A stretch of 63,038 nt of DNA, the filler included. It is 5 parts of 5 records of this genome, joined end to end, with 100 filler letters (N's around TTAATTAATTAA, not from the genome) between each part and the next. Parts side by side here need not be neighbours in the genome. Positions count along the whole stretch, not along the records: positions 39,877 to 63,038 come from SRR2962707_2379; 4 more parts are not named here. One strand, given 5' to 3'. The notes under the pieces are model-generated. The model was not told where the DNA came from. It saw only the letters and a program-made list of their open reading frames with translations, and did no database searches. A program made the position numbers and the translations under genes. Shown piece by piece: positions 1 to 63,038 of the stretch (the stretch's first letter is position 1; every line of letters starts with the position of its first letter).

Positions 1-2
1 AC

Positions 3-596
3 GAGATCTACGACAAGATCCTCTACGACGGTACCCAGCACACATCCATTGCCTCGATGGCGGACGATGTGCTGTTTTTCACTTACAACGGCCTGTCGAA
101 GAACTACCGGGCGGCTGGTTATCGTTCTGGTTGGATGATCATCAGCGGAGCCAAACACAAGGCCCGGGATCTGATCGAAGGCATCGACATGCTGTCGAAC
201 ATGCGCCTTTGCGCCAACGTACCGGCCCAGTTGGCGATCCAGACCTCTCTGGGCGGCTATCAGTCCATCAACGACCTGGTAGCACCGGGCGGTCGTCTGT
301 ACGAGCAGCGTGAGACCGCCTGGCGCATGCTGAATGACATTCCCGGGGTGAGCTGCGTCAAGCCCAAAGGGGCGCTGTACCTGTTTCCAAGACTGGACCC
401 AAAGCACTTCCCCGTAGTGAATGACGAGAAGCTGGTTCTGGATCTGCTGCTCCAGGAGAAAATACTTCTGGTTCAGGGCTCGGCCTTCAACATTGATGAC
501 AAGCAGCATCTCCGGGTTGTTTTCCTGCCCAGAGCGGACACGCTGTCGGATGCCATGGGCCGTCTGGGCAATTTCCTTGAACACTATCGCCAGTAA
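3..596 (+). CDS. alaA: PLP-dependent aminotransferase, AlaA-like (5' truncated at contig start)
   Basis: Frame open from position 3 (EIYDKILYDG); class I/II PLP-lysine motif NGLSKNYRAAGYRSGW; RLCANVPAQ and PKGALYLFP segments typical of AlaA/YfbQ. Confidence 0.8.
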   Translation, partial: EIYDKILYDGTQHTSIASMADDVLFFTYNGLSKNYRAAGYRSGWMIISGAKHKARDLIEGIDMLSNMRLCANVPAQLAIQTSLGGYQSINDLVAPGGRLYEQRETAWRMLNDIPGVSCVKPKGALYLFPRLDPKHFPVVNDEKLVLDLLLQEKILLVQGSAFNIDDKQHLRVVFLPRADTLSDAMGRLGNFLEHYRQ

Positions 597-608
597 ACCG
601 GAGTCAGT

Positions 609-1082
609 ATGGCCGACATTCATGTCGAGGAATTCTACAAGGACGTGGCAATCGCCCTGGTTCAGCTCTACATGTCGTTTCCCCGGCGGGTAAACCTGTT
701 CGTGGAGGATATCGCCGGGCCAGACGAGCCCGACGAATTCGGCCTGCACAGCAAGCGCCACATGGCCTGTTTCGGCGCCCTGCTCTGGCTATCCGAAGAA
801 GGCCTGCTCCGATACGTGGATACCATTCGCCAGGAAGCTCTGGATCAGGCGGTGCTGACCCGGGAGGCATTTGTTCGGCTCAGTGCCCCGGCCCCGCAGG
901 CGCTTCTGAGGGAACTGTCGGCGGCTTCAAACGAACCCGAATTGCCGCCTTCCGTTCAGAAGGACTTGTCCACCTATATTCATCTGCTGCGCTCCGCCCT
1001 GAAAAGCGGCAGTTCCAGCCGCATCAGTCTGGCGGTGCAATCAACCTTCTTTAACGATTCAGGCCTGCAACCCGTTCATTAA
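609..1082 (+). CDS. Conserved hypothetical protein (157 aa)
   Basis: ATG preceded by GGAG, 12 bp after the alaA stop; no catalytic motif recognised. Confidence 0.75.
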   Translation: MADIHVEEFYKDVAIALVQLYMSFPRRVNLFVEDIAGPDEPDEFGLHSKRHMACFGALLWLSEEGLLRYVDTIRQEALDQAVLTREAFVRLSAPAPQALLRELSAASNEPELPPSVQKDLSTYIHLLRSALKSGSSSRISLAVQSTFFNDSGLQPVH

Positions 1083-1096
1083 ATGGCGTTAAGGTT

Positions 1097-1124
1097 CTTG
1101 AACCGCTGAACCGGATCCACATAT
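1097..1124 (+). promoter_or_regulatory. Putative sigma-32 (RpoH) promoter of htpX
   Basis: CTTGAA-N14-CCACATAT versus consensus CTTGAA-N13-17-CCCCATNT; htpX is a known heat-shock gene. Confidence 0.7.
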
Positions 1125-1175
1125 ATCGGTCAGAAAGGCAATACGTTTCCCGGTAAGCTGATACAGGAAAAAACC

Positions 1176-2057
1176 ATGCGTATTCTGTTGTTTCTGGCCA
1201 CCAACCTGGCCGTTATTCTGGTTGCGAGTTTTACCCTGCGACTGCTGGGGGTCGATAGTTATCTGGCACAACAAGGCATCGACTACGGCTCGCTACTGGC
1301 GTTTGCGGCGGTGTTCGGCTTCGCTGGTGCGTTTATCTCGCTGTTCCTCTCCAAGCCCATGGCGAAGTGGAGCACCAAAGCCCGGGTGATCGACTCACCT
1401 CGCACGCCGGCGGAGCGCTGGCTGGTTGAAACCGTCGCGGAGCTGGCAAAGAAAGCCGGCATCGGCATGCCCGAAGTGGCGATCTTCCCTGCTCAGCAAT
1501 CCAATGCCTTTGCCACTGGATGGAATAAAAACGATTCTCTGGTGGCGGTCAGTGAGGGGTTGTTAAGCCGCTTTGACAAGGACGAAATCCGGGCCGTACT
1601 GGGCCATGAGATTGGCCATGTGGCCAATGGCGACATGGTGACTCTGACGCTGATCCAGGGCGTGGTAAACACCTTTGTTATCTTCGCCTCGCGGGTGATC
1701 GGCTCGTTCGTGGACCGGGTCATCTTCAAGAATGAGAACGGCCATGGTATCGGCTTTTTTGTCGTGAGCATCGTGGCAGAAATCGTGCTCGGCATCCTGG
1801 CCAGCACCATCGTGTTCTGGTTCTCCCGTCGTCGGGAATACCGTGCCGACATTGCCGGTGCCCAACTGGCAGGGCGAGGCGCCATGATCAGCGCCCTGGC
1901 GCACCTGAAAAAGGAAAGTGAGGTTCCGGATCAGATGCCGGACACCCTGCAGGCATTCGGTATCAACCGGGGCGCTCGCGAAGGTCTGGCAGCAATGTTC
2001 ATGACCCACCCGCCGCTGGAGGACCGAATTGCAGCGCTACAGAACGCCAAACTGTAA
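1176..2057 (+). CDS. htpX: Membrane zinc metalloprotease HtpX (M48)
   Basis: [14 protein letters not shown]-terminus, NAFATG, HEIGH zinc motif, [19 protein letters not shown]. Confidence 0.95.
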
Positions 2058-2067
2058 TCACATGAAA

Positions 2068-2097
2068 AAGGGCGCCACACAGGCGCCCTTCTCTTTT
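2068..2097. terminator. Intrinsic terminator between convergent htpX and pdxB
   Basis: AAGGGCGCC-acaca-GGCGCCCTT hairpin with an A run before and a T-rich run after. Confidence 0.8.
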
Positions 2098-2119
2098 GAC
2101 GGGTAAGACACTCAGGGCG

Positions 2120-3274
2120 TCAGATCTTCAGTTTGAACCCGATGGCCCTGAAGCTGTCCTGAATCGACTTGCTGCTGCCCTTCAACTGCACTTTCAAACT
2201 CGAGCATTCCCTGCGCACCGGGTAGTCCCTGCGTAGCCTGTCAAAGGCCTGCGCTCGCTCTTCAGGATTACCCCGCATGGTCAGCCGCAGGCGGGCATCG
2301 TCCCGGCGGGGATCGTAACAGGCGCGCAAAGCAACCTGAACGGCCTCATCCTCATCAGCACTGCTGGTAAAGGACACTTTACTGAGGGCCGGCTCCGGCA
2401 GAAACTGTCCGGCTTTCTTGCGCACAGGCAGCCCCAGGTAACGGCACAGGGCCTGGTAGATCATCTCCGTGCCCTGCATCTTGCCTTCCAGGCTGTAGCC
2501 GGCAATGTGGGGCGTGGCCAGCCACACCCGGTCTAGCAGGTCCGGGTTGATTCTGGGCTCATGCTCCCAGACATCCAGCACCACCGTGGGCGCGTCCGCC
2601 TGCTGAAGCCGGGCAAGCAATGCCTCACCGTCTATCACCTCGCCCCGGCCGGCGTTGATCAACAACTGATCCTGCCCAAGCGCCGCGAGCTCGCTGCCCG
2701 CGATCATCCGGTTGGTGGGATGGTCTCCAGTTCGCGTCAACGGCGTGTGCAAGGTTACAACGTCACACTCCAGAGCCTCGGCCAGCGGCACAAACTCCTC
2801 TGCGTGCTCTTCTTCAGCTTTCTGCCTGGGCGGATCACAGAGCTTTACCGTGAAATCCAACCGCTCCAGCATTCGGGCCAACTCACCACCGACATTGCCC
2901 ACCCCGACAATTCCTACCGTCAGGGACGACCAGTCTTCAATACCCCGCTTTTCTGCGTACAGGGACAATACCGAGAGCACATACTCAGCCACACTGACGG
3001 CATTGCAGCCTGGCGCAGCGGCGAAACCGATGCCCTGTTCCTGGAGCCAGGCCTGGTCTATGTGGTCCGTTCCAATCGTGGCCGTGCCAACGAACCGCAC
3101 CCGGGCACCCTCCAGCAACTGCCGGTCAACCCGGGTTACCGAACGGACCAGAAGGATATCGGCTTCCCTTACCTGGTCCGGAGCCAACGTACGGCCATTC
3201 ACCCGACGAATCTCTCCGATGTCGCCAAAAAAGGAATCCAGTAAGGGTATATTCTCGTCCGCTACGATCAGCAT
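2120..3274 (-). CDS. pdxB: Erythronate-4-phosphate dehydrogenase
   Basis: MLIVADENIP start, LLVRSVT, GTATIGTDH, GVGNVG, LHTPL, LDVWEHEP, TPHIAGYS. Confidence 0.93.
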   Translation of the reverse strand: MLIVADENIPLLDSFFGDIGEIRRVNGRTLAPDQVREADILLVRSVTRVDRQLLEGARVRFVGTATIGTDHIDQAWLQEQGIGFAAAPGCNAVSVAEYVLSVLSLYAEKRGIEDWSSLTVGIVGVGNVGGELARMLERLDFTVKLCDPPRQKAEEEHAEEFVPLAEALECDVVTLHTPLTRTGDHPTNRMIAGSELAALGQDQLLINAGRGEVIDGEALLARLQQADAPTVVLDVWEHEPRINPDLLDRVWLATPHIAGYSLEGKMQGTEMIYQALCRYLGLPVRKKAGQFLPEPALSKVSFTSSADEDEAVQVALRACYDPRRDDARLRLTMRGNPEERAQAFDRLRRDYPVRRECSSLKVQLKGSSKSIQDSFRAIGFKLKI

Positions 3275-3297
3275 AACAGTGGTCTCACCAGTGGCTC

Positions 3298-4569
3298 TCA
3301 ATGACGACGTGGTCTGGGCCCGCGACCGCTGTTGCCCTGCGGCCGGCGGCCACCCCGCTTGCGGGTAATCGGCGGGTTATCCATGGCGGCTGTCAGATTC
3401 TCATCAGGCACCGCCGTCTTCAGCTTCTGGCTGATGTATTTCTCAATCTCCGGGAGCGCAAACGCGTCCTCTTCACCAGCGAAGCTCACCGATACGCCGG
3501 TTTTACCGGCACGGCCAGTACGACCAATGCGGTGAACGTAATCTTCGGCATTGTCTGGCAAATTGTAGTTGAATACATGGGTCACGCCGTTTACGTGGAT
3601 GCCACGGCCCGCCACATCGGTAGCAACCAGCACCTGGATCTGCCCCTTCTTGAACTGGTCTAGCGTTTTCAGCCGCTTGTTCTGGGCGATCTCGCCAGAC
3701 ATCAACGCCACTTTCACACCCTGGTTTTTAAGGTCCTCTTCAAGATCACGGCACTGGTCACGACGGTTGGCAAAAACAATCGCTTTCTCTACTTCCGGCC
3801 GCTTCAGGTAATTCACCAGTACCGGCAGCTTTTCGTTATCGGACACCAGGAAAACAGTCTGTTCAACTCGTTCTGCAGTCTTCTGTTCCGGCTCGATTTC
3901 GACAAACTCGGCATTGCGGGTCCACATGGATGCCAGGTTGAGGACATCCTGGTTGAAGGTGGCACTGAACAGCAGGGTCTGGCGCTCATCCTTGGGGGTA
4001 CACTTGCGGATGATGCGCTTGACGTCCGGGATAAAGCCCATATCGAGCATTCGATCCGCCTCATCCAGAATCAGGATGTCGAGCTGATCCAGAAAAACAT
4101 CCTGTGAGCCCAGGAAATCGATCAATCGGCCCGGGGTAGCCACCAGGATGTCGACAATTTCGTTCTGCAACTGCTCCCGCTGCTTGTCGTAGTTCATCCC
4201 GCCAACCACAGTAACCACATTGTGGCCAGTGTAATGACACAGCTGTTCGGCGTCCTTGGCAATCTGCATGGCCAGTTCGCGGGTGGGCGCCAGCGCCAGA
4301 ACACGGGGCTCGGAGGCAAAACGCTCTTTCTCGTCGATCGGAGTCTCCAGCAAAGACTGAATCGCGGTAATCAGAAAGGCTGCAGTCTTGCCGGTGCCCG
4401 TCTGAGCCTGACCAATGAGGTCTTCACAGGCCAGGGTCCAGGGCAGCGTTTCTGCCTGAATGGGCGTGCAGTACTCGAAGCCAATTTTGGAAATGGCATC
4501 CAGCAGTCGCTTGTCCAGGTTGAGGTCGCTGAAGCGTAAATCGCCGGTATGCTTTGGTTCTGATGTCAT
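3298..4569 (-). CDS. rhlB: DEAD-box RNA helicase, RhlB-like
   Basis: Q motif GFEYCTPIQ, AQTGTGKT, PTRELA, DEAD, SAT, HRIGRTGR; basic C-terminal tail. Confidence 0.85.
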   Translation of the reverse strand: MTSEPKHTGDLRFSDLNLDKRLLDAISKIGFEYCTPIQAETLPWTLACEDLIGQAQTGTGKTAAFLITAIQSLLETPIDEKERFASEPRVLALAPTRELAMQIAKDAEQLCHYTGHNVVTVVGGMNYDKQREQLQNEIVDILVATPGRLIDFLGSQDVFLDQLDILILDEADRMLDMGFIPDVKRIIRKCTPKDERQTLLFSATFNQDVLNLASMWTRNAEFVEIEPEQKTAERVEQTVFLVSDNEKLPVLVNYLKRPEVEKAIVFANRRDQCRDLEEDLKNQGVKVALMSGEIAQNKRLKTLDQFKKGQIQVLVATDVAGRGIHVNGVTHVFNYNLPDNAEDYVHRIGRTGRAGKTGVSVSFAGEEDAFALPEIEKYISQKLKTAVPDENLTAAMDNPPITRKRGGRRPQGNSGRGPRPRRH

Positions 4570-5156
4570 AGGGGTTCAGGTATCCTTGATTGATCGTATT
4601 CCTGCTCTGCAGTTAACAGACGGGTATTCAATTGAGCCCAGGTTTCATCTATCCGGGCACCAGTGCTGTAGAACTGCAGGAGCGAATCGTAGAACTGCTG
4701 TGCACGGCGGGGTAATCCACAGGCAAGATACTCGCTCGCATGGTTGAGCACATTCAGGCGGAATGCATCTCCATCGGCAGCGCCTCCGCCGGCGAGGTTG
4801 TCGACACTGATGTGAAAGCGGAAGCCGGCCGCCAGGGAAAACAGACACTCTATGGCCTGAGGTTTCACCTCCACCTGCTCAAACGCTTGCTGCTGTTCAG
4901 GTGTTCGTCCATCCGGACAGTACCAGTATCCGTAATCGTACATTGTGCGCCGATGCTCACCGGCAATGCACCAGTGGGCAATCTCGTGCAGGGCACTGGC
5001 AAAAAAACCATGGGCAAAGACTACCCTGGCAAGACCCTCGGGCTCGCTCACAGGGAGATATTCCGGTTCGTCGCTGCCCCTGACCAGAATCGTCCGGTAT
5101 GATTCCCGGAACAGGTCATTGAACAGCATGATAAGATCGTCTGGATTGTGATTCAT
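4566..5156 (-). CDS. epmC: Elongation factor P hydroxylase (YfcM/EpmC)
   Basis: EPEYLP, FAHGFFASALHEIAHWCIAG, DYGYWYCPDGR, FEQVEVKPQA; stop overlaps the rhlB ATG (ATGA). Confidence 0.9.
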   Translation of the reverse strand: MNHNPDDLIMLFNDLFRESYRTILVRGSDEPEYLPVSEPEGLARVVFAHGFFASALHEIAHWCIAGEHRRTMYDYGYWYCPDGRTPEQQQAFEQVEVKPQAIECLFSLAAGFRFHISVDNLAGGGAADGDAFRLNVLNHASEYLACGLPRRAQQFYDSLLQFYSTGARIDETWAQLNTRLLTAEQEYDQSRIPEPL

Positions 5157-5263
5157 CGGTTGGCTATTGTGCGACTTTAACGCGGCCAATACCAGTGGGA
5201 ACTTTCGCCACAGCATGGTGTCCACTGGCTTCGAACCGACTTCATGCATACCAGAATCAGGAA

Positions 5264-7003
5264 ATGACCGTATCCATGTCAGCAGTCCAGGCCTTCAGTG
5301 CTCCTACGCGAAATCTGTCCTACCATCTTCTGCTTGTGTTGGCAGTGGTACTGTCGCTGGCGTCTCCCGGAGTCAAGGCTCTGGGCTCCGGCAATGGCAG
5401 CCTGTTTGGTAACAGCGAATTTCTGCCGGTAGATGAAGCACTGCCCTTTGATTACACCACTGATAACGGGGCTGTGGTGCTGGCCTGGAATATTACCCCC
5501 GGCCATTACCTCTATAAAAGCCGCATACAGATCAATGCCGTAACTGATGGTGTACAGGTTGGCGAACCCGGCTTTTCTTTGCCGGGCACGCTGACTGAAG
5601 ACGAATTCTTTGGTGAGATCACCGTTTTTTTTGATCCGGTCCAGGCCAGGGTCCCCATCACCCTGCCCGACGGTGTCCGGGAAGCGGAGCTTCAGGTGAC
5701 GTACCAGGGCTGTGCAGAGGCCGGGCTTTGTTATCCCCCGCAGACCCGGGACATCCTCTATTACCCTGGTGGCGACGCTGCCGAGACCGCTGCCAACAGA
5801 GTGACCTCCGATACCGGAAATGCGGCGCCCGCAGATACCTCCACCGCGACCGGCCTCGCCGGCTTTCTGTCCAGCCAGTCGATCTGGATGATCGCCGGCG
5901 TATTCTTTTTGCTCGGTCTGGGGCTGACCTTTACGCCCTGCGTTCTGCCCATGGTACCCATCATCTCCTCCATGGTCTCCGGGCGTAATACAAGAACCAC
6001 CAGCCACGCATTATTGCTGTCTGGCAGCTATGTGCTGGGCATGGCATTAACCTACGCCGCGGCGGGTGTCATTACCGGCCTGCTGGGCGCCAGCTTCAAT
6101 CTCCAGGCGCAGCTACAGTCGCCCTGGGTGCTGAGTGTTTTCGCTGGCCTGTTCGTGGTCTTTGCGCTGTCGATGTTCGACTTGTTCGAAATCCAGCTAC
6201 CACGTTTTATTCGGGAACCCCTCAACGATGCCAGCCATCGCCTGACTGGTAGCCGTGTCGCCAGCATCTTCGGCATTGGTGCCCTTTCAGCACTTATTGT
6301 CTCGCCCTGCGTGTCTGCGCCACTGGCCGGCAGCTTGCTGTACATTTCCACCACTCAGGATGCCGTGATCGGCGGTGTGGCGCTGCTGGCACTGGGCCTG
6401 GGCATGGGAGTTCCCCTGATTCTGGTTGCCGTTGGCGGCCGGAAACTGCTGCCAAGCTCAGGGCACTGGATGACCACGGTGAAGCACTTCTACGGTGTCA
6501 TGCTGCTGGCCGTGGCTATCTGGCTGGTTGAGCGCCTGGTACCGGTCTGGTTCAGCCTGACCATGTGGGGGCTGCTGATTGCTATTACTGGCGTACAGCT
6601 GGGCGCATTCGATGCCGCCAAGGCTGGCTGGCAGCGCACCCGTAAGGGGCTGGGGCTAGTTATGTTTGCCTATGGCCTGGCCTTGCTGGCCGGTGCCGTC
6701 AGCGGCGCCAACGACCCGCTCAAGCCGCTGGCGCCCTTTGTCGCCTCCGCGGCGCCGGGACCAGTGGCGGGCGAGCTATCACATGCCAGCTTCCAGCGTG
6801 TTGAGGGTCCGAACCAGATCCGCACATTGCTGGCCAATGCCAGTGACCGGGGGCAGCCCGTCATGCTGGACTTCTATGCGGACTGGTGTATTTCCTGCAA
6901 AGTCATGGAACGCAATGTGTTCAGCGATCCCCAGGTCATCCAGGCACTGTCACCCTACACCCTGCTGCAGATTGACATGACGGACAACACGCCCGCCCAG
7001 CAG
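5264..7003 (+). CDS. dsbD: Thiol:disulfide interchange protein DsbD (3' truncated)
   Basis: QGCAEAGLCYPP (alpha), FTPCVLPM and SPCVSAP (TM domain), DFYADWCISC (thioredoxin); start position uncertain. Confidence 0.92.
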
Positions 7004-7103
7004 NNNNNNNNNNNNNNNNNNNNNNNNNNNNNNNNNNNNNNNNNNNNTTAATTAATTAANNNNNNNNNNNNNNNNNNNNNNNNNNNNNNNNNNNNNNNNN
7101 NNN
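7004..7103. other. Artificial contig linker
   Basis: 44 N + TTAATTAATTAA (stops in all frames) + 44 N. Confidence 0.98.
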
Positions 7104-7260
7104 CTCACTCCCTCACTCACTCACTCACCCACTGTTTCTCTCACTCTCGCTCGCTCGCTTGTCAATCAGCTTTCTTTCCTTCCTGGATGCCACAGTTGCT
7201 CGCTCGCTCGCTCGCTTGCTTGCTCGCTTGCTTGCTTGTTTTGTGTGCGTGCTTGCTTTC
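7104..7260. repeat. Tetranucleotide microsatellite tract (CTCA/CTCG/CTTG)n at start of the eukaryotic contig
   Basis: ctcactcactcac, tcgctcgctcgc and ttgcttgctt runs. Confidence 0.85.
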
Positions 7261-7680
7261 TCCCTTTCGTTCTGCATAAGACGACTGACAGTTTTTCTTT
7301 GCACTCACGTGATCCACTTTTCTTTCTTTCGGTCGGTGGCCGAGGAGGAGGACGACGAGAAGTAGAAATATTAGTTAGTAGAAGAAGAAGTAGGACCGAG
7401 CCTTCGTCATCAGTGAATTGAAGTGAAGAAGTGGGCGAGTCTTGATTGAGAGGCGTTCGTTGGTGTTCGTTGTTGTTAGAGGAGGTGGACGAGGCCTTCC
7501 CCGTCCGCTGCCCTCGTGTGACCCCAACACCTCTGTTTTTCTTGGCCTCTTTGTGTGCCGCTCCCTCCCTGTCTCCCGCTCTGATTCTTGCTGTCGAACA
7601 GAACAGGGCTGCGAGCAGGGCGGGCGGGCGGGCGGGCGGGCGGTGGGAGGGGCGGGTGGGGAGAAGGCGGCGCCGTCGTC

Positions 7681-9294
7681 ATGAAGGAGCAGTCTTCGAA
7701 CGAGCAGGCGCTCCTCGAGCCTACTTCGGAGCGAGCATCGCCCAGTTCTCACCTGTACGAGGACGTTGAGGACGACTTCACCAAGTCCACCGCCAAGAGC
7801 TACTGGTACCTGCAGCTGCTCGTGCTGTTTTTCCTCCTCCTGCACGTCTACACAGTGGTGATGCTTTGCTTGTGCCCACTGGGTTCCATCGGAAACTCGT
7901 CTGGGGCTGCTGGGCTGGGGGCGGATGGGTACGGCCAGTGCCTGCACGGAGGTATCGTGCCCACTCCATGGAGCGCCACATCGCTGCAGGGCTGGATCAA
8001 CATTACTTTGGATGTCTCGATGGACAACCCTGGCTGGTGGAAAGGCATCGTCGTGTTTGGCGTGTTTGTTGTGAGCCTCTTTTTCTTCGTTGGGTCCTAC
8101 ATGAAAGCGTCGTTTTCTGATCCTGGTTTTGTGATGCACCTGAGCAAGCACGAGGAGGTTCGGACTCGGGCCAATTTGTAAACTCTTGCTGGTGTACATG
8201 GTGTTGCTGCCTGTGGTGTTGTTAATCGATTTCATTGAACCTTCTTTGCAGGTGCTTGACGATCACAGTACTTATTGTGGGCTGTGCAACATTTATAAGC
8301 CACCCCGTTGCCATCACTGCAGCAGGTTGGTTGGCGCGTTAATGAGTTCAAAGCGTTTCGGTGATTTGTGTTGTGGGCAAATGAACCGCAGAGAGTGTAC
8401 CTAACAGTGCCGTTGTATTTGCTTGTGGTTGCTGCATGCTCAGGTGTGATCGCTGTGTCTTGAAAATGGACCATCATTGCATTTGGATCAATAACTGCGT
8501 CGGTTTGTACAATTATCGACACTTTTTTCAGCTTCTTTGCCACGGCATCATTGGGACGTCGCTAATTATCACTCTCATTACGTGGCGTCTGGTCCAAGTG
8601 CGTTTGTGCTGCACATTTCGTCGTGTGTGTTATGAGGTTCATGATATTGTTTTGACCAACGAAATCACCACGCCTACCCGTCACTGTTCCTTCGTCAAGA
8701 TTTATCTGCACCCCGCTGGACCATGGAGCTTGCCGGTGTGGCAATTTGTAATTCTGCTCATCGGGCTTTCGTTCGGAGTTGTTCAGGCAAGAATTAGACG
8801 ATGTTGTGTCTTATGTCCATTCCCGTTTTTTTGTGCTATGAACAACGGCTTTGGGTCTTTTGCCCACTCGCGTTGGTTTTCAACCCTGCCCAACCCCCCA
8901 CCGCCTGCCTTCCTGTGCGCAGCTTTTGGGAATTTGCTACCTGTTTCAGTTTCACGTGCGACTCGTGTCCAACGGACGAACCAACGTGGAGCAGGTTTTC
9001 GAGTATTGGAAGCAAGCAGACACGAACTACGATCAGGCTAGTGTGCGAATGGCTGCTTGCCATGCCATGCCATGATGCAGGTGGAGACTGTTGCTGTGGC
9101 CATTGTGAAGGTAATCCCGAGTCCCACTAACACCGCTGTGTCCATGGAACATGTTTCAAACACTTGCCTGCGAACAAAAGGGTTGCTCTAAAAACTGTGC
9201 CCTTGCGCTGGACTCTCCGGCGGTTTGTTGGTTAAATCCATGCTGTGGAATCACATCACAGTATGTACGACGTAATTTTGATGCCAGCCAATAG
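7681..9294 (+). CDS. DHHC palmitoyltransferase, 6 exons (7681-8157, 8252-8325, 8444-8597, 8700-8786, 8923-9036 or 9042, 9181-9294)
   Basis: Splicing restores [41 protein letters not shown], a TTxE-like motif NGRTNVE and a PaCCT-like NYDQ/GCSKN...WLNP; CTAAC branch-point-like sites in introns 2 and 5. Confidence 0.88.
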
Positions 9295-9465
9295 CTGTGA
9301 GTGGACACTGAATTGCGGTGGAAACTTGGAATTCGGGCCCTCAATATTTAAGTTTGCATCACTCACGCAATCATGTATCGTTGTTTTATAACACGGTGTA
9401 AAAATTTAAAAACATTGCTTTCGACGCGCGTGTCCGATCATACATGTTCACCATCCCGTGACACA

Positions 9466-12400
9466 TCACAGCGACTCCAATGCCTCCACCATCCGTTTTA
9501 GACGGTGATTGCGTTTCAACGCAATATCCAAATGGCCGGTGCAGTCTGTAACGCGATCGTTGGTATTTCTGACGGCTCCTGTTTCATCGAGGCGACGCCT
9601 CGATGGCGCGAGGTCTGTGACCTCAAAATCATTGAACTTGAAGCTCTCGGCACAGATCTTGACCGTCTTCGCTTCAGAGTTCGAGCACACCTCTCCTGTG
9701 AACCCAAATGCTGCACTGTAGTCTTTGGAGGCTGTGGCCGAGATGCCGGCCGCCACACCAAATCGCCCAGTCACGGTATTCTTCGAGCCTCCCAAAATTG
9801 TGCCAAATCTAGCACTCACCTTGTGGCTGAAGCCGCCTCCAATGCTGCAGTAGTTACTGTAGCATTTGTTTTTCCATCCACCCGTCACAGATCCATAATC
9901 AGCATTGACGATGTTATTCAGCCCGCCGCCTATGGTGGAAAATTGACTATCTCCAATGACTTGATTGTGCTTGCCCGCACCAACCGCTGCGTAGACAGTG
10001 TCAGGCTCAAGGTCATTTGAGTAACCACCAATGATGATTCCGTACGTGCCCAAAACATCGTTTGAGTCATCAAGTTCCATTGTGTTCCCAAACTCCGCGT
10101 AAATAGCATCCAATTGTTCTTCATTGGCATCGATATGCGTTCGAAGTCCAAGAGTGTCACCATTGTTCTCAGTGACTTGTTCCATGCGCACCTCGGCGAT
10201 GGCATCATCGTCGGTGTTGTAAATAATAGCTGGGATAATTGAAAAGTCAATGGACCCAATTACGTAACCGGCATCATCGACCCATTGAGACTTAGCATCA
10301 TTCACCCAGTATTCATTGAGATCGTCATCGACCCAAATAGTGATATCAACAGCGCAAGGATCTGTGTTGCAATCACCAAACCCGGATTCGATGGTTCCGT
10401 CAAATTCTGGACAGTCGTCTCCTCCAAGGCGAGCCGGTGTAAGAATCTCATACGTGCGTGCTGCAGTGAAATACGCCTCGTCGGCCCCGCATGTTACAGG
10501 GCACTCTGTCCAATCGCTCCACTGGCCAAGGCAGTCGCTGGGGCAGTAAGAGTTTGCACACGTCGCCACTTCTGTCCACTCATCGCCAACATCTGCCACA
10601 TCCGAGTCTGTGCCAAAGACGGTCTCACAATCGAATCCGCCGTATTCTGCCGTGGCAGTTACCGTGAATAGGCGGCTTTGTTCACCACCACCACACGAAA
10701 CTGAGCAGTCCGTCCAATCATCCCACGTGCCTTCGCAGTCAATCGGGCACTTGATTTCGCCGTTAACTTCTACTCCCGTTGTACAAGATGTAGTCTGCTC
10801 TTCGTACTCTTTGTAGTCGCAATCAGTACCACCGGAATATGCTTGCTGCGAAATGTAGAAATATCGGGTTGCTGTTCCGTCGCCGCAACTAGCACTGCAT
10901 GTTCCCCACTCGCCCCAGGCACCTTCGCAGTCCATCGGTTCTGCATCACATTGTGCTTGGCACCAATCGCAGTCTTCATACTCTTCACCGTTGAGGAGCT
11001 CATACTCAATAAGCGGGAATGTTTTCTTTCCCTTGTTGCCCAATGCACTGCTTTTTTTGTAACAGTGGGTTCCCTCTTGCTTTGAAACTCCAGTGACACG
11101 GTTTACGAGGCGAATGTTGCCAGACTTTTCGAATACGTATCCATTGCAGGCTCCGTCTTCGGCACAGAGTGCCTGGGCGCACTCGTGCCCGCATGAGAAG
11201 AAGTCCCACACACCAATTTCGTTGGCGAGGTCGCACGTGGCATCGTTGGCCGGGGGGAACCCACCGTTTAGGTACTCGTAGGCTCCGTTTGCGCAAAGAT
11301 AGTTGACTTCGTGGTCCTCACAGAAACCCTCATTGCCGTTGGCATCAAACGCCTCCTTGAACCACATGCCAATTCCAGTGTCAGGAACTTCGACAGAGAT
11401 TTCGGCAATGCTGAGCACTCGGCATGATCCTGGAAGGAAAATCCAGATGTAGCGACCGAACTGGCCCTTGCAGTCCACCTCGTAATTTCCAAATTCGTTT
11501 GCTTGTTGCAATCGGCCGCAGACGATTCCACTACAGCCCTTGCCCAAAACACACGGATTTTGACTGATACCAACAGTAGCACCTTCATTGGATCCCTCAA
11601 ACTTTGAAGACGACATTTGCCATTCACATTCACCTCCGTGAGCAAACAGGCGAGAAGCGCAAGAATCAACGACGCTTTTGATGGTAACCATTCCAATAGC
11701 ATTCTTAACACTGACATCGAACTGCATGAAAGGGTCAGCCTCAGCACAAACGTCATCACAGCCTGCGTTCAACGAGGCACTGCAAGTGCGAGACGAGGTA
11801 CCTCTCTTTCCATCGAGCGCCGCCGCGCACGTGGTGGACGTGTCGTAAGCGGAGCTCACCTTGCATACAGCCTTTGTTGCTGCCACATTCTCACCAGGAG
11901 CCACACATGCATCAAGCAGGTCAACAATTTCCATCGTGTCGGGGGTACGGCAAAGAACACGCTTGTAGATCTCCGTGATTTCCTCCTCGCAAGCACTAAT
12001 GCAGATCTCACGGTCGTCGCAGCAATCGCCGTGGTCAATGCAGTAGACATCACACCAGCAGGAGTTAGGAATGCTGGAATGATACGGGTAGTCGCAGTAG
12101 CCCTCACACGATGTCACAGGGTCGGTCTCGGAAGGTGCTGGCATCAACACAACATTGCCGTTGGAGTCTTTTTGGGGCGCAGGGGTTGGTGACGGCGTAT
12201 GATCGGTGTAATTGTTTGCGTCAGTATCTGGTCCAGGGGTTGGAGACGGAACAACATGAGCTCCGTGCGGTCCAGGGTGAGGTGCTGGGTTTTGCGCGGG
12301 GGTGGCGGGGCAAGCTGTTTCTTTATCCTCGCAGCAGTCCTCCCACCGGGCACAATCGTCATCGCACCAGCAAGCTTGCTTGCCATCAGAATGCCATGGT

Positions 12401-15400
12401 GCCCGGCAGTTTCCAACACATGACATGTCTGGCGCTGGGTGATTGTGTTGATTTGATTGACCGTCAGGTGATGGCAGCCAGTTCATGGGCCAGTCCTGCT
12501 GACGGCGGCCCGGAGCAGGCGTAGGCGTTGGCGTGCGGTCCCGGGGCGATGGGTTGACACTGGTTGGGGCTGGGTTTGTGGGGGCTGGTGTTCGGTCGGG
12601 GATGAAGGGTGCAGGAATTGATTTCAAGTCGCAACCATAGCAGCCTCCGTCGTCAACGAGTGCTGCGGGGTCGTAGTTATGGCAGGCCTGATTGGTGCAA
12701 CCATTGCGACACCACGTGGACTTGTCGTCGCAGCAGTCATTGTAGTCATCGCAATCTCGGTCGCAATAGCAAGACGCAGTCGCCGTCTTACTTCCGCCCG
12801 TCCATGGGAACTGGCAGTTGCCTTTGCAAGTTTGAGCGGCTGGACTGGGGCTGGCGTTGTCCGGGGCGTAAACCGTCGTTTGGTCGATCTCGATGATAGG
12901 CGACGGTGTTGGTGCTGCCCGTGGTTGGAGAAACTGCTGTGTCGGCCCAGGCGAAATTCCATCATACGGAGCTGGTGAATCGAAGGACACGTCGGTGTCA
13001 ATCATCGGAGCAGGTGCACGGCAGAGATCTACAAAGTCGTCGCAGCAGTCGCCGGCGGCGATACAGTCCTGTGTGCAAAAGCAGCTTTTATCTTGCGTGT
13101 AACTTCCGCAATTGTCCCAGCAGCTCTCGGCTACGTCTTTCGAAGAGCAGCAGCGTTGATATACGCCGTTTCCGATCGTGGAGCTGGCATACGTACAAAC
13201 TGTGTCGACCGGCACACACGCGCAAGACGATGAACCGTCGCCGTACATGAGTTCCGAGCAACGATCGTCATTCTCCACAGCCTCCCAGCACTCAGGAAGA
13301 GTTTTCCCTTTTCCAAGCCAAATCTTGTCGCGGCACATCGTGTCTGCCTTTATCTTGTACCAGTTGCAATATGAGTTGGTCGGAGATTCTCCAGCCCAAG
13401 GACCGTACTGCAGCATGCACTGGTCTTCAACAAAGCTGGGTGCAGGAACGACGTCATAGTCGCAGGCAACAGATGTGACTCCAACGTTGCCACGAGAATC
13501 AATCGTGTTATTGCCTTCCGGCCCCTCTACAATTCCAAGATCGCAGTCAACTTGTCCGTTATTCGGGACCCAGTTGTAGCCTTCCTCGTCGACGACGTCC
13601 AATTGACTTATGTAGACAAATCCAGCAGTGTTTTGCATAGGGTATCCAAGATAGACGCTCAGGGCGCCAGGCACTTTAGAACCAGAGCTGATTGTAGTCT
13701 GTACAGTCTCCCAATGATCACGTGTCGTCACGATATCGGCTGGGGCAATTGCGGTGATCGCGGCGCCATTTGTGTCGAACAAGCGCGAATGCAGAATCAT
13801 CGTGGAACCATCCCAGTCGCTGGTCACATAAATTTGTGCACGAATTGTCAACGTTCCCGCGGAAACGCGGTGCCGCAGCGATGGTGCTACATCATCCTCG
13901 CCTGGTGCAGTGCTACTCAGATCAACCCGGACTTCGTATTCGCCGATGATTCCAGAATTTGGCCCAAGAAACAACGCGCAACACGCGTCGTTGCCTCCTT
14001 GCGGCGCCGGGAGCTTAAACACTGGTGCATTTGCTGACGGAGACGGAACAGAAAGGCGGCTAGGTCCGTAGGGGGCAGGGCGGATCAAGGAATCCGATCC
14101 AGGCGCCGGTGTTCGTTTACCAGGACGAATGTACACGTTTGCCCCATTGTGGTCAGACAGGAGAGTATCGCGGGAGTCACCGTACCAGTCATTTTCGCCG
14201 TACAGCACCGTTGCAGAGTACACCGAGTCGAAGTGATCCTCGAGACTGATCCAAGGGTCTTCCAGGTTGGTCGAGCGGTGATACCAAAGGACGGAGTGCT
14301 GCTGCTGGATATCAGAGGCTGTGAGAATTTCCGCCATAAACGGAGCGCCCCGTTTGTAAACGACATTCAATTCGTTACTGATGAGCCAGTGATAGCAATC
14401 GCCAGACGAAAACAGAAACTCAGTTGTGCCATCCAGTTCGTTTGCGTAGTATCGACTGAAAGTCTGCCCAACGCTTCCATCGTTTACAAAAGTTCCGTAC
14501 ACCGATGTGCCAGCGAGCTGGTCGGTAGCTGGATGCCATTTGCGACCTTGCTTGACTCGCCGAACCAGGCTCCAACCACCGCCGTCGATATCATCTTGGC
14601 AGGTCTTTGCCGCAGGAGGGAGCGTGGCTTCGGGAATATATTTTTGAAACGTGTAGCACGAATAACTGTCTTCTGAGCGAATAGTGGAAACAGCCTCAGG
14701 GATCCAGTCGTACAGCAGGCATTTACCGATTTCATCGGAGTAGGCAAAAGATTTGCACCAAGCGTAGGTGTAGCATAGGTTGTTGCAGGCATCCATGTTG
14801 GGCAGTCCAGCTGACTCGGTGCGCACGAGCCCAGGATTTTCAGCAAAGTCGCGGGCGTCAAGGCCCGCAAGTGTTGTGTTCAGTCGGCAACCACCACCTT
14901 CCCCAACCAAAGCAATATCTGCTCCTTTCTTTATCATGCAGTACGTGCCGCCAGCTGCTTCGGTGAAGTCGATCTTGCTGGCAAGGCGAATAGTTCCGAA
15001 CTCCTTGAAGTAAGTGTAACCAGCGCACATAATGTCGTTGGAACATACCAGCTCCGTGCATCGCAAATCACACTCATCCAGGCTCCATTCCCCCGATGAA
15101 CTATCAACGACCCAAGAGCCACCTTGCCAATGACCTTCGACGTTCAAGCACGTCGATTCATTTGCAGGTAATAGGCCACCGTTGTAGTCAACGGAACACA
15201 ACCGGTTGATGTCAGCATCGCCGCAATATCCCACTTCTTGAGACTCAAAACTGAACGTGACTTCGTTTTCGCAGAGCGCTTCGACGTTCACAGATATGAC
15301 AACATCAGAGTCCCAACCAGTTTGATCTGCCCAAAACGACGTGCCGGTCGCCCAATCGTTCGAAAAGAAACCATTTGCGTTAATTCCGCTCTCAAAGTTG

Positions 15401-15993
15401 CCACTTTCGCAGTTTTCAAGTGCGTAGTTCGAGGACTTGCTAAACAGCCAATAGTAATTGGTATTCTGATCTTCGTGACCGCAGGGGCCCATGTAGTCAC
15501 CAAGAACGTCCCACTTCCACTGGAAAACGTGCGAAGTCGTGGAAAATTCCCGAGGCTCACCATCCTCGTCCACAAGACGAATGTACATGGTTTTGCCCTT
15601 GTTTGGGAACTCAATCTTCATTTCGTTGTTCTCCATCAGAGAGTTGATAGTGTCAACCGATGCGGAGTAGCAGTCGGAGTGCCTGAAAGCTCCAGGCACA
15701 TCTGCAAAGCAAAAGCGGCAATGATACGCACGTAAAAGTCAACCAAACGAGTGAGGAAAGCATCATCAGCGTGACAAACCGTGCAAACAACGCTGCTAAA
15801 AACGAAGCTCACCATAGGCTCCATAGCCGTCTGCAGACAACGCCTGCTTGCATCCTGGAATTATTACCGGGAACCATCCAGTTCCTGATGCTCGCGCACA
15901 AATGCTCGAGACCGAAAGATCTTCTTCCGCGCTGACGCTTGATTGCGACAGTGATGCAGCCGCCACCAACAATGCCACCGTTGGGCGCCACAT
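9466..15993 (-). CDS. Secreted ~2138-aa multidomain Cys-rich adhesin-like protein, 2 exons (15993-15813, 15701-9466)
   Basis: Signal peptide MWRPTVALLVAAASLSQSSVSA; phase-1 GTGAGC...CAG intron 15812-15702; PAN/apple-like modules, four somatomedin-B-like domains, Pro/Thr linkers, lectin-like segments, three TSP1 repeats (WxxWxxCSxxCG), Gly-rich 15-aa repeats and a terminal coiled coil. Confidence 0.85.
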
Positions 15994-17774
15994 CACGATC
16001 GCCAGCCCACCACGCCTCCCTGAGGCCAGCGAAGCTGCGCAAGTGACACCCCCAACGCCAAAATAAACTTGCTGGAAACAATACAAAAACACAACCAGCC
16101 CTTGGACGCGAACAATTCCCTCCAACTTTCTTCTCGATTCAAACTTGCCCAACGAACAGTTAAAAACCTCGTCTACGCCCTTTCACCACCGCTCAGGACG
16201 ATGAACCTCACTTCGCCATTTCAGTCAAGTCACCAAAGATGTCGGAGGCAAAAGCATGACAAGGCGGCACACCTTTCAAAGAGAACGGAGCTCGACTACG
16301 ACTGACAGAGTGATTGCGTTTTCGCACAAGGGCAACTTGTCTGATTTGATCAACTCAAAGAGGAGGGGTGTACGAGGATGTTCAGTCCACTTTCTTTTTG
16401 CAATGGTGTCACTCGGGAGTGCGTGTGCGTGAGCGAGCAGTCGGAGTCGTTGGTTGTTTTGGTTGTTCGGTTGGTGGTGTCGGCATGTGTCTCCAATTAA
16501 TCTTTGTATCTCAGCCTATGCGTGGTCACACACTGAGTTTGATTCTTCCAGCCTTCCAGCCAGCAAAGTCAGTCAAAACATCTTCCGAGCGTTCTCACTT
16601 TCGAGCGGCAGCAGCTGAAGCGCAGCAGCAACAGCAGCAACAGCATCAAGAGCAGCACACACAGCAATGAATCCATACGTTTCGTCCAATGAGCTGCGAG
16701 TGGTCAGTTGCTCGTGTTTGTCCACTGTGCAAGTCGAATTAACCACTGACTTGCGTCTTCCAATGACACTGAGGCTGGAACACCCACTGAACATCCATTT
16801 CTCCACTGGCCCTCTCCCTCGCTTCGCCGTACTACCTGCGTAAGCCAAAATGCACAACGCCTTCGCTGAGCGTAGTACAAAGACTGAAACCAGGTTTTGT
16901 TCTCAGTACTTGGCTCCTAAGCCACCGCGCTGAGGTCCTCTTAGCAAGCGGCTGATACTAACCAAAAATATAGGGCGGGGTTAAAATCAATGAAATTTGA
17001 TGACTGTTTCCCACACCAATATGTTGTCCATCGTAATTTTTCGCTCAATAGCAGGGCTCGAAGCCGACACCGTTGTTGCTTTTCGCGCAGAAGCTGACGC
17101 TCTTTGCTGATGGGTTGGTATGTACCGCCGTAAACCTTCACTTCTGCGCCTTGAAGGTCATTTCAATGTGCGTATTTAAGTTATTTTTTGTGGTGGCGTA
17201 GCTTTCTGTTGCGGTTGCCCATTCGTCACTGTCGCCGATCGAAGCAGTAAATACGCAATTAATACTACCGGTCTAGGGACACCAAAATGGACTTCTCCAA
17301 AAGTCATCCAGTGGCACGCACACACACGTCCACTGCGCCGCTGCCCTTCATACCCGCTCATGCCAAGCCACTGGGTTGATGTGGTCAGTACTCTATTACT
17401 GCTACTCGATGCCACTGGGTGTGCAAAGCAACAGCATGATGTGTGTTAGCCTTGGTAGTTCTGGAGTTCTGAGCGGTGGTCCCAGTGGTCTTGCGTCTTC
17501 GCGTCTTTGCGGTGTGGGGTGTGACATTCACACTCGTTGTGCAGTAAGGCTGGTAATCATTATTGTAGTGATTTGCAATGTCCGCAGTGGACCAGCACGA
17601 AAGGTCCAGACTCGGTCATGAGCCGTTTGGTCGTGCATACTTATAGCGCAACCATCCATGCTCATGCAGCGGCGTTCCACGCTGGCAATATATGTAATGT
17701 ATTAGAGTGGCACACCGAGCCAGCGAGTGATTCGGCCCAAGCTGGTCCGAACCAGAAAGGAAACCAGCGGGCAG

Positions 17775-20301
17775 CTACGAGGACCGAGAGTATCGGGATG
17801 CAGATCCAGACAAGCGCTTTCCTGCACGGTTTAATTTGGACGTTGAGGTTTTGCGCTTCGAGACAGCAGATTTGTTGGACGGCTTTTTGCGACTCGCCAA
17901 ACCACTTGGCCCACCTGCACTTCGTCTCGATGAAGCGGGGCGCGGCGCATGTACTCCGTAGATGAGGCGCTCAAAACGCTTGACCTCGGCTTGGAGCAGC
18001 TTGCGATCTTGTGCCCAACTCGCTTTGTCGGCTTCGACGAGACGAACTTTGCCCTGCAGATGGCGCACCTCGGTTTGCAATTCTGCCACTTGGGCGAGTG
18101 CGGATTCAGCCCGCCTAGAAACCGACACAACCTACACACACGTGATTATCGTCAACACTTGTTGGCCAGCCAGAAGGAATATTGTGCATGAGTGCATGTC
18201 GTGATTGATTGATCCCCAATTGCATCAACGAAACTCACTTTCGCTCGCTCTGCATCAACAAGCGTTTCAGCTCTTTGTCGCTCTTGTTCGAGAACCTCAA
18301 TTCGATCCTCCAAGGCACTTCTAGTCGAATCACGAGTTTCAAGCGTGACTTTTAAATCTTGCTGGGCTCGTTGGGCCGCCTCATTTTGTGATTGTAATTG
18401 CAGCTGCAGTTGTTCCACTTGCTGAGCGTGCATTTGCTGCAATCGCTGAAGGTCAGAGAGGTTTTCGCTGTTCAATTGGCGCATCGCCCCTCGCTCCTTG
18501 GCAAGTGTCTGCTCAAGAAGCTGGTTCTGTTCAAAAAGCTGCGATACTTGCAAGGCCTTTTGCTGTAGTTGGGCTCTAAGCCACTCAATTTTATTGGCTG
18601 CGGACGCTGGATCGGCAAGATCGACGCTCATGTCCCAGGAAGCACCTTGGCGATTGTCTCCGGCCCGGATTTGGGCTCTGTGGGCCCCATGCAGTCCTTG
18701 TGGGGCTCTTGATTGCCCACCTAAAGCCTTGCTACTGTCAGGGTATTCTGGTTCACAAACGTCCTCAGCGCGGTCTCGATCACCCTCAGTGTCACTGCCA
18801 GAGTAGCGAAATGTTGGCCCACCAGGTTGGCTGCGATAGTAAGCTTCCTCCGTCCCGCTTCCGCCAGAAGGAACAGAACTCTCACTCCACTCTGGAAGTG
18901 CCTGCGCATGGGTCTGTGGTCCTGCACCCTGTGAACGTCTTCGCTTGTGTTTGACAGGACTTCCACGTCTCGTTCTCAAACGCGTGTCGTTTTCTAAACT
19001 AATTCTGCCGCCAAATCCAGACCCTGGCCTATTTTTCACGTTTTGATTTGTTCGTCGAGGGCGAGGCGGCCGACTTCGACCAGCAACTTGCGCGGCTTGC
19101 GAGACATTTGCTCGACTATGCCTGAAACTGACTGCTTCCTCTGCAGCCGATTGCGGTTGGTTTCCCACATCATCGGTTCTTCTTGCTTCCATTCCCTCGT
19201 CTGATTTTTGGTTTCCGTGCGCGACTGTCTGGACAATCCTGCCAGACTCGTGACTAAGACTACTTGCGTCACAAGCGTCATCCTCATCTTCATCACTTCC
19301 ATACCGTTGTGCTCTTATTTCAGCCTTTCATTCAAAAAAACTGCAGATCAGCTTGCGCGAAAATCAATGAAGTTGACGTGAATTGTACAATGGACCAGTG
19401 TACCTCGACAAACCTTTCGTGTGGCTACCTGCATATCGTGCAAAGAAGCATTGAGTTGCTCTACTAAACTATGGTCCGCGGTCGCGTCTTGAGTGAGATC
19501 CGCGACGAGCGAAGTGTGTGTCGACATGCGTGCTGGTGCCCCCTTGTTAGATGCCGTCGACGCCTCTGGAGTAACTTCAGCTTTCTGTGGCAGACTAGCG
19601 TCGTGGCGAGTATCTCTGCTTTCGTGAGACAGCCCATGCAAAACTGGAAAAGCGTGGATCCTGGAGTCCACACTCTGCACACCCGTAGGCTCAGAGGCCC
19701 TTGCCGTGAGAGATTTGATTTGTTGCGACAGCTGCGAAATGTGATTCCAGATCTGGTTGGACTCCATCACAGCGCCCACACCATCCGCAAAGGCTCGCGA
19801 GCCAATGGCAGGAACAGTGTTCGGCGTAACCTGTGCACTTGCGACCGAGTGCAGCGGCTGCGAACGGTTCAAAGAGCGGGCGATATTCTGCTGCGAGGGA
19901 CCATTTGCAAAACTGTGACTTTGCCACTGTCCAACGTCTTGCCCACGCTGCGAACCTTCGCCGGACGCAGACGCTGTGCTTGTAGAGTCACCAGCATCGA
20001 TGAGTTTCTCGATCGCAGTGCACCACTTGCGGCTTTCCTCACGCGAATCAGCTTTCAACGAGCGCAGCAGGCCGTTCGTCAAAAGAATGTCAAAGTTCTC
20101 ATCGTTGCCTTCCCCGCCCCAGAGGTTGACAAGACTCAGGTCGCTGGCTGGCAGCTTGTCGGCTTTCGTGGAGCCATCTTCCACCGCCATGGATATGATC
20201 AGACACTTGTTTTTGAAGTCGATAGAGAAAAACCTTTCGTCCCACTCCACAGTCCCATCCTGGCCCTGGATCTTTTCTTTCAGGAACCCTTCCTTTTTCA
20301 T
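17775..20301 (-). CDS. PH-domain protein with disordered middle and C-terminal coiled coil, 3 exons (20301-19414, 19324-18239, 18131-17775)
   Basis: N-terminal KEGFLKE...WDERFF...LKADSREESRKWCTAI PH signature; phase-0 introns GTTTGT...AAG and GTGAGT...TAG join three ORFs in frame; Q/E/L heptads. First donor could instead be 19428. Confidence 0.72.
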
Positions 20302-20762
20302 TCTGATGCGGGGACGGAGATGGAGAGCGAGAGCGAGAGGGGGGGGGGAGGGCTGTGGGCACTCCGCCTCCTCGTCCTCCTTCTACAATCAACTGGCAAC
20401 AACGGCCACCCCAAAGAGCATACAATCAACTTCACAAAAGAAGATCATGCCATCTTTCTTTGAGACTGTGCCAAGACATACATTTGATGTCCACCGCGAA
20501 TCAGGCTGCGAGGGGGCGGCTTGAGATGGATCGTGACAGCGCCGACGCAGCGGCCACGACAATTGGATCTAATCACCCATCCATTGCAGAACACGAACGG
20601 CTGTCTACCGGTACCCATCACGGAATCGCGCTATCAAGCAACGTCATTCCTCTCTTTCTCTCTGTGCACTTGCTCTCTGGTTTGTCTGCTGTTCGTAGAT
20701 CTATCTACTCACGGCCCTGCTTGTGCTTGTGCATGCGTGTTCTGCTGTGTGCGTGTTTGTTG

Positions 20763-20799
20763 GAGAGAGAGAGACAGAGAGACAGTGAGAGACAGAGAC
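20763..20799. repeat. GA-rich microsatellite
   Basis: gagagagagagacagagagacagtgagagacagagac. Confidence 0.7.
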
Positions 20800-21479
20800 C
20801 CAAGCGAGTGAGTGGGGGGGGCAGTGGGAGAACAGAGAAAAAGTGGTTCAAGTATGATTAGTGACATTTCTTTAAACTATTCGTTTTTACATGCGTGTAC
20901 ACTCTTAAATTACCAATTTAACTATTTCTGGTGGCGACACGCCAACCGTTTGCCAAATAAAATAGTTTTTCTTCGGTTTGAAAAAGGGAACGGCATGGAG
21001 TTCGCTGAAGTATTAGTTTTTGTGTGTGGTGTAATGACATAATAAACTTTTTAACTGATTTCAAGTTTTTAACTGGTAAACGGCGAGCAAACAACGCAAA
21101 AAAGCAAAAAAGTAGAAAAAGCGCAAAAGTGTCAAAGCTTGCGAGTGGAAAACTACTTTTTTAACGGATTTTAGATCGCGTTTGCTCCAGTTGAGGATCT
21201 TGTTTGTGGCGCAGGCAAAGCGGCTGGCTTTGCCAGACAGTCGGCGGCACTCCAACAAGTGCATGTGACCATCACGAACAAACGGCCGTGGCGCCAGCTT
21301 TTAAGATGGTGGAGGATGCTACCGGTAGCGATGTGAATCCCATGTGCTCGATAGATCTACAAGTGCTGTTTTAGAGCATCGTTTCTTGTTCTTGCTATTT
21401 TGCGGTTCGATCTGTGCTCGTTTGGGCGCGCAAGTCTAAAAAATATATTAACTAAAGTACACATTCAGTGATTCTCCGC

Positions 21480-23428
21480 CTAGCTTTCTCGATCATCCAC
21501 GCTCTGAGCCGTTGATGCGCGAAGACTGCTGGTGGACGACCCCGCGGTGTGCGTTGTAGCACCTTCTTCGTTTGCAAGCGAGAATTTGACGTAGTTGAAC
21601 CAAAGCAGCCCGACAATGCACAACCCTGCGAAATATCATCGACACACCAAATTCTGCTCAAAGAACAGTAACTCTGCAACTGACGACGGAAAACCAACAC
21701 TCAATATGCACACACAAACAAACCAAATCCACCGAGAGTCACCAACGTTACTGAGTCCCCGTAGATACCAATTGAGGCTGCAATCACAATCTGCAACGGT
21801 GGCATGGTGCAACCAACCAATTTAAGTGCACGCATGCTCGACGGTGCACTGTCTCGTGCTTGCAAGACGAGCATTTTTCTAACGCACCAGCTGCTTCACG
21901 ATGTTAACAATGGAGAGCGTTAATCCGCTCGTGAGTTTGATAAAGAGAAACGTGACCATTGACAAGACCACAGAAATTAAAGCACATCCGACCAGAACCT
22001 TCCGAGAGCCAGCGCACAACAACACCCAAACGGGGCACGAGGATGAACATCATTGAAGACAGCATGCAATGCATTGAAACAGAATGTACGACCAGTCCGA
22101 ATCGTACCAGCACCAATTCTAACATATGAACTCCAGCAAGTTCCGATTCCTCTTGACTCGAAACGACACCTGCTCCATGTGTCAACTCCACCGTGTAATT
22201 TTGGATGCCTGAACAGAAATTCGTCACGCGGGGCACAAAGAGGTTATAGCCCATCAGCATTCGGGTATCGATGAAATCAAACTCTTGGTGCAGGCCACCA
22301 ACCTTCAAACTCATCACTGAGAAAGTCCACAGGGAGTAAAGACAGTGCTGATACGAGGGCCGTGACAGAGAGCAACGAAAAAGGAGTTACTTTGCTGGAC
22401 TTGTCGTCCGGCTGCACGTTTTCGTGACCGCCTTGTTCAACCACGGGAACTTGTCCTCCGCTCGCCAAAGCAGGCTGCTCTGATGATCGAGCGTTGGAGG
22501 CTGCGTGGGACCCGTCTTCGTCATCACTATCACTATCGATGGTCACTTCTGTGGCGTCAGTTGTCGCTTTTGGCAGTTGTTGCAGTTCCACTTCCGAATG
22601 GTCCAAGCGAGCATAGCCGCAGCAGCAATGCCGGGTGTGAGACTCTTGGCCTCGAGCGGCGACTTGAGCACTTTGAGACGGAAAAGCCTCGTCTTTGCTG
22701 TTCAGAGTCAACTCTGAAAGAGCCCATTTGCAGCCTGCGCAAAAGCAAGATCCTAGCACATAGAACGTCCCAGTCCACGAGAACAACTTGGCTTCTGCTA
22801 AGGAGTCATCCATGCCATCGCTGTCGGCATCCAGCAGCCCGTTGTCGGACCCATCCCCGCTCTCGACTTCGGTGCTGCTGCTTTCACCGTACGACAGCAC
22901 GACAACGCCACCGCAGATGAAAACTACCACCAGCAGTAGTCGCAAGTTCGGCTCCTCCAGTCGCAACACAAATGCCCAAAGCACCACAAACACAGGAATT
23001 GCGGCCCGCAGCATGATGTGATAGCTGACATCAAGGTACAACAAGCTGACGTTGCTGGTGGCCACTTCGATTGCAGCCATTACTCCAACTCCAAAAATTG
23101 CACCAAGTTTCCGTGGCGTGTACACATCTTCAGTAAATGGGAAAATTCCAGCACGGCGCAGCGCAATGCCGCAACAGCCACCCCGCTGACAGCACCTCAA
23201 AGGCAAGCCCGTCAGAAGGCGCGTTGAAATCGCAAAAATAGCCGCTACCGTGTAAGTGGAAGTCACCAGCCAAACCGGGAAGTCAAAGCCATACACCGAT
23301 ATGATCCACTTGTTGTACAAAGTCAAGCCCCCAGAAGACAGGAAGAACAGCACAGTCAGCACGACGAAGTGCACGTAGAATTGAGGCGGGTACCGCTTCA
23401 ACCGCGTACACACGCGGGTGCAGGCCAT
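21480..23428 (-). CDS. SLC35/triose-phosphate-transporter family nucleotide-sugar transporter (SLC35C2-like), 5 exons (23428-22303, 22208-22108, 21998-21888, 21790-21724, 21625-21480)
   Basis: LTLYNKW, GFDFP, SNVSLLYLDVSYHIMLRAAIPVFV, CKWALSE; spliced exons give FIKLTSGLTLSIVNIVKQL and GGFGLCIVGLLWFNY; four GT-AG introns of 94-109 bp. Confidence 0.85.
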
Positions 23429-23859
23429 ACCCCACGAGAGGCAGGCCTCACCCACAACAACTCAAAGACAATGACAGTGACAGACCAACATTGCTGTTGG
23501 TGTGAAACACCCTTCGTCTACACCAGAGTGGAGGTCATGTGTCAGTTGTTGTGCCGTTGAGAGAGGAGCGTTGTCCTCCCAGCCCCGCCCGATCTTCTGT
23601 CTCGGGGCGCCGAAATAAAGGCCGGGGAAAAACAAGAGAAGGGAAAACAAGGGGCAACAGCCTTTCAAACCGTACTGGAACCCTGAGCGAGGAGTCAGTA
23701 ATCAAAGAGCACAAAGACTGCCTACGTGAACTTCGACCAGAGCCACTCTTGAGTGGGTCACTTTGAGTGCTCTCTGGCAGCTCTCACTCCACTCACAGTG
23801 AAGAATGAGACAACTTCGAGAACCAGCAAGAACGGGAGAGGCCAGCAGGCTGGCACACA

Positions 23860-23950
23860 ACACGCACAAACTCACTCCCTCGCTCACCCACTCCCTCACT
23901 CACAGTCACTCACTCTCCCGCTCACTCACTCACTCGCCCACTCACTCACT
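23860..23950. repeat. (CTCA)n microsatellite at end of the eukaryotic contig
   Basis: ctcactcactcactcgcccactcactcact. Confidence 0.85.
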
Positions 23951-24050
23951 NNNNNNNNNNNNNNNNNNNNNNNNNNNNNNNNNNNNNNNNNNNNTTAATT
24001 AATTAANNNNNNNNNNNNNNNNNNNNNNNNNNNNNNNNNNNNNNNNNNNN
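23951..24050. other. Artificial contig linker
   Basis: N44-TTAATTAATTAA-N44. Confidence 0.98.
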
Positions 24051-24112
24051 TCCGGCCATCCATGGCCTCCGACATTTTTGTGAAGGGGCTCCAAACCCAC
24101 CCTCTCGAACCC
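24051..24112. repeat. Partial REP-like intergenic element at contig start
   Basis: GGCCA-TCCA-TGGCC palindrome just downstream of the LysR gene, at a contig break; multicopy status not testable here. Confidence 0.4.
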
Positions 24113-24160
24113 CAGTGAAATAGTCTTTTCCAAACCCTCTGTCCTCAGAAAATACGACCA

Positions 24161-25108
24161 CTACGACTCCAGTCTTCTAAACACCCTCTCAAATTGCGAT
24201 ATATTTTGCTGGATGTAGTCAATAAAGGCCTGCATGGCCGGCGTCGGATGCCGGGCCTGAGGGTAGACCACACACCAGCTACGGCGCAAGGGGAACCCGG
24301 TTATGTTGAGGGCATGAAGCGAGCCCAGCGCCAGCTCTGAAACGACACTGAGCTTCGGCACCACCGCCACTCCGAGCCCCGCCAATACCGCGTGTTTTAC
24401 CGCATCGTTCGAACCCAGTTCCATGGTGGATTCCATTTTCAAACGGTGCTGCTGGCAATAAACCTCCAGCGCCAGCCGACTGCCGGAACCGGGCTCACGG
24501 GTCAGAAGCTGGTTCTTCAGAAACTCCCCGGCACTGACAGACTGCAGATTTAGCAGTGGGTGGCCATCAGGAACAATCGGAATCAACTCGTTATCCAGAA
24601 AGGGAAACGAGGTCAGCGGCCGGTCTGGAGGAACCATCCCCATAATGACCAGATCGCCGCTGTTATCGCTCAGCCGTTCCAGGGCAGCCGCCCGGTTGAC
24701 CACTGCGACCGAAACATTCACTTGCGGGTTAATCTGCAGAAACGACCGCAAAAGATAAGGCACCACATACTGCGCGGTATTGACCGCCACCAGCTTGAGA
24801 TCCCCCGCCACGCGACCTTCCAGCGCCGCCATCCGGTTCTGCATGTCCGTCAACTCGCGAAACACCGAGCCTACGCAAGCTGCCATCTCCTCGCCAGCGG
24901 CGGTGCAATACAGCTTCCTGCCCACGTACTCAAACATAGGCATCCCAACTGCCTGCTCCAGATGACGCATCTGGCTGGATACGGCGGGCTGGGTCAGTCC
25001 AAGCAGATCACCGGCCTTGCTGTAGCTTTTCAGATCGTAAACGGCCTTGAACACCTGCAGTTGCCGAAATGTAAGGCGGCTAGCCAGTTTCTGGACACTT
25101 AATGGCAC
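24161..25108 (-). CDS. pycR: LysR-type regulator divergent from pycAB (PycR-like)
   Basis: LTFRQLQVF...SYSKAGDLLGLTQPAVSSQMRHLE HTH; REPGSGSR and ELGSNDAVK of the CbbR/CysL-like subfamily; divergent from pyruvate carboxylase as in pseudomonads. Confidence 0.8.
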   Translation of the reverse strand: MPLSVQKLASRLTFRQLQVFKAVYDLKSYSKAGDLLGLTQPAVSSQMRHLEQAVGMPMFEYVGRKLYCTAAGEEMAACVGSVFRELTDMQNRMAALEGRVAGDLKLVAVNTAQYVVPYLLRSFLQINPQVNVSVAVVNRAAALERLSDNSGDLVIMGMVPPDRPLTSFPFLDNELIPIVPDGHPLLNLQSVSAGEFLKNQLLTREPGSGSRLALEVYCQQHRLKMESTMELGSNDAVKHAVLAGLGVAVVPKLSVVSELALGSLHALNITGFPLRRSWCVVYPQARHPTPAMQAFIDYIQQNISQFERVFRRLES

Positions 25109-25131
25109 AAGCTCTCCCGCCTCACCTATTC

Positions 25132-25147
25132 ATAAGTCATTACTTAT
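25132..25147. promoter_or_regulatory. Inverted repeat, candidate LysR operator
   Basis: ATAAGT-catt-ACTTAT in the AT-rich divergent intergenic region. Confidence 0.5.
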
Positions 25148-25239
25148 ATATAACCCAAATAATATCAATTTTAACTCATCAGTTGCCATCGTTAGGCTTT
25201 TAACACCTTCTTTCGGGACGACGAAACGAGGAATCGCCC

Positions 25240-26655
25240 ATGTTGAAGAAAGTACTGATCGCCAACCGAGGCGAAATTGCGGTGCGTATCGTGCGGGCCT
25301 GCGCCGAGGCCGGGATCCGGTCTGTGGCGATCTACACCGAGCCCGATCGCTACGGCTTGCACGTCAAGCGCGCTGATGAAGCCTACTCCCTGGGCGAGGA
25401 TCCGATTGCCGGCTACCTGGATCCCGCCCGCATCGTCAATCTCGCCCTGGAGGTGGGCTGCGATGCCATCCATCCTGGTTATGGCTTCCTGTCGGAGAAC
25501 GCCCGCTTCGCTCAGCTGTGCGAAGAAAAGGGTCTGACATTTATTGGCCCGAAATCCGACGTTATTCACAAGATGGGTGACAAGACCCAGGCCCGCGACA
25601 GCATGCGGGCGGCCGGCGTGCCCATTACTCCCGGCTCCGAGGGCAATCTGGCCGATCTGGATGAGGCCCTGAAGCTGGCTAATGAGATTGGCTATCCGGT
25701 GATGCTGAAGGCCACCTCCGGCGGTGGCGGCCGGGGAATTCGCCGTTGCGATACACCGGAGGAGCTTAGAACCCAGTACCCACGGGTGATTTCGGAGGCC
25801 ACCAAGGCTTTCGGCTCGGCCGAGGTGTTCATGGAAAAATGCATCGTCAATCCGCGCCATATCGAGGTGCAGATTCTAGCGGATAGCCGGGGCAACGCCA
25901 TTCACCTGTATGAGCGCGATTGTTCCATTCAGCGTCGTAACCAGAAACTGATTGAGATCGCCCCCAGCCCGCAACTGACACCGGAACAGCGCCAGTACAT
26001 CGGCAGCCTCGCCGTCAAGGCCGCAAAAGCAGTGGGCTACGAGAATGCCGGCACGGTGGAGTTTCTGCTCTCGGGCAACGAGGTGTACTTCATGGAGATG
26101 AACACCCGGGTGCAGGTGGAGCACACCATCACCGAAGCCATTACCGGGGTGGATATTGTCCGGGAACAGTTGCGGGTCGCCGCGGGGGAATCCCTCAGCT
26201 ACCGGCAGGAGGATATTTCGTACCGGGGCTATGCGCTGCAGTTCCGCATCAACGCCGAAGATCCCAAAAACGACTTCTTGCCCAGTTTCGGGCGCATTAC
26301 CCACTACTACGCCCCCGGTGGCCCGGGTGTTCGAGTGGACACCGCCATCTACACGGGCTACGAGATTCCGCCCTACTACGACTCCATGTGCCTGAAACTG
26401 GTGGTCTGGGCACTGACCTGGGATGAAGTTATCGCGCGCGGCAAGCGGGCTCTGGATGACATGCGCCTGCATGGCATCACCACAACCGCCAACTATTACC
26501 AGCAAATACTGGATCATCCGGATTTCCAGGCTGGCGTGTTTGACACCAGTTTCGTGCCCAGCCATCCGGAGCTGTTGAACTATTCCACCAAACGCCACCC
26601 CAGCGAAATTGCGCTGGCCATCGCAGCCACGATCGCGGCCCACGCCGGCTGGTAA
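25240..26655 (+). CDS. pycA: Pyruvate carboxylase subunit A (biotin carboxylase)
   Basis: ANRGEIA, HPGYGFLSEN, GGGGRG, ERDCSIQRR, EMNTRVQVEH; directly upstream of the carboxyltransferase subunit. Confidence 0.9.
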   Translation: MLKKVLIANRGEIAVRIVRACAEAGIRSVAIYTEPDRYGLHVKRADEAYSLGEDPIAGYLDPARIVNLALEVGCDAIHPGYGFLSENARFAQLCEEKGLTFIGPKSDVIHKMGDKTQARDSMRAAGVPITPGSEGNLADLDEALKLANEIGYPVMLKATSGGGGRGIRRCDTPEELRTQYPRVISEATKAFGSAEVFMEKCIVNPRHIEVQILADSRGNAIHLYERDCSIQRRNQKLIEIAPSPQLTPEQRQYIGSLAVKAAKAVGYENAGTVEFLLSGNEVYFMEMNTRVQVEHTITEAITGVDIVREQLRVAAGESLSYRQEDISYRGYALQFRINAEDPKNDFLPSFGRITHYYAPGGPGVRVDTAIYTGYEIPPYYDSMCLKLVVWALTWDEVIARGKRALDDMRLHGITTTANYYQQILDHPDFQAGVFDTSFVPSHPELLNYSTKRHPSEIALAIAATIAAHAGW

Positions 26656-26673
26656 TCCACAGGAGGATTGAAT

Positions 26674-28479
26674 ATGAGGAACGCCAAAAAAATTGAAGTT
26701 ACCGATCTTATCCTTCGTGATGCCCACCAGTCCCTGATTGCGACCCGCATGCGCACCGAAGACATGCTGCCGATCTGTGACAAGTTGGACCAGGTGGGTT
26801 ACTGGTCCCTGGAGGTCTGGGGCGGCGCCACTTTCGACGCCTGCGTGCGCTTTCTGAAAGAGGACCCCTGGGAACGCCTGCGCCAGTTGCGCAAGGCGCT
26901 GCCCAACACCCGCCTGCAAATGCTGCTGCGGGGGCAGAACCTGCTGGGTTACCGTCACTACGCTGACGATGTGGTGGAAGCGTTCGTGCAAAAAGCCGCC
27001 GACAACGGCATTGATGTGTTCCGCATCTTTGATGCCCTGAACGATCTGCGCAATCTGGAAACCGCCATGAAAGCGGTGAAGAAGGCGGGCAAGCACGCTC
27101 AGGGTACCATTTGCTATACCACCAGCCCGGTGCATACACCCGAGCTTTTCGTGAAGCAGGCCCAGGAACTCAAGGCCATGGGCGCCGACTCCATTGCCAT
27201 CAAGGACATGGCCGGGCTGCTAACTCCTTACGCCACCTACGAGTTGACCAAAGCCATTAAATCGTCCGTGGATCTGCCTCTGGTCATCCATAGCCACGCC
27301 ACCGCCGGCCTGGCCGCCATGTGCCAACTGAAAGCGGTGGAAGCCGGCGCAGACCGTATCGACACCGCCATTTCCGCCTTTGCCAACGGCACCAGCCATC
27401 CTGCAACAGAATCCCAGGTGGCCGCCCTGAAGGGCACGGACTATGACACCGGGCTGGATCTGGAGTTGTTAAGCGAGATTGCCGACTACTTCCGGGAAGT
27501 GCGCAAGAAGTACCACCAGTTTGAAAGCGAATTTACCCGCGAGGACATTTCGGTACAGATCAATCAGGTGCCGGGCGGCATGATGTCCAACCTGGCCAAC
27601 CAGCTCAAAGAGCAGAACGCCCTGGACCGCATACGCGAGGTCTTCGACGAGATTCCCCGTGTGCGCAAGGATCTGGGCTACCCGCCACTGGTCACCCCCA
27701 CCTCCCAGATTGTGGGGACCCAGGCGGTCTATAACGTGCTGGCTGGTCAACGCTACAAGACCATCACCAACGAAGTGAAACGCTACCTTCAGGGAGGTTA
27801 CGGCCAGCCACCTGCCGAGGTGAACGCCGAAATCCAGAAAAAGGCTATCGGCAACGAAACCGTCAATGACGGTCGCCCCGCCGACCTGCTTAGCCCGGAA
27901 CTGAACAAGCTGCGAGAAGACATTGGCAGCCTGGCCACCAGCGAGGAAGACGTGCTGACTTACGCCATGTTTCCGGATCTTGGCCGGGAATATCTGCAAC
28001 AACGGCAGGATGGCACACTGAAGCCCGAAGAGTTGCTACCGGCCGAGCAAAAGGGCCGGGACCGCCTGGGCACCGCCATCGCCACCGAGTTCCGCATTGA
28101 CGTACACGGCGAAAGCTACGAAGTGGCCGTTACCGGTGTTGGCGGCTCAGGACCGGGCAAGCGCAAGCTCTATCTGTCTCTGGACGGCATGCCCCAGGAA
28201 GTGGTGTTTGAATCCCTGAACGAATACGAAGCCGGCGCCGGCAGCGGTCGGAAACAGGCCACCGATCCCGGCCACGTCACCACGACCATGCCGGGCAATG
28301 TGGTGGACGTGCTGGTTAAGGAAGGTGACACCGTAAAAGCTGGCCAGGCGGTACTGATTACCGAGGCCATGAAAATGGAAACCGAGGTACATACAAGTGT
28401 TGATGGCACGGTGAAAGGTGTGTATGTCGCCAAAGGCGATCGGGTCACGCCAGGCGAAGTGCTGATCGAAATCGCCTGA
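26674..28479 (+). CDS. pycB: Pyruvate carboxylase subunit B (carboxyltransferase + biotinyl domain; OadA family)
   Basis: LRDAHQSL, EVWGGATFD, IKDMAG, PGGM, VTPTSQ, EAMKM biotin site; AGGAGG RBS. Confidence 0.9.
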   Translation: MRNAKKIEVTDLILRDAHQSLIATRMRTEDMLPICDKLDQVGYWSLEVWGGATFDACVRFLKEDPWERLRQLRKALPNTRLQMLLRGQNLLGYRHYADDVVEAFVQKAADNGIDVFRIFDALNDLRNLETAMKAVKKAGKHAQGTICYTTSPVHTPELFVKQAQELKAMGADSIAIKDMAGLLTPYATYELTKAIKSSVDLPLVIHSHATAGLAAMCQLKAVEAGADRIDTAISAFANGTSHPATESQVAALKGTDYDTGLDLELLSEIADYFREVRKKYHQFESEFTREDISVQINQVPGGMMSNLANQLKEQNALDRIREVFDEIPRVRKDLGYPPLVTPTSQIVGTQAVYNVLAGQRYKTITNEVKRYLQGGYGQPPAEVNAEIQKKAIGNETVNDGRPADLLSPELNKLREDIGSLATSEEDVLTYAMFPDLGREYLQQRQDGTLKPEELLPAEQKGRDRLGTAIATEFRIDVHGESYEVAVTGVGGSGPGKRKLYLSLDGMPQEVVFESLNEYEAGAGSGRKQATDPGHVTTTMPGNVVDVLVKEGDTVKAGQAVLITEAMKMETEVHTSVDGTVKGVYVAKGDRVTPGEVLIEIA

Positions 28480-28489
28480 CCCCAAACGC

Positions 28490-28519
28490 AAGCGGGGCAA
28501 CCGATTGGCTGCCCCGCTT
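28490..28519. terminator. Hairpin between convergent pycB and rimO
   Basis: AAGCGGGGCA...TGCCCCGCTT 10-bp stem. Confidence 0.65.
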
Positions 28520-28538
28520 CGCCGACGCATTGATCAGG

Positions 28539-29879
28539 TCAAACCAGAACCGCCCAGAGATCATGCTCGTCGGCATGCTCAACCACGGCCTGAACGATCT
28601 GACCGGGAACCAGGTCGGTTTCGTCGTTCAGGTAGACCATCCCGTCAATCTCAGGCGCGTCGGCTTTTGATCTGCCAATCGCACCCTCCTCGTCCACTTC
28701 ATCAATCAGCACATCAATGGTCTTGCCAATCTTTGCCTTAAGGCGGGCAGCCGAGATTTCTGCCTGTTTGGCCATAAAGCGAGCCAGGCGATCTTCCTTC
28801 ACGTCCTCGGGGACCGCACCTTCGAGCTCGTTCGCCGGCGCCCCTTCCACCGCGCTATAAGTGAAGGCGCCGACTCGATCCAACTGAGCCTCGTCCAGCC
28901 AGTCCAGCAGGTACTGGAAATCTTCTTCAGTTTCCCCCGGAAAACCCACGATGAAGGTGGAACGAATAGTCAGTTCCGGGCAGATTTCCCGCCACTTCCT
29001 GATGCGCTCCAGGGTCTTGCTGTCATGGGCCGGGCGCTTCATGGCTTTGAGTACTCCAGGACTGGCGTGCTGGAACGGGATGTCCAGGTACGGCAGGATC
29101 TTGCCTTCGGCCATCAGCGGAATGATGTCGTCCACATGGGGATAGGGATAGACATAGTGCAACCGAACCCACACGCCCATCTCACCCAGCGCTTCACACA
29201 ACGCCTGCATTTTGGTCTTTACCGGGCGCCCCTGCCAGAAACCGGTGCGGTATTTGATGTCGACGCCGTAGGCGGAGGTGTCCTGGGAAATCACCAGAAT
29301 CTCTTTCACCCCCGCATCCACCAACCGTTTGGCCTCGTCCATCACGTCGCCAATCGGGCGACTGACAAGGTCACCCCGCATTGAGGGAATGATGCAGAAG
29401 GTGCAACGGTGGTTACAGCCTTCCGAGATTTTCAGGTAGGCATAGTGGCGGGGCGTCAGCTTGACGCCCTGCGGCGGCACCAGGTCCACAAACGGGTCAT
29501 GCTCTTTCCTGGGCGGCACATACTGGTGGACGGCGCCGACCACTTCTTCGTAGGCATGAGGACCGGACACTGCGAGCACGCCCGGATGGGTTTCACGGAT
29601 CCGGTCGGCCTCAACCCCCATGCAACCGGTGACGATGACCTTGCCATTCTCACTGATTGCCTCACCAATGGCGTCCAGGGATTCCTGCTTGGCGGCATCT
29701 ATAAAACCACAGGTGTTCACCACCACAATATCGGCGTCGTCGTAGGTGGGCACCACATCGTAGCCGTCCAGGCGCAACTGGGTCAGGATACGTTCAGAAT
29801 CTACCAGCGCCTTCGGGCAACCAAGGCTGATAAAGCCTACTTTTCCGCTCTGGGGCGCGTTTTGCGTTTTCTCGGTCAT
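28539..29879 (-). CDS. rimO: Ribosomal protein S12 methylthiotransferase RimO
   Basis: [18 protein letters not shown], radical [20 protein letters not shown]-terminal TRAM (APEIDG). Confidence 0.95.
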
Positions 29880-30188
29880 AAAAGCCTGCAGGATGTCCGG
29901 AGCCATGCTCCCGATGAGTGTAGCGGGCAATTTTACCTCACGACCGGAAGAACTGCAGCAGTAGCACCACCTACTCCGCCACCACAAATCCGCTGACGCA
30001 GATCAACTTACCGACTAAAACTGTGACACCGTGTTCAGAATTTTGTAGTAAAAGTGCCACAATTACCGACAGGATTCTTGCTGTTCACTTTTTAAACAGC
30101 TAAACTTTCAATCGTTTATGCGTTTTTCTGGAAGGCGTTTATGGGAAAGGCAACTTCTTTTCAAACCACACATGCCAGAAGAGTGAAC

Positions 30189-30611
30189 ATGAAACCTCTT
30201 GCCGCCAAACCCAATCTGCGAAACCAGCAGCGGGTGGACGTTTCAACCGACATTACCATCGAAAAGCCGGATGGCTGCTGCCTTACCTGCCAGGTATCCA
30301 ACCTGTCCCGCTCAGGCGTGATGCTCTCCTGTGATCAGGACACCGTCAAACAGCTGGTTCCGGGCCTGAAAACACCGGCCCCCGGCCACTGGATCGAAGT
30401 CAAAACCCGTTTTTCGGTGCCCGTCATTGCAAACCAGCCGGTCACGGTGCTTGCCGATGGGAACATCGTACACATGCGTCGCATTGCCCGAGACGAGTTC
30501 CAGATTGGTATCCAGTTCTGTGAATTCGAAGGTAACGGCTTTGACTATGTCGATCGTTACGTTGCCAAATTGCTTTCGGACGCACGTAATCCCTCCAGCG
30601 AAGCTCACTGA
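30189..30611 (+). CDS. PilZ-domain protein
   Basis: RxxxR (RNQQR) and NxSxxG (NLSRSG) c-di-GMP motifs; GIQF near the C-terminus. Confidence 0.8.
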   Translation: MKPLAAKPNLRNQQRVDVSTDITIEKPDGCCLTCQVSNLSRSGVMLSCDQDTVKQLVPGLKTPAPGHWIEVKTRFSVPVIANQPVTVLADGNIVHMRRIARDEFQIGIQFCEFEGNGFDYVDRYVAKLLSDARNPSSEAH

Positions 30612-30785
30612 CGGAAGCCAGTGGCGACGTCGCTGGCGTTTACACCCGCCTCCAGACACCGGCGAAGGCTATATTATTAGAACCTGAAATTCTTACAGCA
30701 CTCCTTCTTATACCCTAAGCTGCTCTGATATAGTTGTTCATCTAAATTACAGCCATTACTTCGCCCTCCATGGCAACGGATGAAC

Positions 30786-31685
30786 ATGACCACATATAAC
30801 CTCACCCATCTCAAACAGCTGGAAGCCGAAAGCATCCACATCATTCGGGAAGTGGCCGCCGAGTTCGACAACCCGGTCATGCTCTACTCCATCGGTAAAG
30901 ATTCTGCCGTGATGCTGCATCTTGCCCTGAAAGCCTTCTACCCGGGCAAGCCACCGTTCCCGTTGCTTCACGTGGATACCACCTGGAAGTTCCGGGACAT
31001 GATCTCGTTCCGGGATAATGTAGCGGAGAAGTTCGGGCTAGACCTGATCGTGCACATCAATGAAGAAGGCGTGAAGCAAGGCGTCGGCCCCTTTACTCAT
31101 GGCAGCGCCAAGCACACGGACATCATGAAAACCCAATCCCTGAAGCAGGCCCTGAACAAGTACAAGTTCGACGCCGCCTTCGGGGGCGCCCGCCGGGACG
31201 AAGAAAAATCACGCGCCAAGGAGCGGGTATATTCCTTCCGTGACGAACACCACCGCTGGGACCCGAAGAACCAGCGCCCGGAGCTCTGGAATATTTACAA
31301 CGGCAAAGTCAACAAGGGCGAAAGCATCCGGGTCTTCCCGCTGTCCAACTGGACTGAGCTGGACATCTGGCAGTACATCTACCTCGAAAACATCGACATT
31401 GTGCCGCTCTACTACGCAGCGGTGCGGCCTGTGGTAGAGCGCGACGGCACCCTGATCATGGTGGACGACGACCGCATGCCCCTGAAAGAAGGTGAGAAGC
31501 CGATGATGAAATCGGTGCGCTTCCGCACCCTGGGCTGCTATCCGCTGACCGGCGCCATTGAATCCGAGGCCAACACCCTGCCCGACATCATTCAGGAAAT
31601 GCTGCTGGCCACCAGTTCAGAGCGGCAAGGCCGGGTGATCGATCACGATTCAGCGGGCTCCATGGAACAGAAAAAGCGGGAAGGG
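30786..31685 (+). CDS. cysD: Sulfate adenylyltransferase subunit 2 (last codons cut by the linker)
   Basis: [50 protein letters not shown]. Confidence 0.95.
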
Positions 31686-31785
31686 NNNNNNNNNNNNNNN
31701 NNNNNNNNNNNNNNNNNNNNNNNNNNNNNTTAATTAATTAANNNNNNNNNNNNNNNNNNNNNNNNNNNNNNNNNNNNNNNNNNNN
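31686..31785. other. Artificial contig linker
   Basis: N44-TTAATTAATTAA-N44. Confidence 0.98.
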
Positions 31786-31913
31786 GAATTCACCATCAGG
31801 AAGAACACCAGGATGGTAAAGATATCCATCAGTGACACCAGGTTCAGGCCACCCGCCTTGTGCATCCGGCCATAGTGTCGCTGGCGCAGTCGGGCTCGTC
31901 TCGACAACTTCAC
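31786..31913 (-). CDS. Second ExbD/TolR-family protein (3' truncated; not in the ORF track)
   Basis: GTG at 31913 overlaps the upstream TGA; reads VKLSRRARLRQRHYGRMHKAGGLNLVSLMDIFTILVFFLMVN with the conserved TM Asp. Confidence 0.85.
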
Positions 31914-32440
31914 GCGCCTTCTCCTTTGCCTTCCATCGGTCGCGCGGCCAGATTGCGATCCTCACCAGCATCCATCAAAGACACATCCGGAAAGAGCTCT
32001 GCTTCCACAACGCTCGCTGCCACCAACGCCTGGTAAGAGCGCACCGTATCCATAACCGACACCAGAGTCTGGTAGTCAACGTCTGGTCCGACTTCCAGGA
32101 TCACGTCCGTCTTGTCGGGCATCCGGAATTTAATCCGCTGCAACAGTTCACTCAGTCGTGAATAGGCCTGGCCCTGCCCGGTAACAGGCAACACGTCAAT
32201 GAGGCCGCGGTCGCTGTCCGCCACCTCAATACCCTCCGGGAGCACCGTGACCACCAGCCGGAACGATTCGGCATCTGGCGCCTGCCCGGCTTCCATGCCC
32301 GGAAAGTTGAGCTCGATCATCCGGATCTGGCTGAACACCATGCCCAGAAGCAACACCGGAACAAGCACAATCATCAGATTGAGAAAGGCGGTAATGTCGA
32401 GGTCTGCCGAGGCCGTCAGTCTGCGATGTCGACGTCTCAT
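31910..32440 (-). CDS. ExbD/TolR-family protein
   Basis: LDITAFLNLMIVLVPVLL TM; periplasmic DVDYQTLVSVMDTVR. Confidence 0.85.
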   Translation of the reverse strand: MRRRHRRLTASADLDITAFLNLMIVLVPVLLLGMVFSQIRMIELNFPGMEAGQAPDAESFRLVVTVLPEGIEVADSDRGLIDVLPVTGQGQAYSRLSELLQRIKFRMPDKTDVILEVGPDVDYQTLVSVMDTVRSYQALVAASVVEAELFPDVSLMDAGEDRNLAARPMEGKGEGA

Positions 32441-32480
32441 GTTCGGCTACTCCTGATCAGATCCTGGAATGCCGGCACCA

Positions 32481-33146
32481 TCAGGCGGCCGCCGCCGGCC
32501 GGTTTGCGGACTCAGACACCATGTTAAGGAGCTTGACCCCCGCCATTTCAAAACTGTCGACAATCTCGTTGGTGCGGGTCTGCAGTACCGCATGGAACAG
32601 GAGCAGCGGAATGGCCGACATCAGGCCAAAAGCAGTGGTATTCATGGCCACGGAAATACTTTCCGATAACAGCGATGCCTTCTGCGCGGGGTCTGCGGCA
32701 GCAACCGCGGTGAATGCCGCAATCAAGCCAATGATGGTACCAAGCAAGCCCAGCAGCGTCGCAATGTTGGCCAGGGTGGCGAGATACTGCGTGCGCTTTT
32801 CCAATCGGGGCAGCACTTCCATCAGCCCCTCTTCCATCGCGTATTCGATGTCTTCACGCCGGCAGTTATTGATCAACCGGGCAATGCCAGCGCCAAGCAC
32901 TGAGGCAATTGCGCTGTCTGAGCTGGACGCCGCCTTCATGGCGCGCTGGTAATCACGTTTTTGCAGGGCGGGCAGAATGCCGCGCTCAAATGCCACCCGG
33001 TTTCGACGGCGAACCGCTCCGAGATACAGGAAACGTTCCAGAGTGATCGCCAGCCCCAGTGCAAGCACGATGGCAATCGGGTACATGAAGGGACCACCCT
33101 CCTGGAAAAAGCGGATAACGGTATCAAGCATGGTGTAGTTCTCCAT
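32481..33146 (-). CDS. MotA/TolQ/ExbB proton-channel protein
   Basis: GGPFMYPI, ATLLGLLGTIIGLI, ISVAMNTTAFGL. Confidence 0.92.
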   Translation of the reverse strand: MENYTMLDTVIRFFQEGGPFMYPIAIVLALGLAITLERFLYLGAVRRRNRVAFERGILPALQKRDYQRAMKAASSSDSAIASVLGAGIARLINNCRREDIEYAMEEGLMEVLPRLEKRTQYLATLANIATLLGLLGTIIGLIAAFTAVAAADPAQKASLLSESISVAMNTTAFGLMSAIPLLLFHAVLQTRTNEIVDSFEMAGVKLLNMVSESANRPAAAA

Positions 33147-33157
33147 CTACTGCGACG

Positions 33158-33529
33158 TTACGGTTGCGACTCAACTGGTGCGGCGCCCTGCCCTGCAGAA
33201 AGCGTTGGTGTCAGCACAAGGGGGTTCAGGGTTTCGCGGAACTGGCGGTGGTTCTCCAGAACCGGTTGAGGTACCGGATGCAAGAGTTCCGGTGCCTGTT
33301 GATTGAGTTCGGTTCTCGGGCGCCGGGGCAGGCTCGGCGTTTGCCAGGGCAATATGTACAGAATTCTCGGATCGTCTTCGCCGGTGCCAGCGGAGAGCCC
33401 CCGTACCTGCAGAACGTTCTGTTGGCTCTGCCCCGCCTCACTGTTGCCTTCTGCGGAATAGCCGATGGCCGGCCAAAGCAACAGAACAGACAGGGGGAAA
33501 CCGCAGCACGTTAACCTGGACAGCATCAT
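33158..33529 (-). CDS. Small exported protein (GltF-like position in operon)
   Basis: Signal-peptide-like N-terminus; PRILYILPWQ motif; start overlaps the upstream stop. Confidence 0.7.
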   Translation of the reverse strand: MMLSRLTCCGFPLSVLLLWPAIGYSAEGNSEAGQSQQNVLQVRGLSAGTGEDDPRILYILPWQTPSLPRRPRTELNQQAPELLHPVPQPVLENHRQFRETLNPLVLTPTLSAGQGAAPVESQP

Positions 33530-34014
33530 TCCAGCCTCCGTTCAAGATCTGCGATCCAGCCGGCAACCTGCGAGCCTTCCGCCCCCACCAGGGACTGATA
33601 TTGCTGGTAATGTTCCAGCGCCTTGTCGAGGTCCAGCAGGTAGAGCTCCGATATCACCGCCAGGTTGTAATGCAGTTCCGCCACCTTCGGCGTCACCTTC
33701 AACCCCGCTTCCAGCATCTCAGCGGCTTCCTGGAAGCGCTCCTGCTCTTTAAGAAGCAGTGCCAGATTGTTGCGGACCCTCACGTTGGCAGGATCCGCCG
33801 CAACCGCCTGGTGCCAGGCCTCCAGCGCCATCTTCCGGTCACCGGCTTCGTAGGCCTGCCGGCCCTGCCGCTCCCACTCTTTTGACTGTTCCGGCTGATA
33901 CACCTGCGCCAGTTTTTCAGGTGCCGGCGCTTTGGAAGCGCAGCCAGCCAACCCCGCAAGAACCAGAAGAAGTAAAAACCGGAAAACCTGGGGTATCCCT
34001 CTCAACCTCATCAT
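33526..34014 (-). CDS. TPR lipoprotein
   Basis: Lipobox LAGC; TPR helices NNLALLL...HYNLAVISELYL; ATGA overlap with the upstream gene. Confidence 0.82.
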   Translation of the reverse strand: MMRLRGIPQVFRFLLLLVLAGLAGCASKAPAPEKLAQVYQPEQSKEWERQGRQAYEAGDRKMALEAWHQAVAADPANVRVRNNLALLLKEQERFQEAAEMLEAGLKVTPKVAELHYNLAVISELYLLDLDKALEHYQQYQSLVGAEGSQVAGWIADLERRLE

Positions 34015-36830
34015 GAGCCTCCCTGATTGGTGTCCGTCGTCCAACTCATCCAGCGAAGCTGTCGGTCGTAGCGCCCGGGATGCATTGCGGCCAGGGCCTC
34101 CAGGCTGCGCTGAATCCACTCATCGAAACCCTCCGTGGGGATACGTTCATGGTTGCGGGCGTGCAGCGCCATGGCCTCTTCCTCAAGTGGAAACGCTTCC
34201 TCTTCCAGGAGCATCTGATACTGCATGGCTTCCATTTCGTTCAGTTCCGCAGGTACTTCAGAGGACATGAGGTCAGACGCCAGTGTTCGATAGAGTTCAG
34301 CACGGCGATATAAAACCTCCGAACGTACTCCAACGCCGGCAAAGGACTCTGCCTCCTGGAGATACTCCTGAGCCTGCTGCATGGCCGCCTGCTTTCGTGC
34401 AAGTGACTGCTCCAGCGGGTGAACCAGTGCAATGCCGGCAAAACGCTCTGCCGTCTGGGCACCAAAGAACAGTGCAGCATCGGCAGCCCATTTCAGGGTA
34501 TCCTCGGAATGCCAATGGCTGGCTCGTTCCCGAGCCAGCAGTTGTTCACGTACGGCAATCACCGAGTCTCCCGATTCGATCAGCCGTTGGCGCATGGTCT
34601 GCTGTTGAACATGCTCGTCGGCGGAATCGGGCGTGGGTGCAACCGCCAGCCAGTTTTTGTAGAGCTGGTTTCTGGAAGCGCTGTCACCCTCTGCGTGGAA
34701 AATGGCCGCAGCACGCAGTCTGGTGGGCCACGGGTCCACAAGCGTTTCTGAGCGATTCAGCAGCTCCTCCGCTGCTTTTAGACCCTGGCCAGATTCCTGA
34801 TAGGCAAGAACCAGCTTCTCACTGGTTTCAGGCGTAAGCTCATGACTCGGATAATCCATCCGGAAGCGTTGGAGTTCGTTGATTGCAGCCAGCCAGTCGG
34901 ATGCCCGAAGCAGGGTATTCGCCGCATCATAGCGAGCCTTGATCGCAATTTCAGAGCCCGGCATAACGCCCTCAACCCTCTGGAAATGCGTCACGGCCAA
35001 AGTTGCGTCGCCGGCGCGAGCAGCCTTTTCACCCTGCTGATAGATGGCGGACGCAAGTTGTTCAAGAAGACTGCGCCTCTGGCTTTCTGCATCCTGGCTG
35101 GCTTCGTCAGCCAATGGCAAAGCCTGGCGCCACGCACGTTCAGCTAGCCCAAATTCGTTGTTTTTCTGTCGAATACGCGCGGTCACCAACCACGCGGCAT
35201 AACGCTCGGTAACCCCAGCCCGCTCCCAGGTCAGTGTAGAACTGGCGTATTGCAGGGCACGCTCGAATTCGCCCAGGTCGTTCCAACGGTTGGCAAGATC
35301 GGCACGGAACCCCGACAGACGTTCATCCGGGCCAAACGCCTCTGCATATCGCTGCTCTTCGTTGCTCAGTACGAGCAGCGTCGCGGTTCTGCTCTCTCCT
35401 GATGCCAGCTCAAGATCCTCACGAACAATTCGGATAGCGGCCCAGGCCGAATCCCGGGAATCCCCATGGAGATGGTCGTAGGCTGCGGCCCGGAAATTCC
35501 TGACGGCTTCAGTCCGATCGCCAGCCAGTAACCGGGCATCGCCTGCGAGATGGAGCAGTTCACCGGCTTGTTCCGAGCGAGGTGCAAGCCGCTCGTAATA
35601 GTGGGCGGCTTTGGCCCAGGCTTCACTGGCGGCAGCCGTTTGGTTCCGGCTACTGAGGTTTGTACCGGTGGCGTAGTAGTGATCAGCGAGGAAGCGGCTG
35701 TATTGCGCCCAAAGCCCCTTCTGCTCAGGAGTCATCGTCTGGAATCGGGCCTCTGCCCCCAAACGCTGGACGTAATCATCCCGCGCCGCCAGAGCTTTTG
35801 AGGTATTACCGGCCAGTTGCCAGTAGGAAACACTCTGGGCCAGGAAATCCGGGCTCGCTGTGTGGCCCGGAAACTCGGACACAAAGGCGTTGTTGACCGA
35901 CACCGCCCGTTCATAACGGCGTTCCACCGCATGCAGATCCGCAAGCCGGTCGTATAAAAGATGCTGCCATGCTGATGACTCACGACCATCCAGCCAGTCG
36001 GCAAGGGTCCGGGCATCACTCTGGCGGGATGCCATCAAGGCCAGCACCCGGAAGGTGTCCTCCAGCATATCCATGGACTGCGCCGGCGGGTTGGCCAGGG
36101 CGGAGTGGTCTGGTAACTGCTGGTCCAGTACCGCCATGAAGCTAGCTGACGCACGGGCCCAAGCGGGATTACCCTGTTTGAACTGACTCCAGCCGAGCAT
36201 GTAGCGAGCTTTGGCGGCGAGTTCCTGATGGCTGTCATGCTCCAGCAACTGTCGGTAACCGGCCTCTGCCTCTGCGTAACGGCCGGCGGAGAAGGCCGCT
36301 TCCGCTATGCGAAAACGGGCCTCAGGTACCAGTTCCGAGTTCGGGTAAAGCCCAACAAGCTGTTTCAGTCTTGCGATGGACTGCTCCGGTTGCCCGGTCA
36401 GCGCGTGGGCCTTGGCCATCTGGTACAGCAACTCGTCGAGACGCCCGGAAAAGGACCCTTTGGCCAGAATGCTTTCGTAGCTCTCGAGCACTTCCTCATA
36501 GATGGCCGCTTCCCGCTCTTCGGAGAACCCGACGTCCTCTCCCGACCTATCACGGATGTTGTTGAGTCGGTTCAGGGCGTCTATCCGCACTTCAGGCTCA
36601 TCCGAGGACTCAAACAGCTTCTGATAACGGCGAGCCACTTCAAGAGGCGAAATCGCCGGCAGCGGCCGGCTCTCAAATTTCAGAAACACCGGGCGCATAT
36701 CCCCCAGGGTTTCACCATCCCGCCCCAACTCCACGCGGAACGATTCCTGCGCAGAAACCGGCGCTTGGGCCAACGCCATAATCATGACAAGGGATGCCGC
36801 AAAGGACTTGGGAGCAAAAGGCAGATTCAC
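34011..36830 (-). CDS. Large exported TPR protein (939 aa)
   Basis: Signal peptide; multiple TPRs (LLYQMAKA, EARFRIAE, ARYMLGWSQFK, ARYDAAN); C-terminal YQMLLEEEAFPLEE. Confidence 0.85.
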   Translation of the reverse strand: MNLPFAPKSFAASLVMIMALAQAPVSAQESFRVELGRDGETLGDMRPVFLKFESRPLPAISPLEVARRYQKLFESSDEPEVRIDALNRLNNIRDRSGEDVGFSEEREAAIYEEVLESYESILAKGSFSGRLDELLYQMAKAHALTGQPEQSIARLKQLVGLYPNSELVPEARFRIAEAAFSAGRYAEAEAGYRQLLEHDSHQELAAKARYMLGWSQFKQGNPAWARASASFMAVLDQQLPDHSALANPPAQSMDMLEDTFRVLALMASRQSDARTLADWLDGRESSAWQHLLYDRLADLHAVERRYERAVSVNNAFVSEFPGHTASPDFLAQSVSYWQLAGNTSKALAARDDYVQRLGAEARFQTMTPEQKGLWAQYSRFLADHYYATGTNLSSRNQTAAASEAWAKAAHYYERLAPRSEQAGELLHLAGDARLLAGDRTEAVRNFRAAAYDHLHGDSRDSAWAAIRIVREDLELASGESRTATLLVLSNEEQRYAEAFGPDERLSGFRADLANRWNDLGEFERALQYASSTLTWERAGVTERYAAWLVTARIRQKNNEFGLAERAWRQALPLADEASQDAESQRRSLLEQLASAIYQQGEKAARAGDATLAVTHFQRVEGVMPGSEIAIKARYDAANTLLRASDWLAAINELQRFRMDYPSHELTPETSEKLVLAYQESGQGLKAAEELLNRSETLVDPWPTRLRAAAIFHAEGDSASRNQLYKNWLAVAPTPDSADEHVQQQTMRQRLIESGDSVIAVREQLLARERASHWHSEDTLKWAADAALFFGAQTAERFAGIALVHPLEQSLARKQAAMQQAQEYLQEAESFAGVGVRSEVLYRRAELYRTLASDLMSSEVPAELNEMEAMQYQMLLEEEAFPLEEEAMALHARNHERIPTEGFDEWIQRSLEALAAMHPGRYDRQLRWMSWTTDTNQGGS

Positions 36831-38479
36831 TGTGCACCCTCCCCGAGATTTTCCAGAGCCAGATACTCGTAGAGATGGGCGATTTGCTGCTCGGTTTTGT
36901 CCAGCGCGTGAGTCATGTGCTGGGTCTGCTTTTTAACAAACGCCAGTGCCAGTGCATCCAGTTTTCGCGCAGCCTGCTCCCGGAGACTGAGGGCCTTGTA
37001 ACGTAAATCCTTGGTGGCGTCTCTCATTGCACGAGCTTCGTCCAGAACCTTTTCCAGGCGCTCAGGTCTTTGGAGGATCTGCTCATTCAACGCGCCCATG
37101 CGGCGGCCGGCTCCTGCCAGGGACTGTTTTAGCTGACGCAACTCTGTGACCTGGGCAGGCGTTGCCGCCTGCTCCACCAACCCATTCAACCTGGATTCCA
37201 GATCACTCTGCTGTTGCTCAAGCCCAGCGGTTTGTGGCGCCGCCCCCCCTGAACCGGCCGAGGCCATATAGCCTTCAAGGGCCTGGATGAAAACCTCCAG
37301 GTTATACTTGCTCGCATCCAGTGTTGCTTCCATCTCATCAAGGCGCGCCACCCTCCGCACCGCCACCTGGGCCCCGGGTTCTTCCATGAAGCGCAGAAGA
37401 TACGCCATTCGTGGCTGGGTTAACGTTCGGTTATCGGCCAAAAACCATTGAATGTCGTCACTACGGGCATCCTGAACCAGAGCTTTGTAGGCTCCTTCAG
37501 CCGTGATCCTTTCGGACAACTTGCCAAGGGTAACCCGTTCTCCCTCATAGGCCGCGTTGGCTGCCAACCAGGATTCTCCCGCCTGGCCCGGGTACCCGGA
37601 AAGATCGTAACCACGGCCCATACCAATCCACGCATCTGAAACACCGGGAAACGCCAGCGGAAATTTCTTGGCACGGTGCCAGCTCTGCATGGCGGCACGG
37701 TGGTTACCTTTGCGCGACAGCGCCAGTCCATGAAGGTAGAGAGCCTGAGGTGTGTGATAGCTTTCCAGAGAGACCTTCTCCAGGAAATCAATCGCTTTGT
37801 CGTAATCTTCGCTACCCAATGCAAGATAGCCGGCCCGGAGATTGAGCTGATCTAGCAGTGCCCGGCTCCGGCTGGTGTCGGTATCCTTGGCAGCCATGGC
37901 CATGGCAACCCGGAGCGAAACCAGGGCCCGTGACGAATCGAGATCATCGCGGGCGAAATCCGCCGCCAGGTTCATATAGCCCACGGCCGCCCAGTAGCCA
38001 TCTTCCATACGCGCAAGGTATTGACCGGCCGCGTCGGTCTTCCCTTGTATTCTGGCCAGCTCCGCCAGACCAAGAAGCGCTTTTTGAGCCACTTCGCCAT
38101 AGCCGGTTCGGCGCGCCTGTTGGTACCAGTTTTCCGCACCGGTGAGATCGCCATCTTCCTGTGCCATTTCAGCCAGAGCCAATGCCGCTTCGCCACGGTG
38201 AGACGCACCGTTAAATACACCCTCAAACCCAGCCCTGGCCTCGTCATGCTGCCCCGAGGCCAGCATAAGCCGGGCCTGAAGGTAATCGGCCGATTCGCCT
38301 TCAAGCTTCATTGCCAACCCGACAACCGAGGAAGCCTCACCGGTATCCAGCGCAAAGCGAACCACACCAGATGCCAACGAGTTATCCATGGCATTTGCTA
38401 CCGGCGTTGCCACACCTGCCAGCATCGCTGCCATGACACCAATACTGTTTCGGAGGAACAGAGACATGCGCCCATTCAT
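36827..38479 (-). CDS. Exported TPR/coiled-coil protein (550 aa)
   Basis: Signal peptide; TPR-like helices and C-terminal coiled coil; stop overlaps the next start. Confidence 0.8.
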   Translation of the reverse strand: MNGRMSLFLRNSIGVMAAMLAGVATPVANAMDNSLASGVVRFALDTGEASSVVGLAMKLEGESADYLQARLMLASGQHDEARAGFEGVFNGASHRGEAALALAEMAQEDGDLTGAENWYQQARRTGYGEVAQKALLGLAELARIQGKTDAAGQYLARMEDGYWAAVGYMNLAADFARDDLDSSRALVSLRVAMAMAAKDTDTSRSRALLDQLNLRAGYLALGSEDYDKAIDFLEKVSLESYHTPQALYLHGLALSRKGNHRAAMQSWHRAKKFPLAFPGVSDAWIGMGRGYDLSGYPGQAGESWLAANAAYEGERVTLGKLSERITAEGAYKALVQDARSDDIQWFLADNRTLTQPRMAYLLRFMEEPGAQVAVRRVARLDEMEATLDASKYNLEVFIQALEGYMASAGSGGAAPQTAGLEQQQSDLESRLNGLVEQAATPAQVTELRQLKQSLAGAGRRMGALNEQILQRPERLEKVLDEARAMRDATKDLRYKALSLREQAARKLDALALAFVKKQTQHMTHALDKTEQQIAHLYEYLALENLGEGAQ

Positions 38480-38485
38480 GGCCGG

Positions 38486-39034
38486 TTATTTCCACTCAAC
38501 AAATGAGACTTCCGGTTCATAGTCCGGTGCCTTGGCGTTCAGCGTCATCTGCAGGCGCAAAGTGCCGGGCTGTTTCCGGAAATCGTGGACAATCTCCCGG
38601 CGCACGAAACGATTGTTGGCCGCCCGGGCGTTGATCACTGCCTTGAGAGTATGTCTTCCGTCCGCGAGGTTGCCGATAAACAGTTGATGTACACCGCCCT
38701 GGCCCAGTGAGCTCCGTTCCTTTTCTGTGTACAGATGAGCGGTAACCGGCTGCTCATTGACGAACAGTTCTACCGAATCCAGCTCAAGGGCTTGCCTGTT
38801 CGCCAACGACAGAAAGACCGCCACCCGGGTATTCACCGGGTGCAGCAGTTTCTGCTCGAGGGCATGCACACTTGCGGTATGCCGGGTAATGTCAGCGTTC
38901 AGACGCTCGATCTGCTCATCGAGCGACGATGCGTGGGAGGTTGCCGCCATCGCGGCAATGATCATTCCGGATATACAAAGCCCCCTGATCCCTGGGGCAA
39001 TCCGGCACTTTTGTGGTTTTTGTCTGCCGAACAT
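38486..39034 (-). CDS. Exported hypothetical protein, first gene of the TPR-ExbBD operon
   Basis: AGGAAAG RBS; hydrophobic leader; LDSVELFVN, HLYTEKERSSLGQGGVHQLFIGNL. Confidence 0.75.
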   Translation of the reverse strand: MFGRQKPQKCRIAPGIRGLCISGMIIAAMAATSHASSLDEQIERLNADITRHTASVHALEQKLLHPVNTRVAVFLSLANRQALELDSVELFVNEQPVTAHLYTEKERSSLGQGGVHQLFIGNLADGRHTLKAVINARAANNRFVRREIVHDFRKQPGTLRLQMTLNAKAPDYEPEVSFVEWK

Positions 39035-39349
39035 CACTTTCCTGCCTTGCCGGGCCGCGCTGGTGCGCGGCTCAGGTAACATTTCGAAATAAAGAGTAAC
39101 ACCCGCTAACAACCAAGAACGGTATCCATTTCACCAAATGAGCATTTGGCCGGGTATTGGCAACGAAAAGCGTCGACTAATTTGACAGAAACAAAGAAAA
39201 GGGAGGCGGATCACAGAGGACTGGACAGCCCTATGACGAGGCAACTTATTGATACTAAAAGCAGATACAGGGGCATGGCCCCGGAATTGCTCTACCAGAG
39301 ATGGCGGGAGCGCCTTTCGGGCAACCCCCGCTTGAATATGCCGAGCTTT

Positions 39350-39381
39350 GCCGATGCCCTCAACCGCATCGGCTTTTTTTT
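39350..39381 (+). terminator. Intrinsic terminator oriented on the + strand
   Basis: GCCGATGC-N8-GCATCGGC followed by T8 on + only. Confidence 0.6.
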
Positions 39382-39776
39382 ATTTACTCAACTGCCTCAT
39401 GGCCGATTCGAGCCCCTCAATGGTCAAAGGGTACATATGATTATTGACCAATTGCTGGGTAATGCCCAGTGAACCACCCGATCCCCAGTAGCTTTCTGGT
39501 AACGGGTTGAGCCACACCACCTTTCGGAAATGCTCGGTCACACGCTGGAACCAGGTGGCGCCTGCTTCCTCATTCCAGTGCTCGATAGAGCCACCGGGAT
39601 GCGTGATCTCATAAGGCGCCATGGTGGCATCCCCGACAAAAATCACCTTATAGTCCGGCGTATATTTATGCAGGATGTCCCAGGTGCTGAGCGTCTCGTT
39701 CATGCGCCGGATGTTATTCTTCCACACGCTTTCATAAATGAAATTGTGGAAGTAGAAATACTCCATGTGCTTGAAC
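39380..39776 (-). CDS. VWA-domain (CoxE-like) protein, C-terminal fragment
   Basis: YFYFHN, VIFVGDATMAPYE, VWLNP, MYPLT; open to the contig edge. Confidence 0.8.
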
Positions 39777-39876
39777 NNNNNNNNNNNNNNNNNNNNNNNN
39801 NNNNNNNNNNNNNNNNNNNNTTAATTAATTAANNNNNNNNNNNNNNNNNNNNNNNNNNNNNNNNNNNNNNNNNNNN
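39777..39876. other. Artificial contig linker
   Basis: N44-TTAATTAATTAA-N44. Confidence 0.98.
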
Positions 39877-39933
39877 AGCGGAGCTATCTTAGTGCTTTCT
39901 GCTAAGTTCGGGGCGCACACCTGCTAGCTTCGC

Positions 39934-41073
39934 GTTATATTCAATATCCACCAGACTAAAAATTCAAATGAAAATGAAAAAAGCACTCTTAAGTTCAGCT
40001 ATTACAATACTTTTTACCTATGGCTTGACAGCACAAAATTCACTCTACATTGGCCCTCATTCAAGTTCTGATAATCAGGGTAGAATTGCAGCAACTGGAA
40101 CTAGTGCTGAGTTGTCACTATCCAACCGAACAGTCAATTCATTTGTCAGCAATCCAGCATTAGGAGAACGCTGGGTAATTTATAATACTGGAACAAATAC
40201 AGATGGTAGGTTAAGGTTTTGGACTGGTGGAGACAAGGTAACATTTACTAAAGAGGGTAATGTATATATTGGTTCTCAAATTGGGACAAACTCTGGGAGT
40301 GGAAGGTTTTCTGTTTCAGGGGATTTGGCAGAAATAAGTCTTAACAACCGACAGGTATCAAATTTTGTAGAAAGTCCGACAAACGGTGAAAGATGGGTGA
40401 TCTTTAATGATGGAACAACGACAGATGGAAAATTAAGGTTCTGGACTGGTGGAGACAAAGTGGTCTTTACCAAGGAAGGAAGAGTAGGAATTGGAACTTC
40501 TAATCCACAATACCCACTGGAGGTTGTTGGAGATCTAAAGGTTGGAAGGGTTGGTAATGATGCTTATGTTAGAATCGCTGGTGGCGGAAATATTGGACAT
40601 GTCAGTTGGTACAAAACAAATGGACAAAGGGCAGCTTATATGGGTTGGGGTAATTCAAGCATTGATGAATTCAACTTGAGACTTGAAAACAATTCAAAAT
40701 TTGTAATTGATGGAGGTAACGTTGGAATTGGAACGACTGATCCCATATCCAAACTTGCTGTAAATGGTCAAATCAGAGCAACTGAAGTAAAAGTTCTAAC
40801 TGATGTAAATAGCGTTCCAGACTTTGTATTTGAACCAAATTACGAGCTACGAACTCTTAAAGAGACCAAAGAATACATTGAAGAGAATAAACACCTTCCC
40901 GAAATTCCATCTGCTGCTGAAATTGGTGAGAACGGAATCGATCTTGGGGATATGAACATGCGACTTTTAAAGAAAATTGAGGAACTAACTCTATATCAAA
41001 TCGAACTGCTTGAGCGATTAGAGAAAGCAGAACAAGAGATATCCGAGCTAAAAACCAAGTAAAAGAATATAAC
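39934..41073 (+). mobile_element. Integron-cassette-like unit 1
   Basis: GTTATATTC (39934-39942) before the ORF; its exact reverse complement GAATATAAC (41065-41073) starts 2 bp after the stop. Confidence 0.55.
39968..41062 (+). CDS. Secreted fibre-like protein with GNVGIGT repeats and a tail-fibre-chaperone-like C-terminal coiled coil
   Basis: Signal peptide; two ~70-aa tandem repeats; PDFVF...HLPEIPSA...LLKKIEELTLY C-terminus common in Bacteroidota. Confidence 0.85.
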   Translation: MKMKKALLSSAITILFTYGLTAQNSLYIGPHSSSDNQGRIAATGTSAELSLSNRTVNSFVSNPALGERWVIYNTGTNTDGRLRFWTGGDKVTFTKEGNVYIGSQIGTNSGSGRFSVSGDLAEISLNNRQVSNFVESPTNGERWVIFNDGTTTDGKLRFWTGGDKVVFTKEGRVGIGTSNPQYPLEVVGDLKVGRVGNDAYVRIAGGGNIGHVSWYKTNGQRAAYMGWGNSSIDEFNLRLENNSKFVIDGGNVGIGTTDPISKLAVNGQIRATEVKVLTDVNSVPDFVFEPNYELRTLKETKEYIEENKHLPEIPSAAEIGENGIDLGDMNMRLLKKIEELTLYQIELLERLEKAEQEISELKTK

Positions 41074-41123
41074 AGACGCTCAAACTCCATAAGCTTTCGA
41101 GGTACTCGCAAAGGGCCCTCGCC

Positions 41124-41170
41124 TTTGTTGGTGTTCCCCACCAACAAATAGATAATCTTAGATATCCGAT
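41124..41170. repeat. REP-like hairpin plus tail, repeated at 42108-42139
   Basis: TTTGTTGGTG-ttccc-CACCAACAAA; CACCAACAAAnnnATAATCTTAGATAnCCGAT occurs twice (28/32 identical). Confidence 0.75.
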
Positions 41171-41299
41171 GAATCCTTAATCATCACTTTTAGTGAAAAA
41201 ATCCTCCCACAGCTGCTTAAACATGAATTCCCGCAAGAACTTTCCAAATGCAAAACACTACTTGCCGTTGAAGGTGTTGGCTAGCAGAGCTATCTTAGT

Positions 41300-42074
41300 G
41301 TTAGCAATAATGAAAATCAGGCATTATTTTCTGTTATTAATTTTAATTGCCGGCTGCAATCCAGTTCAGGATACAAATAATGGTAAATTGAAATTTTTCA
41401 ATAGGACTGGTAGTTTGGAGAAAGAAGAAATTAGATTAATAAAATCTATTGGATTGGAAGTAAATACTTTTCACCATTACTTTTCAGACATAGTCCTTTC
41501 CGAAGTAGCCTCGAATTCATTGAAATTAGATAAAAAGGATAGAACTCCCATTTCGGGAATTCTCTTTTGTGGTAAAAAAATCGAACCTCAAAAAGTATAT
41601 AATTTAAAGAATGCTCTTGCTAAAAGAGGCCTTATTCTTGAAGTTTCCATGACCAGATTATCTAATCGCTATTTTGACTTTAAGTTTCCTTATTATCAAG
41701 GCAAAACAGAATTAATAGATATTGACAAGCAATATTATAAGATTTATGAAACTAGAGATAGGAAGGATTTCATAGAACAACTAGAATATTATCAGGACGA
41801 TAAAAGTGTGCTTAAAGAAGTATATGAAGAATGGAAAGAAGCAATTAAAGTTTTTCCAATTTGGGCTGACCAAAATGAAAATGTGCTATTCTGTCCGTTG
41901 GAAATGAACGATTCTATAATTCATTCTATATACAAGGGGAAAGTAAAATATTCTTATAGTTTACAGGAAAATTTAACCAAAGGATGGGTTACGGAGGAAA
42001 GTGTAAAAGACGAAATCCGTAAGGATTACCCCAAAATTGATTTCTGGTTTTATTGACATAGCAATATTGCTAAC
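41300..42074 (+). mobile_element. Integron-cassette-like unit 2
   Basis: GTTAGCAATA (41300-41309) abuts the ATG; exact reverse complement TATTGCTAAC (42065-42074) starts 8 bp after the stop. Confidence 0.55.
41310..42056 (+). CDS. AT-rich hypothetical lipoprotein
   Basis: MKIRHYFLLLILIAGC lipoprotein signal; visibly more AT-rich than the oad genes downstream. Confidence 0.75.
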   Translation: MKIRHYFLLLILIAGCNPVQDTNNGKLKFFNRTGSLEKEEIRLIKSIGLEVNTFHHYFSDIVLSEVASNSLKLDKKDRTPISGILFCGKKIEPQKVYNLKNALAKRGLILEVSMTRLSNRYFDFKFPYYQGKTELIDIDKQYYKIYETRDRKDFIEQLEYYQDDKSVLKEVYEEWKEAIKVFPIWADQNENVLFCPLEMNDSIIHSIYKGKVKYSYSLQENLTKGWVTEESVKDEIRKDYPKIDFWFY

Positions 42075-42084
42075 AAATGATATG

Positions 42085-42232
42085 CTCACTCAGCCTTCCG
42101 TGTTGTCCACCAACAAACGTATAATCTTAGATAACCGATACCAGAATCACACTTGGATATAATCAACCAAACTCCTAGGAATATCATTATTGCGCGTCCG
42201 TTGGTGAAAACACACAACTGAGGCTCAGTGAG
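42085..42232. repeat. ~148-bp element with imperfect terminal inverted repeats (MITE/BIME-like)
   Basis: CTCACTCAGCCT...CACCAAC on the left, GTTGGTG...AGGCTCAGTGAG on the right. Confidence 0.5.
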
Positions 42233-42249
42233 AATGTCTGAAAATACTT

Positions 42250-42370
42250 CCAAGTACTTAGTACCAAGTACTCACTACTTATTACTCACTACCTACCTAA
42301 GTCTTCCGTCTAATGTCTTCCATCTATCGTCTCCCCATTATTCATTATCAATTGTCAATTATCCATTCAA
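42250..42370. repeat. Degenerate ~7-bp tandem repeats
   Basis: caagtac ttagtac caagtac tcactac ttattac tcactac; ttatcaa ttgtcaa ttatcca. Confidence 0.6.
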
Positions 42371-42481
42371 CAACTTATTCTTAACTAATTCATAATCATA
42401 TTTTTAACTATTGGTAAAAAATCGCTGGTTTGAATGTGTTTTAGTGCTTAAATTAGGCACTCTAACAACCAATCTACGCTT

Positions 42482-42715
42482 GTGGGTGAAACCATGTCAT
42501 CAGCATTTTCTTTGTTACTGGTAGGAATGATCACCGTGTTTGTGGTGTTGTTACTGGTAGTGGTCACGGGCAATCTGCTCATTCGTCTGGTCAACCGTAT
42601 TTCCGGTTCCGACATAGATGGAGGCATTTCCCCATCCACGGTGGCAGCCATCACATCAGCCGTAGAAGTGGTGACTCAGGGAAGAGGTCACGTCGAGAAG
42701 ATAGAAAAGCAATAA
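42482..42715 (+). CDS. oadG: Oxaloacetate decarboxylase gamma-like subunit
   Basis: Single TM GMITVFVVLLLVV; VAAITSAV; first gene of the operon. Confidence 0.8.
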   Translation: MGETMSSAFSLLLVGMITVFVVLLLVVVTGNLLIRLVNRISGSDIDGGISPSTVAAITSAVEVVTQGRGHVEKIEKQ

Positions 42716-42726
42716 ACAAAAAGACT

Positions 42727-44613
42727 ATGGGACGAGAGGTAGGCTTAAGCCTTATTTACCGTGACATGTGGCAGTCTTCAGGAAAGTACATGCCACGAAA
42801 AGACCAGCTCGAGCGTGTGGCCGGGCCAATTGTAGACATGGGATGCTTCCGCAGGGTAGAAACCAACGGGGGCGGATTCGAGCAGATCAACCTGCTTTAT
42901 GGGGAAAACCCGAACCATTCGGTGCGTGCCTGGACCAAGGCCTTCAATGAGGCAGGCATCCAGACACACATGCTGGAGCGTGGACTCAACGGACTTAGAA
43001 TGTTCCCGGTACCAAGAGACGTTCGTAAGCTGATGTTCAAGCTGAAGAAGCTGCAAGGAACAGATATCTCACGGTCATTCGATGGACTTAATGATACCCG
43101 TAATCTCAAGCTTTCGATCGACTATGCGAAAGAGGGTGGTATGATCTCACAGTGCTGTTTGTGTATCACGCACTCCAAGCTGCACACAGCAGATTATTAC
43201 ATCAAGATGGCCGGTGAGTTGATCGATATGGGTGCGGAAGAAATCTGCATCAAAGACATGGCCGGTGTGGGCCGTCCTGTTACGGTTGGACGAATCGTTG
43301 AAGGCATCAAAGCCATCAAAAAAGACATTGTGGTGCAATACCACGGGCACTCTGGTCCCGGATTCAGTGTGACTTCATCATTGGAAGCTGCACGTGCCGG
43401 AGCAGACTTTATTGATGTGGCCATGGAGCCGTTATCCTATGGTACCGTCCATGCGGACCTACTTACCATTCACGAAATGCTACGTGATGCCGGATTTAGC
43501 TTACCGGATATCAACATGAAGGCTTACATGCAAGCACGTTCACTCACACAGGAGTTCATCGATGATTTTCTGGGGTACTATATCAACCCGAAAAATCGTC
43601 AAATGAATGCCTTACTCATTGGTCCCGGATTACCGGGAGGAATGATGGGTAGCTTAATGGCTGATTTGGAAAACAACCTGAAGAGCCTCAACAAGTGGAT
43701 GGAGAAGAATGGCAAGCCAGCTGTCACACAAGACGACCTGTTGATTGCTTTGTTTGAAGAAGTACAGCATATCTGGCCGATCATGGGCTATCCACCTTTG
43801 GTGACGCCATTCAGCCAGTATGTGAAGAATGCAGCCCTTGTGAATGTGATGCAGATGATGAAAGGCAAGGAGCGATGGTCATTGTTGGACGATAACACCT
43901 GGGACATGGTTCTGGGTAAGTCAGGTCGTGTACCCGGCAAGGTTGGTGATGAACTTGTTAACCTGGCGAAGGAGCAAGGCAGGGAATTCTTCGAAGGTGA
44001 TCCTCAAGACCTGCAACCGGATGCACTGGATCAGTATCGGGAGCAAATGAAAGAGAAAGGTTGGGAAACCGGTCCGGATGATGAAGAGCTCTTCGAGTAT
44101 GCGATGCACCCGACCCAATACGAAGATTACAAATCAGGCAAGGCGAAGGCTGCATTTGAGAAAGATCTGGCAGAGAAACGGGCTCCAAAAGCGGAGGAAG
44201 CTCCAGCAGCTCCTGCTACATCTCAACCGGTTCATCAGCCGAAGACCATGAACATCAATGTGAATGGGGAGCAGTTCAAAGTGCATGTCTCGTATGATGA
44301 TCAACCAAATGGTGCGGCAGAATCGGCACCTCCAGTTCAGCAGGAAGCAGCACCAGCATCGTCAAACGGTACCAATGGTCAATCCAAAGAGATCATCGCA
44401 CCGCTGGAAGGTACGGTGTACTTTACCAAGGATTCAGGAGAGAAGGCCATTAAGGTGGGAGACACGGTCAAAGCCGGAGATATCGTCTGCTACATTGAGG
44501 CCATGAAGGTGAATAACGCCATCAAAGCAGATGTAAGTGGTGTGGTATGTGAGATCCTGGTGAAGGATGCGGAGGATGTGCTGGATGATGATGTCTTGTT
44601 CCGACTAAACTAA
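42727..44613 (+). CDS. oadA: Oxaloacetate decarboxylase alpha (carboxyltransferase + biotinyl domain)
   Basis: RDMWQSSGK (Bacteroidota variant), IKDMAG, PGGMMGS, YPPLVTPFSQ, EAMKV; flanked by gamma and beta subunits. Confidence 0.85.
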   Translation: MGREVGLSLIYRDMWQSSGKYMPRKDQLERVAGPIVDMGCFRRVETNGGGFEQINLLYGENPNHSVRAWTKAFNEAGIQTHMLERGLNGLRMFPVPRDVRKLMFKLKKLQGTDISRSFDGLNDTRNLKLSIDYAKEGGMISQCCLCITHSKLHTADYYIKMAGELIDMGAEEICIKDMAGVGRPVTVGRIVEGIKAIKKDIVVQYHGHSGPGFSVTSSLEAARAGADFIDVAMEPLSYGTVHADLLTIHEMLRDAGFSLPDINMKAYMQARSLTQEFIDDFLGYYINPKNRQMNALLIGPGLPGGMMGSLMADLENNLKSLNKWMEKNGKPAVTQDDLLIALFEEVQHIWPIMGYPPLVTPFSQYVKNAALVNVMQMMKGKERWSLLDDNTWDMVLGKSGRVPGKVGDELVNLAKEQGREFFEGDPQDLQPDALDQYREQMKEKGWETGPDDEELFEYAMHPTQYEDYKSGKAKAAFEKDLAEKRAPKAEEAPAAPATSQPVHQPKTMNINVNGEQFKVHVSYDDQPNGAAESAPPVQQEAAPASSNGTNGQSKEIIAPLEGTVYFTKDSGEKAIKVGDTVKAGDIVCYIEAMKVNNAIKADVSGVVCEILVKDAEDVLDDDVLFRLN

Positions 44614-44622
44614 CCGAAGCGC

Positions 44623-45813
44623 TTGGAGTTACTTAGAAAACTGTTTGAAATGACCGCTCTGGGAGAGATCGGGGCACATCCCGAATACCTCCTGATGATC
44701 GCGATCGCTTTCTTTTTGTTGTATTTAGGCATCAAGAAACAATACGAACCTTTGTTGCTGGTGCCTATTGCCTTTGGCATGTTGGTTGCCAACTTTCCCG
44801 GTGGACAAATGGGCGTGGTGAAGATCGATGAGTCGCTTACGCTGTACCAGATCGCCCAGCAGCATGGGATCATGAATTACCTGTACTATGCGCTGATTAA
44901 GACAGGCCTGTTGCCACCAATCATTTTTCTGGGTGTAGGAGCGTTGACAGATTTCGGTCCTATGCTTCGCAACCTGCGATTGGCATTCTTCGGAGCAGCT
45001 GCACAGATCGGTATTTTTACGGTTTTGATTTCAGCTGTGGCTCTTGGCTTCACCATGAAAGAAGCTGCGTCACTTGGTATTATTGGTGGTGCCGATGGTC
45101 CTACTGCGATTTATACGACCATCAAACTGGCGCCTCGACTGCTGGGGCCCATTGCGATTGCAGCGTATTCTTACATGGCGTTGGTGCCTGTGATCATTCC
45201 TTTGGTGGTACGGTTCACCATGACCAAGAATGAGCTGATGATCAACATGAAGGAGCAAGATCGATTGTATCCCCCAAAGCAACCGGTGAAGGATATTCAG
45301 ACATTGAAAATCCTATTTCCGATAGGAGTGGGAACAGTGGTTTTATTGTTGGTTCCTTCCGCAACACCTTTATTGGGCATGCTTTTTTTCGGCAACTTGG
45401 TAAAGGAGATCGGTGCCACAACGAAGCGATTGTCTTCGGCTGCTTCCGACACCATCCTCAATGCCTCTACAGTCTTCCTAGGTTTGACAGTAGGAGGCAC
45501 TATGACAGCCAAAGCCTTCTTGAACTGGGAGACCATCATGATCATAGCCGGTGGGTTTTTAGCGTTTGCCATCTCTATTGCAGGTGGCATTTTTGCTGTG
45601 AAGGCTTATAACTTGTTCTCAAAGAAGAAAATCAATCCATTGATTGGTGCGACAGGATTGAGCGCTGTGCCTATGGCCTCACGGGTCGCGAACGAATTGG
45701 CCTTGAAGCACGATCCAAACAACCACTTGTTGCAGTATGCGATGGCTTCTAATATTTCCGGTGTAATTGGAAGTGCGGTTGCTGCTGGGGTGTTGATTTC
45801 GTTTCTTGGGTAA
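44623..45813 (+). CDS. oadB: Na+-transporting decarboxylase beta subunit
   Basis: YEPLLLVPI, GIIGGADGPT, AAYSYMALVP, SAVPMASRV, NISGVIGSAVAAG. Confidence 0.92.
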   Translation: MELLRKLFEMTALGEIGAHPEYLLMIAIAFFLLYLGIKKQYEPLLLVPIAFGMLVANFPGGQMGVVKIDESLTLYQIAQQHGIMNYLYYALIKTGLLPPIIFLGVGALTDFGPMLRNLRLAFFGAAAQIGIFTVLISAVALGFTMKEAASLGIIGGADGPTAIYTTIKLAPRLLGPIAIAAYSYMALVPVIIPLVVRFTMTKNELMINMKEQDRLYPPKQPVKDIQTLKILFPIGVGTVVLLLVPSATPLLGMLFFGNLVKEIGATTKRLSSAASDTILNASTVFLGLTVGGTMTAKAFLNWETIMIIAGGFLAFAISIAGGIFAVKAYNLFSKKKINPLIGATGLSAVPMASRVANELALKHDPNNHLLQYAMASNISGVIGSAVAAGVLISFLG

Positions 45814-45869
45814 GAATTTAGAATACAGAATTCAGGAAATAGAATTCTGTATTCCATTTTCGAAGTTCT

Positions 45870-45981
45870 ATCAACTAATTACCTAATCCTCAAATCATCT
45901 AATCAACTAATCCTCAAATCATCTAATCAACTAATCAACTAATCTTCAAATCAACTAATCAACCAATCTCCTAATCACCTC
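45870..45981. repeat. 8-bp tandem repeat array (ATCAACTA/ATCCTCAA/ATCATCTA) running into the tcdA 3' end
   Basis: About 14 degenerate octamers including a duplicated 24-bp block. Confidence 0.8.
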
Positions 45982-46671
45982 TGCCGCCATCGTCATTCCA
46001 AACATCGCAGGCATATAAGAGATCGTACCATAGAAAGACTTTTTGTAGTTAGAGCCATCCGTCAGTTTCAGCGCATTCTTTGGCTGAATTTCTTCCGAAT
46101 AGACACATAGCACTCCTTTATCCACGCCTTTGTATTTGAGCATTTTGCGGAGTTGCTGAGCGAACTTGCACTCCCGTGTTTTGCTGATATCTGTTATTTG
46201 AATCTTGGAAGGATCAAGCTTGCCCCCGGCACCCATGGAAGAGATGAATTTGCACTTCATGCGACGTAATGTCAGAATCATCGACAACTTAGGTAGCACA
46301 CTATCGATGCAATCAAGGGAGAAATCAAAATGATTGTCCCTTAAAAACTTGTTCATGACATCAGGCTCCATGAAATGATCTATCACCGTGATATCCAGTT
46401 CAGGGTTGATGTCTAAAAAACGATCTTTCAGGAGGATAGCTTTTTGCTTGCCTACTGTCGAGTCTAAAGCTTGTAATTGACGGTTTTTATTGGTAGGGTC
46501 TACTAAATCACCGTCAATAATGGTGATTTTGCCCACACCTGCTCGTACCAATGTTTCTGCAGCGTAGCTACCTACGCCTCCAAGACCCGTCACAAGTATA
46601 TTGGATTCTTGAAGCTTCGCTAATGCTTCTTTCCCGATTAATAGCTCTGTCCGTTCTAACCAGTGACTCAT
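45955..46671 (-). CDS. tcdA: tRNA threonylcarbamoyladenosine dehydratase (ThiF family)
   Basis: GLGGVGS, NKNRQ, DCID, SSMGAGGKLDP, VYSEE, GTISYMPAMFG. Confidence 0.88.
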   Translation of the reverse strand: MSHWLERTELLIGKEALAKLQESNILVTGLGGVGSYAAETLVRAGVGKITIIDGDLVDPTNKNRQLQALDSTVGKQKAILLKDRFLDINPELDITVIDHFMEPDVMNKFLRDNHFDFSLDCIDSVLPKLSMILTLRRMKCKFISSMGAGGKLDPSKIQITDISKTRECKFAQQLRKMLKYKGVDKGVLCVYSEEIQPKNALKLTDGSNYKKSFYGTISYMPAMFGMTMAAEVIRRLVD

Positions 46672-47348
46672 CGATTGAAAAATTCGTGTGCGTTGTTATT
46701 CATTTGTTCCTTCAGCTCCGGAATTGAAATTCTGGTAATAGCTGACACCCGCGAATATATGTCGATGATCGTAACATCAGGCATGCTGTCTGTTTCCAGA
46801 AAAATCCGATCATGTGGGAGAGATTGAAACAACTCCTTGTATTTTTCATCTATCGTAGGCATTAAGGATAGGTAAAACCCTTGATCGATTAATTGTTTTC
46901 CAAGTATGGCATGACGACCATACCCGTGAATGCACCATTTACTGATAGATGGAAATTCCTTCTTAATCTTAGTAAGTTGATCGAATGCACGGACACAATG
47001 GATGATTACCGGCTTATTGATTTCATTAGCGATTCTCAACTGACTCCTCATTATCTCCATTTGAAGATTCATCTCAGGACCTTTCAGATTATCAAGTCCC
47101 ATTTCACCCATGGCCAGGCAATCGCTAAGCTTAAGTAGTCTGATCAGTTCCTGCTTCTGTTCTTCTGAGATGGGCACGTCTGTCCACCAAGGATGCATCC
47201 CTATGGTGAAAAGCTGATGTTCTTTTTCCTGGCCCAGATGCAGAGATACTATTTCTGTTACATCCTCATTGCTTGTCGCTCGTAGCGAATGGGTATGAAA
47301 ATCCAGGAAATGGTGTGGATTGAAAATTGACTGAAATAAGGTGTCCAT
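46668..47348 (-). CDS. TatD-family hydrolase
   Basis: DFHTH, GMHPW, GEMGLD, IHCVRA, FLETD. Confidence 0.88.
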   Translation of the reverse strand: MDTLFQSIFNPHHFLDFHTHSLRATSNEDVTEIVSLHLGQEKEHQLFTIGMHPWWTDVPISEEQKQELIRLLKLSDCLAMGEMGLDNLKGPEMNLQMEIMRSQLRIANEINKPVIIHCVRAFDQLTKIKKEFPSISKWCIHGYGRHAILGKQLIDQGFYLSLMPTIDEKYKELFQSLPHDRIFLETDSMPDVTIIDIYSRVSAITRISIPELKEQMNNNAHEFFNR

Positions 47349-47494
47349 GCAGAATAAAAGTAACAGAAAGAATATTATCGAATCACCATGAAAGAATTGA
47401 AATATCAGGATTTCTTAATAACTTGAATATGTAAATGTCTAAGGTTGATCTTTTAGATATTTCACCCTAATGTTAATATATACCACCACCTCCT

Positions 47495-47728
47495 ATGATA
47501 CAGATGTTAGAACGGGTCTCCGATCCCAAAATCGTAAGTGAAGTCTCACGTATGATTGAAAAAGAGTATGGGCTGGTTCACAATCGTGACTACCATATGA
47601 CGTTCGTTTATACCAAAGAACGTCCGCCTAAGATGAAGATTAAGATATTGAAAGAAGGGGCGGTTTACTCGCTGGAGAATCTTGAAGCCTCAGTTCAAAA
47701 GATCTACGATCATGCTGAAGTGAGCTAA
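47495..47728 (+). CDS. Hypothetical protein (77 aa)
   Basis: Isolated ORF followed by a terminator. Confidence 0.55.
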   Translation: MIQMLERVSDPKIVSEVSRMIEKEYGLVHNRDYHMTFVYTKERPPKMKIKILKEGAVYSLENLEASVQKIYDHAEVS

Positions 47729-47729
47729 C

Positions 47730-47756
47730 AAAAAAGCCCACCGAAGTGGGCCCTTT
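47730..47756. terminator. Terminator between convergent genes
   Basis: A6-GCCCAC-cgaa-GTGGGC. Confidence 0.7.
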
Positions 47757-47759
47757 ATC

Positions 47760-48176
47760 TTACTTTCTTCCGAGCATTATCCCAATCAGTCCACCCGCAA
47801 CACCCATCATTATGGCGGTTACAAGGACATCCACCATCGCGCCAGTTAGGTTCATCATGTTGGAGGTTCCATACATAATGAAGTTGTAGGCACAGCCAAG
47901 AATAAGCCCCAACATGGCACCATTCTTAAAACCGTCTCCAAAGGAGGTTACATTGGCCCATTTACCAAAAATGAACACAAGTAAATAGGCTTGGAACACA
48001 TTTCCTAAGATTAAAGACCACATGATCAGGTCTTCATCCGAGCGCATTACGTTTAATGCACTTCCAGAATTTTCTGCGTAGAAATCCACCAGAATAATAC
48101 CATAGAACAGCCATCCAAGAAGGAAGAAAGCGACGAACCCCACTAGGGTCGCCAGAATACGATTTTTAGCACTCAT
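47760..48176 (-). CDS. Four-TM membrane protein of unknown function
   Basis: FFLLGWLFYG and three more hydrophobic segments. Confidence 0.8.
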   Translation of the reverse strand: MSAKNRILATLVGFVAFFLLGWLFYGIILVDFYAENSGSALNVMRSDEDLIMWSLILGNVFQAYLLVFIFGKWANVTSFGDGFKNGAMLGLILGCAYNFIMYGTSNMMNLTGAMVDVLVTAIMMGVAGGLIGIMLGRK

Positions 48177-48241
48177 AATTTTTAGGTTAGTTACTCTATA
48201 AAGCTAACCAGATTCTTGGGAATTAACTATAGTTGATTGTG

Positions 48242-48577
48242 CTAGCCCTTTTTGACGAATTCTGACTTTAATGCCATGCTGCCAAACCCATCGATTTTGC
48301 AGTCAATGTTGTGATCACCCTCAACCAATCGGATGTTTTTAACCTTTGTTCCTGCCTTGATAGGTTTTGGAGCACCTTTTACCGGCAGGTCTTTGATCAC
48401 TACAACTGTGTCACCATCCTGCAAGACGTTTCCATTTGAATCCTTTACTTCAGAAGATGATTCTTCAACGACTTCATCAGGATTCCATTCATGGCCACAT
48501 TCAGGACACATCAGGAGGGTGTCAGTAGGATAGGTGTATTGAGATTGACAGTTTGGGCAGGGAGGGAATTCTGACAT
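48242..48577 (-). CDS. Zinc-ribbon protein YjdM/PhnA family
   Basis: CPNC...[36 protein letters not shown]. Confidence 0.9.
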
Positions 48578-48643
48578 GGAGATAATGATTTTTTTTCTAA
48601 GCTCAAATTTAGTTGAGATGTCATAGAAATCAGCCAATCAAGC

Positions 48644-48669
48644 ACTTATGTAACAATTGTTACATAAGT
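48644..48669. promoter_or_regulatory. Perfect 26-bp palindrome, candidate operator
   Basis: ACTTATGTAACAATTGTTACATAAGT equals its own reverse complement. Confidence 0.7.
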
Positions 48670-48687
48670 CTTCTCATCAACCCGACC

Positions 48688-48703
48688 CATGACAAAACTC
48701 ATG
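48688..48703. promoter_or_regulatory. Crp/Fnr-geometry inverted repeat
   Basis: CATGA-CAAAAC-TCATG (TGA-N6-TCA), ~50 bp upstream of the reductase operon. Confidence 0.45.
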
Positions 48704-48752
48704 TTTTCGGAGGATTGTATGGCCTAGTTTGCATTATATACCTACATAAGCA

Positions 48753-50993
48753 ATGAAATACAACCGTCGAGATTTTATCAAAATTTCATCCTTAGGATTA
48801 GGTGGTGCTGCTTTTGCTACAACAATATTTGACACAGCGACCGCCAGCATATTATCCGGGGAAGTTGAGAACACACTGAAATACGCCACGAGAACTCCAA
48901 CTTATTGTGAAGTCTGCTTTTGGAAGTGTGCTGCCTGGGTAACTAAAAATGAAGATGGAGAGATATGGAAAGTAGAAGGTCATCAGGATGATCCACACTG
49001 CAATGGAAGACTTTGCCCCAGAGGAACCGGAGGCGTAGGCATGTACCACGATAAGGATCGTTTGAAAAAGCCTTTGATGCGTGTTGAGAAAGATGGCAAG
49101 CAAACCTTCGAAGAAGTCAGCTGGGACAAAGCCTTCGATTTCATCAGCTCTAAAATGAAGGACATCAAGGATAAATACGGGCCTGAATCCATGGCTTTAT
49201 TCACACATGGTTCTGGAGGAAAATTCCTTGGCCATTTGATGAAAGCTTATGGTAGTCCGCATATCACAGCGCCATCCTTTGCTCAGTGTCGTGGGCCAAG
49301 GGAAGTAGCATTCTATTCCACCTTTGGGGAAGGCATCTATTCACCGGAACGAACAGATATTCGAGACACCAAATGCCTTGTGCTTATCGGTTCTCAAATA
49401 GGTGAAAACATGCACAATGGTCAGGTACAGGAAATGTCAGAAGCCATTGATAAACAGGCTACTATCATTACTGTGGATCCTCGATTCTCTACTGCAGCAA
49501 GTAAATCCAAGCATTGGCTGCCTATCAAACCAGCTACTGACTTAGCGCTATTACTTGCCTGGATGAATGTGATCATAAACGAAGGATGGTATGACAAAGA
49601 GTACGTGGAGAAATATGCCTTTGGATTTGATGAATTGAAAGCGCACGTGCAGCAATACACGCCTGAATGGGCCTATGGCATTACCACGCTTGAGCCAAAA
49701 GTGATCCGTGAAACAGCGCGAGAAATGGCTGCAGCTTCTCCAGCTGTTATCATACACCCGGGAAGACATGTGACTTGGTATGGTGACGATACACAGCGAT
49801 TACGTGCTGTGGCAATCCTGAATGCTTTGTTAGGCAGCTGGGGCAGAAGAGGTGGATTCTACTTCCCTGAGAAAGTGACGATTCCAAGCTATCCGCACCC
49901 TCCATATCCTAAACCAAAATATGCATGGCAGTCAGCCAACCCGGATAAATACCCGATGGCTACTGAAGTGGTTTCTAATGGCGTTGTTGATGCTACTTTT
50001 CCTTCAGAAGAGCGTGATTATAGCATCAAAGGCTGGATTGTAAATGGTACCAATCTTATCCATACACTTCCAGATCAAAAGCGTACGCTTGAGGCCATTC
50101 AACAGCTTGAGCTCATGGTAGTCATTGACACCATGCCTATGGAAATAACAGGCTATGCGGATATTGTGCTTCCAGAGTGTACGTACCTCGAGCGCTATGA
50201 TGCAATCCGGGATTCGCTTCACAGGGAACCGGTGATTTCCCTTCGTATGCCGGCAGTAGAGCCGAAATACGATTCCAAACCAGACTGGTGGATCGCAAAA
50301 CAGCTAGGAGAACGTCTGGGCCTTAACGAGTTTTTCGGATATAAAGACATTGAAGAAATGCTTGATTGGCAGTTGAAACAAGTGGGAAGTTCACTTGAAG
50401 AAATGCAGAAAGTAGGAGTGAAGAAATTCAAACGACCATATGATGACCTCTATCTGGTGGATGGTCAGGATTTTGAGTTTGGAACACCTACAGGCAAGAT
50501 TGAACTTTACGCGACTGATTTAGCTGCTGAGGGCTTTGATCCGCTTCCATCTTATACGGAGCATGATCAACCGCCAGCTGGGTTTTACCGATTGAACTAC
50601 GGTCGTACGCCTGCTCACACTTTTAGCAGAACAACCAACAATCCAAACTTATCCAGTATTTACAAGGAGAATGATTTGTGGGTGAATCCAAAGGTCGCCA
50701 AGCAATGGGGGCTTAAGAATGGCCAATATGTATGGTTGAAAAACCAGAATGATGTGGTGTCAAGCTTTTCCATCAAAGTGCGGGTAACTGAGCGTATTCG
50801 ATGGGATTCTGTGTACATGGTGCATGGATTCGGTCATACCGGAAATAAGCTTACACGGGCTTTTGGTAAAGGAGCAAGTGATACGGAACTCATGAGCAAT
50901 GTGAAGTTGGATCCGATCATGGGAGGAACAGGCATGCGGGAAAACTTTGTGACTTTTTTAACTGAACAACCTGAAAAAGAAGAAAAACTATGA
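48753..50993 (+). CDS. Tat-exported molybdopterin oxidoreductase, PsrA/PhsA/SrrA clade
   Basis: NRRDFIK Tat motif; CEVCFWKC...LCPRG Fe-S site; PSFAQCRGPR Cys ligand region; TPTGKIE; substrate not determinable. Confidence 0.88.
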   Translation: MKYNRRDFIKISSLGLGGAAFATTIFDTATASILSGEVENTLKYATRTPTYCEVCFWKCAAWVTKNEDGEIWKVEGHQDDPHCNGRLCPRGTGGVGMYHDKDRLKKPLMRVEKDGKQTFEEVSWDKAFDFISSKMKDIKDKYGPESMALFTHGSGGKFLGHLMKAYGSPHITAPSFAQCRGPREVAFYSTFGEGIYSPERTDIRDTKCLVLIGSQIGENMHNGQVQEMSEAIDKQATIITVDPRFSTAASKSKHWLPIKPATDLALLLAWMNVIINEGWYDKEYVEKYAFGFDELKAHVQQYTPEWAYGITTLEPKVIRETAREMAAASPAVIIHPGRHVTWYGDDTQRLRAVAILNALLGSWGRRGGFYFPEKVTIPSYPHPPYPKPKYAWQSANPDKYPMATEVVSNGVVDATFPSEERDYSIKGWIVNGTNLIHTLPDQKRTLEAIQQLELMVVIDTMPMEITGYADIVLPECTYLERYDAIRDSLHREPVISLRMPAVEPKYDSKPDWWIAKQLGERLGLNEFFGYKDIEEMLDWQLKQVGSSLEEMQKVGVKKFKRPYDDLYLVDGQDFEFGTPTGKIELYATDLAAEGFDPLPSYTEHDQPPAGFYRLNYGRTPAHTFSRTTNNPNLSSIYKENDLWVNPKVAKQWGLKNGQYVWLKNQNDVVSSFSIKVRVTERIRWDSVYMVHGFGHTGNKLTRAFGKGASDTELMSNVKLDPIMGGTGMRENFVTFLTEQPEKEEKL

Positions 50994-51523
50994 GGTATGC
51001 AATGGCCATCGACACGAAGAAATGCATTGGCTGTGGGGACTGTGTGGTAGCGTGTCAAATTGAAAACAACGTGCCTGAAGGATTCTGTCGGGAATGGATC
51101 GTAGAAGCGGTCAGCGGAACCTATCCAAATCTTGAACTAGAGTTTCGCTCCGAAAGGTGCCACCATTGTGCCAACGCTCCCTGCGTGCGTTGCTGTCCGA
51201 CTGGCTCCAGCCATATAGTGGAAGGCGGTATCGTCCTGGTAGATCCTGATAAATGCATTGGCTGTGGGGCATGCATCGCCTCCTGCCCGTATGATGCACG
51301 GTATCCTCATCCTGATGGATACGTGGATAAATGTACTTTCTGCGTACATAAAGTGCGAAAAGGAGAGCAACCAGCCTGTGTACAGGTATGTCCTACGAAC
51401 TGTTTGTATTTCGGCGACCTGGATGATCCTAACAGTGAAATCTCTAAGAAGATCAAGGAGAGAAAATACAAACGCATGAAAACGGAAGCCGGAACAGACC
51501 CTCAGTTGTACTTTTTAATCTGA
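50990..51523 (+). CDS. 4x[4Fe-4S] electron-transfer subunit (PsrB/NrfC-like)
   Basis: CIGCGDC, CHHCANAPC, CIGCGAC, KCTFC, PACVQVCP. Confidence 0.92.
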   Translation: MRYAMAIDTKKCIGCGDCVVACQIENNVPEGFCREWIVEAVSGTYPNLELEFRSERCHHCANAPCVRCCPTGSSHIVEGGIVLVDPDKCIGCGACIASCPYDARYPHPDGYVDKCTFCVHKVRKGEQPACVQVCPTNCLYFGDLDDPNSEISKKIKERKYKRMKTEAGTDPQLYFLI

Positions 51524-51527
51524 TACC

Positions 51528-52469
51528 ATGGAAGAAGAATTAATCATAAGCGGAAGAATGAACGACAGGGTAGATCCTGTCCTCAATATTTGGCATTGGG
51601 AAATTCCATTTTACTTGTTTGTTGGAGGGTTAGCTGCCGGAATACTGTTTTTTGCAGCCTTCTATTATCTGAATGGCAAAGAGAAAGAGTATCCTGCTGC
51701 CGTGAAAGTAGCTCCTATGATCACCCCATTTTTGCTGATCATCGGATTGATCGCGCTGTTCCTGGATTTGAATCATAAACTGTATTTCTGGCGTCTTTAT
51801 ACCACGGTTCGACTTGAATCACCCATGTCATGGGGTGCATGGACTTTGATGGTGGTGACACCTTTATCGTTCATCTGGGCAGCCATCCACATGAAAGAAA
51901 TCTTCCCGAAATGGGATTGGAAATTCGAAATCTTGAATAAGATCGAGAAATTCTTAATTGCCAATAAACGAGTCATTGCCTGGATAATGGCAATTTATTC
52001 TGTCTTATTGGGGATTTATACCGGAGTATTGCTTAGCGCATTCAATGCTCGGCCACTTTGGAATACGTCTATTCTAGGGCCACTTTTCCTTGCTTCAGGG
52101 CTTTCAGCTGGTGCGGCTGTCATTGTGCTATTCTCTAAAAACAAACTGGAACGAAGACTATTCAGCAAGATTGATATCATCATCATCGGGGCTGAATTGT
52201 TCTTCATCATCCACATGTTTATGGGATTGCTTGCAAGTACCGAGGTGCAGATAGAAGCCGCTCAACTCTTCCTAAACGGTCCATACACATTACCGTTCTG
52301 GATTTTTGTAGTCTTCCTTGGCATGCTGGTTCCGGCGTTACTTGAGTTTCTGGAATTACGGGGACAAAAGATCCCGGTATTGATTCCGGTGGCATTGATC
52401 CTTCTGGGAAACATCATGCTTCGATTTTTAATAGTTTATGCCGGTCAGGCAAGTAGGTATTTATATTGA
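51528..52469 (+). CDS. NrfD/PsrC membrane anchor
   Basis: WHWEIPFYLFVGGLAAG, LFLDL, SPMSWGAW, YTGVLL, RPLWNT. Confidence 0.9.
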   Translation: MEEELIISGRMNDRVDPVLNIWHWEIPFYLFVGGLAAGILFFAAFYYLNGKEKEYPAAVKVAPMITPFLLIIGLIALFLDLNHKLYFWRLYTTVRLESPMSWGAWTLMVVTPLSFIWAAIHMKEIFPKWDWKFEILNKIEKFLIANKRVIAWIMAIYSVLLGIYTGVLLSAFNARPLWNTSILGPLFLASGLSAGAAVIVLFSKNKLERRLFSKIDIIIIGAELFFIIHMFMGLLASTEVQIEAAQLFLNGPYTLPFWIFVVFLGMLVPALLEFLELRGQKIPVLIPVALILLGNIMLRFLIVYAGQASRYLY

Positions 52470-52479
52470 ACAAACTGAT

Positions 52480-53013
52480 ATGTCACATCACAATTACATC
52501 ACCCATAAAACAAAGTACATGAATCCTTACCTGGCAGGGATTCTGTTGGGAATCGTACTGCTTGCAGCTTTCTACCTGACAGGCAGAGGACTAGGTGCCA
52601 GTGGAGCCATGAAAAGCGTGGTAGTCACCAGTGTGGAGACCATCTCTCATGAGAAGGCAGAAGCATCTGGTTTTTATTCCAAATACATTGCCGGTGGACA
52701 AAATCCGATGAAAAGCTGGTTGGTGTTCGAGGTGCTTGGAGTGCTGGTAGGCGGATTTCTTTCCGGAGCATTAGCAGGTAGATTAAAAATCAAAACGGAG
52801 CATTCACCAAACATTACTTCACGAAAAAGAATCGTCATGGCGGTGATCGGGGGCGTTCTCTTTGGATTTGGATCACAGCTGGGTAGAGGGTGCACAAGCG
52901 GTGCAGCTCTGAGTGGAATGGCTACCTTATCGGTGGCTGGTTTCATTACGATGATGGCCATCTTCGGAACGGCATTCTTATTTGCTTATTTCTTCAGAAA
53001 AAACTGGATTTAA
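52480..53013 (+). CDS. YeeE/YedE family sulfur transporter, half 1
   Basis: NPYLAG, LGASG, GRGCTSG. Confidence 0.85.
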   Translation: MSHHNYITHKTKYMNPYLAGILLGIVLLAAFYLTGRGLGASGAMKSVVVTSVETISHEKAEASGFYSKYIAGGQNPMKSWLVFEVLGVLVGGFLSGALAGRLKIKTEHSPNITSRKRIVMAVIGGVLFGFGSQLGRGCTSGAALSGMATLSVAGFITMMAIFGTAFLFAYFFRKNWI

Positions 53014-53014
53014 C

Positions 53015-53617
53015 ATGGGACCACTTATTCCAATCAATGAAATTTCACAAGAACTCAATTTTCTGATTGCATTTCTAATCGGAATCGGGTTTGGATTTGT
53101 GCTAGAGCAAGCAGGTTTTTCTTCAAGCCGAAAATTAGCCGGCATGTTCTATGGCTATGACACCACCGTGTTGAAAGTGTTTTTTACCGCTGCGATTGTT
53201 GCACTTCTTGGACTGACCTTCTTCAACCAATTTGGATGGATTGACATGAGCATCGTCTATGTCAATGAATACTACATTGATTCCGCCATCATTGGTGGTG
53301 TGATCATGGGTGTCGGCTTTATTGTGGGTGGTTTTTGCCCAGGCACGAGCGTATGTGCAGCGGCTATTGGGAAAATAGATGCGATTGCTTATCTGGGAGG
53401 ATCACTCATAGGTATCTTTCTTTTTGGTGAAACCTATTCCTGGTGGAAAGAAATGTACATGAGGAATTACCTGGGGGATATCAAGGTGTCAACTGCCCTT
53501 GGATTATCAGATGGGCTTATTGTTATAGCAGTCATTGTAGCCGCTGTGGTCATGTTTTGGATAGGCGAGTGGGCTGAGAAGAAATTCAGTCGACCAGACA
53601 TTACTAAAGAGATTTAA
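53015..53617 (+). CDS. YeeE/YedE family sulfur transporter, half 2
   Basis: GIGFGFVLEQAGF, GFCPGTS. Confidence 0.85.
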   Translation: MGPLIPINEISQELNFLIAFLIGIGFGFVLEQAGFSSSRKLAGMFYGYDTTVLKVFFTAAIVALLGLTFFNQFGWIDMSIVYVNEYYIDSAIIGGVIMGVGFIVGGFCPGTSVCAAAIGKIDAIAYLGGSLIGIFLFGETYSWWKEMYMRNYLGDIKVSTALGLSDGLIVIAVIVAAVVMFWIGEWAEKKFSRPDITKEI

Positions 53618-53618
53618 G

Positions 53619-54221
53619 ATGAATACCCGACAAATATTATCCGTATTGCTGGTGATGTTAGGAACCATCGCAGCAATCCTACCATCCGCAACTTCCAAGT
53701 TTAGAAAGTTTACAAAGGAAGAATTGGAAATAGCGATAACCAAGGATACCTATTATGTAACCACGGATGAACTAGCTCATTTGCTCATATCCGGAGATCC
53801 TTCCATTCAATTGGTTGATATCCGGACGAAAGCGGATACTATGTTAGCTAGAGCTATTCATATCCCGGCAGATAGTCTTATGAATCCAAACTATGAGGGT
53901 CTGCTTTATCAAAACATCCGCAGAACCATCTTGTATAGTGATAAAGAAGAGGATGTAAAAGAGGCGTGGAGTAAATTGAAATATGAAGGATATCCCAATG
54001 TATACATGCTCAGAGGTGGGCTGAATGCATGGAAAGCAGACATCCTGAATCCAACCTATCCGGGTGTTTCTTCATCCCAGGACGAATTGGATCTTTACAA
54101 TCAGCGAATTGCTGCCCGTTTGTATTTCACAGGGGCGAAAGCGCTACCAAAAACAGAGTTTAAAGTGATCATTCCGGTTGGGGGAGGCAAGAAAAAGAAA
54201 GTACAAGGCGGATGTAGCTGA
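53619..54221 (+). CDS. Membrane-anchored rhodanese-like protein with C-terminal GGCS
   Basis: N-terminal TM; LVDIR, AIHIP, YMLRGGLNAW; no Cys in the active-site loop (ILYSD); ends KKKKVQGGCS. Confidence 0.82.
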   Translation: MNTRQILSVLLVMLGTIAAILPSATSKFRKFTKEELEIAITKDTYYVTTDELAHLLISGDPSIQLVDIRTKADTMLARAIHIPADSLMNPNYEGLLYQNIRRTILYSDKEEDVKEAWSKLKYEGYPNVYMLRGGLNAWKADILNPTYPGVSSSQDELDLYNQRIAARLYFTGAKALPKTEFKVIIPVGGGKKKKVQGGCS

Positions 54222-54245
54222 TTCAGCAGGCATTAATATTGAACA

Positions 54246-54638
54246 ATGAAAAAAGACATAACTTCTTCTAAAGACGTACGATTATTGGTGGATACTTTCT
54301 ATGGAAAGGTGAAGCAGGACAAGGAAATCGGATACGTATTTAACGATGTGATGAAAGTAAATTGGGAGGCTCATCTTCCCAAAATGTATGGCTTCTGGGA
54401 GATCTTATTGCTAGGAAAGATGGGCGTGCAAACCAACCCCATGCAAAAACACATGGAGGTGAACGCCAAAGAACGCATCACAGAATCACACTTTGATCGT
54501 TGGGTGACGTTGTGGTTTCAAACAATTGATGAATTGTTCGAAGGAACGAATGCGGATCTGGCCAAAGAGCGCACAAAAGCGATCAAACAAACCATGTATC
54601 AGCGAATCAGGATGAGTGAAGCCAACGAGCTCTCCTGA
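54246..54638 (+). CDS. Group III truncated haemoglobin
   Basis: LVDTFYGKV, WEAHLPKMYGFW, PMQKH, HFDRWVTLW. Confidence 0.88.
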   Translation: MKKDITSSKDVRLLVDTFYGKVKQDKEIGYVFNDVMKVNWEAHLPKMYGFWEILLLGKMGVQTNPMQKHMEVNAKERITESHFDRWVTLWFQTIDELFEGTNADLAKERTKAIKQTMYQRIRMSEANELS

Positions 54639-54643
54639 ATGAT

Positions 54644-54952
54644 TTAATTGGCAGGTCTCTTGCGAGGCATGTCTTTCTCAATGGTGACCTCTAGATCACC
54701 TATAGTTCTTGAATATCCAACCTTGCTGGTATTGACCCAATGATCCATCAGGCTTTCAGGGAAGTAAAAGGTGAAGGCCTGATTGGTAAATACTAAATCC
54801 AACTCTTTGATATCTTTTACTTCAAGTCTTATCTTGAGACTATTCCCTCGTAATTCAGTCACCTGTTCCAGAGCGCCTTTTGTAGCCAGTGTTTGCACTT
54901 CTTCCGGTTGTAATCGAAGGGTTATGTCAGATGCCTGTATTCGTAACTTCAT
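54644..54952 (-). CDS. Conserved hypothetical protein
   Basis: MKLRIQ...LRL N-terminus and IEKD near the C-terminus; co-oriented with mobA. Confidence 0.7.
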   Translation of the reverse strand: MKLRIQASDITLRLQPEEVQTLATKGALEQVTELRGNSLKIRLEVKDIKELDLVFTNQAFTFYFPESLMDHWVNTSKVGYSRTIGDLEVTIEKDMPRKRPAN

Positions 54953-54977
54953 GGGATTTCAAATTAGACAAAATTTG

Positions 54978-55562
54978 TCAACGAAGTAATTGTTTTGCTT
55001 TTTCAAATTCTTCGGGAATATTCGCATTATACAATTCCTGATCATTGGTTGGTGTGATCAGTTTCACATCTGATTCCAGTAGGAATTTCCTCAAGGATTG
55101 ATTTTCCGGTTGCTGGTAAAATACTTCCAGCTTTTCAAGTGTCGAAGGCTCATAAATGCCAATCAAAGGCTCTGGAAGTGTTGATTTGTTTGTTCGATAG
55201 AGGGTTGCCATTTTAGACACATCTCGAGATTCAATAAGTGTTTTGATGGTTTCCTCATTGATTAATGGTAAGTCGACTGCCATTACCAGAACTGCCTTAT
55301 TTGGATGGCTTTTTAGTGCACTCATGATTCCATTCATCGGTCCCTTGATGGAGTAGCTGTCCTCAATAAGCTTGGTCGTGAAATCGCATGTTTGCCCCTT
55401 GTGCACAGACACATAACAGTCAGAAAGGAGAGAGCAGAGTAAGTCAAATAGGTATTCCGCATGAGGTTTGCCGTGGTAATCCAAGGTGGATTTATCTGTT
55501 CCCATGCGATGACTCTCGCCACCCATCATCACAATCCCTATCAAATCAATGGTTGTATTCAT
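54978..55562 (-). CDS. mobA: Molybdenum cofactor guanylyltransferase
   Basis: GGESHRMGTDK, GPMNGI, AVDLP, PEPLIGIY. Confidence 0.85.
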   Translation of the reverse strand: MNTTIDLIGIVMMGGESHRMGTDKSTLDYHGKPHAEYLFDLLCSLLSDCYVSVHKGQTCDFTTKLIEDSYSIKGPMNGIMSALKSHPNKAVLVMAVDLPLINEETIKTLIESRDVSKMATLYRTNKSTLPEPLIGIYEPSTLEKLEVFYQQPENQSLRKFLLESDVKLITPTNDQELYNANIPEEFEKAKQLLR

Positions 55563-55565
55563 GGT

Positions 55566-56072
55566 TCAGAACAATGATCCTGTTTTCGGAAGCGCCTGTC
55601 TTCGAAGGTGCATAAGGTACAATTGGGCGCAAGCATGAGCATCGCTGTAGGCATCATGATGGTTGAGCTCAATTTTGTACTTCTTACTCAAATAGGCCAG
55701 TCCCCTTCGATAGATCACGCGTGTGCATCTCACTTCAAAATATGGCTGTGCAATGTCATAAAAGGCCAATGTATTCTGAAGGCAATTGACGTCAAATCCG
55801 GCATTGTGTGCTACAAATACTTCATCTTCGACTAGGTGCCGTATGTCGAACCAAACGTCTTCAAAGGTTGGTGCATCTTCGGTATCTTCTGGCTTGATAC
55901 CATGTACTTCGATGTTCTTGTAGAAGTAGGTGTTTTTGGGCGGCTGTACCAATCGGTTAACCTTTTCGGTAATCACTCCATCTTCCATCCGAACAATGCC
56001 AACCTGGCAGATGCTATTCGGGTTCCAGGTTGCAGTTTCAAAATCGATGGCGGTGAAGGATTCAAGAGGCAT
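55566..56072 (-). CDS. DEDDh 3'-5' exonuclease (DnaQ-like)
   Basis: [22 protein letters not shown]. Confidence 0.9.
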
Positions 56073-59000
56073 TGTTTGGATCTGATCTATCTTCGTTTGA
56101 TTGCCCCAATTTAAACAGGTTTACCTTCTCACGAAGATCCTCAACGATGGCTGTAACTGACTTTGTCCGTTCAGAGTATTCAGTCATTCCAGAACTCAAT
56201 TCAGTAGATGAACTGGCTATTTCCTCGGTTCCGGCAGCTGTCTGTTCTGCGATCACGACCACACTCTCCATAAGCTCTACCACCTGTCTGACGCTTTCGT
56301 TTTGATTCTTGGTGGCTTCCACAATTTGATTACTCAGATTCAAAGTTTCTGAGTAGGAGGAAGCCAGGGTTTCGAATGAATGAGAAGCATCATTTGAGGC
56401 TTCAACACCTCCCTGGATATCGTTGTTCATCTCAGTAATTAAATCTGTTGTGGTATTAATTGACTCCTGTACTTCGTCAATCATTCGCTCAATTTCAGTT
56501 GTAGAACGGCTAGAATCCTCGGCGAGCTTTCTGATTTGCTCTGCAACAACAGAAAATCCTCTTCCCGACTCACCGGCTTTTGCTGCTTCAATAGCTGCAT
56601 TAAGCGCCAACATGTTAGTCTGCACAGCAATATCCTTGATGATGTTAAGTACCCTGGAAATCTCAGTAGAGCGTTCTGATAATGTTTCAATTGAATGATT
56701 GGTTTGCCTGGAAACTTCGAGCATTTTTTGCATACTGGCATCCATTCTTGAGATGAGGTTCTTTCCTGTATCACTTAGCTGAACACCATTTTCTGCTGCG
56801 CTGTTGATAGATTCTGCCTGAATACCTACATCGTTGGAAAATGCCAAGATGTTTTCAAGGATAGTTGACGCTTCATCAATTCGTTGAACCTGGTTTTGTG
56901 CTCCCCGGCTCATCTCTGCAATGGAAGATGCAATCTCCTTGGTGCTCACATTCATTTCTTCGCTACTCACGATCATCTCATTAGAAGAGTCACCAATAAC
57001 CTCCGCTTTTTGGATAATATCACTAAGCAGTGATGATAAATTATTCAAGGCGTGGTTGAGATTATCTGTGATATTCTTTACATCACCCTTAGCTTCACCT
57101 TCATATCGCTCGCTTAGATCACTGGAAGCCATCGAATTAACCACCTTATTGATGCCATTAAAAGGAGTTAGGATTGAATCGAATAGTCGATTGATGGAAT
57201 CTCCCAGATTTTTCCATTCCCCGGTTTTTGTGGTCGTATCTATCCGAGCGGAGAAGTTACCTGATTCTACTGCTTCACGTATCACAAAATTGGTATCCTC
57301 AATTGCGCCTGCAAGGTTTTCTTGCTGGTCCTGCAATACCTTGTTTTGCTCACGCATCTGATGAGTAGCAGCCGACACCCTGTTTTCCAATTCCAGTTTC
57401 TGGGATTTAATCTGATTGGCACGCCATCGATAGATTATAATCGTCGAAGTAATGATTACAATACCAAGTAACATTCTAAACCACCAAGTAGCCCACCAGG
57501 GTGGCAGCACGTTGATTTTGAGTATTCGTTCGTTGGTAGACCAAACCCCATCACTATTGGTTCCCTGAACATGGAATACATACGAATCCGGATCAAGGTT
57601 GGTGTAATTGGCAGTACGTTTGGATGCGCTGGAATTAACCCAACCCTGGTCAAACCCTTCCAGCATGTATCGATACTTATTGGATTGTGGAGAGGTATAG
57701 TCGAGGGAAGCAAATTCAATTTCCAGGACGTTCTGATCGTGTGTTAATGTCAGTTCTTCAAGGTAGGAGAGTGATTGCTCAATAATAGGCTTGCCCTTTC
57801 GTGTAAATTCACCAATGGGCTTGTCAAACAATCGAATAGCAGTGATTACAACCTTAGGATTAAATGTGCTTAGTGAGACTTCCTTCGGATCGAAATCATT
57901 CATTCCTTTGATTCCTCCAAAATACATTCTTCCGGAACTAGACTTTAAAGATGAGGTATAGTTGAATTCATTGCCCTGCAGGCCATCAGATGTTGTGAAA
58001 TTTTGAATCTCATCAGTTTCCGGGTTGTATTTGCTCAGTCCCTTATTCGTGCTGATCCATAAGTTATTGGTGTTATCTTCCAGGATGCCATTTATAACAG
58101 GATTGGCTAGCAACTCATTTACTGGAGAAGCAGTGATTTTTTTAGTGGCCAGATCCATGATATTCATGCCTTCTGCAGTGCCTATCCAAAGTCTTCCTTT
58201 CCCATCTTCATAAAGGGTCCTGATGTTATCATTCAGGATTGAGTTGGGGTTCTCCGGGTCGTTTCTGTAGACCTTGAATATGCCTTTATCACGATCAAAT
58301 AAATTCAATCCGGCATCTTCCGTTCCTATCCAAAAGTTGTTTTTGGAATCTTCCAACATAGTAATGATCAGGTTGCTACTGATCGAACCCTGACCGCCCG
58401 TTTCATAATGTGTAAAATCATTGGTTAACGGATTGTACTTATCCAAACCTCCATCAAGTAATCCTACCCAAAGATCACTTCTTGAGTCCTGAAGTAGTGC
58501 CCAAACATTTCTACTGTTGATACTGGTAGGGTCATCGGGGTTAGGAGCAAAGCGTTCAAAACTACCCGTCCGCATATTCATTTTGTTCAATCCACCAGCA
58601 TAGGTTCCAACCCAGAGATAACCATCTTTATCTTCCAGCAATGAAATGGGGACGTTGCTGCTAATACTGTTTCGATTGGTGTTGTTTTTGTAATGCCTGA
58701 ATTCCCCGGTTGAAGGATCTAATCGATCCAGTCCTCCACCATCTGTTCCTATCCAAATGAAACCATCATTTGATTCATGTAGTGCAATGACTGAATTGAA
58801 ACTAAGACTGTTGTTTTCACCCGGGATTTGTTCGAACGTATGAAATTTGGATCTGAACCTACTGTAAATGTTTACCCCGCCACGAAAGGTACTGACCCAT
58901 ACTACACCGGAATTGTCTTCATAGATTTCATATATGGCATCACTGCTTAGACTTTCTGTGTCAAACAGGCTGGACTGGATGTACGAAAATTGATTGGTGT

Positions 59001-59883
59001 TCTTATTCAATACGTTAATTCCACGCCCATCCGTTCCGATGTAAATCAACCCATCGCGCCCTTCGTAGATGGTCGTAACTATATCTGATGTCAGTCCGCT
59101 GGATGCTGCAGTATATATTCGGAATTGTGATCTGGATTCATTAAAACGAACTAGTCCGTTACCATCTGTGCCAATCCATAATTCTCCTTGCGAATCATAG
59201 AAAAGGGGCTTTCTATTGGTTTCACTCAAGGTGAAATCGTCGTTGTAAGAGAAATACTGGAATGTGTTGTTTTTATAATCATATAAGTCAATTCCCCCAG
59301 AATGGGTACCAATCCAATATTGACCTTGACGGCCTGGAACTATGCTAAATACATTGTTATTAGATAAGGTACTTGGATTACCCGGATCATTTTGGATAAC
59401 CTGAAAAGTCCTTGCATCCAGATCAAAAATGTTCAGCCCACCTCCATGATTGGCGATTAATACCTTTCTGTCAGGTGTCATGATCATTTTCCTTATCTGA
59501 CCTTCAGGAAGTCCTTCCACACCTTTTGGTTGAATGGATGTGAAACGCTCCGTATGATAGTTAAAAATGCTAATTCCGCTATTTCTGGTACCAATCCAAA
59601 TGTTACCATCTGGATCTTCTGCAATTGAAGTAATGATGTTGCCTGCAAGGCTTTCCGGATTATCCCGTTCTGACTTATACACCTGAATGGTATACCCATC
59701 GTATCGGTTTAATCCGTCGATGGTACCAATCCAGACATACCCTTTACTGTCCTTATATACGCAATTAACAGTACCTGTAGATAATCCCTGATCGGAGGTA
59801 ATATGGTCAAATTTCCATGTGTTTTGGGAATGTGCGGCTACAAGTACTAAGCTCATAGCAAGTATGAAAAAGTGGTACCGCAT
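56062..59883 (-). CDS. Beta-propeller + Y_Y_Y sensor fused to a methyl-accepting chemotaxis domain
   Basis: Repeated D..G.LWIGT..GL blades; YRYMLEGFD...[61 protein letters not shown] tip. Confidence 0.9.
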
Positions 59884-60116
59884 AAATAATAGCTTGGACA
59901 TTAATGTTGTTAAGTCCAATATAAGATTTATTGAGAGTATTTACGGCCTTTTTATACTGATTCATACAGATTTCGTCGTTTATATATTATAATTCTGGTA
60001 AGTTTTTGATGCTGGCCTAGTGCAAATCCGTTATCGGCATTATCCTCGTATTTTATCTAACTGAATTTTGATCTCAGAAGATTCTTGAACAACTTACATA
60101 TCACAGCCTTAGTAGC

Positions 60117-61880
60117 ATGCGCCTTTTCTTCGTCACCATATTTTTATCTGCTTGTTCTTTCGCTTTAGCCCAGGATAGTTGGAGTCAGATATTAGGGAAG
60201 AAAGAGGGCAAAGTGGTTTTTCACTGGTTTCCCAACAACGTCAATGTGTCTGAATCTAAGGATGTCATAGATGGGGTAGAACATGACCTGGCATTTGCAT
60301 TTATTCGTTACCTCAACCAGAAGTACAATGTCAATATTGAAGTGGAATGGGTCGAAACTGCAAGCTTCAATACCGTGATGGAGACAGTACGTAGAGGTAG
60401 AAGCGGTGTTTTCGGGGCATCTTCCATTTCCATTACTGAGGAACGCATGAAGGACTTAAGTTTTACTCCTCCATATTTAGCTGATATAGCTGTTTTGATA
60501 TCGAGTCCTAAAATTCCTATTGCGCATTCACCGGACGATTTCAATGCAATTTTCAATGGAAAGTCAGCTGTTACCATAGAGAACACCACCTTGTACGATG
60601 CAATCAAAGAACTACAGGGACAATTGGATATTGATTTGAAAATTCAATATGTATCGAATAGTGGTCAGATCATTGATGAAATCGAAAAACGTGATGATGC
60701 ATTTGGCTACATTGACTTGCCCAATTTCCTGGTATCCGTCCAGAATGCTTCCAAGATTCGGAGGCAATTTTTCTATCCAATTAAGCTTCGAGGATTGGCT
60801 ATGATCTATCCTAAAAACAGTGATTGGAAAGCAGCTGTAGACGATTACTTTTCTAGTGCCCAATTTGAATCTGATAAGCAGATCATCATTCAGCGCTATT
60901 TCGGAGAAGACATCACAGACATTTTCGATCGTATTTCAAGGTCGGCTGAAATTGGGCCGTTTGAAGAAATCATGATATCCAACAGGGAAAAGGAGGTACA
61001 ATATGAGGAGCTTCTTGAAGCTGCACAACGAGCAAAGGATAGTGACAGGACCACCGCTGTTTTGGTGGTCGTTTTAGCCTTTGTGGGTTTTGGTCTTTTT
61101 CTATTGGTGATCAACAACAGGATCAAAACCCAATCCAATAAGAAGCTAACCGAGCAACAGGTCATAATTGCCGAACGCAATGAAATGTTAAAGCAATTGA
61201 ATGAAGAGAAGAATGACCTGATTAAAGTCCTTGCGCATGATCTGCGATCACCACTATCAAATATTATTACTTCCTCACAATTGCTTGAAGAGCGAGCGAA
61301 CCTTGACGAAACCAATGCTCAAATCCTGTCCTTTATCTCCCAGTCCTCAGAGAAAATTCAGTCCATGATCACGAAGATTCTGGATGTGGAAGCCATTGAT
61401 TCAGGAGAGCGCAACATGAAAATGGAAGTTCTTGATATAAGTAAGATTGCTGATGAAATCATCAAGGAGAATCAAGCTCGAGCAGATTATAAAGGTATCA
61501 AACTAATCATGCAGGGTGAATCGAAATTAAATGCTGCAGCTGACAAGTTCTACATCACCCAGGTAATAGAGAATCTGGTTAGCAATGCCATCAAGTTCAG
61601 TGATTCAGGATCAAATATCACAATTATTCTTTCTAATTATAACGGGATGTCTAGAATAACTGTAAAGGATGAGGGGCCAGGCTTTTCAGAAGAGGATCAA
61701 AAAAGCATTTTTAAGAAATTTCATAAGCTCACTGCTGAACCAACCGGGGGTGAAGAGACGGTGGGATTAGGCCTTTCTATCGTTAAATCTTACACAGAAT
61801 TGATGGGAGGGGAGATTTCTTTTGAAACACAAGAAGGAGTAGGGACTTCTTTTTATGTGGATTTAAAGCAATCTGTCTAA
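60117..61880 (+). CDS. Sensor histidine kinase with periplasmic solute-binding (family 3-like) domain
   Basis: SSISITEER...FTPPY; TM; HDLRSP H-box; NLVSNAIKFS, DEGPG, GLGL. Confidence 0.88.
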   Translation: MRLFFVTIFLSACSFALAQDSWSQILGKKEGKVVFHWFPNNVNVSESKDVIDGVEHDLAFAFIRYLNQKYNVNIEVEWVETASFNTVMETVRRGRSGVFGASSISITEERMKDLSFTPPYLADIAVLISSPKIPIAHSPDDFNAIFNGKSAVTIENTTLYDAIKELQGQLDIDLKIQYVSNSGQIIDEIEKRDDAFGYIDLPNFLVSVQNASKIRRQFFYPIKLRGLAMIYPKNSDWKAAVDDYFSSAQFESDKQIIIQRYFGEDITDIFDRISRSAEIGPFEEIMISNREKEVQYEELLEAAQRAKDSDRTTAVLVVVLAFVGFGLFLLVINNRIKTQSNKKLTEQQVIIAERNEMLKQLNEEKNDLIKVLAHDLRSPLSNIITSSQLLEERANLDETNAQILSFISQSSEKIQSMITKILDVEAIDSGERNMKMEVLDISKIADEIIKENQARADYKGIKLIMQGESKLNAAADKFYITQVIENLVSNAIKFSDSGSNITIILSNYNGMSRITVKDEGPGFSEEDQKSIFKKFHKLTAEPTGGEETVGLGLSIVKSYTELMGGEISFETQEGVGTSFYVDLKQSV

Positions 61881-63038
61881 ACCTGGATGGAATGTTCCTT
61901 CTCGAACTTCATTAGAAAATCAACCAGATTTTCCTCGGTCTGAAGTCCGAGCTTCTTCCTTAACCGATATCTGGCTGTTTTCACACTGTCAGGTGAAATA
62001 CCTAAAATCCTTGCCGATTCCTTCAGGTTCATGTTTAATCTAAGCAAGGCACAAAGTTTCAATTCTGCATTACCAAGATCCGAAAATTCTTCTTTTAGCG
62101 TTGCAAAGAAGCCATCATGCATTTGCTCGAAAGTGAGTTGGAAATTCTTCCACTCTTCATCAGAGCGGAAGGTCTCATCTACAATTCTATTGATTCTGGT
62201 TAGCTGCTTGTTGGTATCGGTATCTGACTGCTTCTTTAGTTCGTTGATCTGGGCTTTCAGCTCGTCTAGAAGCTGGTTCTTTTGGATAAAACTTAAGGTA
62301 TAAGACGAGATTTCACGGTTCTTTTTATCGATCTCTTCATTCAGGTGCTGCATTTTTAGATCAGCAATTTGACGATCCCTTTTCCGCTTGTAGAATAGAT
62401 TGGCAAACAGCAAACCGATGATGACAATGATGGAAACAGAAGTGATGAGTACAATATTCTTCGCGCCTCTTTCGATCGCTTTTTCTCGTTCCAACTCAGC
62501 AAGCTGTCGCTCTTTCAATTCTGTCTCATAGCGGATGTTTAATCGATCAATTTGCTCTGTGATATCTGCATTACGTTGCTCTTTGTCCAGCGTTGCTTGT
62601 TTGATGTAATACTCAAGTGCTTGTTTGTATTTACCATTCCTTTCATAATACTGAGAGAGGTATTTATAGGCTAATTGCTCACGATACTTCGATTCAATTT
62701 GTAGGGCCAGATTTAACCCTTTATTCATGTACTCAAACGCTTGATCCATTTGTCCAAGCTCCATCAAAGTTTTCCCCAGGTTAGAATAAATGACTGAAGC
62801 CAGATTTACCTCCCTGTCCTCATGAAGGTATTTAAGTGACTCAGCCAGGTTTTTATACGCCTCAAGAGCATTTTCATCTGACATGTCATCTTCTTCATTG
62901 TCAAAGTAGATATCAGCTATATTGTTGTAGACCTGCGCCACACCGGCTGAATCATCCTGGGCCTTACGGATGACCATGCATTCTTTGAAGTAATGACGAG
63001 CAGAATCCTGATTATCAATATTGCCATATAAGACCGCC
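61877..63038 (-). CDS. TPR-TM-LuxR-like HTH regulator (5' truncated by window end)
   Basis: TPR motifs YNNIA, YSNLG; TM; ELKLCALLRLN...LGISPDSVKTARYRLRKKL. Confidence 0.85.
   Translation of the reverse strand, partial: AVLYGNIDNQDSARHYFKECMVIRKAQDDSAGVAQVYNNIADIYFDNEEDDMSDENALEAYKNLAESLKYLHEDREVNLASVIYSNLGKTLMELGQMDQAFEYMNKGLNLALQIESKYREQLAYKYLSQYYERNGKYKQALEYYIKQATLDKEQRNADITEQIDRLNIRYETELKERQLAELEREKAIERGAKNIVLITSVSIIVIIGLLFANLFYKRKRDRQIADLKMQHLNEEIDKKNREISSYTLSFIQKNQLLDELKAQINELKKQSDTDTNKQLTRINRIVDETFRSDEEWKNFQLTFEQMHDGFFATLKEEFSDLGNAELKLCALLRLNMNLKESARILGISPDSVKTARYRLRKKLGLQTEENLVDFLMKFEKEHSIQV

Follow-up and report, generated by a model that had tools for sequence, protein, structure and literature searches.

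We have found that positions 39878-42245 of the window, the 63,038-nucleotide stretch of DNA that was analyzed as a whole, very probably (probability about 0.8) form the recombinase-distal end of an integron-like cassette array of the Bacteroidota (rAID) type. The first 9-10 bases of each of its two units (G/TTATATTC and G/TTAGCAATA; the slash marks the presumed crossover point) are reverse-complementary to the stretch immediately past that unit's own stop codon, and the units are set apart by long, partly conserved sites in the order R''-spacer-L''...L'-spacer-R'. The same layout recurs in other genera, and for ORF1 the end sequences there are identical too. The enzyme that serves such arrays in relatives is probably a short Xer-like recombinase, as opposed to a classical integron integrase; the array in the window is partly decayed. 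The system has a published relative, rAID-1 (10.1101/471110, in the part available), so it is not unprecedented. The features of the locus are:

39777..39876, no strand: artificial contig joint (N44-TTAATTAATTAA-N44)
39878..39933, plus strand: attC_0, the 3' half of the preceding site, cut by the contig edge
39934..39942, plus strand: R' of cassette 1, GTTATATTC; same start in loci L122, L123 and L194
39968..41062, plus strand: ORF1, 364 aa, N-terminus resembling a signal peptide; stop codon at 41060-41062
41065..41073, plus strand: R'' of cassette 1, GAATATAAC; 9/9 complement of 39934-39942
41065..41301, plus strand: attC_1, truncated; R'', 40-nt repeat at 41131-41170, conserved loop segment at 41284-41300
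41300..41309, plus strand: R' of cassette 2, GTTAGCAATA; abuts the ATG at 41310
41310..42056, plus strand: ORF2, 248 aa, N-terminal hydrophobic stretch ending ...IAGC; stop codon at 42054-42056
42065..42074, plus strand: R'' of cassette 2, TATTGCTAAC; 10/10 complement of 41300-41309
42065..42245, plus strand: attC_2, the last array site; L'' (42079-42095) pairs with L' (42221-42238)
42482..45813, plus strand: chromosomal flank, oxaloacetate decarboxylase (oad) operon; a 77-aa ORF without family, then the alpha and beta subunits

The contig that carries both cassettes belongs to the Cytophagales, and position 39877 comes right after the artificial joint, to the left of which lies another, unrelated contig with a GC content of 54-59%. 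An earlier note on this DNA had described two co-oriented, AT-rich ORFs bracketed by complementary GTT.../...AAC pairs. Both pairs were present (9/9 around ORF1 and 10/10 around ORF2), ORF1 and ORF2 share one orientation, and GC content is 36% at 40001-42000 versus 42-47% at 42001-52000 and 40-45% over the remaining contig. Two direct repeats are confined, within the window, to 39878-42139: one of 17 nt, with copies at 39878 and 41284, and one of 40 nt, with copies at 41131 and 42100. The oad operon lies outside the array. Neither ORF was found near this operon in the loci of 80 relatives, and ORF2 was not found in five related genomes; the earlier note had named fixation and synteny of both genes in relatives, together with a lack of enrichment of such flanks, as what would refute its reading.

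The contig starts inside a site, attC_0, which retains the conserved loop segment (39878-39894, the 17-nt repeat), the inner-stem arm L' (39910-39928) and a 5-nt spacer (39929-39933). Its L'-spacer-GTT string (39910-39942) also occurs in loci L185, L191, L194 (three copies), L195 (three copies) and L213, and is the same 3' site end as in the recombinase-headed arrays of Ekhidna and Cyclobacteriaceae, which fits the suggestion that the array continues past the contig edge. Folded alone, this contig-start fragment gave an insignificant z of -0.8. The crossover of cassette 1 would fall between G 39934 and T 39935. Within attC_1 there is a local hairpin at 41124-41148, about 40 nt (L' plus spacer) are lost before the junction TG/TTAGCAATA (alignment A4), and the ends of the site stay unpaired when it is folded whole. 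Recombination at a secondary G/T site, or a deletion, may have removed L'; since attC_1 lacks it, ORF1 and ORF2 are probably no longer movable separately. The last site, attC_2, folds as a hairpin (z -2.6 and -2.2) in which the 40-nt repeat (42100-42139) forms the inner stem with GTTGGTGAAAACAC farther 3', and GTT is missing after its L'. When the window is compared with the attC arrangement (R''-L''...L'-R' with AAC/GTT cores), the 3' half of attC_0 and the R''-L''...L' of attC_2 comply and attC_1 is truncated, while the cassette start complements its own R'' in both window cassettes.

Recurrence provides the decisive control: the ORF1 pair also accompanies ORF1 homologs in two other genera, with GTTATATTC on the 5' side and GAATATAAC on the 3' side in both L122 (Agaribacillus) and L123 (Ekhidna), despite differing N-terminal coding parts. 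That cassettes are common to different genera could partly reflect descent instead of transfer. The earlier assignment of the two units to integron-type cassettes gains further from split stems elsewhere. In Ekhidna (L123), 4/4 consecutive cassettes carry perfect end complements of 9-10 nt; a Cyclobacteriaceae chromosome (G056) holds 13 cassettes with complementary ends; and in a Parabacteroides array split-stem pairs occur at 5 or more of 8 genes, versus 1 of 8 control genes, where the match is low-complexity. A spacer of about 225 bp had been thought unusual. The distance from the first AAC to the second GTT is indeed 226 nt, but this is a normal site length for the Ekhidna and G056 arrays, in which 8 of the 9 spacers printed measure 232-239 nt.

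In the G056 array, the cassettes lie behind P0126, a co-oriented tyrosine recombinase of 289 aa, and relatives of P0126 head similar arrays in other genomes. The recombinase of the Parabacteroides distasonis immunity-gene array is 49% identical to it. Downstream of P0126 and 23 relatives, ORF-hugging pairs numbered 58 in 98,474 nt, versus 14 in 126,592 nt upstream. The first cassette of the relatives' arrays starts 45-80 nt past the stop codon of a co-oriented tyrosine recombinase of 280-290 aa, behind a small palindrome, and the palindrome is followed by G/TT in 13 of the 15 array-head loci printed, as judged by eye. P0126 passes profile NF040815 (222.6 bits, cut-off 220) and aligns over its full length with XerA (5hxy) at E 2.4e-43. 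On TIGR02249 it reaches 205.7 bits in two stretches, under the 265-bit cut-off, and it has 28 residues where VchIntIA (2a3v) has 71, so that the IntI-specific insertion is absent. The earlier note had proposed to look for IntI or other tyrosine recombinases; those at the array heads of relatives are of the second kind, P0126-type enzymes. Its observation that no integrase is in view stood: tblastn with P0126 gave a best E of 0.8 in the window, and a Pfam search of 19 further ORFs of the contig found no recombinase.

From these arrangements the following mechanism can be proposed. In a cassette present as a circle, R'' and R' would close a hairpin stem, and the recombinase would cut within this stem between G and TT. 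The cut stem would then be joined to the site beside the recombinase gene or to a site of another cassette, which would leave the stem split as it is in integrons, its two halves on either side of the gene. For the window's own genome, the recombinase would be expected leftward, past the contig edge.

ORF1 and ORF2 match no Pfam or NCBIfam family. ORF1 belongs to a very large family of the Bacteroidota that phage tail-fiber profiles match weakly. ORF2, a probable lipoprotein judging by its N-terminus, is orphan-like, with just five homologs, each on a metagenome contig of 2.2 kb or less; searches for its function gave only a PHROG match at E 0.03 and a best protein-atlas score of 0.76, and its AlphaFold2 model (mean pLDDT 50.7) was too poor for a fold search. 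Both the low GC content (36%) and the orphan character of ORF2, with its homologs on short contigs, are as expected of cassettes. The cargo of the relatives' arrays includes RES toxins, HTH proteins, an FGE-sulfatase-like protein and IS110 elements. The IS110 transposases between G056 sites were considered as the mobilizing enzyme and rejected, because the complementary cassette ends would stay unexplained.

Of the 301 genomes searched in the order, 20 contain a shorter site of 121 nt, 16 of them at E <=1.6e-13. This site folds into an outer stem, an internal loop, a 16-bp stem and a loop (z -2.8 to -3.9), and 21 aligned copies end in ...YAAC and GTTR.... An exact 8-mer partner lay within 1.45 kb upstream of 4/21 copies and downstream of 5/21, versus 1/21 and 0/21 in wrong-partner controls. 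The internal loop is asymmetric (5/6 nt), and where the top strand has an A-C mismatch, the bottom strand has G-T. Folding showed no strand bias (bottom strand better in 12/21, mean difference 0.01 kcal/mol), and there is therefore no sign of single-strand or strand-specific recombination. Covariation support for the inner stem was absent because the sequences are too alike. The minimum-energy structure of a long Ekhidna site (L123 6715-6956) lacks end-to-end pairing, and the R1 model, derived from the 121-nt sites, had no match in the window and only weak matches on the long sites.

It is very unlikely that the locus is instead a classical integron or CALIN, in which a true IntI encoded elsewhere serves the cassettes and the Xer-like gene at the array head is a bystander. 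In favor of it, the logic of the sites and their AAC/GTT cores follow those of integrons, many 121-nt sites are distant from any recombinase, and Bacteroidota appear among the integron-bearing phyla in the available portions of two reviews (PMC8618304, PMC9668308). However, no TIGR02249 match of 265 bits or more was found in G224 or G404. None was found at E 1e-55 in the 301 genomes of the order, a weak negative in that the control genomes were equally silent. A bystander is hard to reconcile with an Xer-like gene that stands co-oriented at the array head, 45-80 nt before the first cassette, in many genomes.

Also very unlikely, in our estimation, is that the two are ordinary genes, fixed in place and sharing regulatory repeats of promoter, terminator or REP-like type, in which case the complements would reflect chance or pairing of mRNA ends. 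The hairpin at 41124-41148 does fall into a family of palindromes present in few copies (3-8 sites per genome in three of five genomes, 0 in the control) that also occurs in intergenic regions outside arrays, for example 5' of large genes in G155. In addition, GAGCTATCTTAG is presumably similar to the -7 promoter motif of Bacteroidota, which counts for this explanation. The palindrome nevertheless accounts for only about 25 of the 40 repeated bases. Regulatory repeats also leave unexplained why the pairs are cassette-specific yet always complementary in several genomes, and why they are placed behind a recombinase; the absence of ORF1 and ORF2 5' of the oad operon in the loci of the 80 relatives likewise speaks against fixed genes. 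A REP or MITE assignment was rejected: the TTGTTGGTG-N4-CACCAACAA palindrome is a separate low-copy family that does not explain the cassette pairs, and in place of many dispersed copies there are window repeats only in 39878-42139 and 3-8 palindrome sites per genome. The 40-nt repeat pattern had no matches among genome contigs or viral contigs. Its three matches on metagenome contigs, with no similarity outside the pattern, were taken as chance. Within the family of G001 (401 genomes) there were two matches, from which a related intergenic element was traced in G224 and G155; this element looks like a solitary or relic site. An Rfam scan of the window and of the relatives' elements gave nothing relevant, Rfam being without an attC family.

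The earlier note had also proposed a check of such flanks for enrichment over chance. The background set comprised 1,019 ORFs of contig 5 of the window and of related loci; in 11 of them (1.1%, including ORF1), the 45 nt ahead of the start and the 25 nt past the stop share an exact complement of at least 9 nt. At this background rate, two neighboring ORFs that both show the GTT/AAC form are improbable by chance. Two unrelated inverted repeats of 9-10 nt in AT-rich DNA are accordingly a most improbable explanation even with about 1% of ORFs showing such a repeat and 63 kb to pick from, given the identical pair on ORF1 homologs in two other genera and the homology of the adjoining sites to array sites.

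If the cassette-array reading holds, the locus extends the rAID-type system from immunity arrays of gut Bacteroidales to marine Cytophagales and to other cargo. We regard as an even bet the broader proposal that, across the Bacteroidota (Cytophagales, Flavobacteriales and Bacteroidales including rAID-1), one short Xer/XerA-like family carries out true integron chemistry, with G/TT recombination at hairpin sites and capture beside its own gene, without the IntI insertion. If true, integron-type gene capture would be far more common than IntI-based surveys report, and such arrays could feed the resistance cassettes of pathogens; tet(X3) stands where the first cassette would be, after a truncated copy of the array-head recombinase. 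Surveys defined by IntI list almost no integrons in Bacteroidetes (PMC9024848, in the section available), and with the same site logic and a shorter recombinase they would miss these arrays or label them integrase-less. A testable site model follows, with stem halves split at G/TT and an entry site of palindrome plus GTT past the recombinase gene. Should the enzyme act on folded sites without the IntI insertion, the requirements for integron recombination would need revising.

Among known systems, rAID-1 comprises the recombinase-associated acquired interbacterial defense clusters of Bacteroidales (Ross et al.; 10.1101/471110, PMC12247911; accessible text). Gene capture in a phylum with few reported integrons, as inferred in the earlier note, fits the present data, and rAID-1 is a precedent for it (10.1101/471110). 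The available description asks for two or more co-oriented downstream genes with a GC content of 41% or less (10.1101/471110), and the window holds two co-oriented ORFs at 36% (40001-42000). Conserved repetitive intergenic sequences are present as the 17-nt and 40-nt repeats and in the homology to array sites. The 5' XerD-like tyrosine recombinase of rAID-1 may have its counterpart in the array-head enzyme of relatives; in the window the contig edge intervenes. A likeness is seen in the immunity-gene array of Parabacteroides distasonis (Tdi1 and SMI1/KNR4; T6SS), which is of the rAID-1 type, with its P0126-like recombinase and split-stem pairs. In contrast to rAID-1, the window array lies in Cytophagales and not Bacteroidales, sites are about 120 or 235 nt versus about 60-90 nt in the Parabacteroides array, and the orphan immunity genes of rAID-1 cargo are not matched by ORF1 and ORF2, in which no immunity domain is recognizable, although they may have an unrecognized immunity function. 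The accessible text of the rAID-1 descriptions (10.1101/471110, PMC12247911) is without hairpin sites or a G/TT crossover, and the words "attC", "hairpin", "cassette" and "excision" each have 0 occurrences in that of PMC12247911.

Sedentary chromosomal integrons (IntI, attI and attC; for example Vibrio VchIntIA, PDB 2a3v) share the R''-spacer-L''...L'-spacer-R' order with AAC/GTT cores, a cassette start that complements its own R'', and co-oriented arrays in which genes are mostly of unknown function or toxin-antitoxin-like and sites are homogeneous within a lineage. They differ in the recombinase, P0126 having 28 residues versus 71 in VchIntIA and falling short on TIGR02249; the available part of PMC8138268 calls the IntI-specific insertion essential for integron function. 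In the relatives' arrays, moreover, recombinase gene and cassettes share one orientation, the candidate for an attI-like site is a small palindrome directly past the recombinase stop, and many Bacteroidota array sites are about 235 nt long.

CALINs, clusters of attC sites lacking an integron integrase (PMC9024848, accessible text), resemble the window in its short run of sites on a contig without an integrase. In draft assemblies, integrons are broken up where attC sites resemble one another (same portion of PMC9024848), in agreement with a contig whose first bases lie within a site. CALINs are defined there through the attC model of IntegronFinder (PMC9024848). The relatives' arrays, unlike CALINs, own a recombinase, of another kind.

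Archaeal XerA is a chromosome-dimer resolvase. P0126 resembles it and the XerA-like "integron integrases" (NF040815; PDB 5hxy) in its profile score and end-to-end alignment; in contrast to XerA, the P0126-type gene stands at the head of cassette arrays.

Contig 5 opens with two genes, ORF1 (364 aa) and ORF2 (248 aa), in what we take, with a probability of about 0.8, to be the far end of an integron-like cassette array that has partly decayed. The relevant features of the window are as follows.

7004-7103, 23951-24050, 31686-31785 and 39777-39876: artificial joints (N44-TTAATTAATTAA-N44) that split the window into five contigs
39878 and 41284: 17-nt direct repeat, immediately before each gene
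39934-39942, plus strand: GTTATATTC, before ORF1
39968-41062: ORF1, co-oriented with ORF2
41065-41073, plus strand: GAATATAAC, after ORF1
41131 and 42100: 40-nt direct repeat, after each gene
41300-41309, plus strand: GTTAGCAATA, before ORF2
41310-42056: ORF2, co-oriented with ORF1
42065-42074, plus strand: TATTGCTAAC, after ORF2

The four bracket sequences named in the earlier note were thus all located, and its remark that no integrase was in view holds, as no recombinase gene was found within the window. Neither ORF1 nor ORF2 matched a Pfam family, and the 17-nt and 40-nt repeats had no further copies elsewhere in the window. The ORF1 family is very large in Bacteroidota (5130 proteins at E ≤ 0.001 among 7997 candidates scored). 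The cassette region begins at the first base past the last joint (39877/39878). GC content is 49-59% in contigs 1-4 and ~43% in contig 5, where it is 36% over 40001-42000 and 40-47% thereafter. With its five linker-joined contigs and their differing GC, the record resembles a draft assembly that was concatenated, or a bin of mixed origin, and neighborhood across the joints carries no meaning. The oxaloacetate decarboxylase alpha subunit of contig 5 is 83% identical to its counterpart in a Cyclobacteriaceae MAG, and its best 80 relatives are from Cytophagales and other Bacteroidota.

Exact complements of at least 9 nt between the 45 nt before a start and the 25 nt after a stop were found for 11 of 1019 ORFs (1.1%) in contig 5 and related loci, and therefore a single pair would be unremarkable. 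Recurrence of the flanks in other genera settles the matter against chance. Among 25 related loci retrieved, the homologues in two genera share the flanks of ORF1, namely those at L122 of Agaribacillus aureus and at L123 on an Ekhidna chromosome. Both have GTTATATTC 5' of the gene and TAAAAGAATATAAC at the gene end, despite dissimilar N-terminal halves of the proteins.

The Ekhidna locus holds an array of four consecutive units, located 3' of fabF, rnc and nadE. Each unit starts with GTT plus 6-7 bases, and a perfect reverse complement of this start (9, 10, 10 and 10 nt) closes the unit just past the stop codon. One unit carries the ORF1 homologue, and the others hold genes for a DUF6161 protein and a RES-domain protein and a 152-aa ORF. 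Thirteen such cassettes follow one another over ~20 kb in the Cyclobacteriaceae chromosome OZ245027 (G056), with cargo that includes genes for a RES toxin, an HTH protein and an FGE-sulfatase-like protein, as well as many ORFs that match no family. To our knowledge, a single process generates complementary cassette ends, namely the integron mechanism: the circular cassette would bear a hairpin site, the outer stem of which would be cut mid-way at G|TT upon integration. We infer that this mechanism lies behind the complementary ends of these arrays.

Two IS110-family transposase genes (L185 16192-17259 and L187 4567-5634, plus strand) with identical Pfam scores lie between G056 cassette sites, in the orientation opposite to the cassettes. 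The IS1111-attC group targets attC sites of integrons, and the placement of the G056 genes is reminiscent of it.

In both L122 and L123, AAC precedes an imperfect palindrome of ~121 nt that terminates in GTT. Its fold comprises an outer stem, a 5/6-nt internal loop, an inner stem of 16-17 bp and a loop of 60 nt (z -2.8 to -3.9). Of 301 genomes sampled from the order, 20 gave a BLAST match to the element, 16 of them with E ≤ 1.6e-13. Across an alignment of 21 copies, length and inner-stem sequence are constant, and the bases outside ...YAAC and GTTR... are variable. The covariance model built from this alignment identified 1-9 chromosomally dispersed copies per genome in five genomes. An exact 8-mer partner within 1.45 kb was found upstream of 4/21 aligned sites and downstream of 5/21, versus 1/21 and 0/21 for wrong-partner controls. 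The 121-nt sites of G404:C1 (787720, 2373590, 2635237, 2637298 and 2674996) and G056:C1 (nine places) are dispersed singly or in small groups, distant from the recombinase gene (located at 1.478 Mb in G404). Cassettes are therefore not confined to the main array; one in Ekhidna, for instance, comes immediately after nadE.

In the Ekhidna and G056 arrays, eight of the nine inter-cassette sites inspected span 232-239 nt. The spacer in the window (226 nt; ~225 bp in the earlier note) is therefore of normal size for such arrays. Nine sites of five loci in relatives (L185, L191, L194, L195 and L213) share the string at 39910-39928 with the 5-nt spacer and GTT behind it. Contig 5 therefore starts inside an array-type site, in agreement with the suggestion in the earlier note that the array may continue past the contig edge. 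In alignment A4, the site after ORF1 is homologous in its 3' part to the Ekhidna sites as far as the 17-nt repeat; ~40 nt, comprising an inner-stem arm and spacer, are then missing, and TG|TTAGCAATA follows directly. This junction still coincides with a G|TT, as would fit either a secondary-site recombination or a deletion with its end point at the junction. Behind ORF2, the site folds well: 42079-42095 pairs with 42221-42238, and the 40-nt repeat forms an inner stem with a partner further downstream (z -2.6 and -2.2). No GTT follows this fold, and the next feature is the chromosomal oad operon. The truncated site, the site without GTT and the operon beyond thus point to a far, partly decayed array end. 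If the genome has a recombinase, it would lie beyond the left edge of contig 5.

The unit at L189 9023-10369 matches the L190 cassette (13877-14373) over its first 462 nt and the L194 cassette (8944-10045) over its last 772 nt, both at ~70% identity, and all three share the end boxes GTTAGGAGC/GCTCCTAAC. It looks like two cassettes fused after loss of the intervening site, and a comparable loss may have occurred between ORF1 and ORF2. A palindrome at 41124-41148, TTGTTGGTG-N4/5-CACCAACAA, recurs in L084/L085, L120 10607-11125 and L121 3421-3474. It has 3-8 sites in three of five genomes searched (reversed-pattern control, 0), and copies in one relative, G155, precede two large ORFs (1228 and 1159 aa) by ~350-400 nt; the palindrome may represent an operator or the relic of a cassette site. 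An intergenic element of G155 and G224 (L085 1370-1600, minus strand, and L084) is homologous over ~200 nt to the interior of attC_2, the putative site after ORF2. It separates an AraC-like gene from the gene of a large repeat protein, has no cassette-like gene adjoining, and is possibly a solitary or relic site.

The G056 array is headed, on the same strand as its cassettes, by a 289-aa tyrosine recombinase (P0126). This protein scores 222.6 bits against NCBIfam NF040815 'XerA / integron integrase' (cut-off 220), aligns with archaeal XerA over the full length, and scores 205.7 bits in two stretches against the integron-integrase model TIGR02249 (cut-off 265). In the alignment with VchIntIA (2a3v), a stretch of 71 residues of the integrase is matched by 28 in P0126, which therefore lacks the insertion that a classification paper (PMC8138268) terms essential for integron function. 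The Agaribacillus and Ekhidna genomes (G224, G404) held no TIGR02249 match above cut-off; at E 1e-55 there was none in 301 genomes of the order, a weak negative given that control genomes were also silent. Proteins related to P0126, with 40-84% identity along most of the sequence, are encoded in Cyclobacteriaceae, Marinoscillum, Ekhidna, Flammeovirgaceae, Roseivirgaceae, Flavobacteriaceae and Bacteroidales MAGs. At 24 recombinase loci, ORF-hugging GTT/AAC pairs numbered 58 in 98,474 nt downstream versus 14 in 126,592 nt upstream. The first cassette starts 45-80 nt past the recombinase stop codon, after a 10-12-bp palindrome that varies in sequence among genomes and retains its symmetry (13 of 15 loci inspected, by eye). 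In layout, this palindrome resembles an attI-like entry site.

The Acinetobacter indicus plasmid p80-1-2-tetX3 (L218 4007-6190) encodes a truncated recombinase that shares 57.7% identity with residues 63-284 of P0126. A co-oriented tet(X3) follows 190 nt later, in the first-cassette position, between GTTATGTGCC and GGCTACTAAC (7/10 complementary, counted by eye). A segment 3' of tet(X3) is similar to the loop conserved among the 121-nt sites, and a search there with model R1, built from those sites, detected none. The xerD-tet(X3)-ISCR2 layout has reportedly been published already. We regard tet(X3) as a candidate cassette behind a P0126-like recombinase.

For Bacteroidetes, the accessible text on IntegronFinder 2.0 (PMC9024848) gives only In0 in the authors' earlier study and one complete Salinibacter integron; Bacteroidota are listed among integron-bearing phyla in the accessible text of PMC8618304 and PMC9668308, one a review. 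In the passages searched, we found no published description of split-stem site logic for these arrays; the supplements of the rAID papers show motifs. Among published systems, rAID-1 of gut Bacteroidales (10.1101/471110) comes closest. In a Parabacteroides distasonis record, Tdi1 and SMI1/KNR4 immunity genes lie behind a recombinase gene whose product has 49% identity to P0126. At least five of the eight genes in this array are bracketed by TTA.../...TAA(C) ends that are complementary over 8-9 nt, versus one of eight control genes, a low-complexity match. By its recombinase and complementary ends, this record thus places the system of the window in the same wider family as rAID-1.
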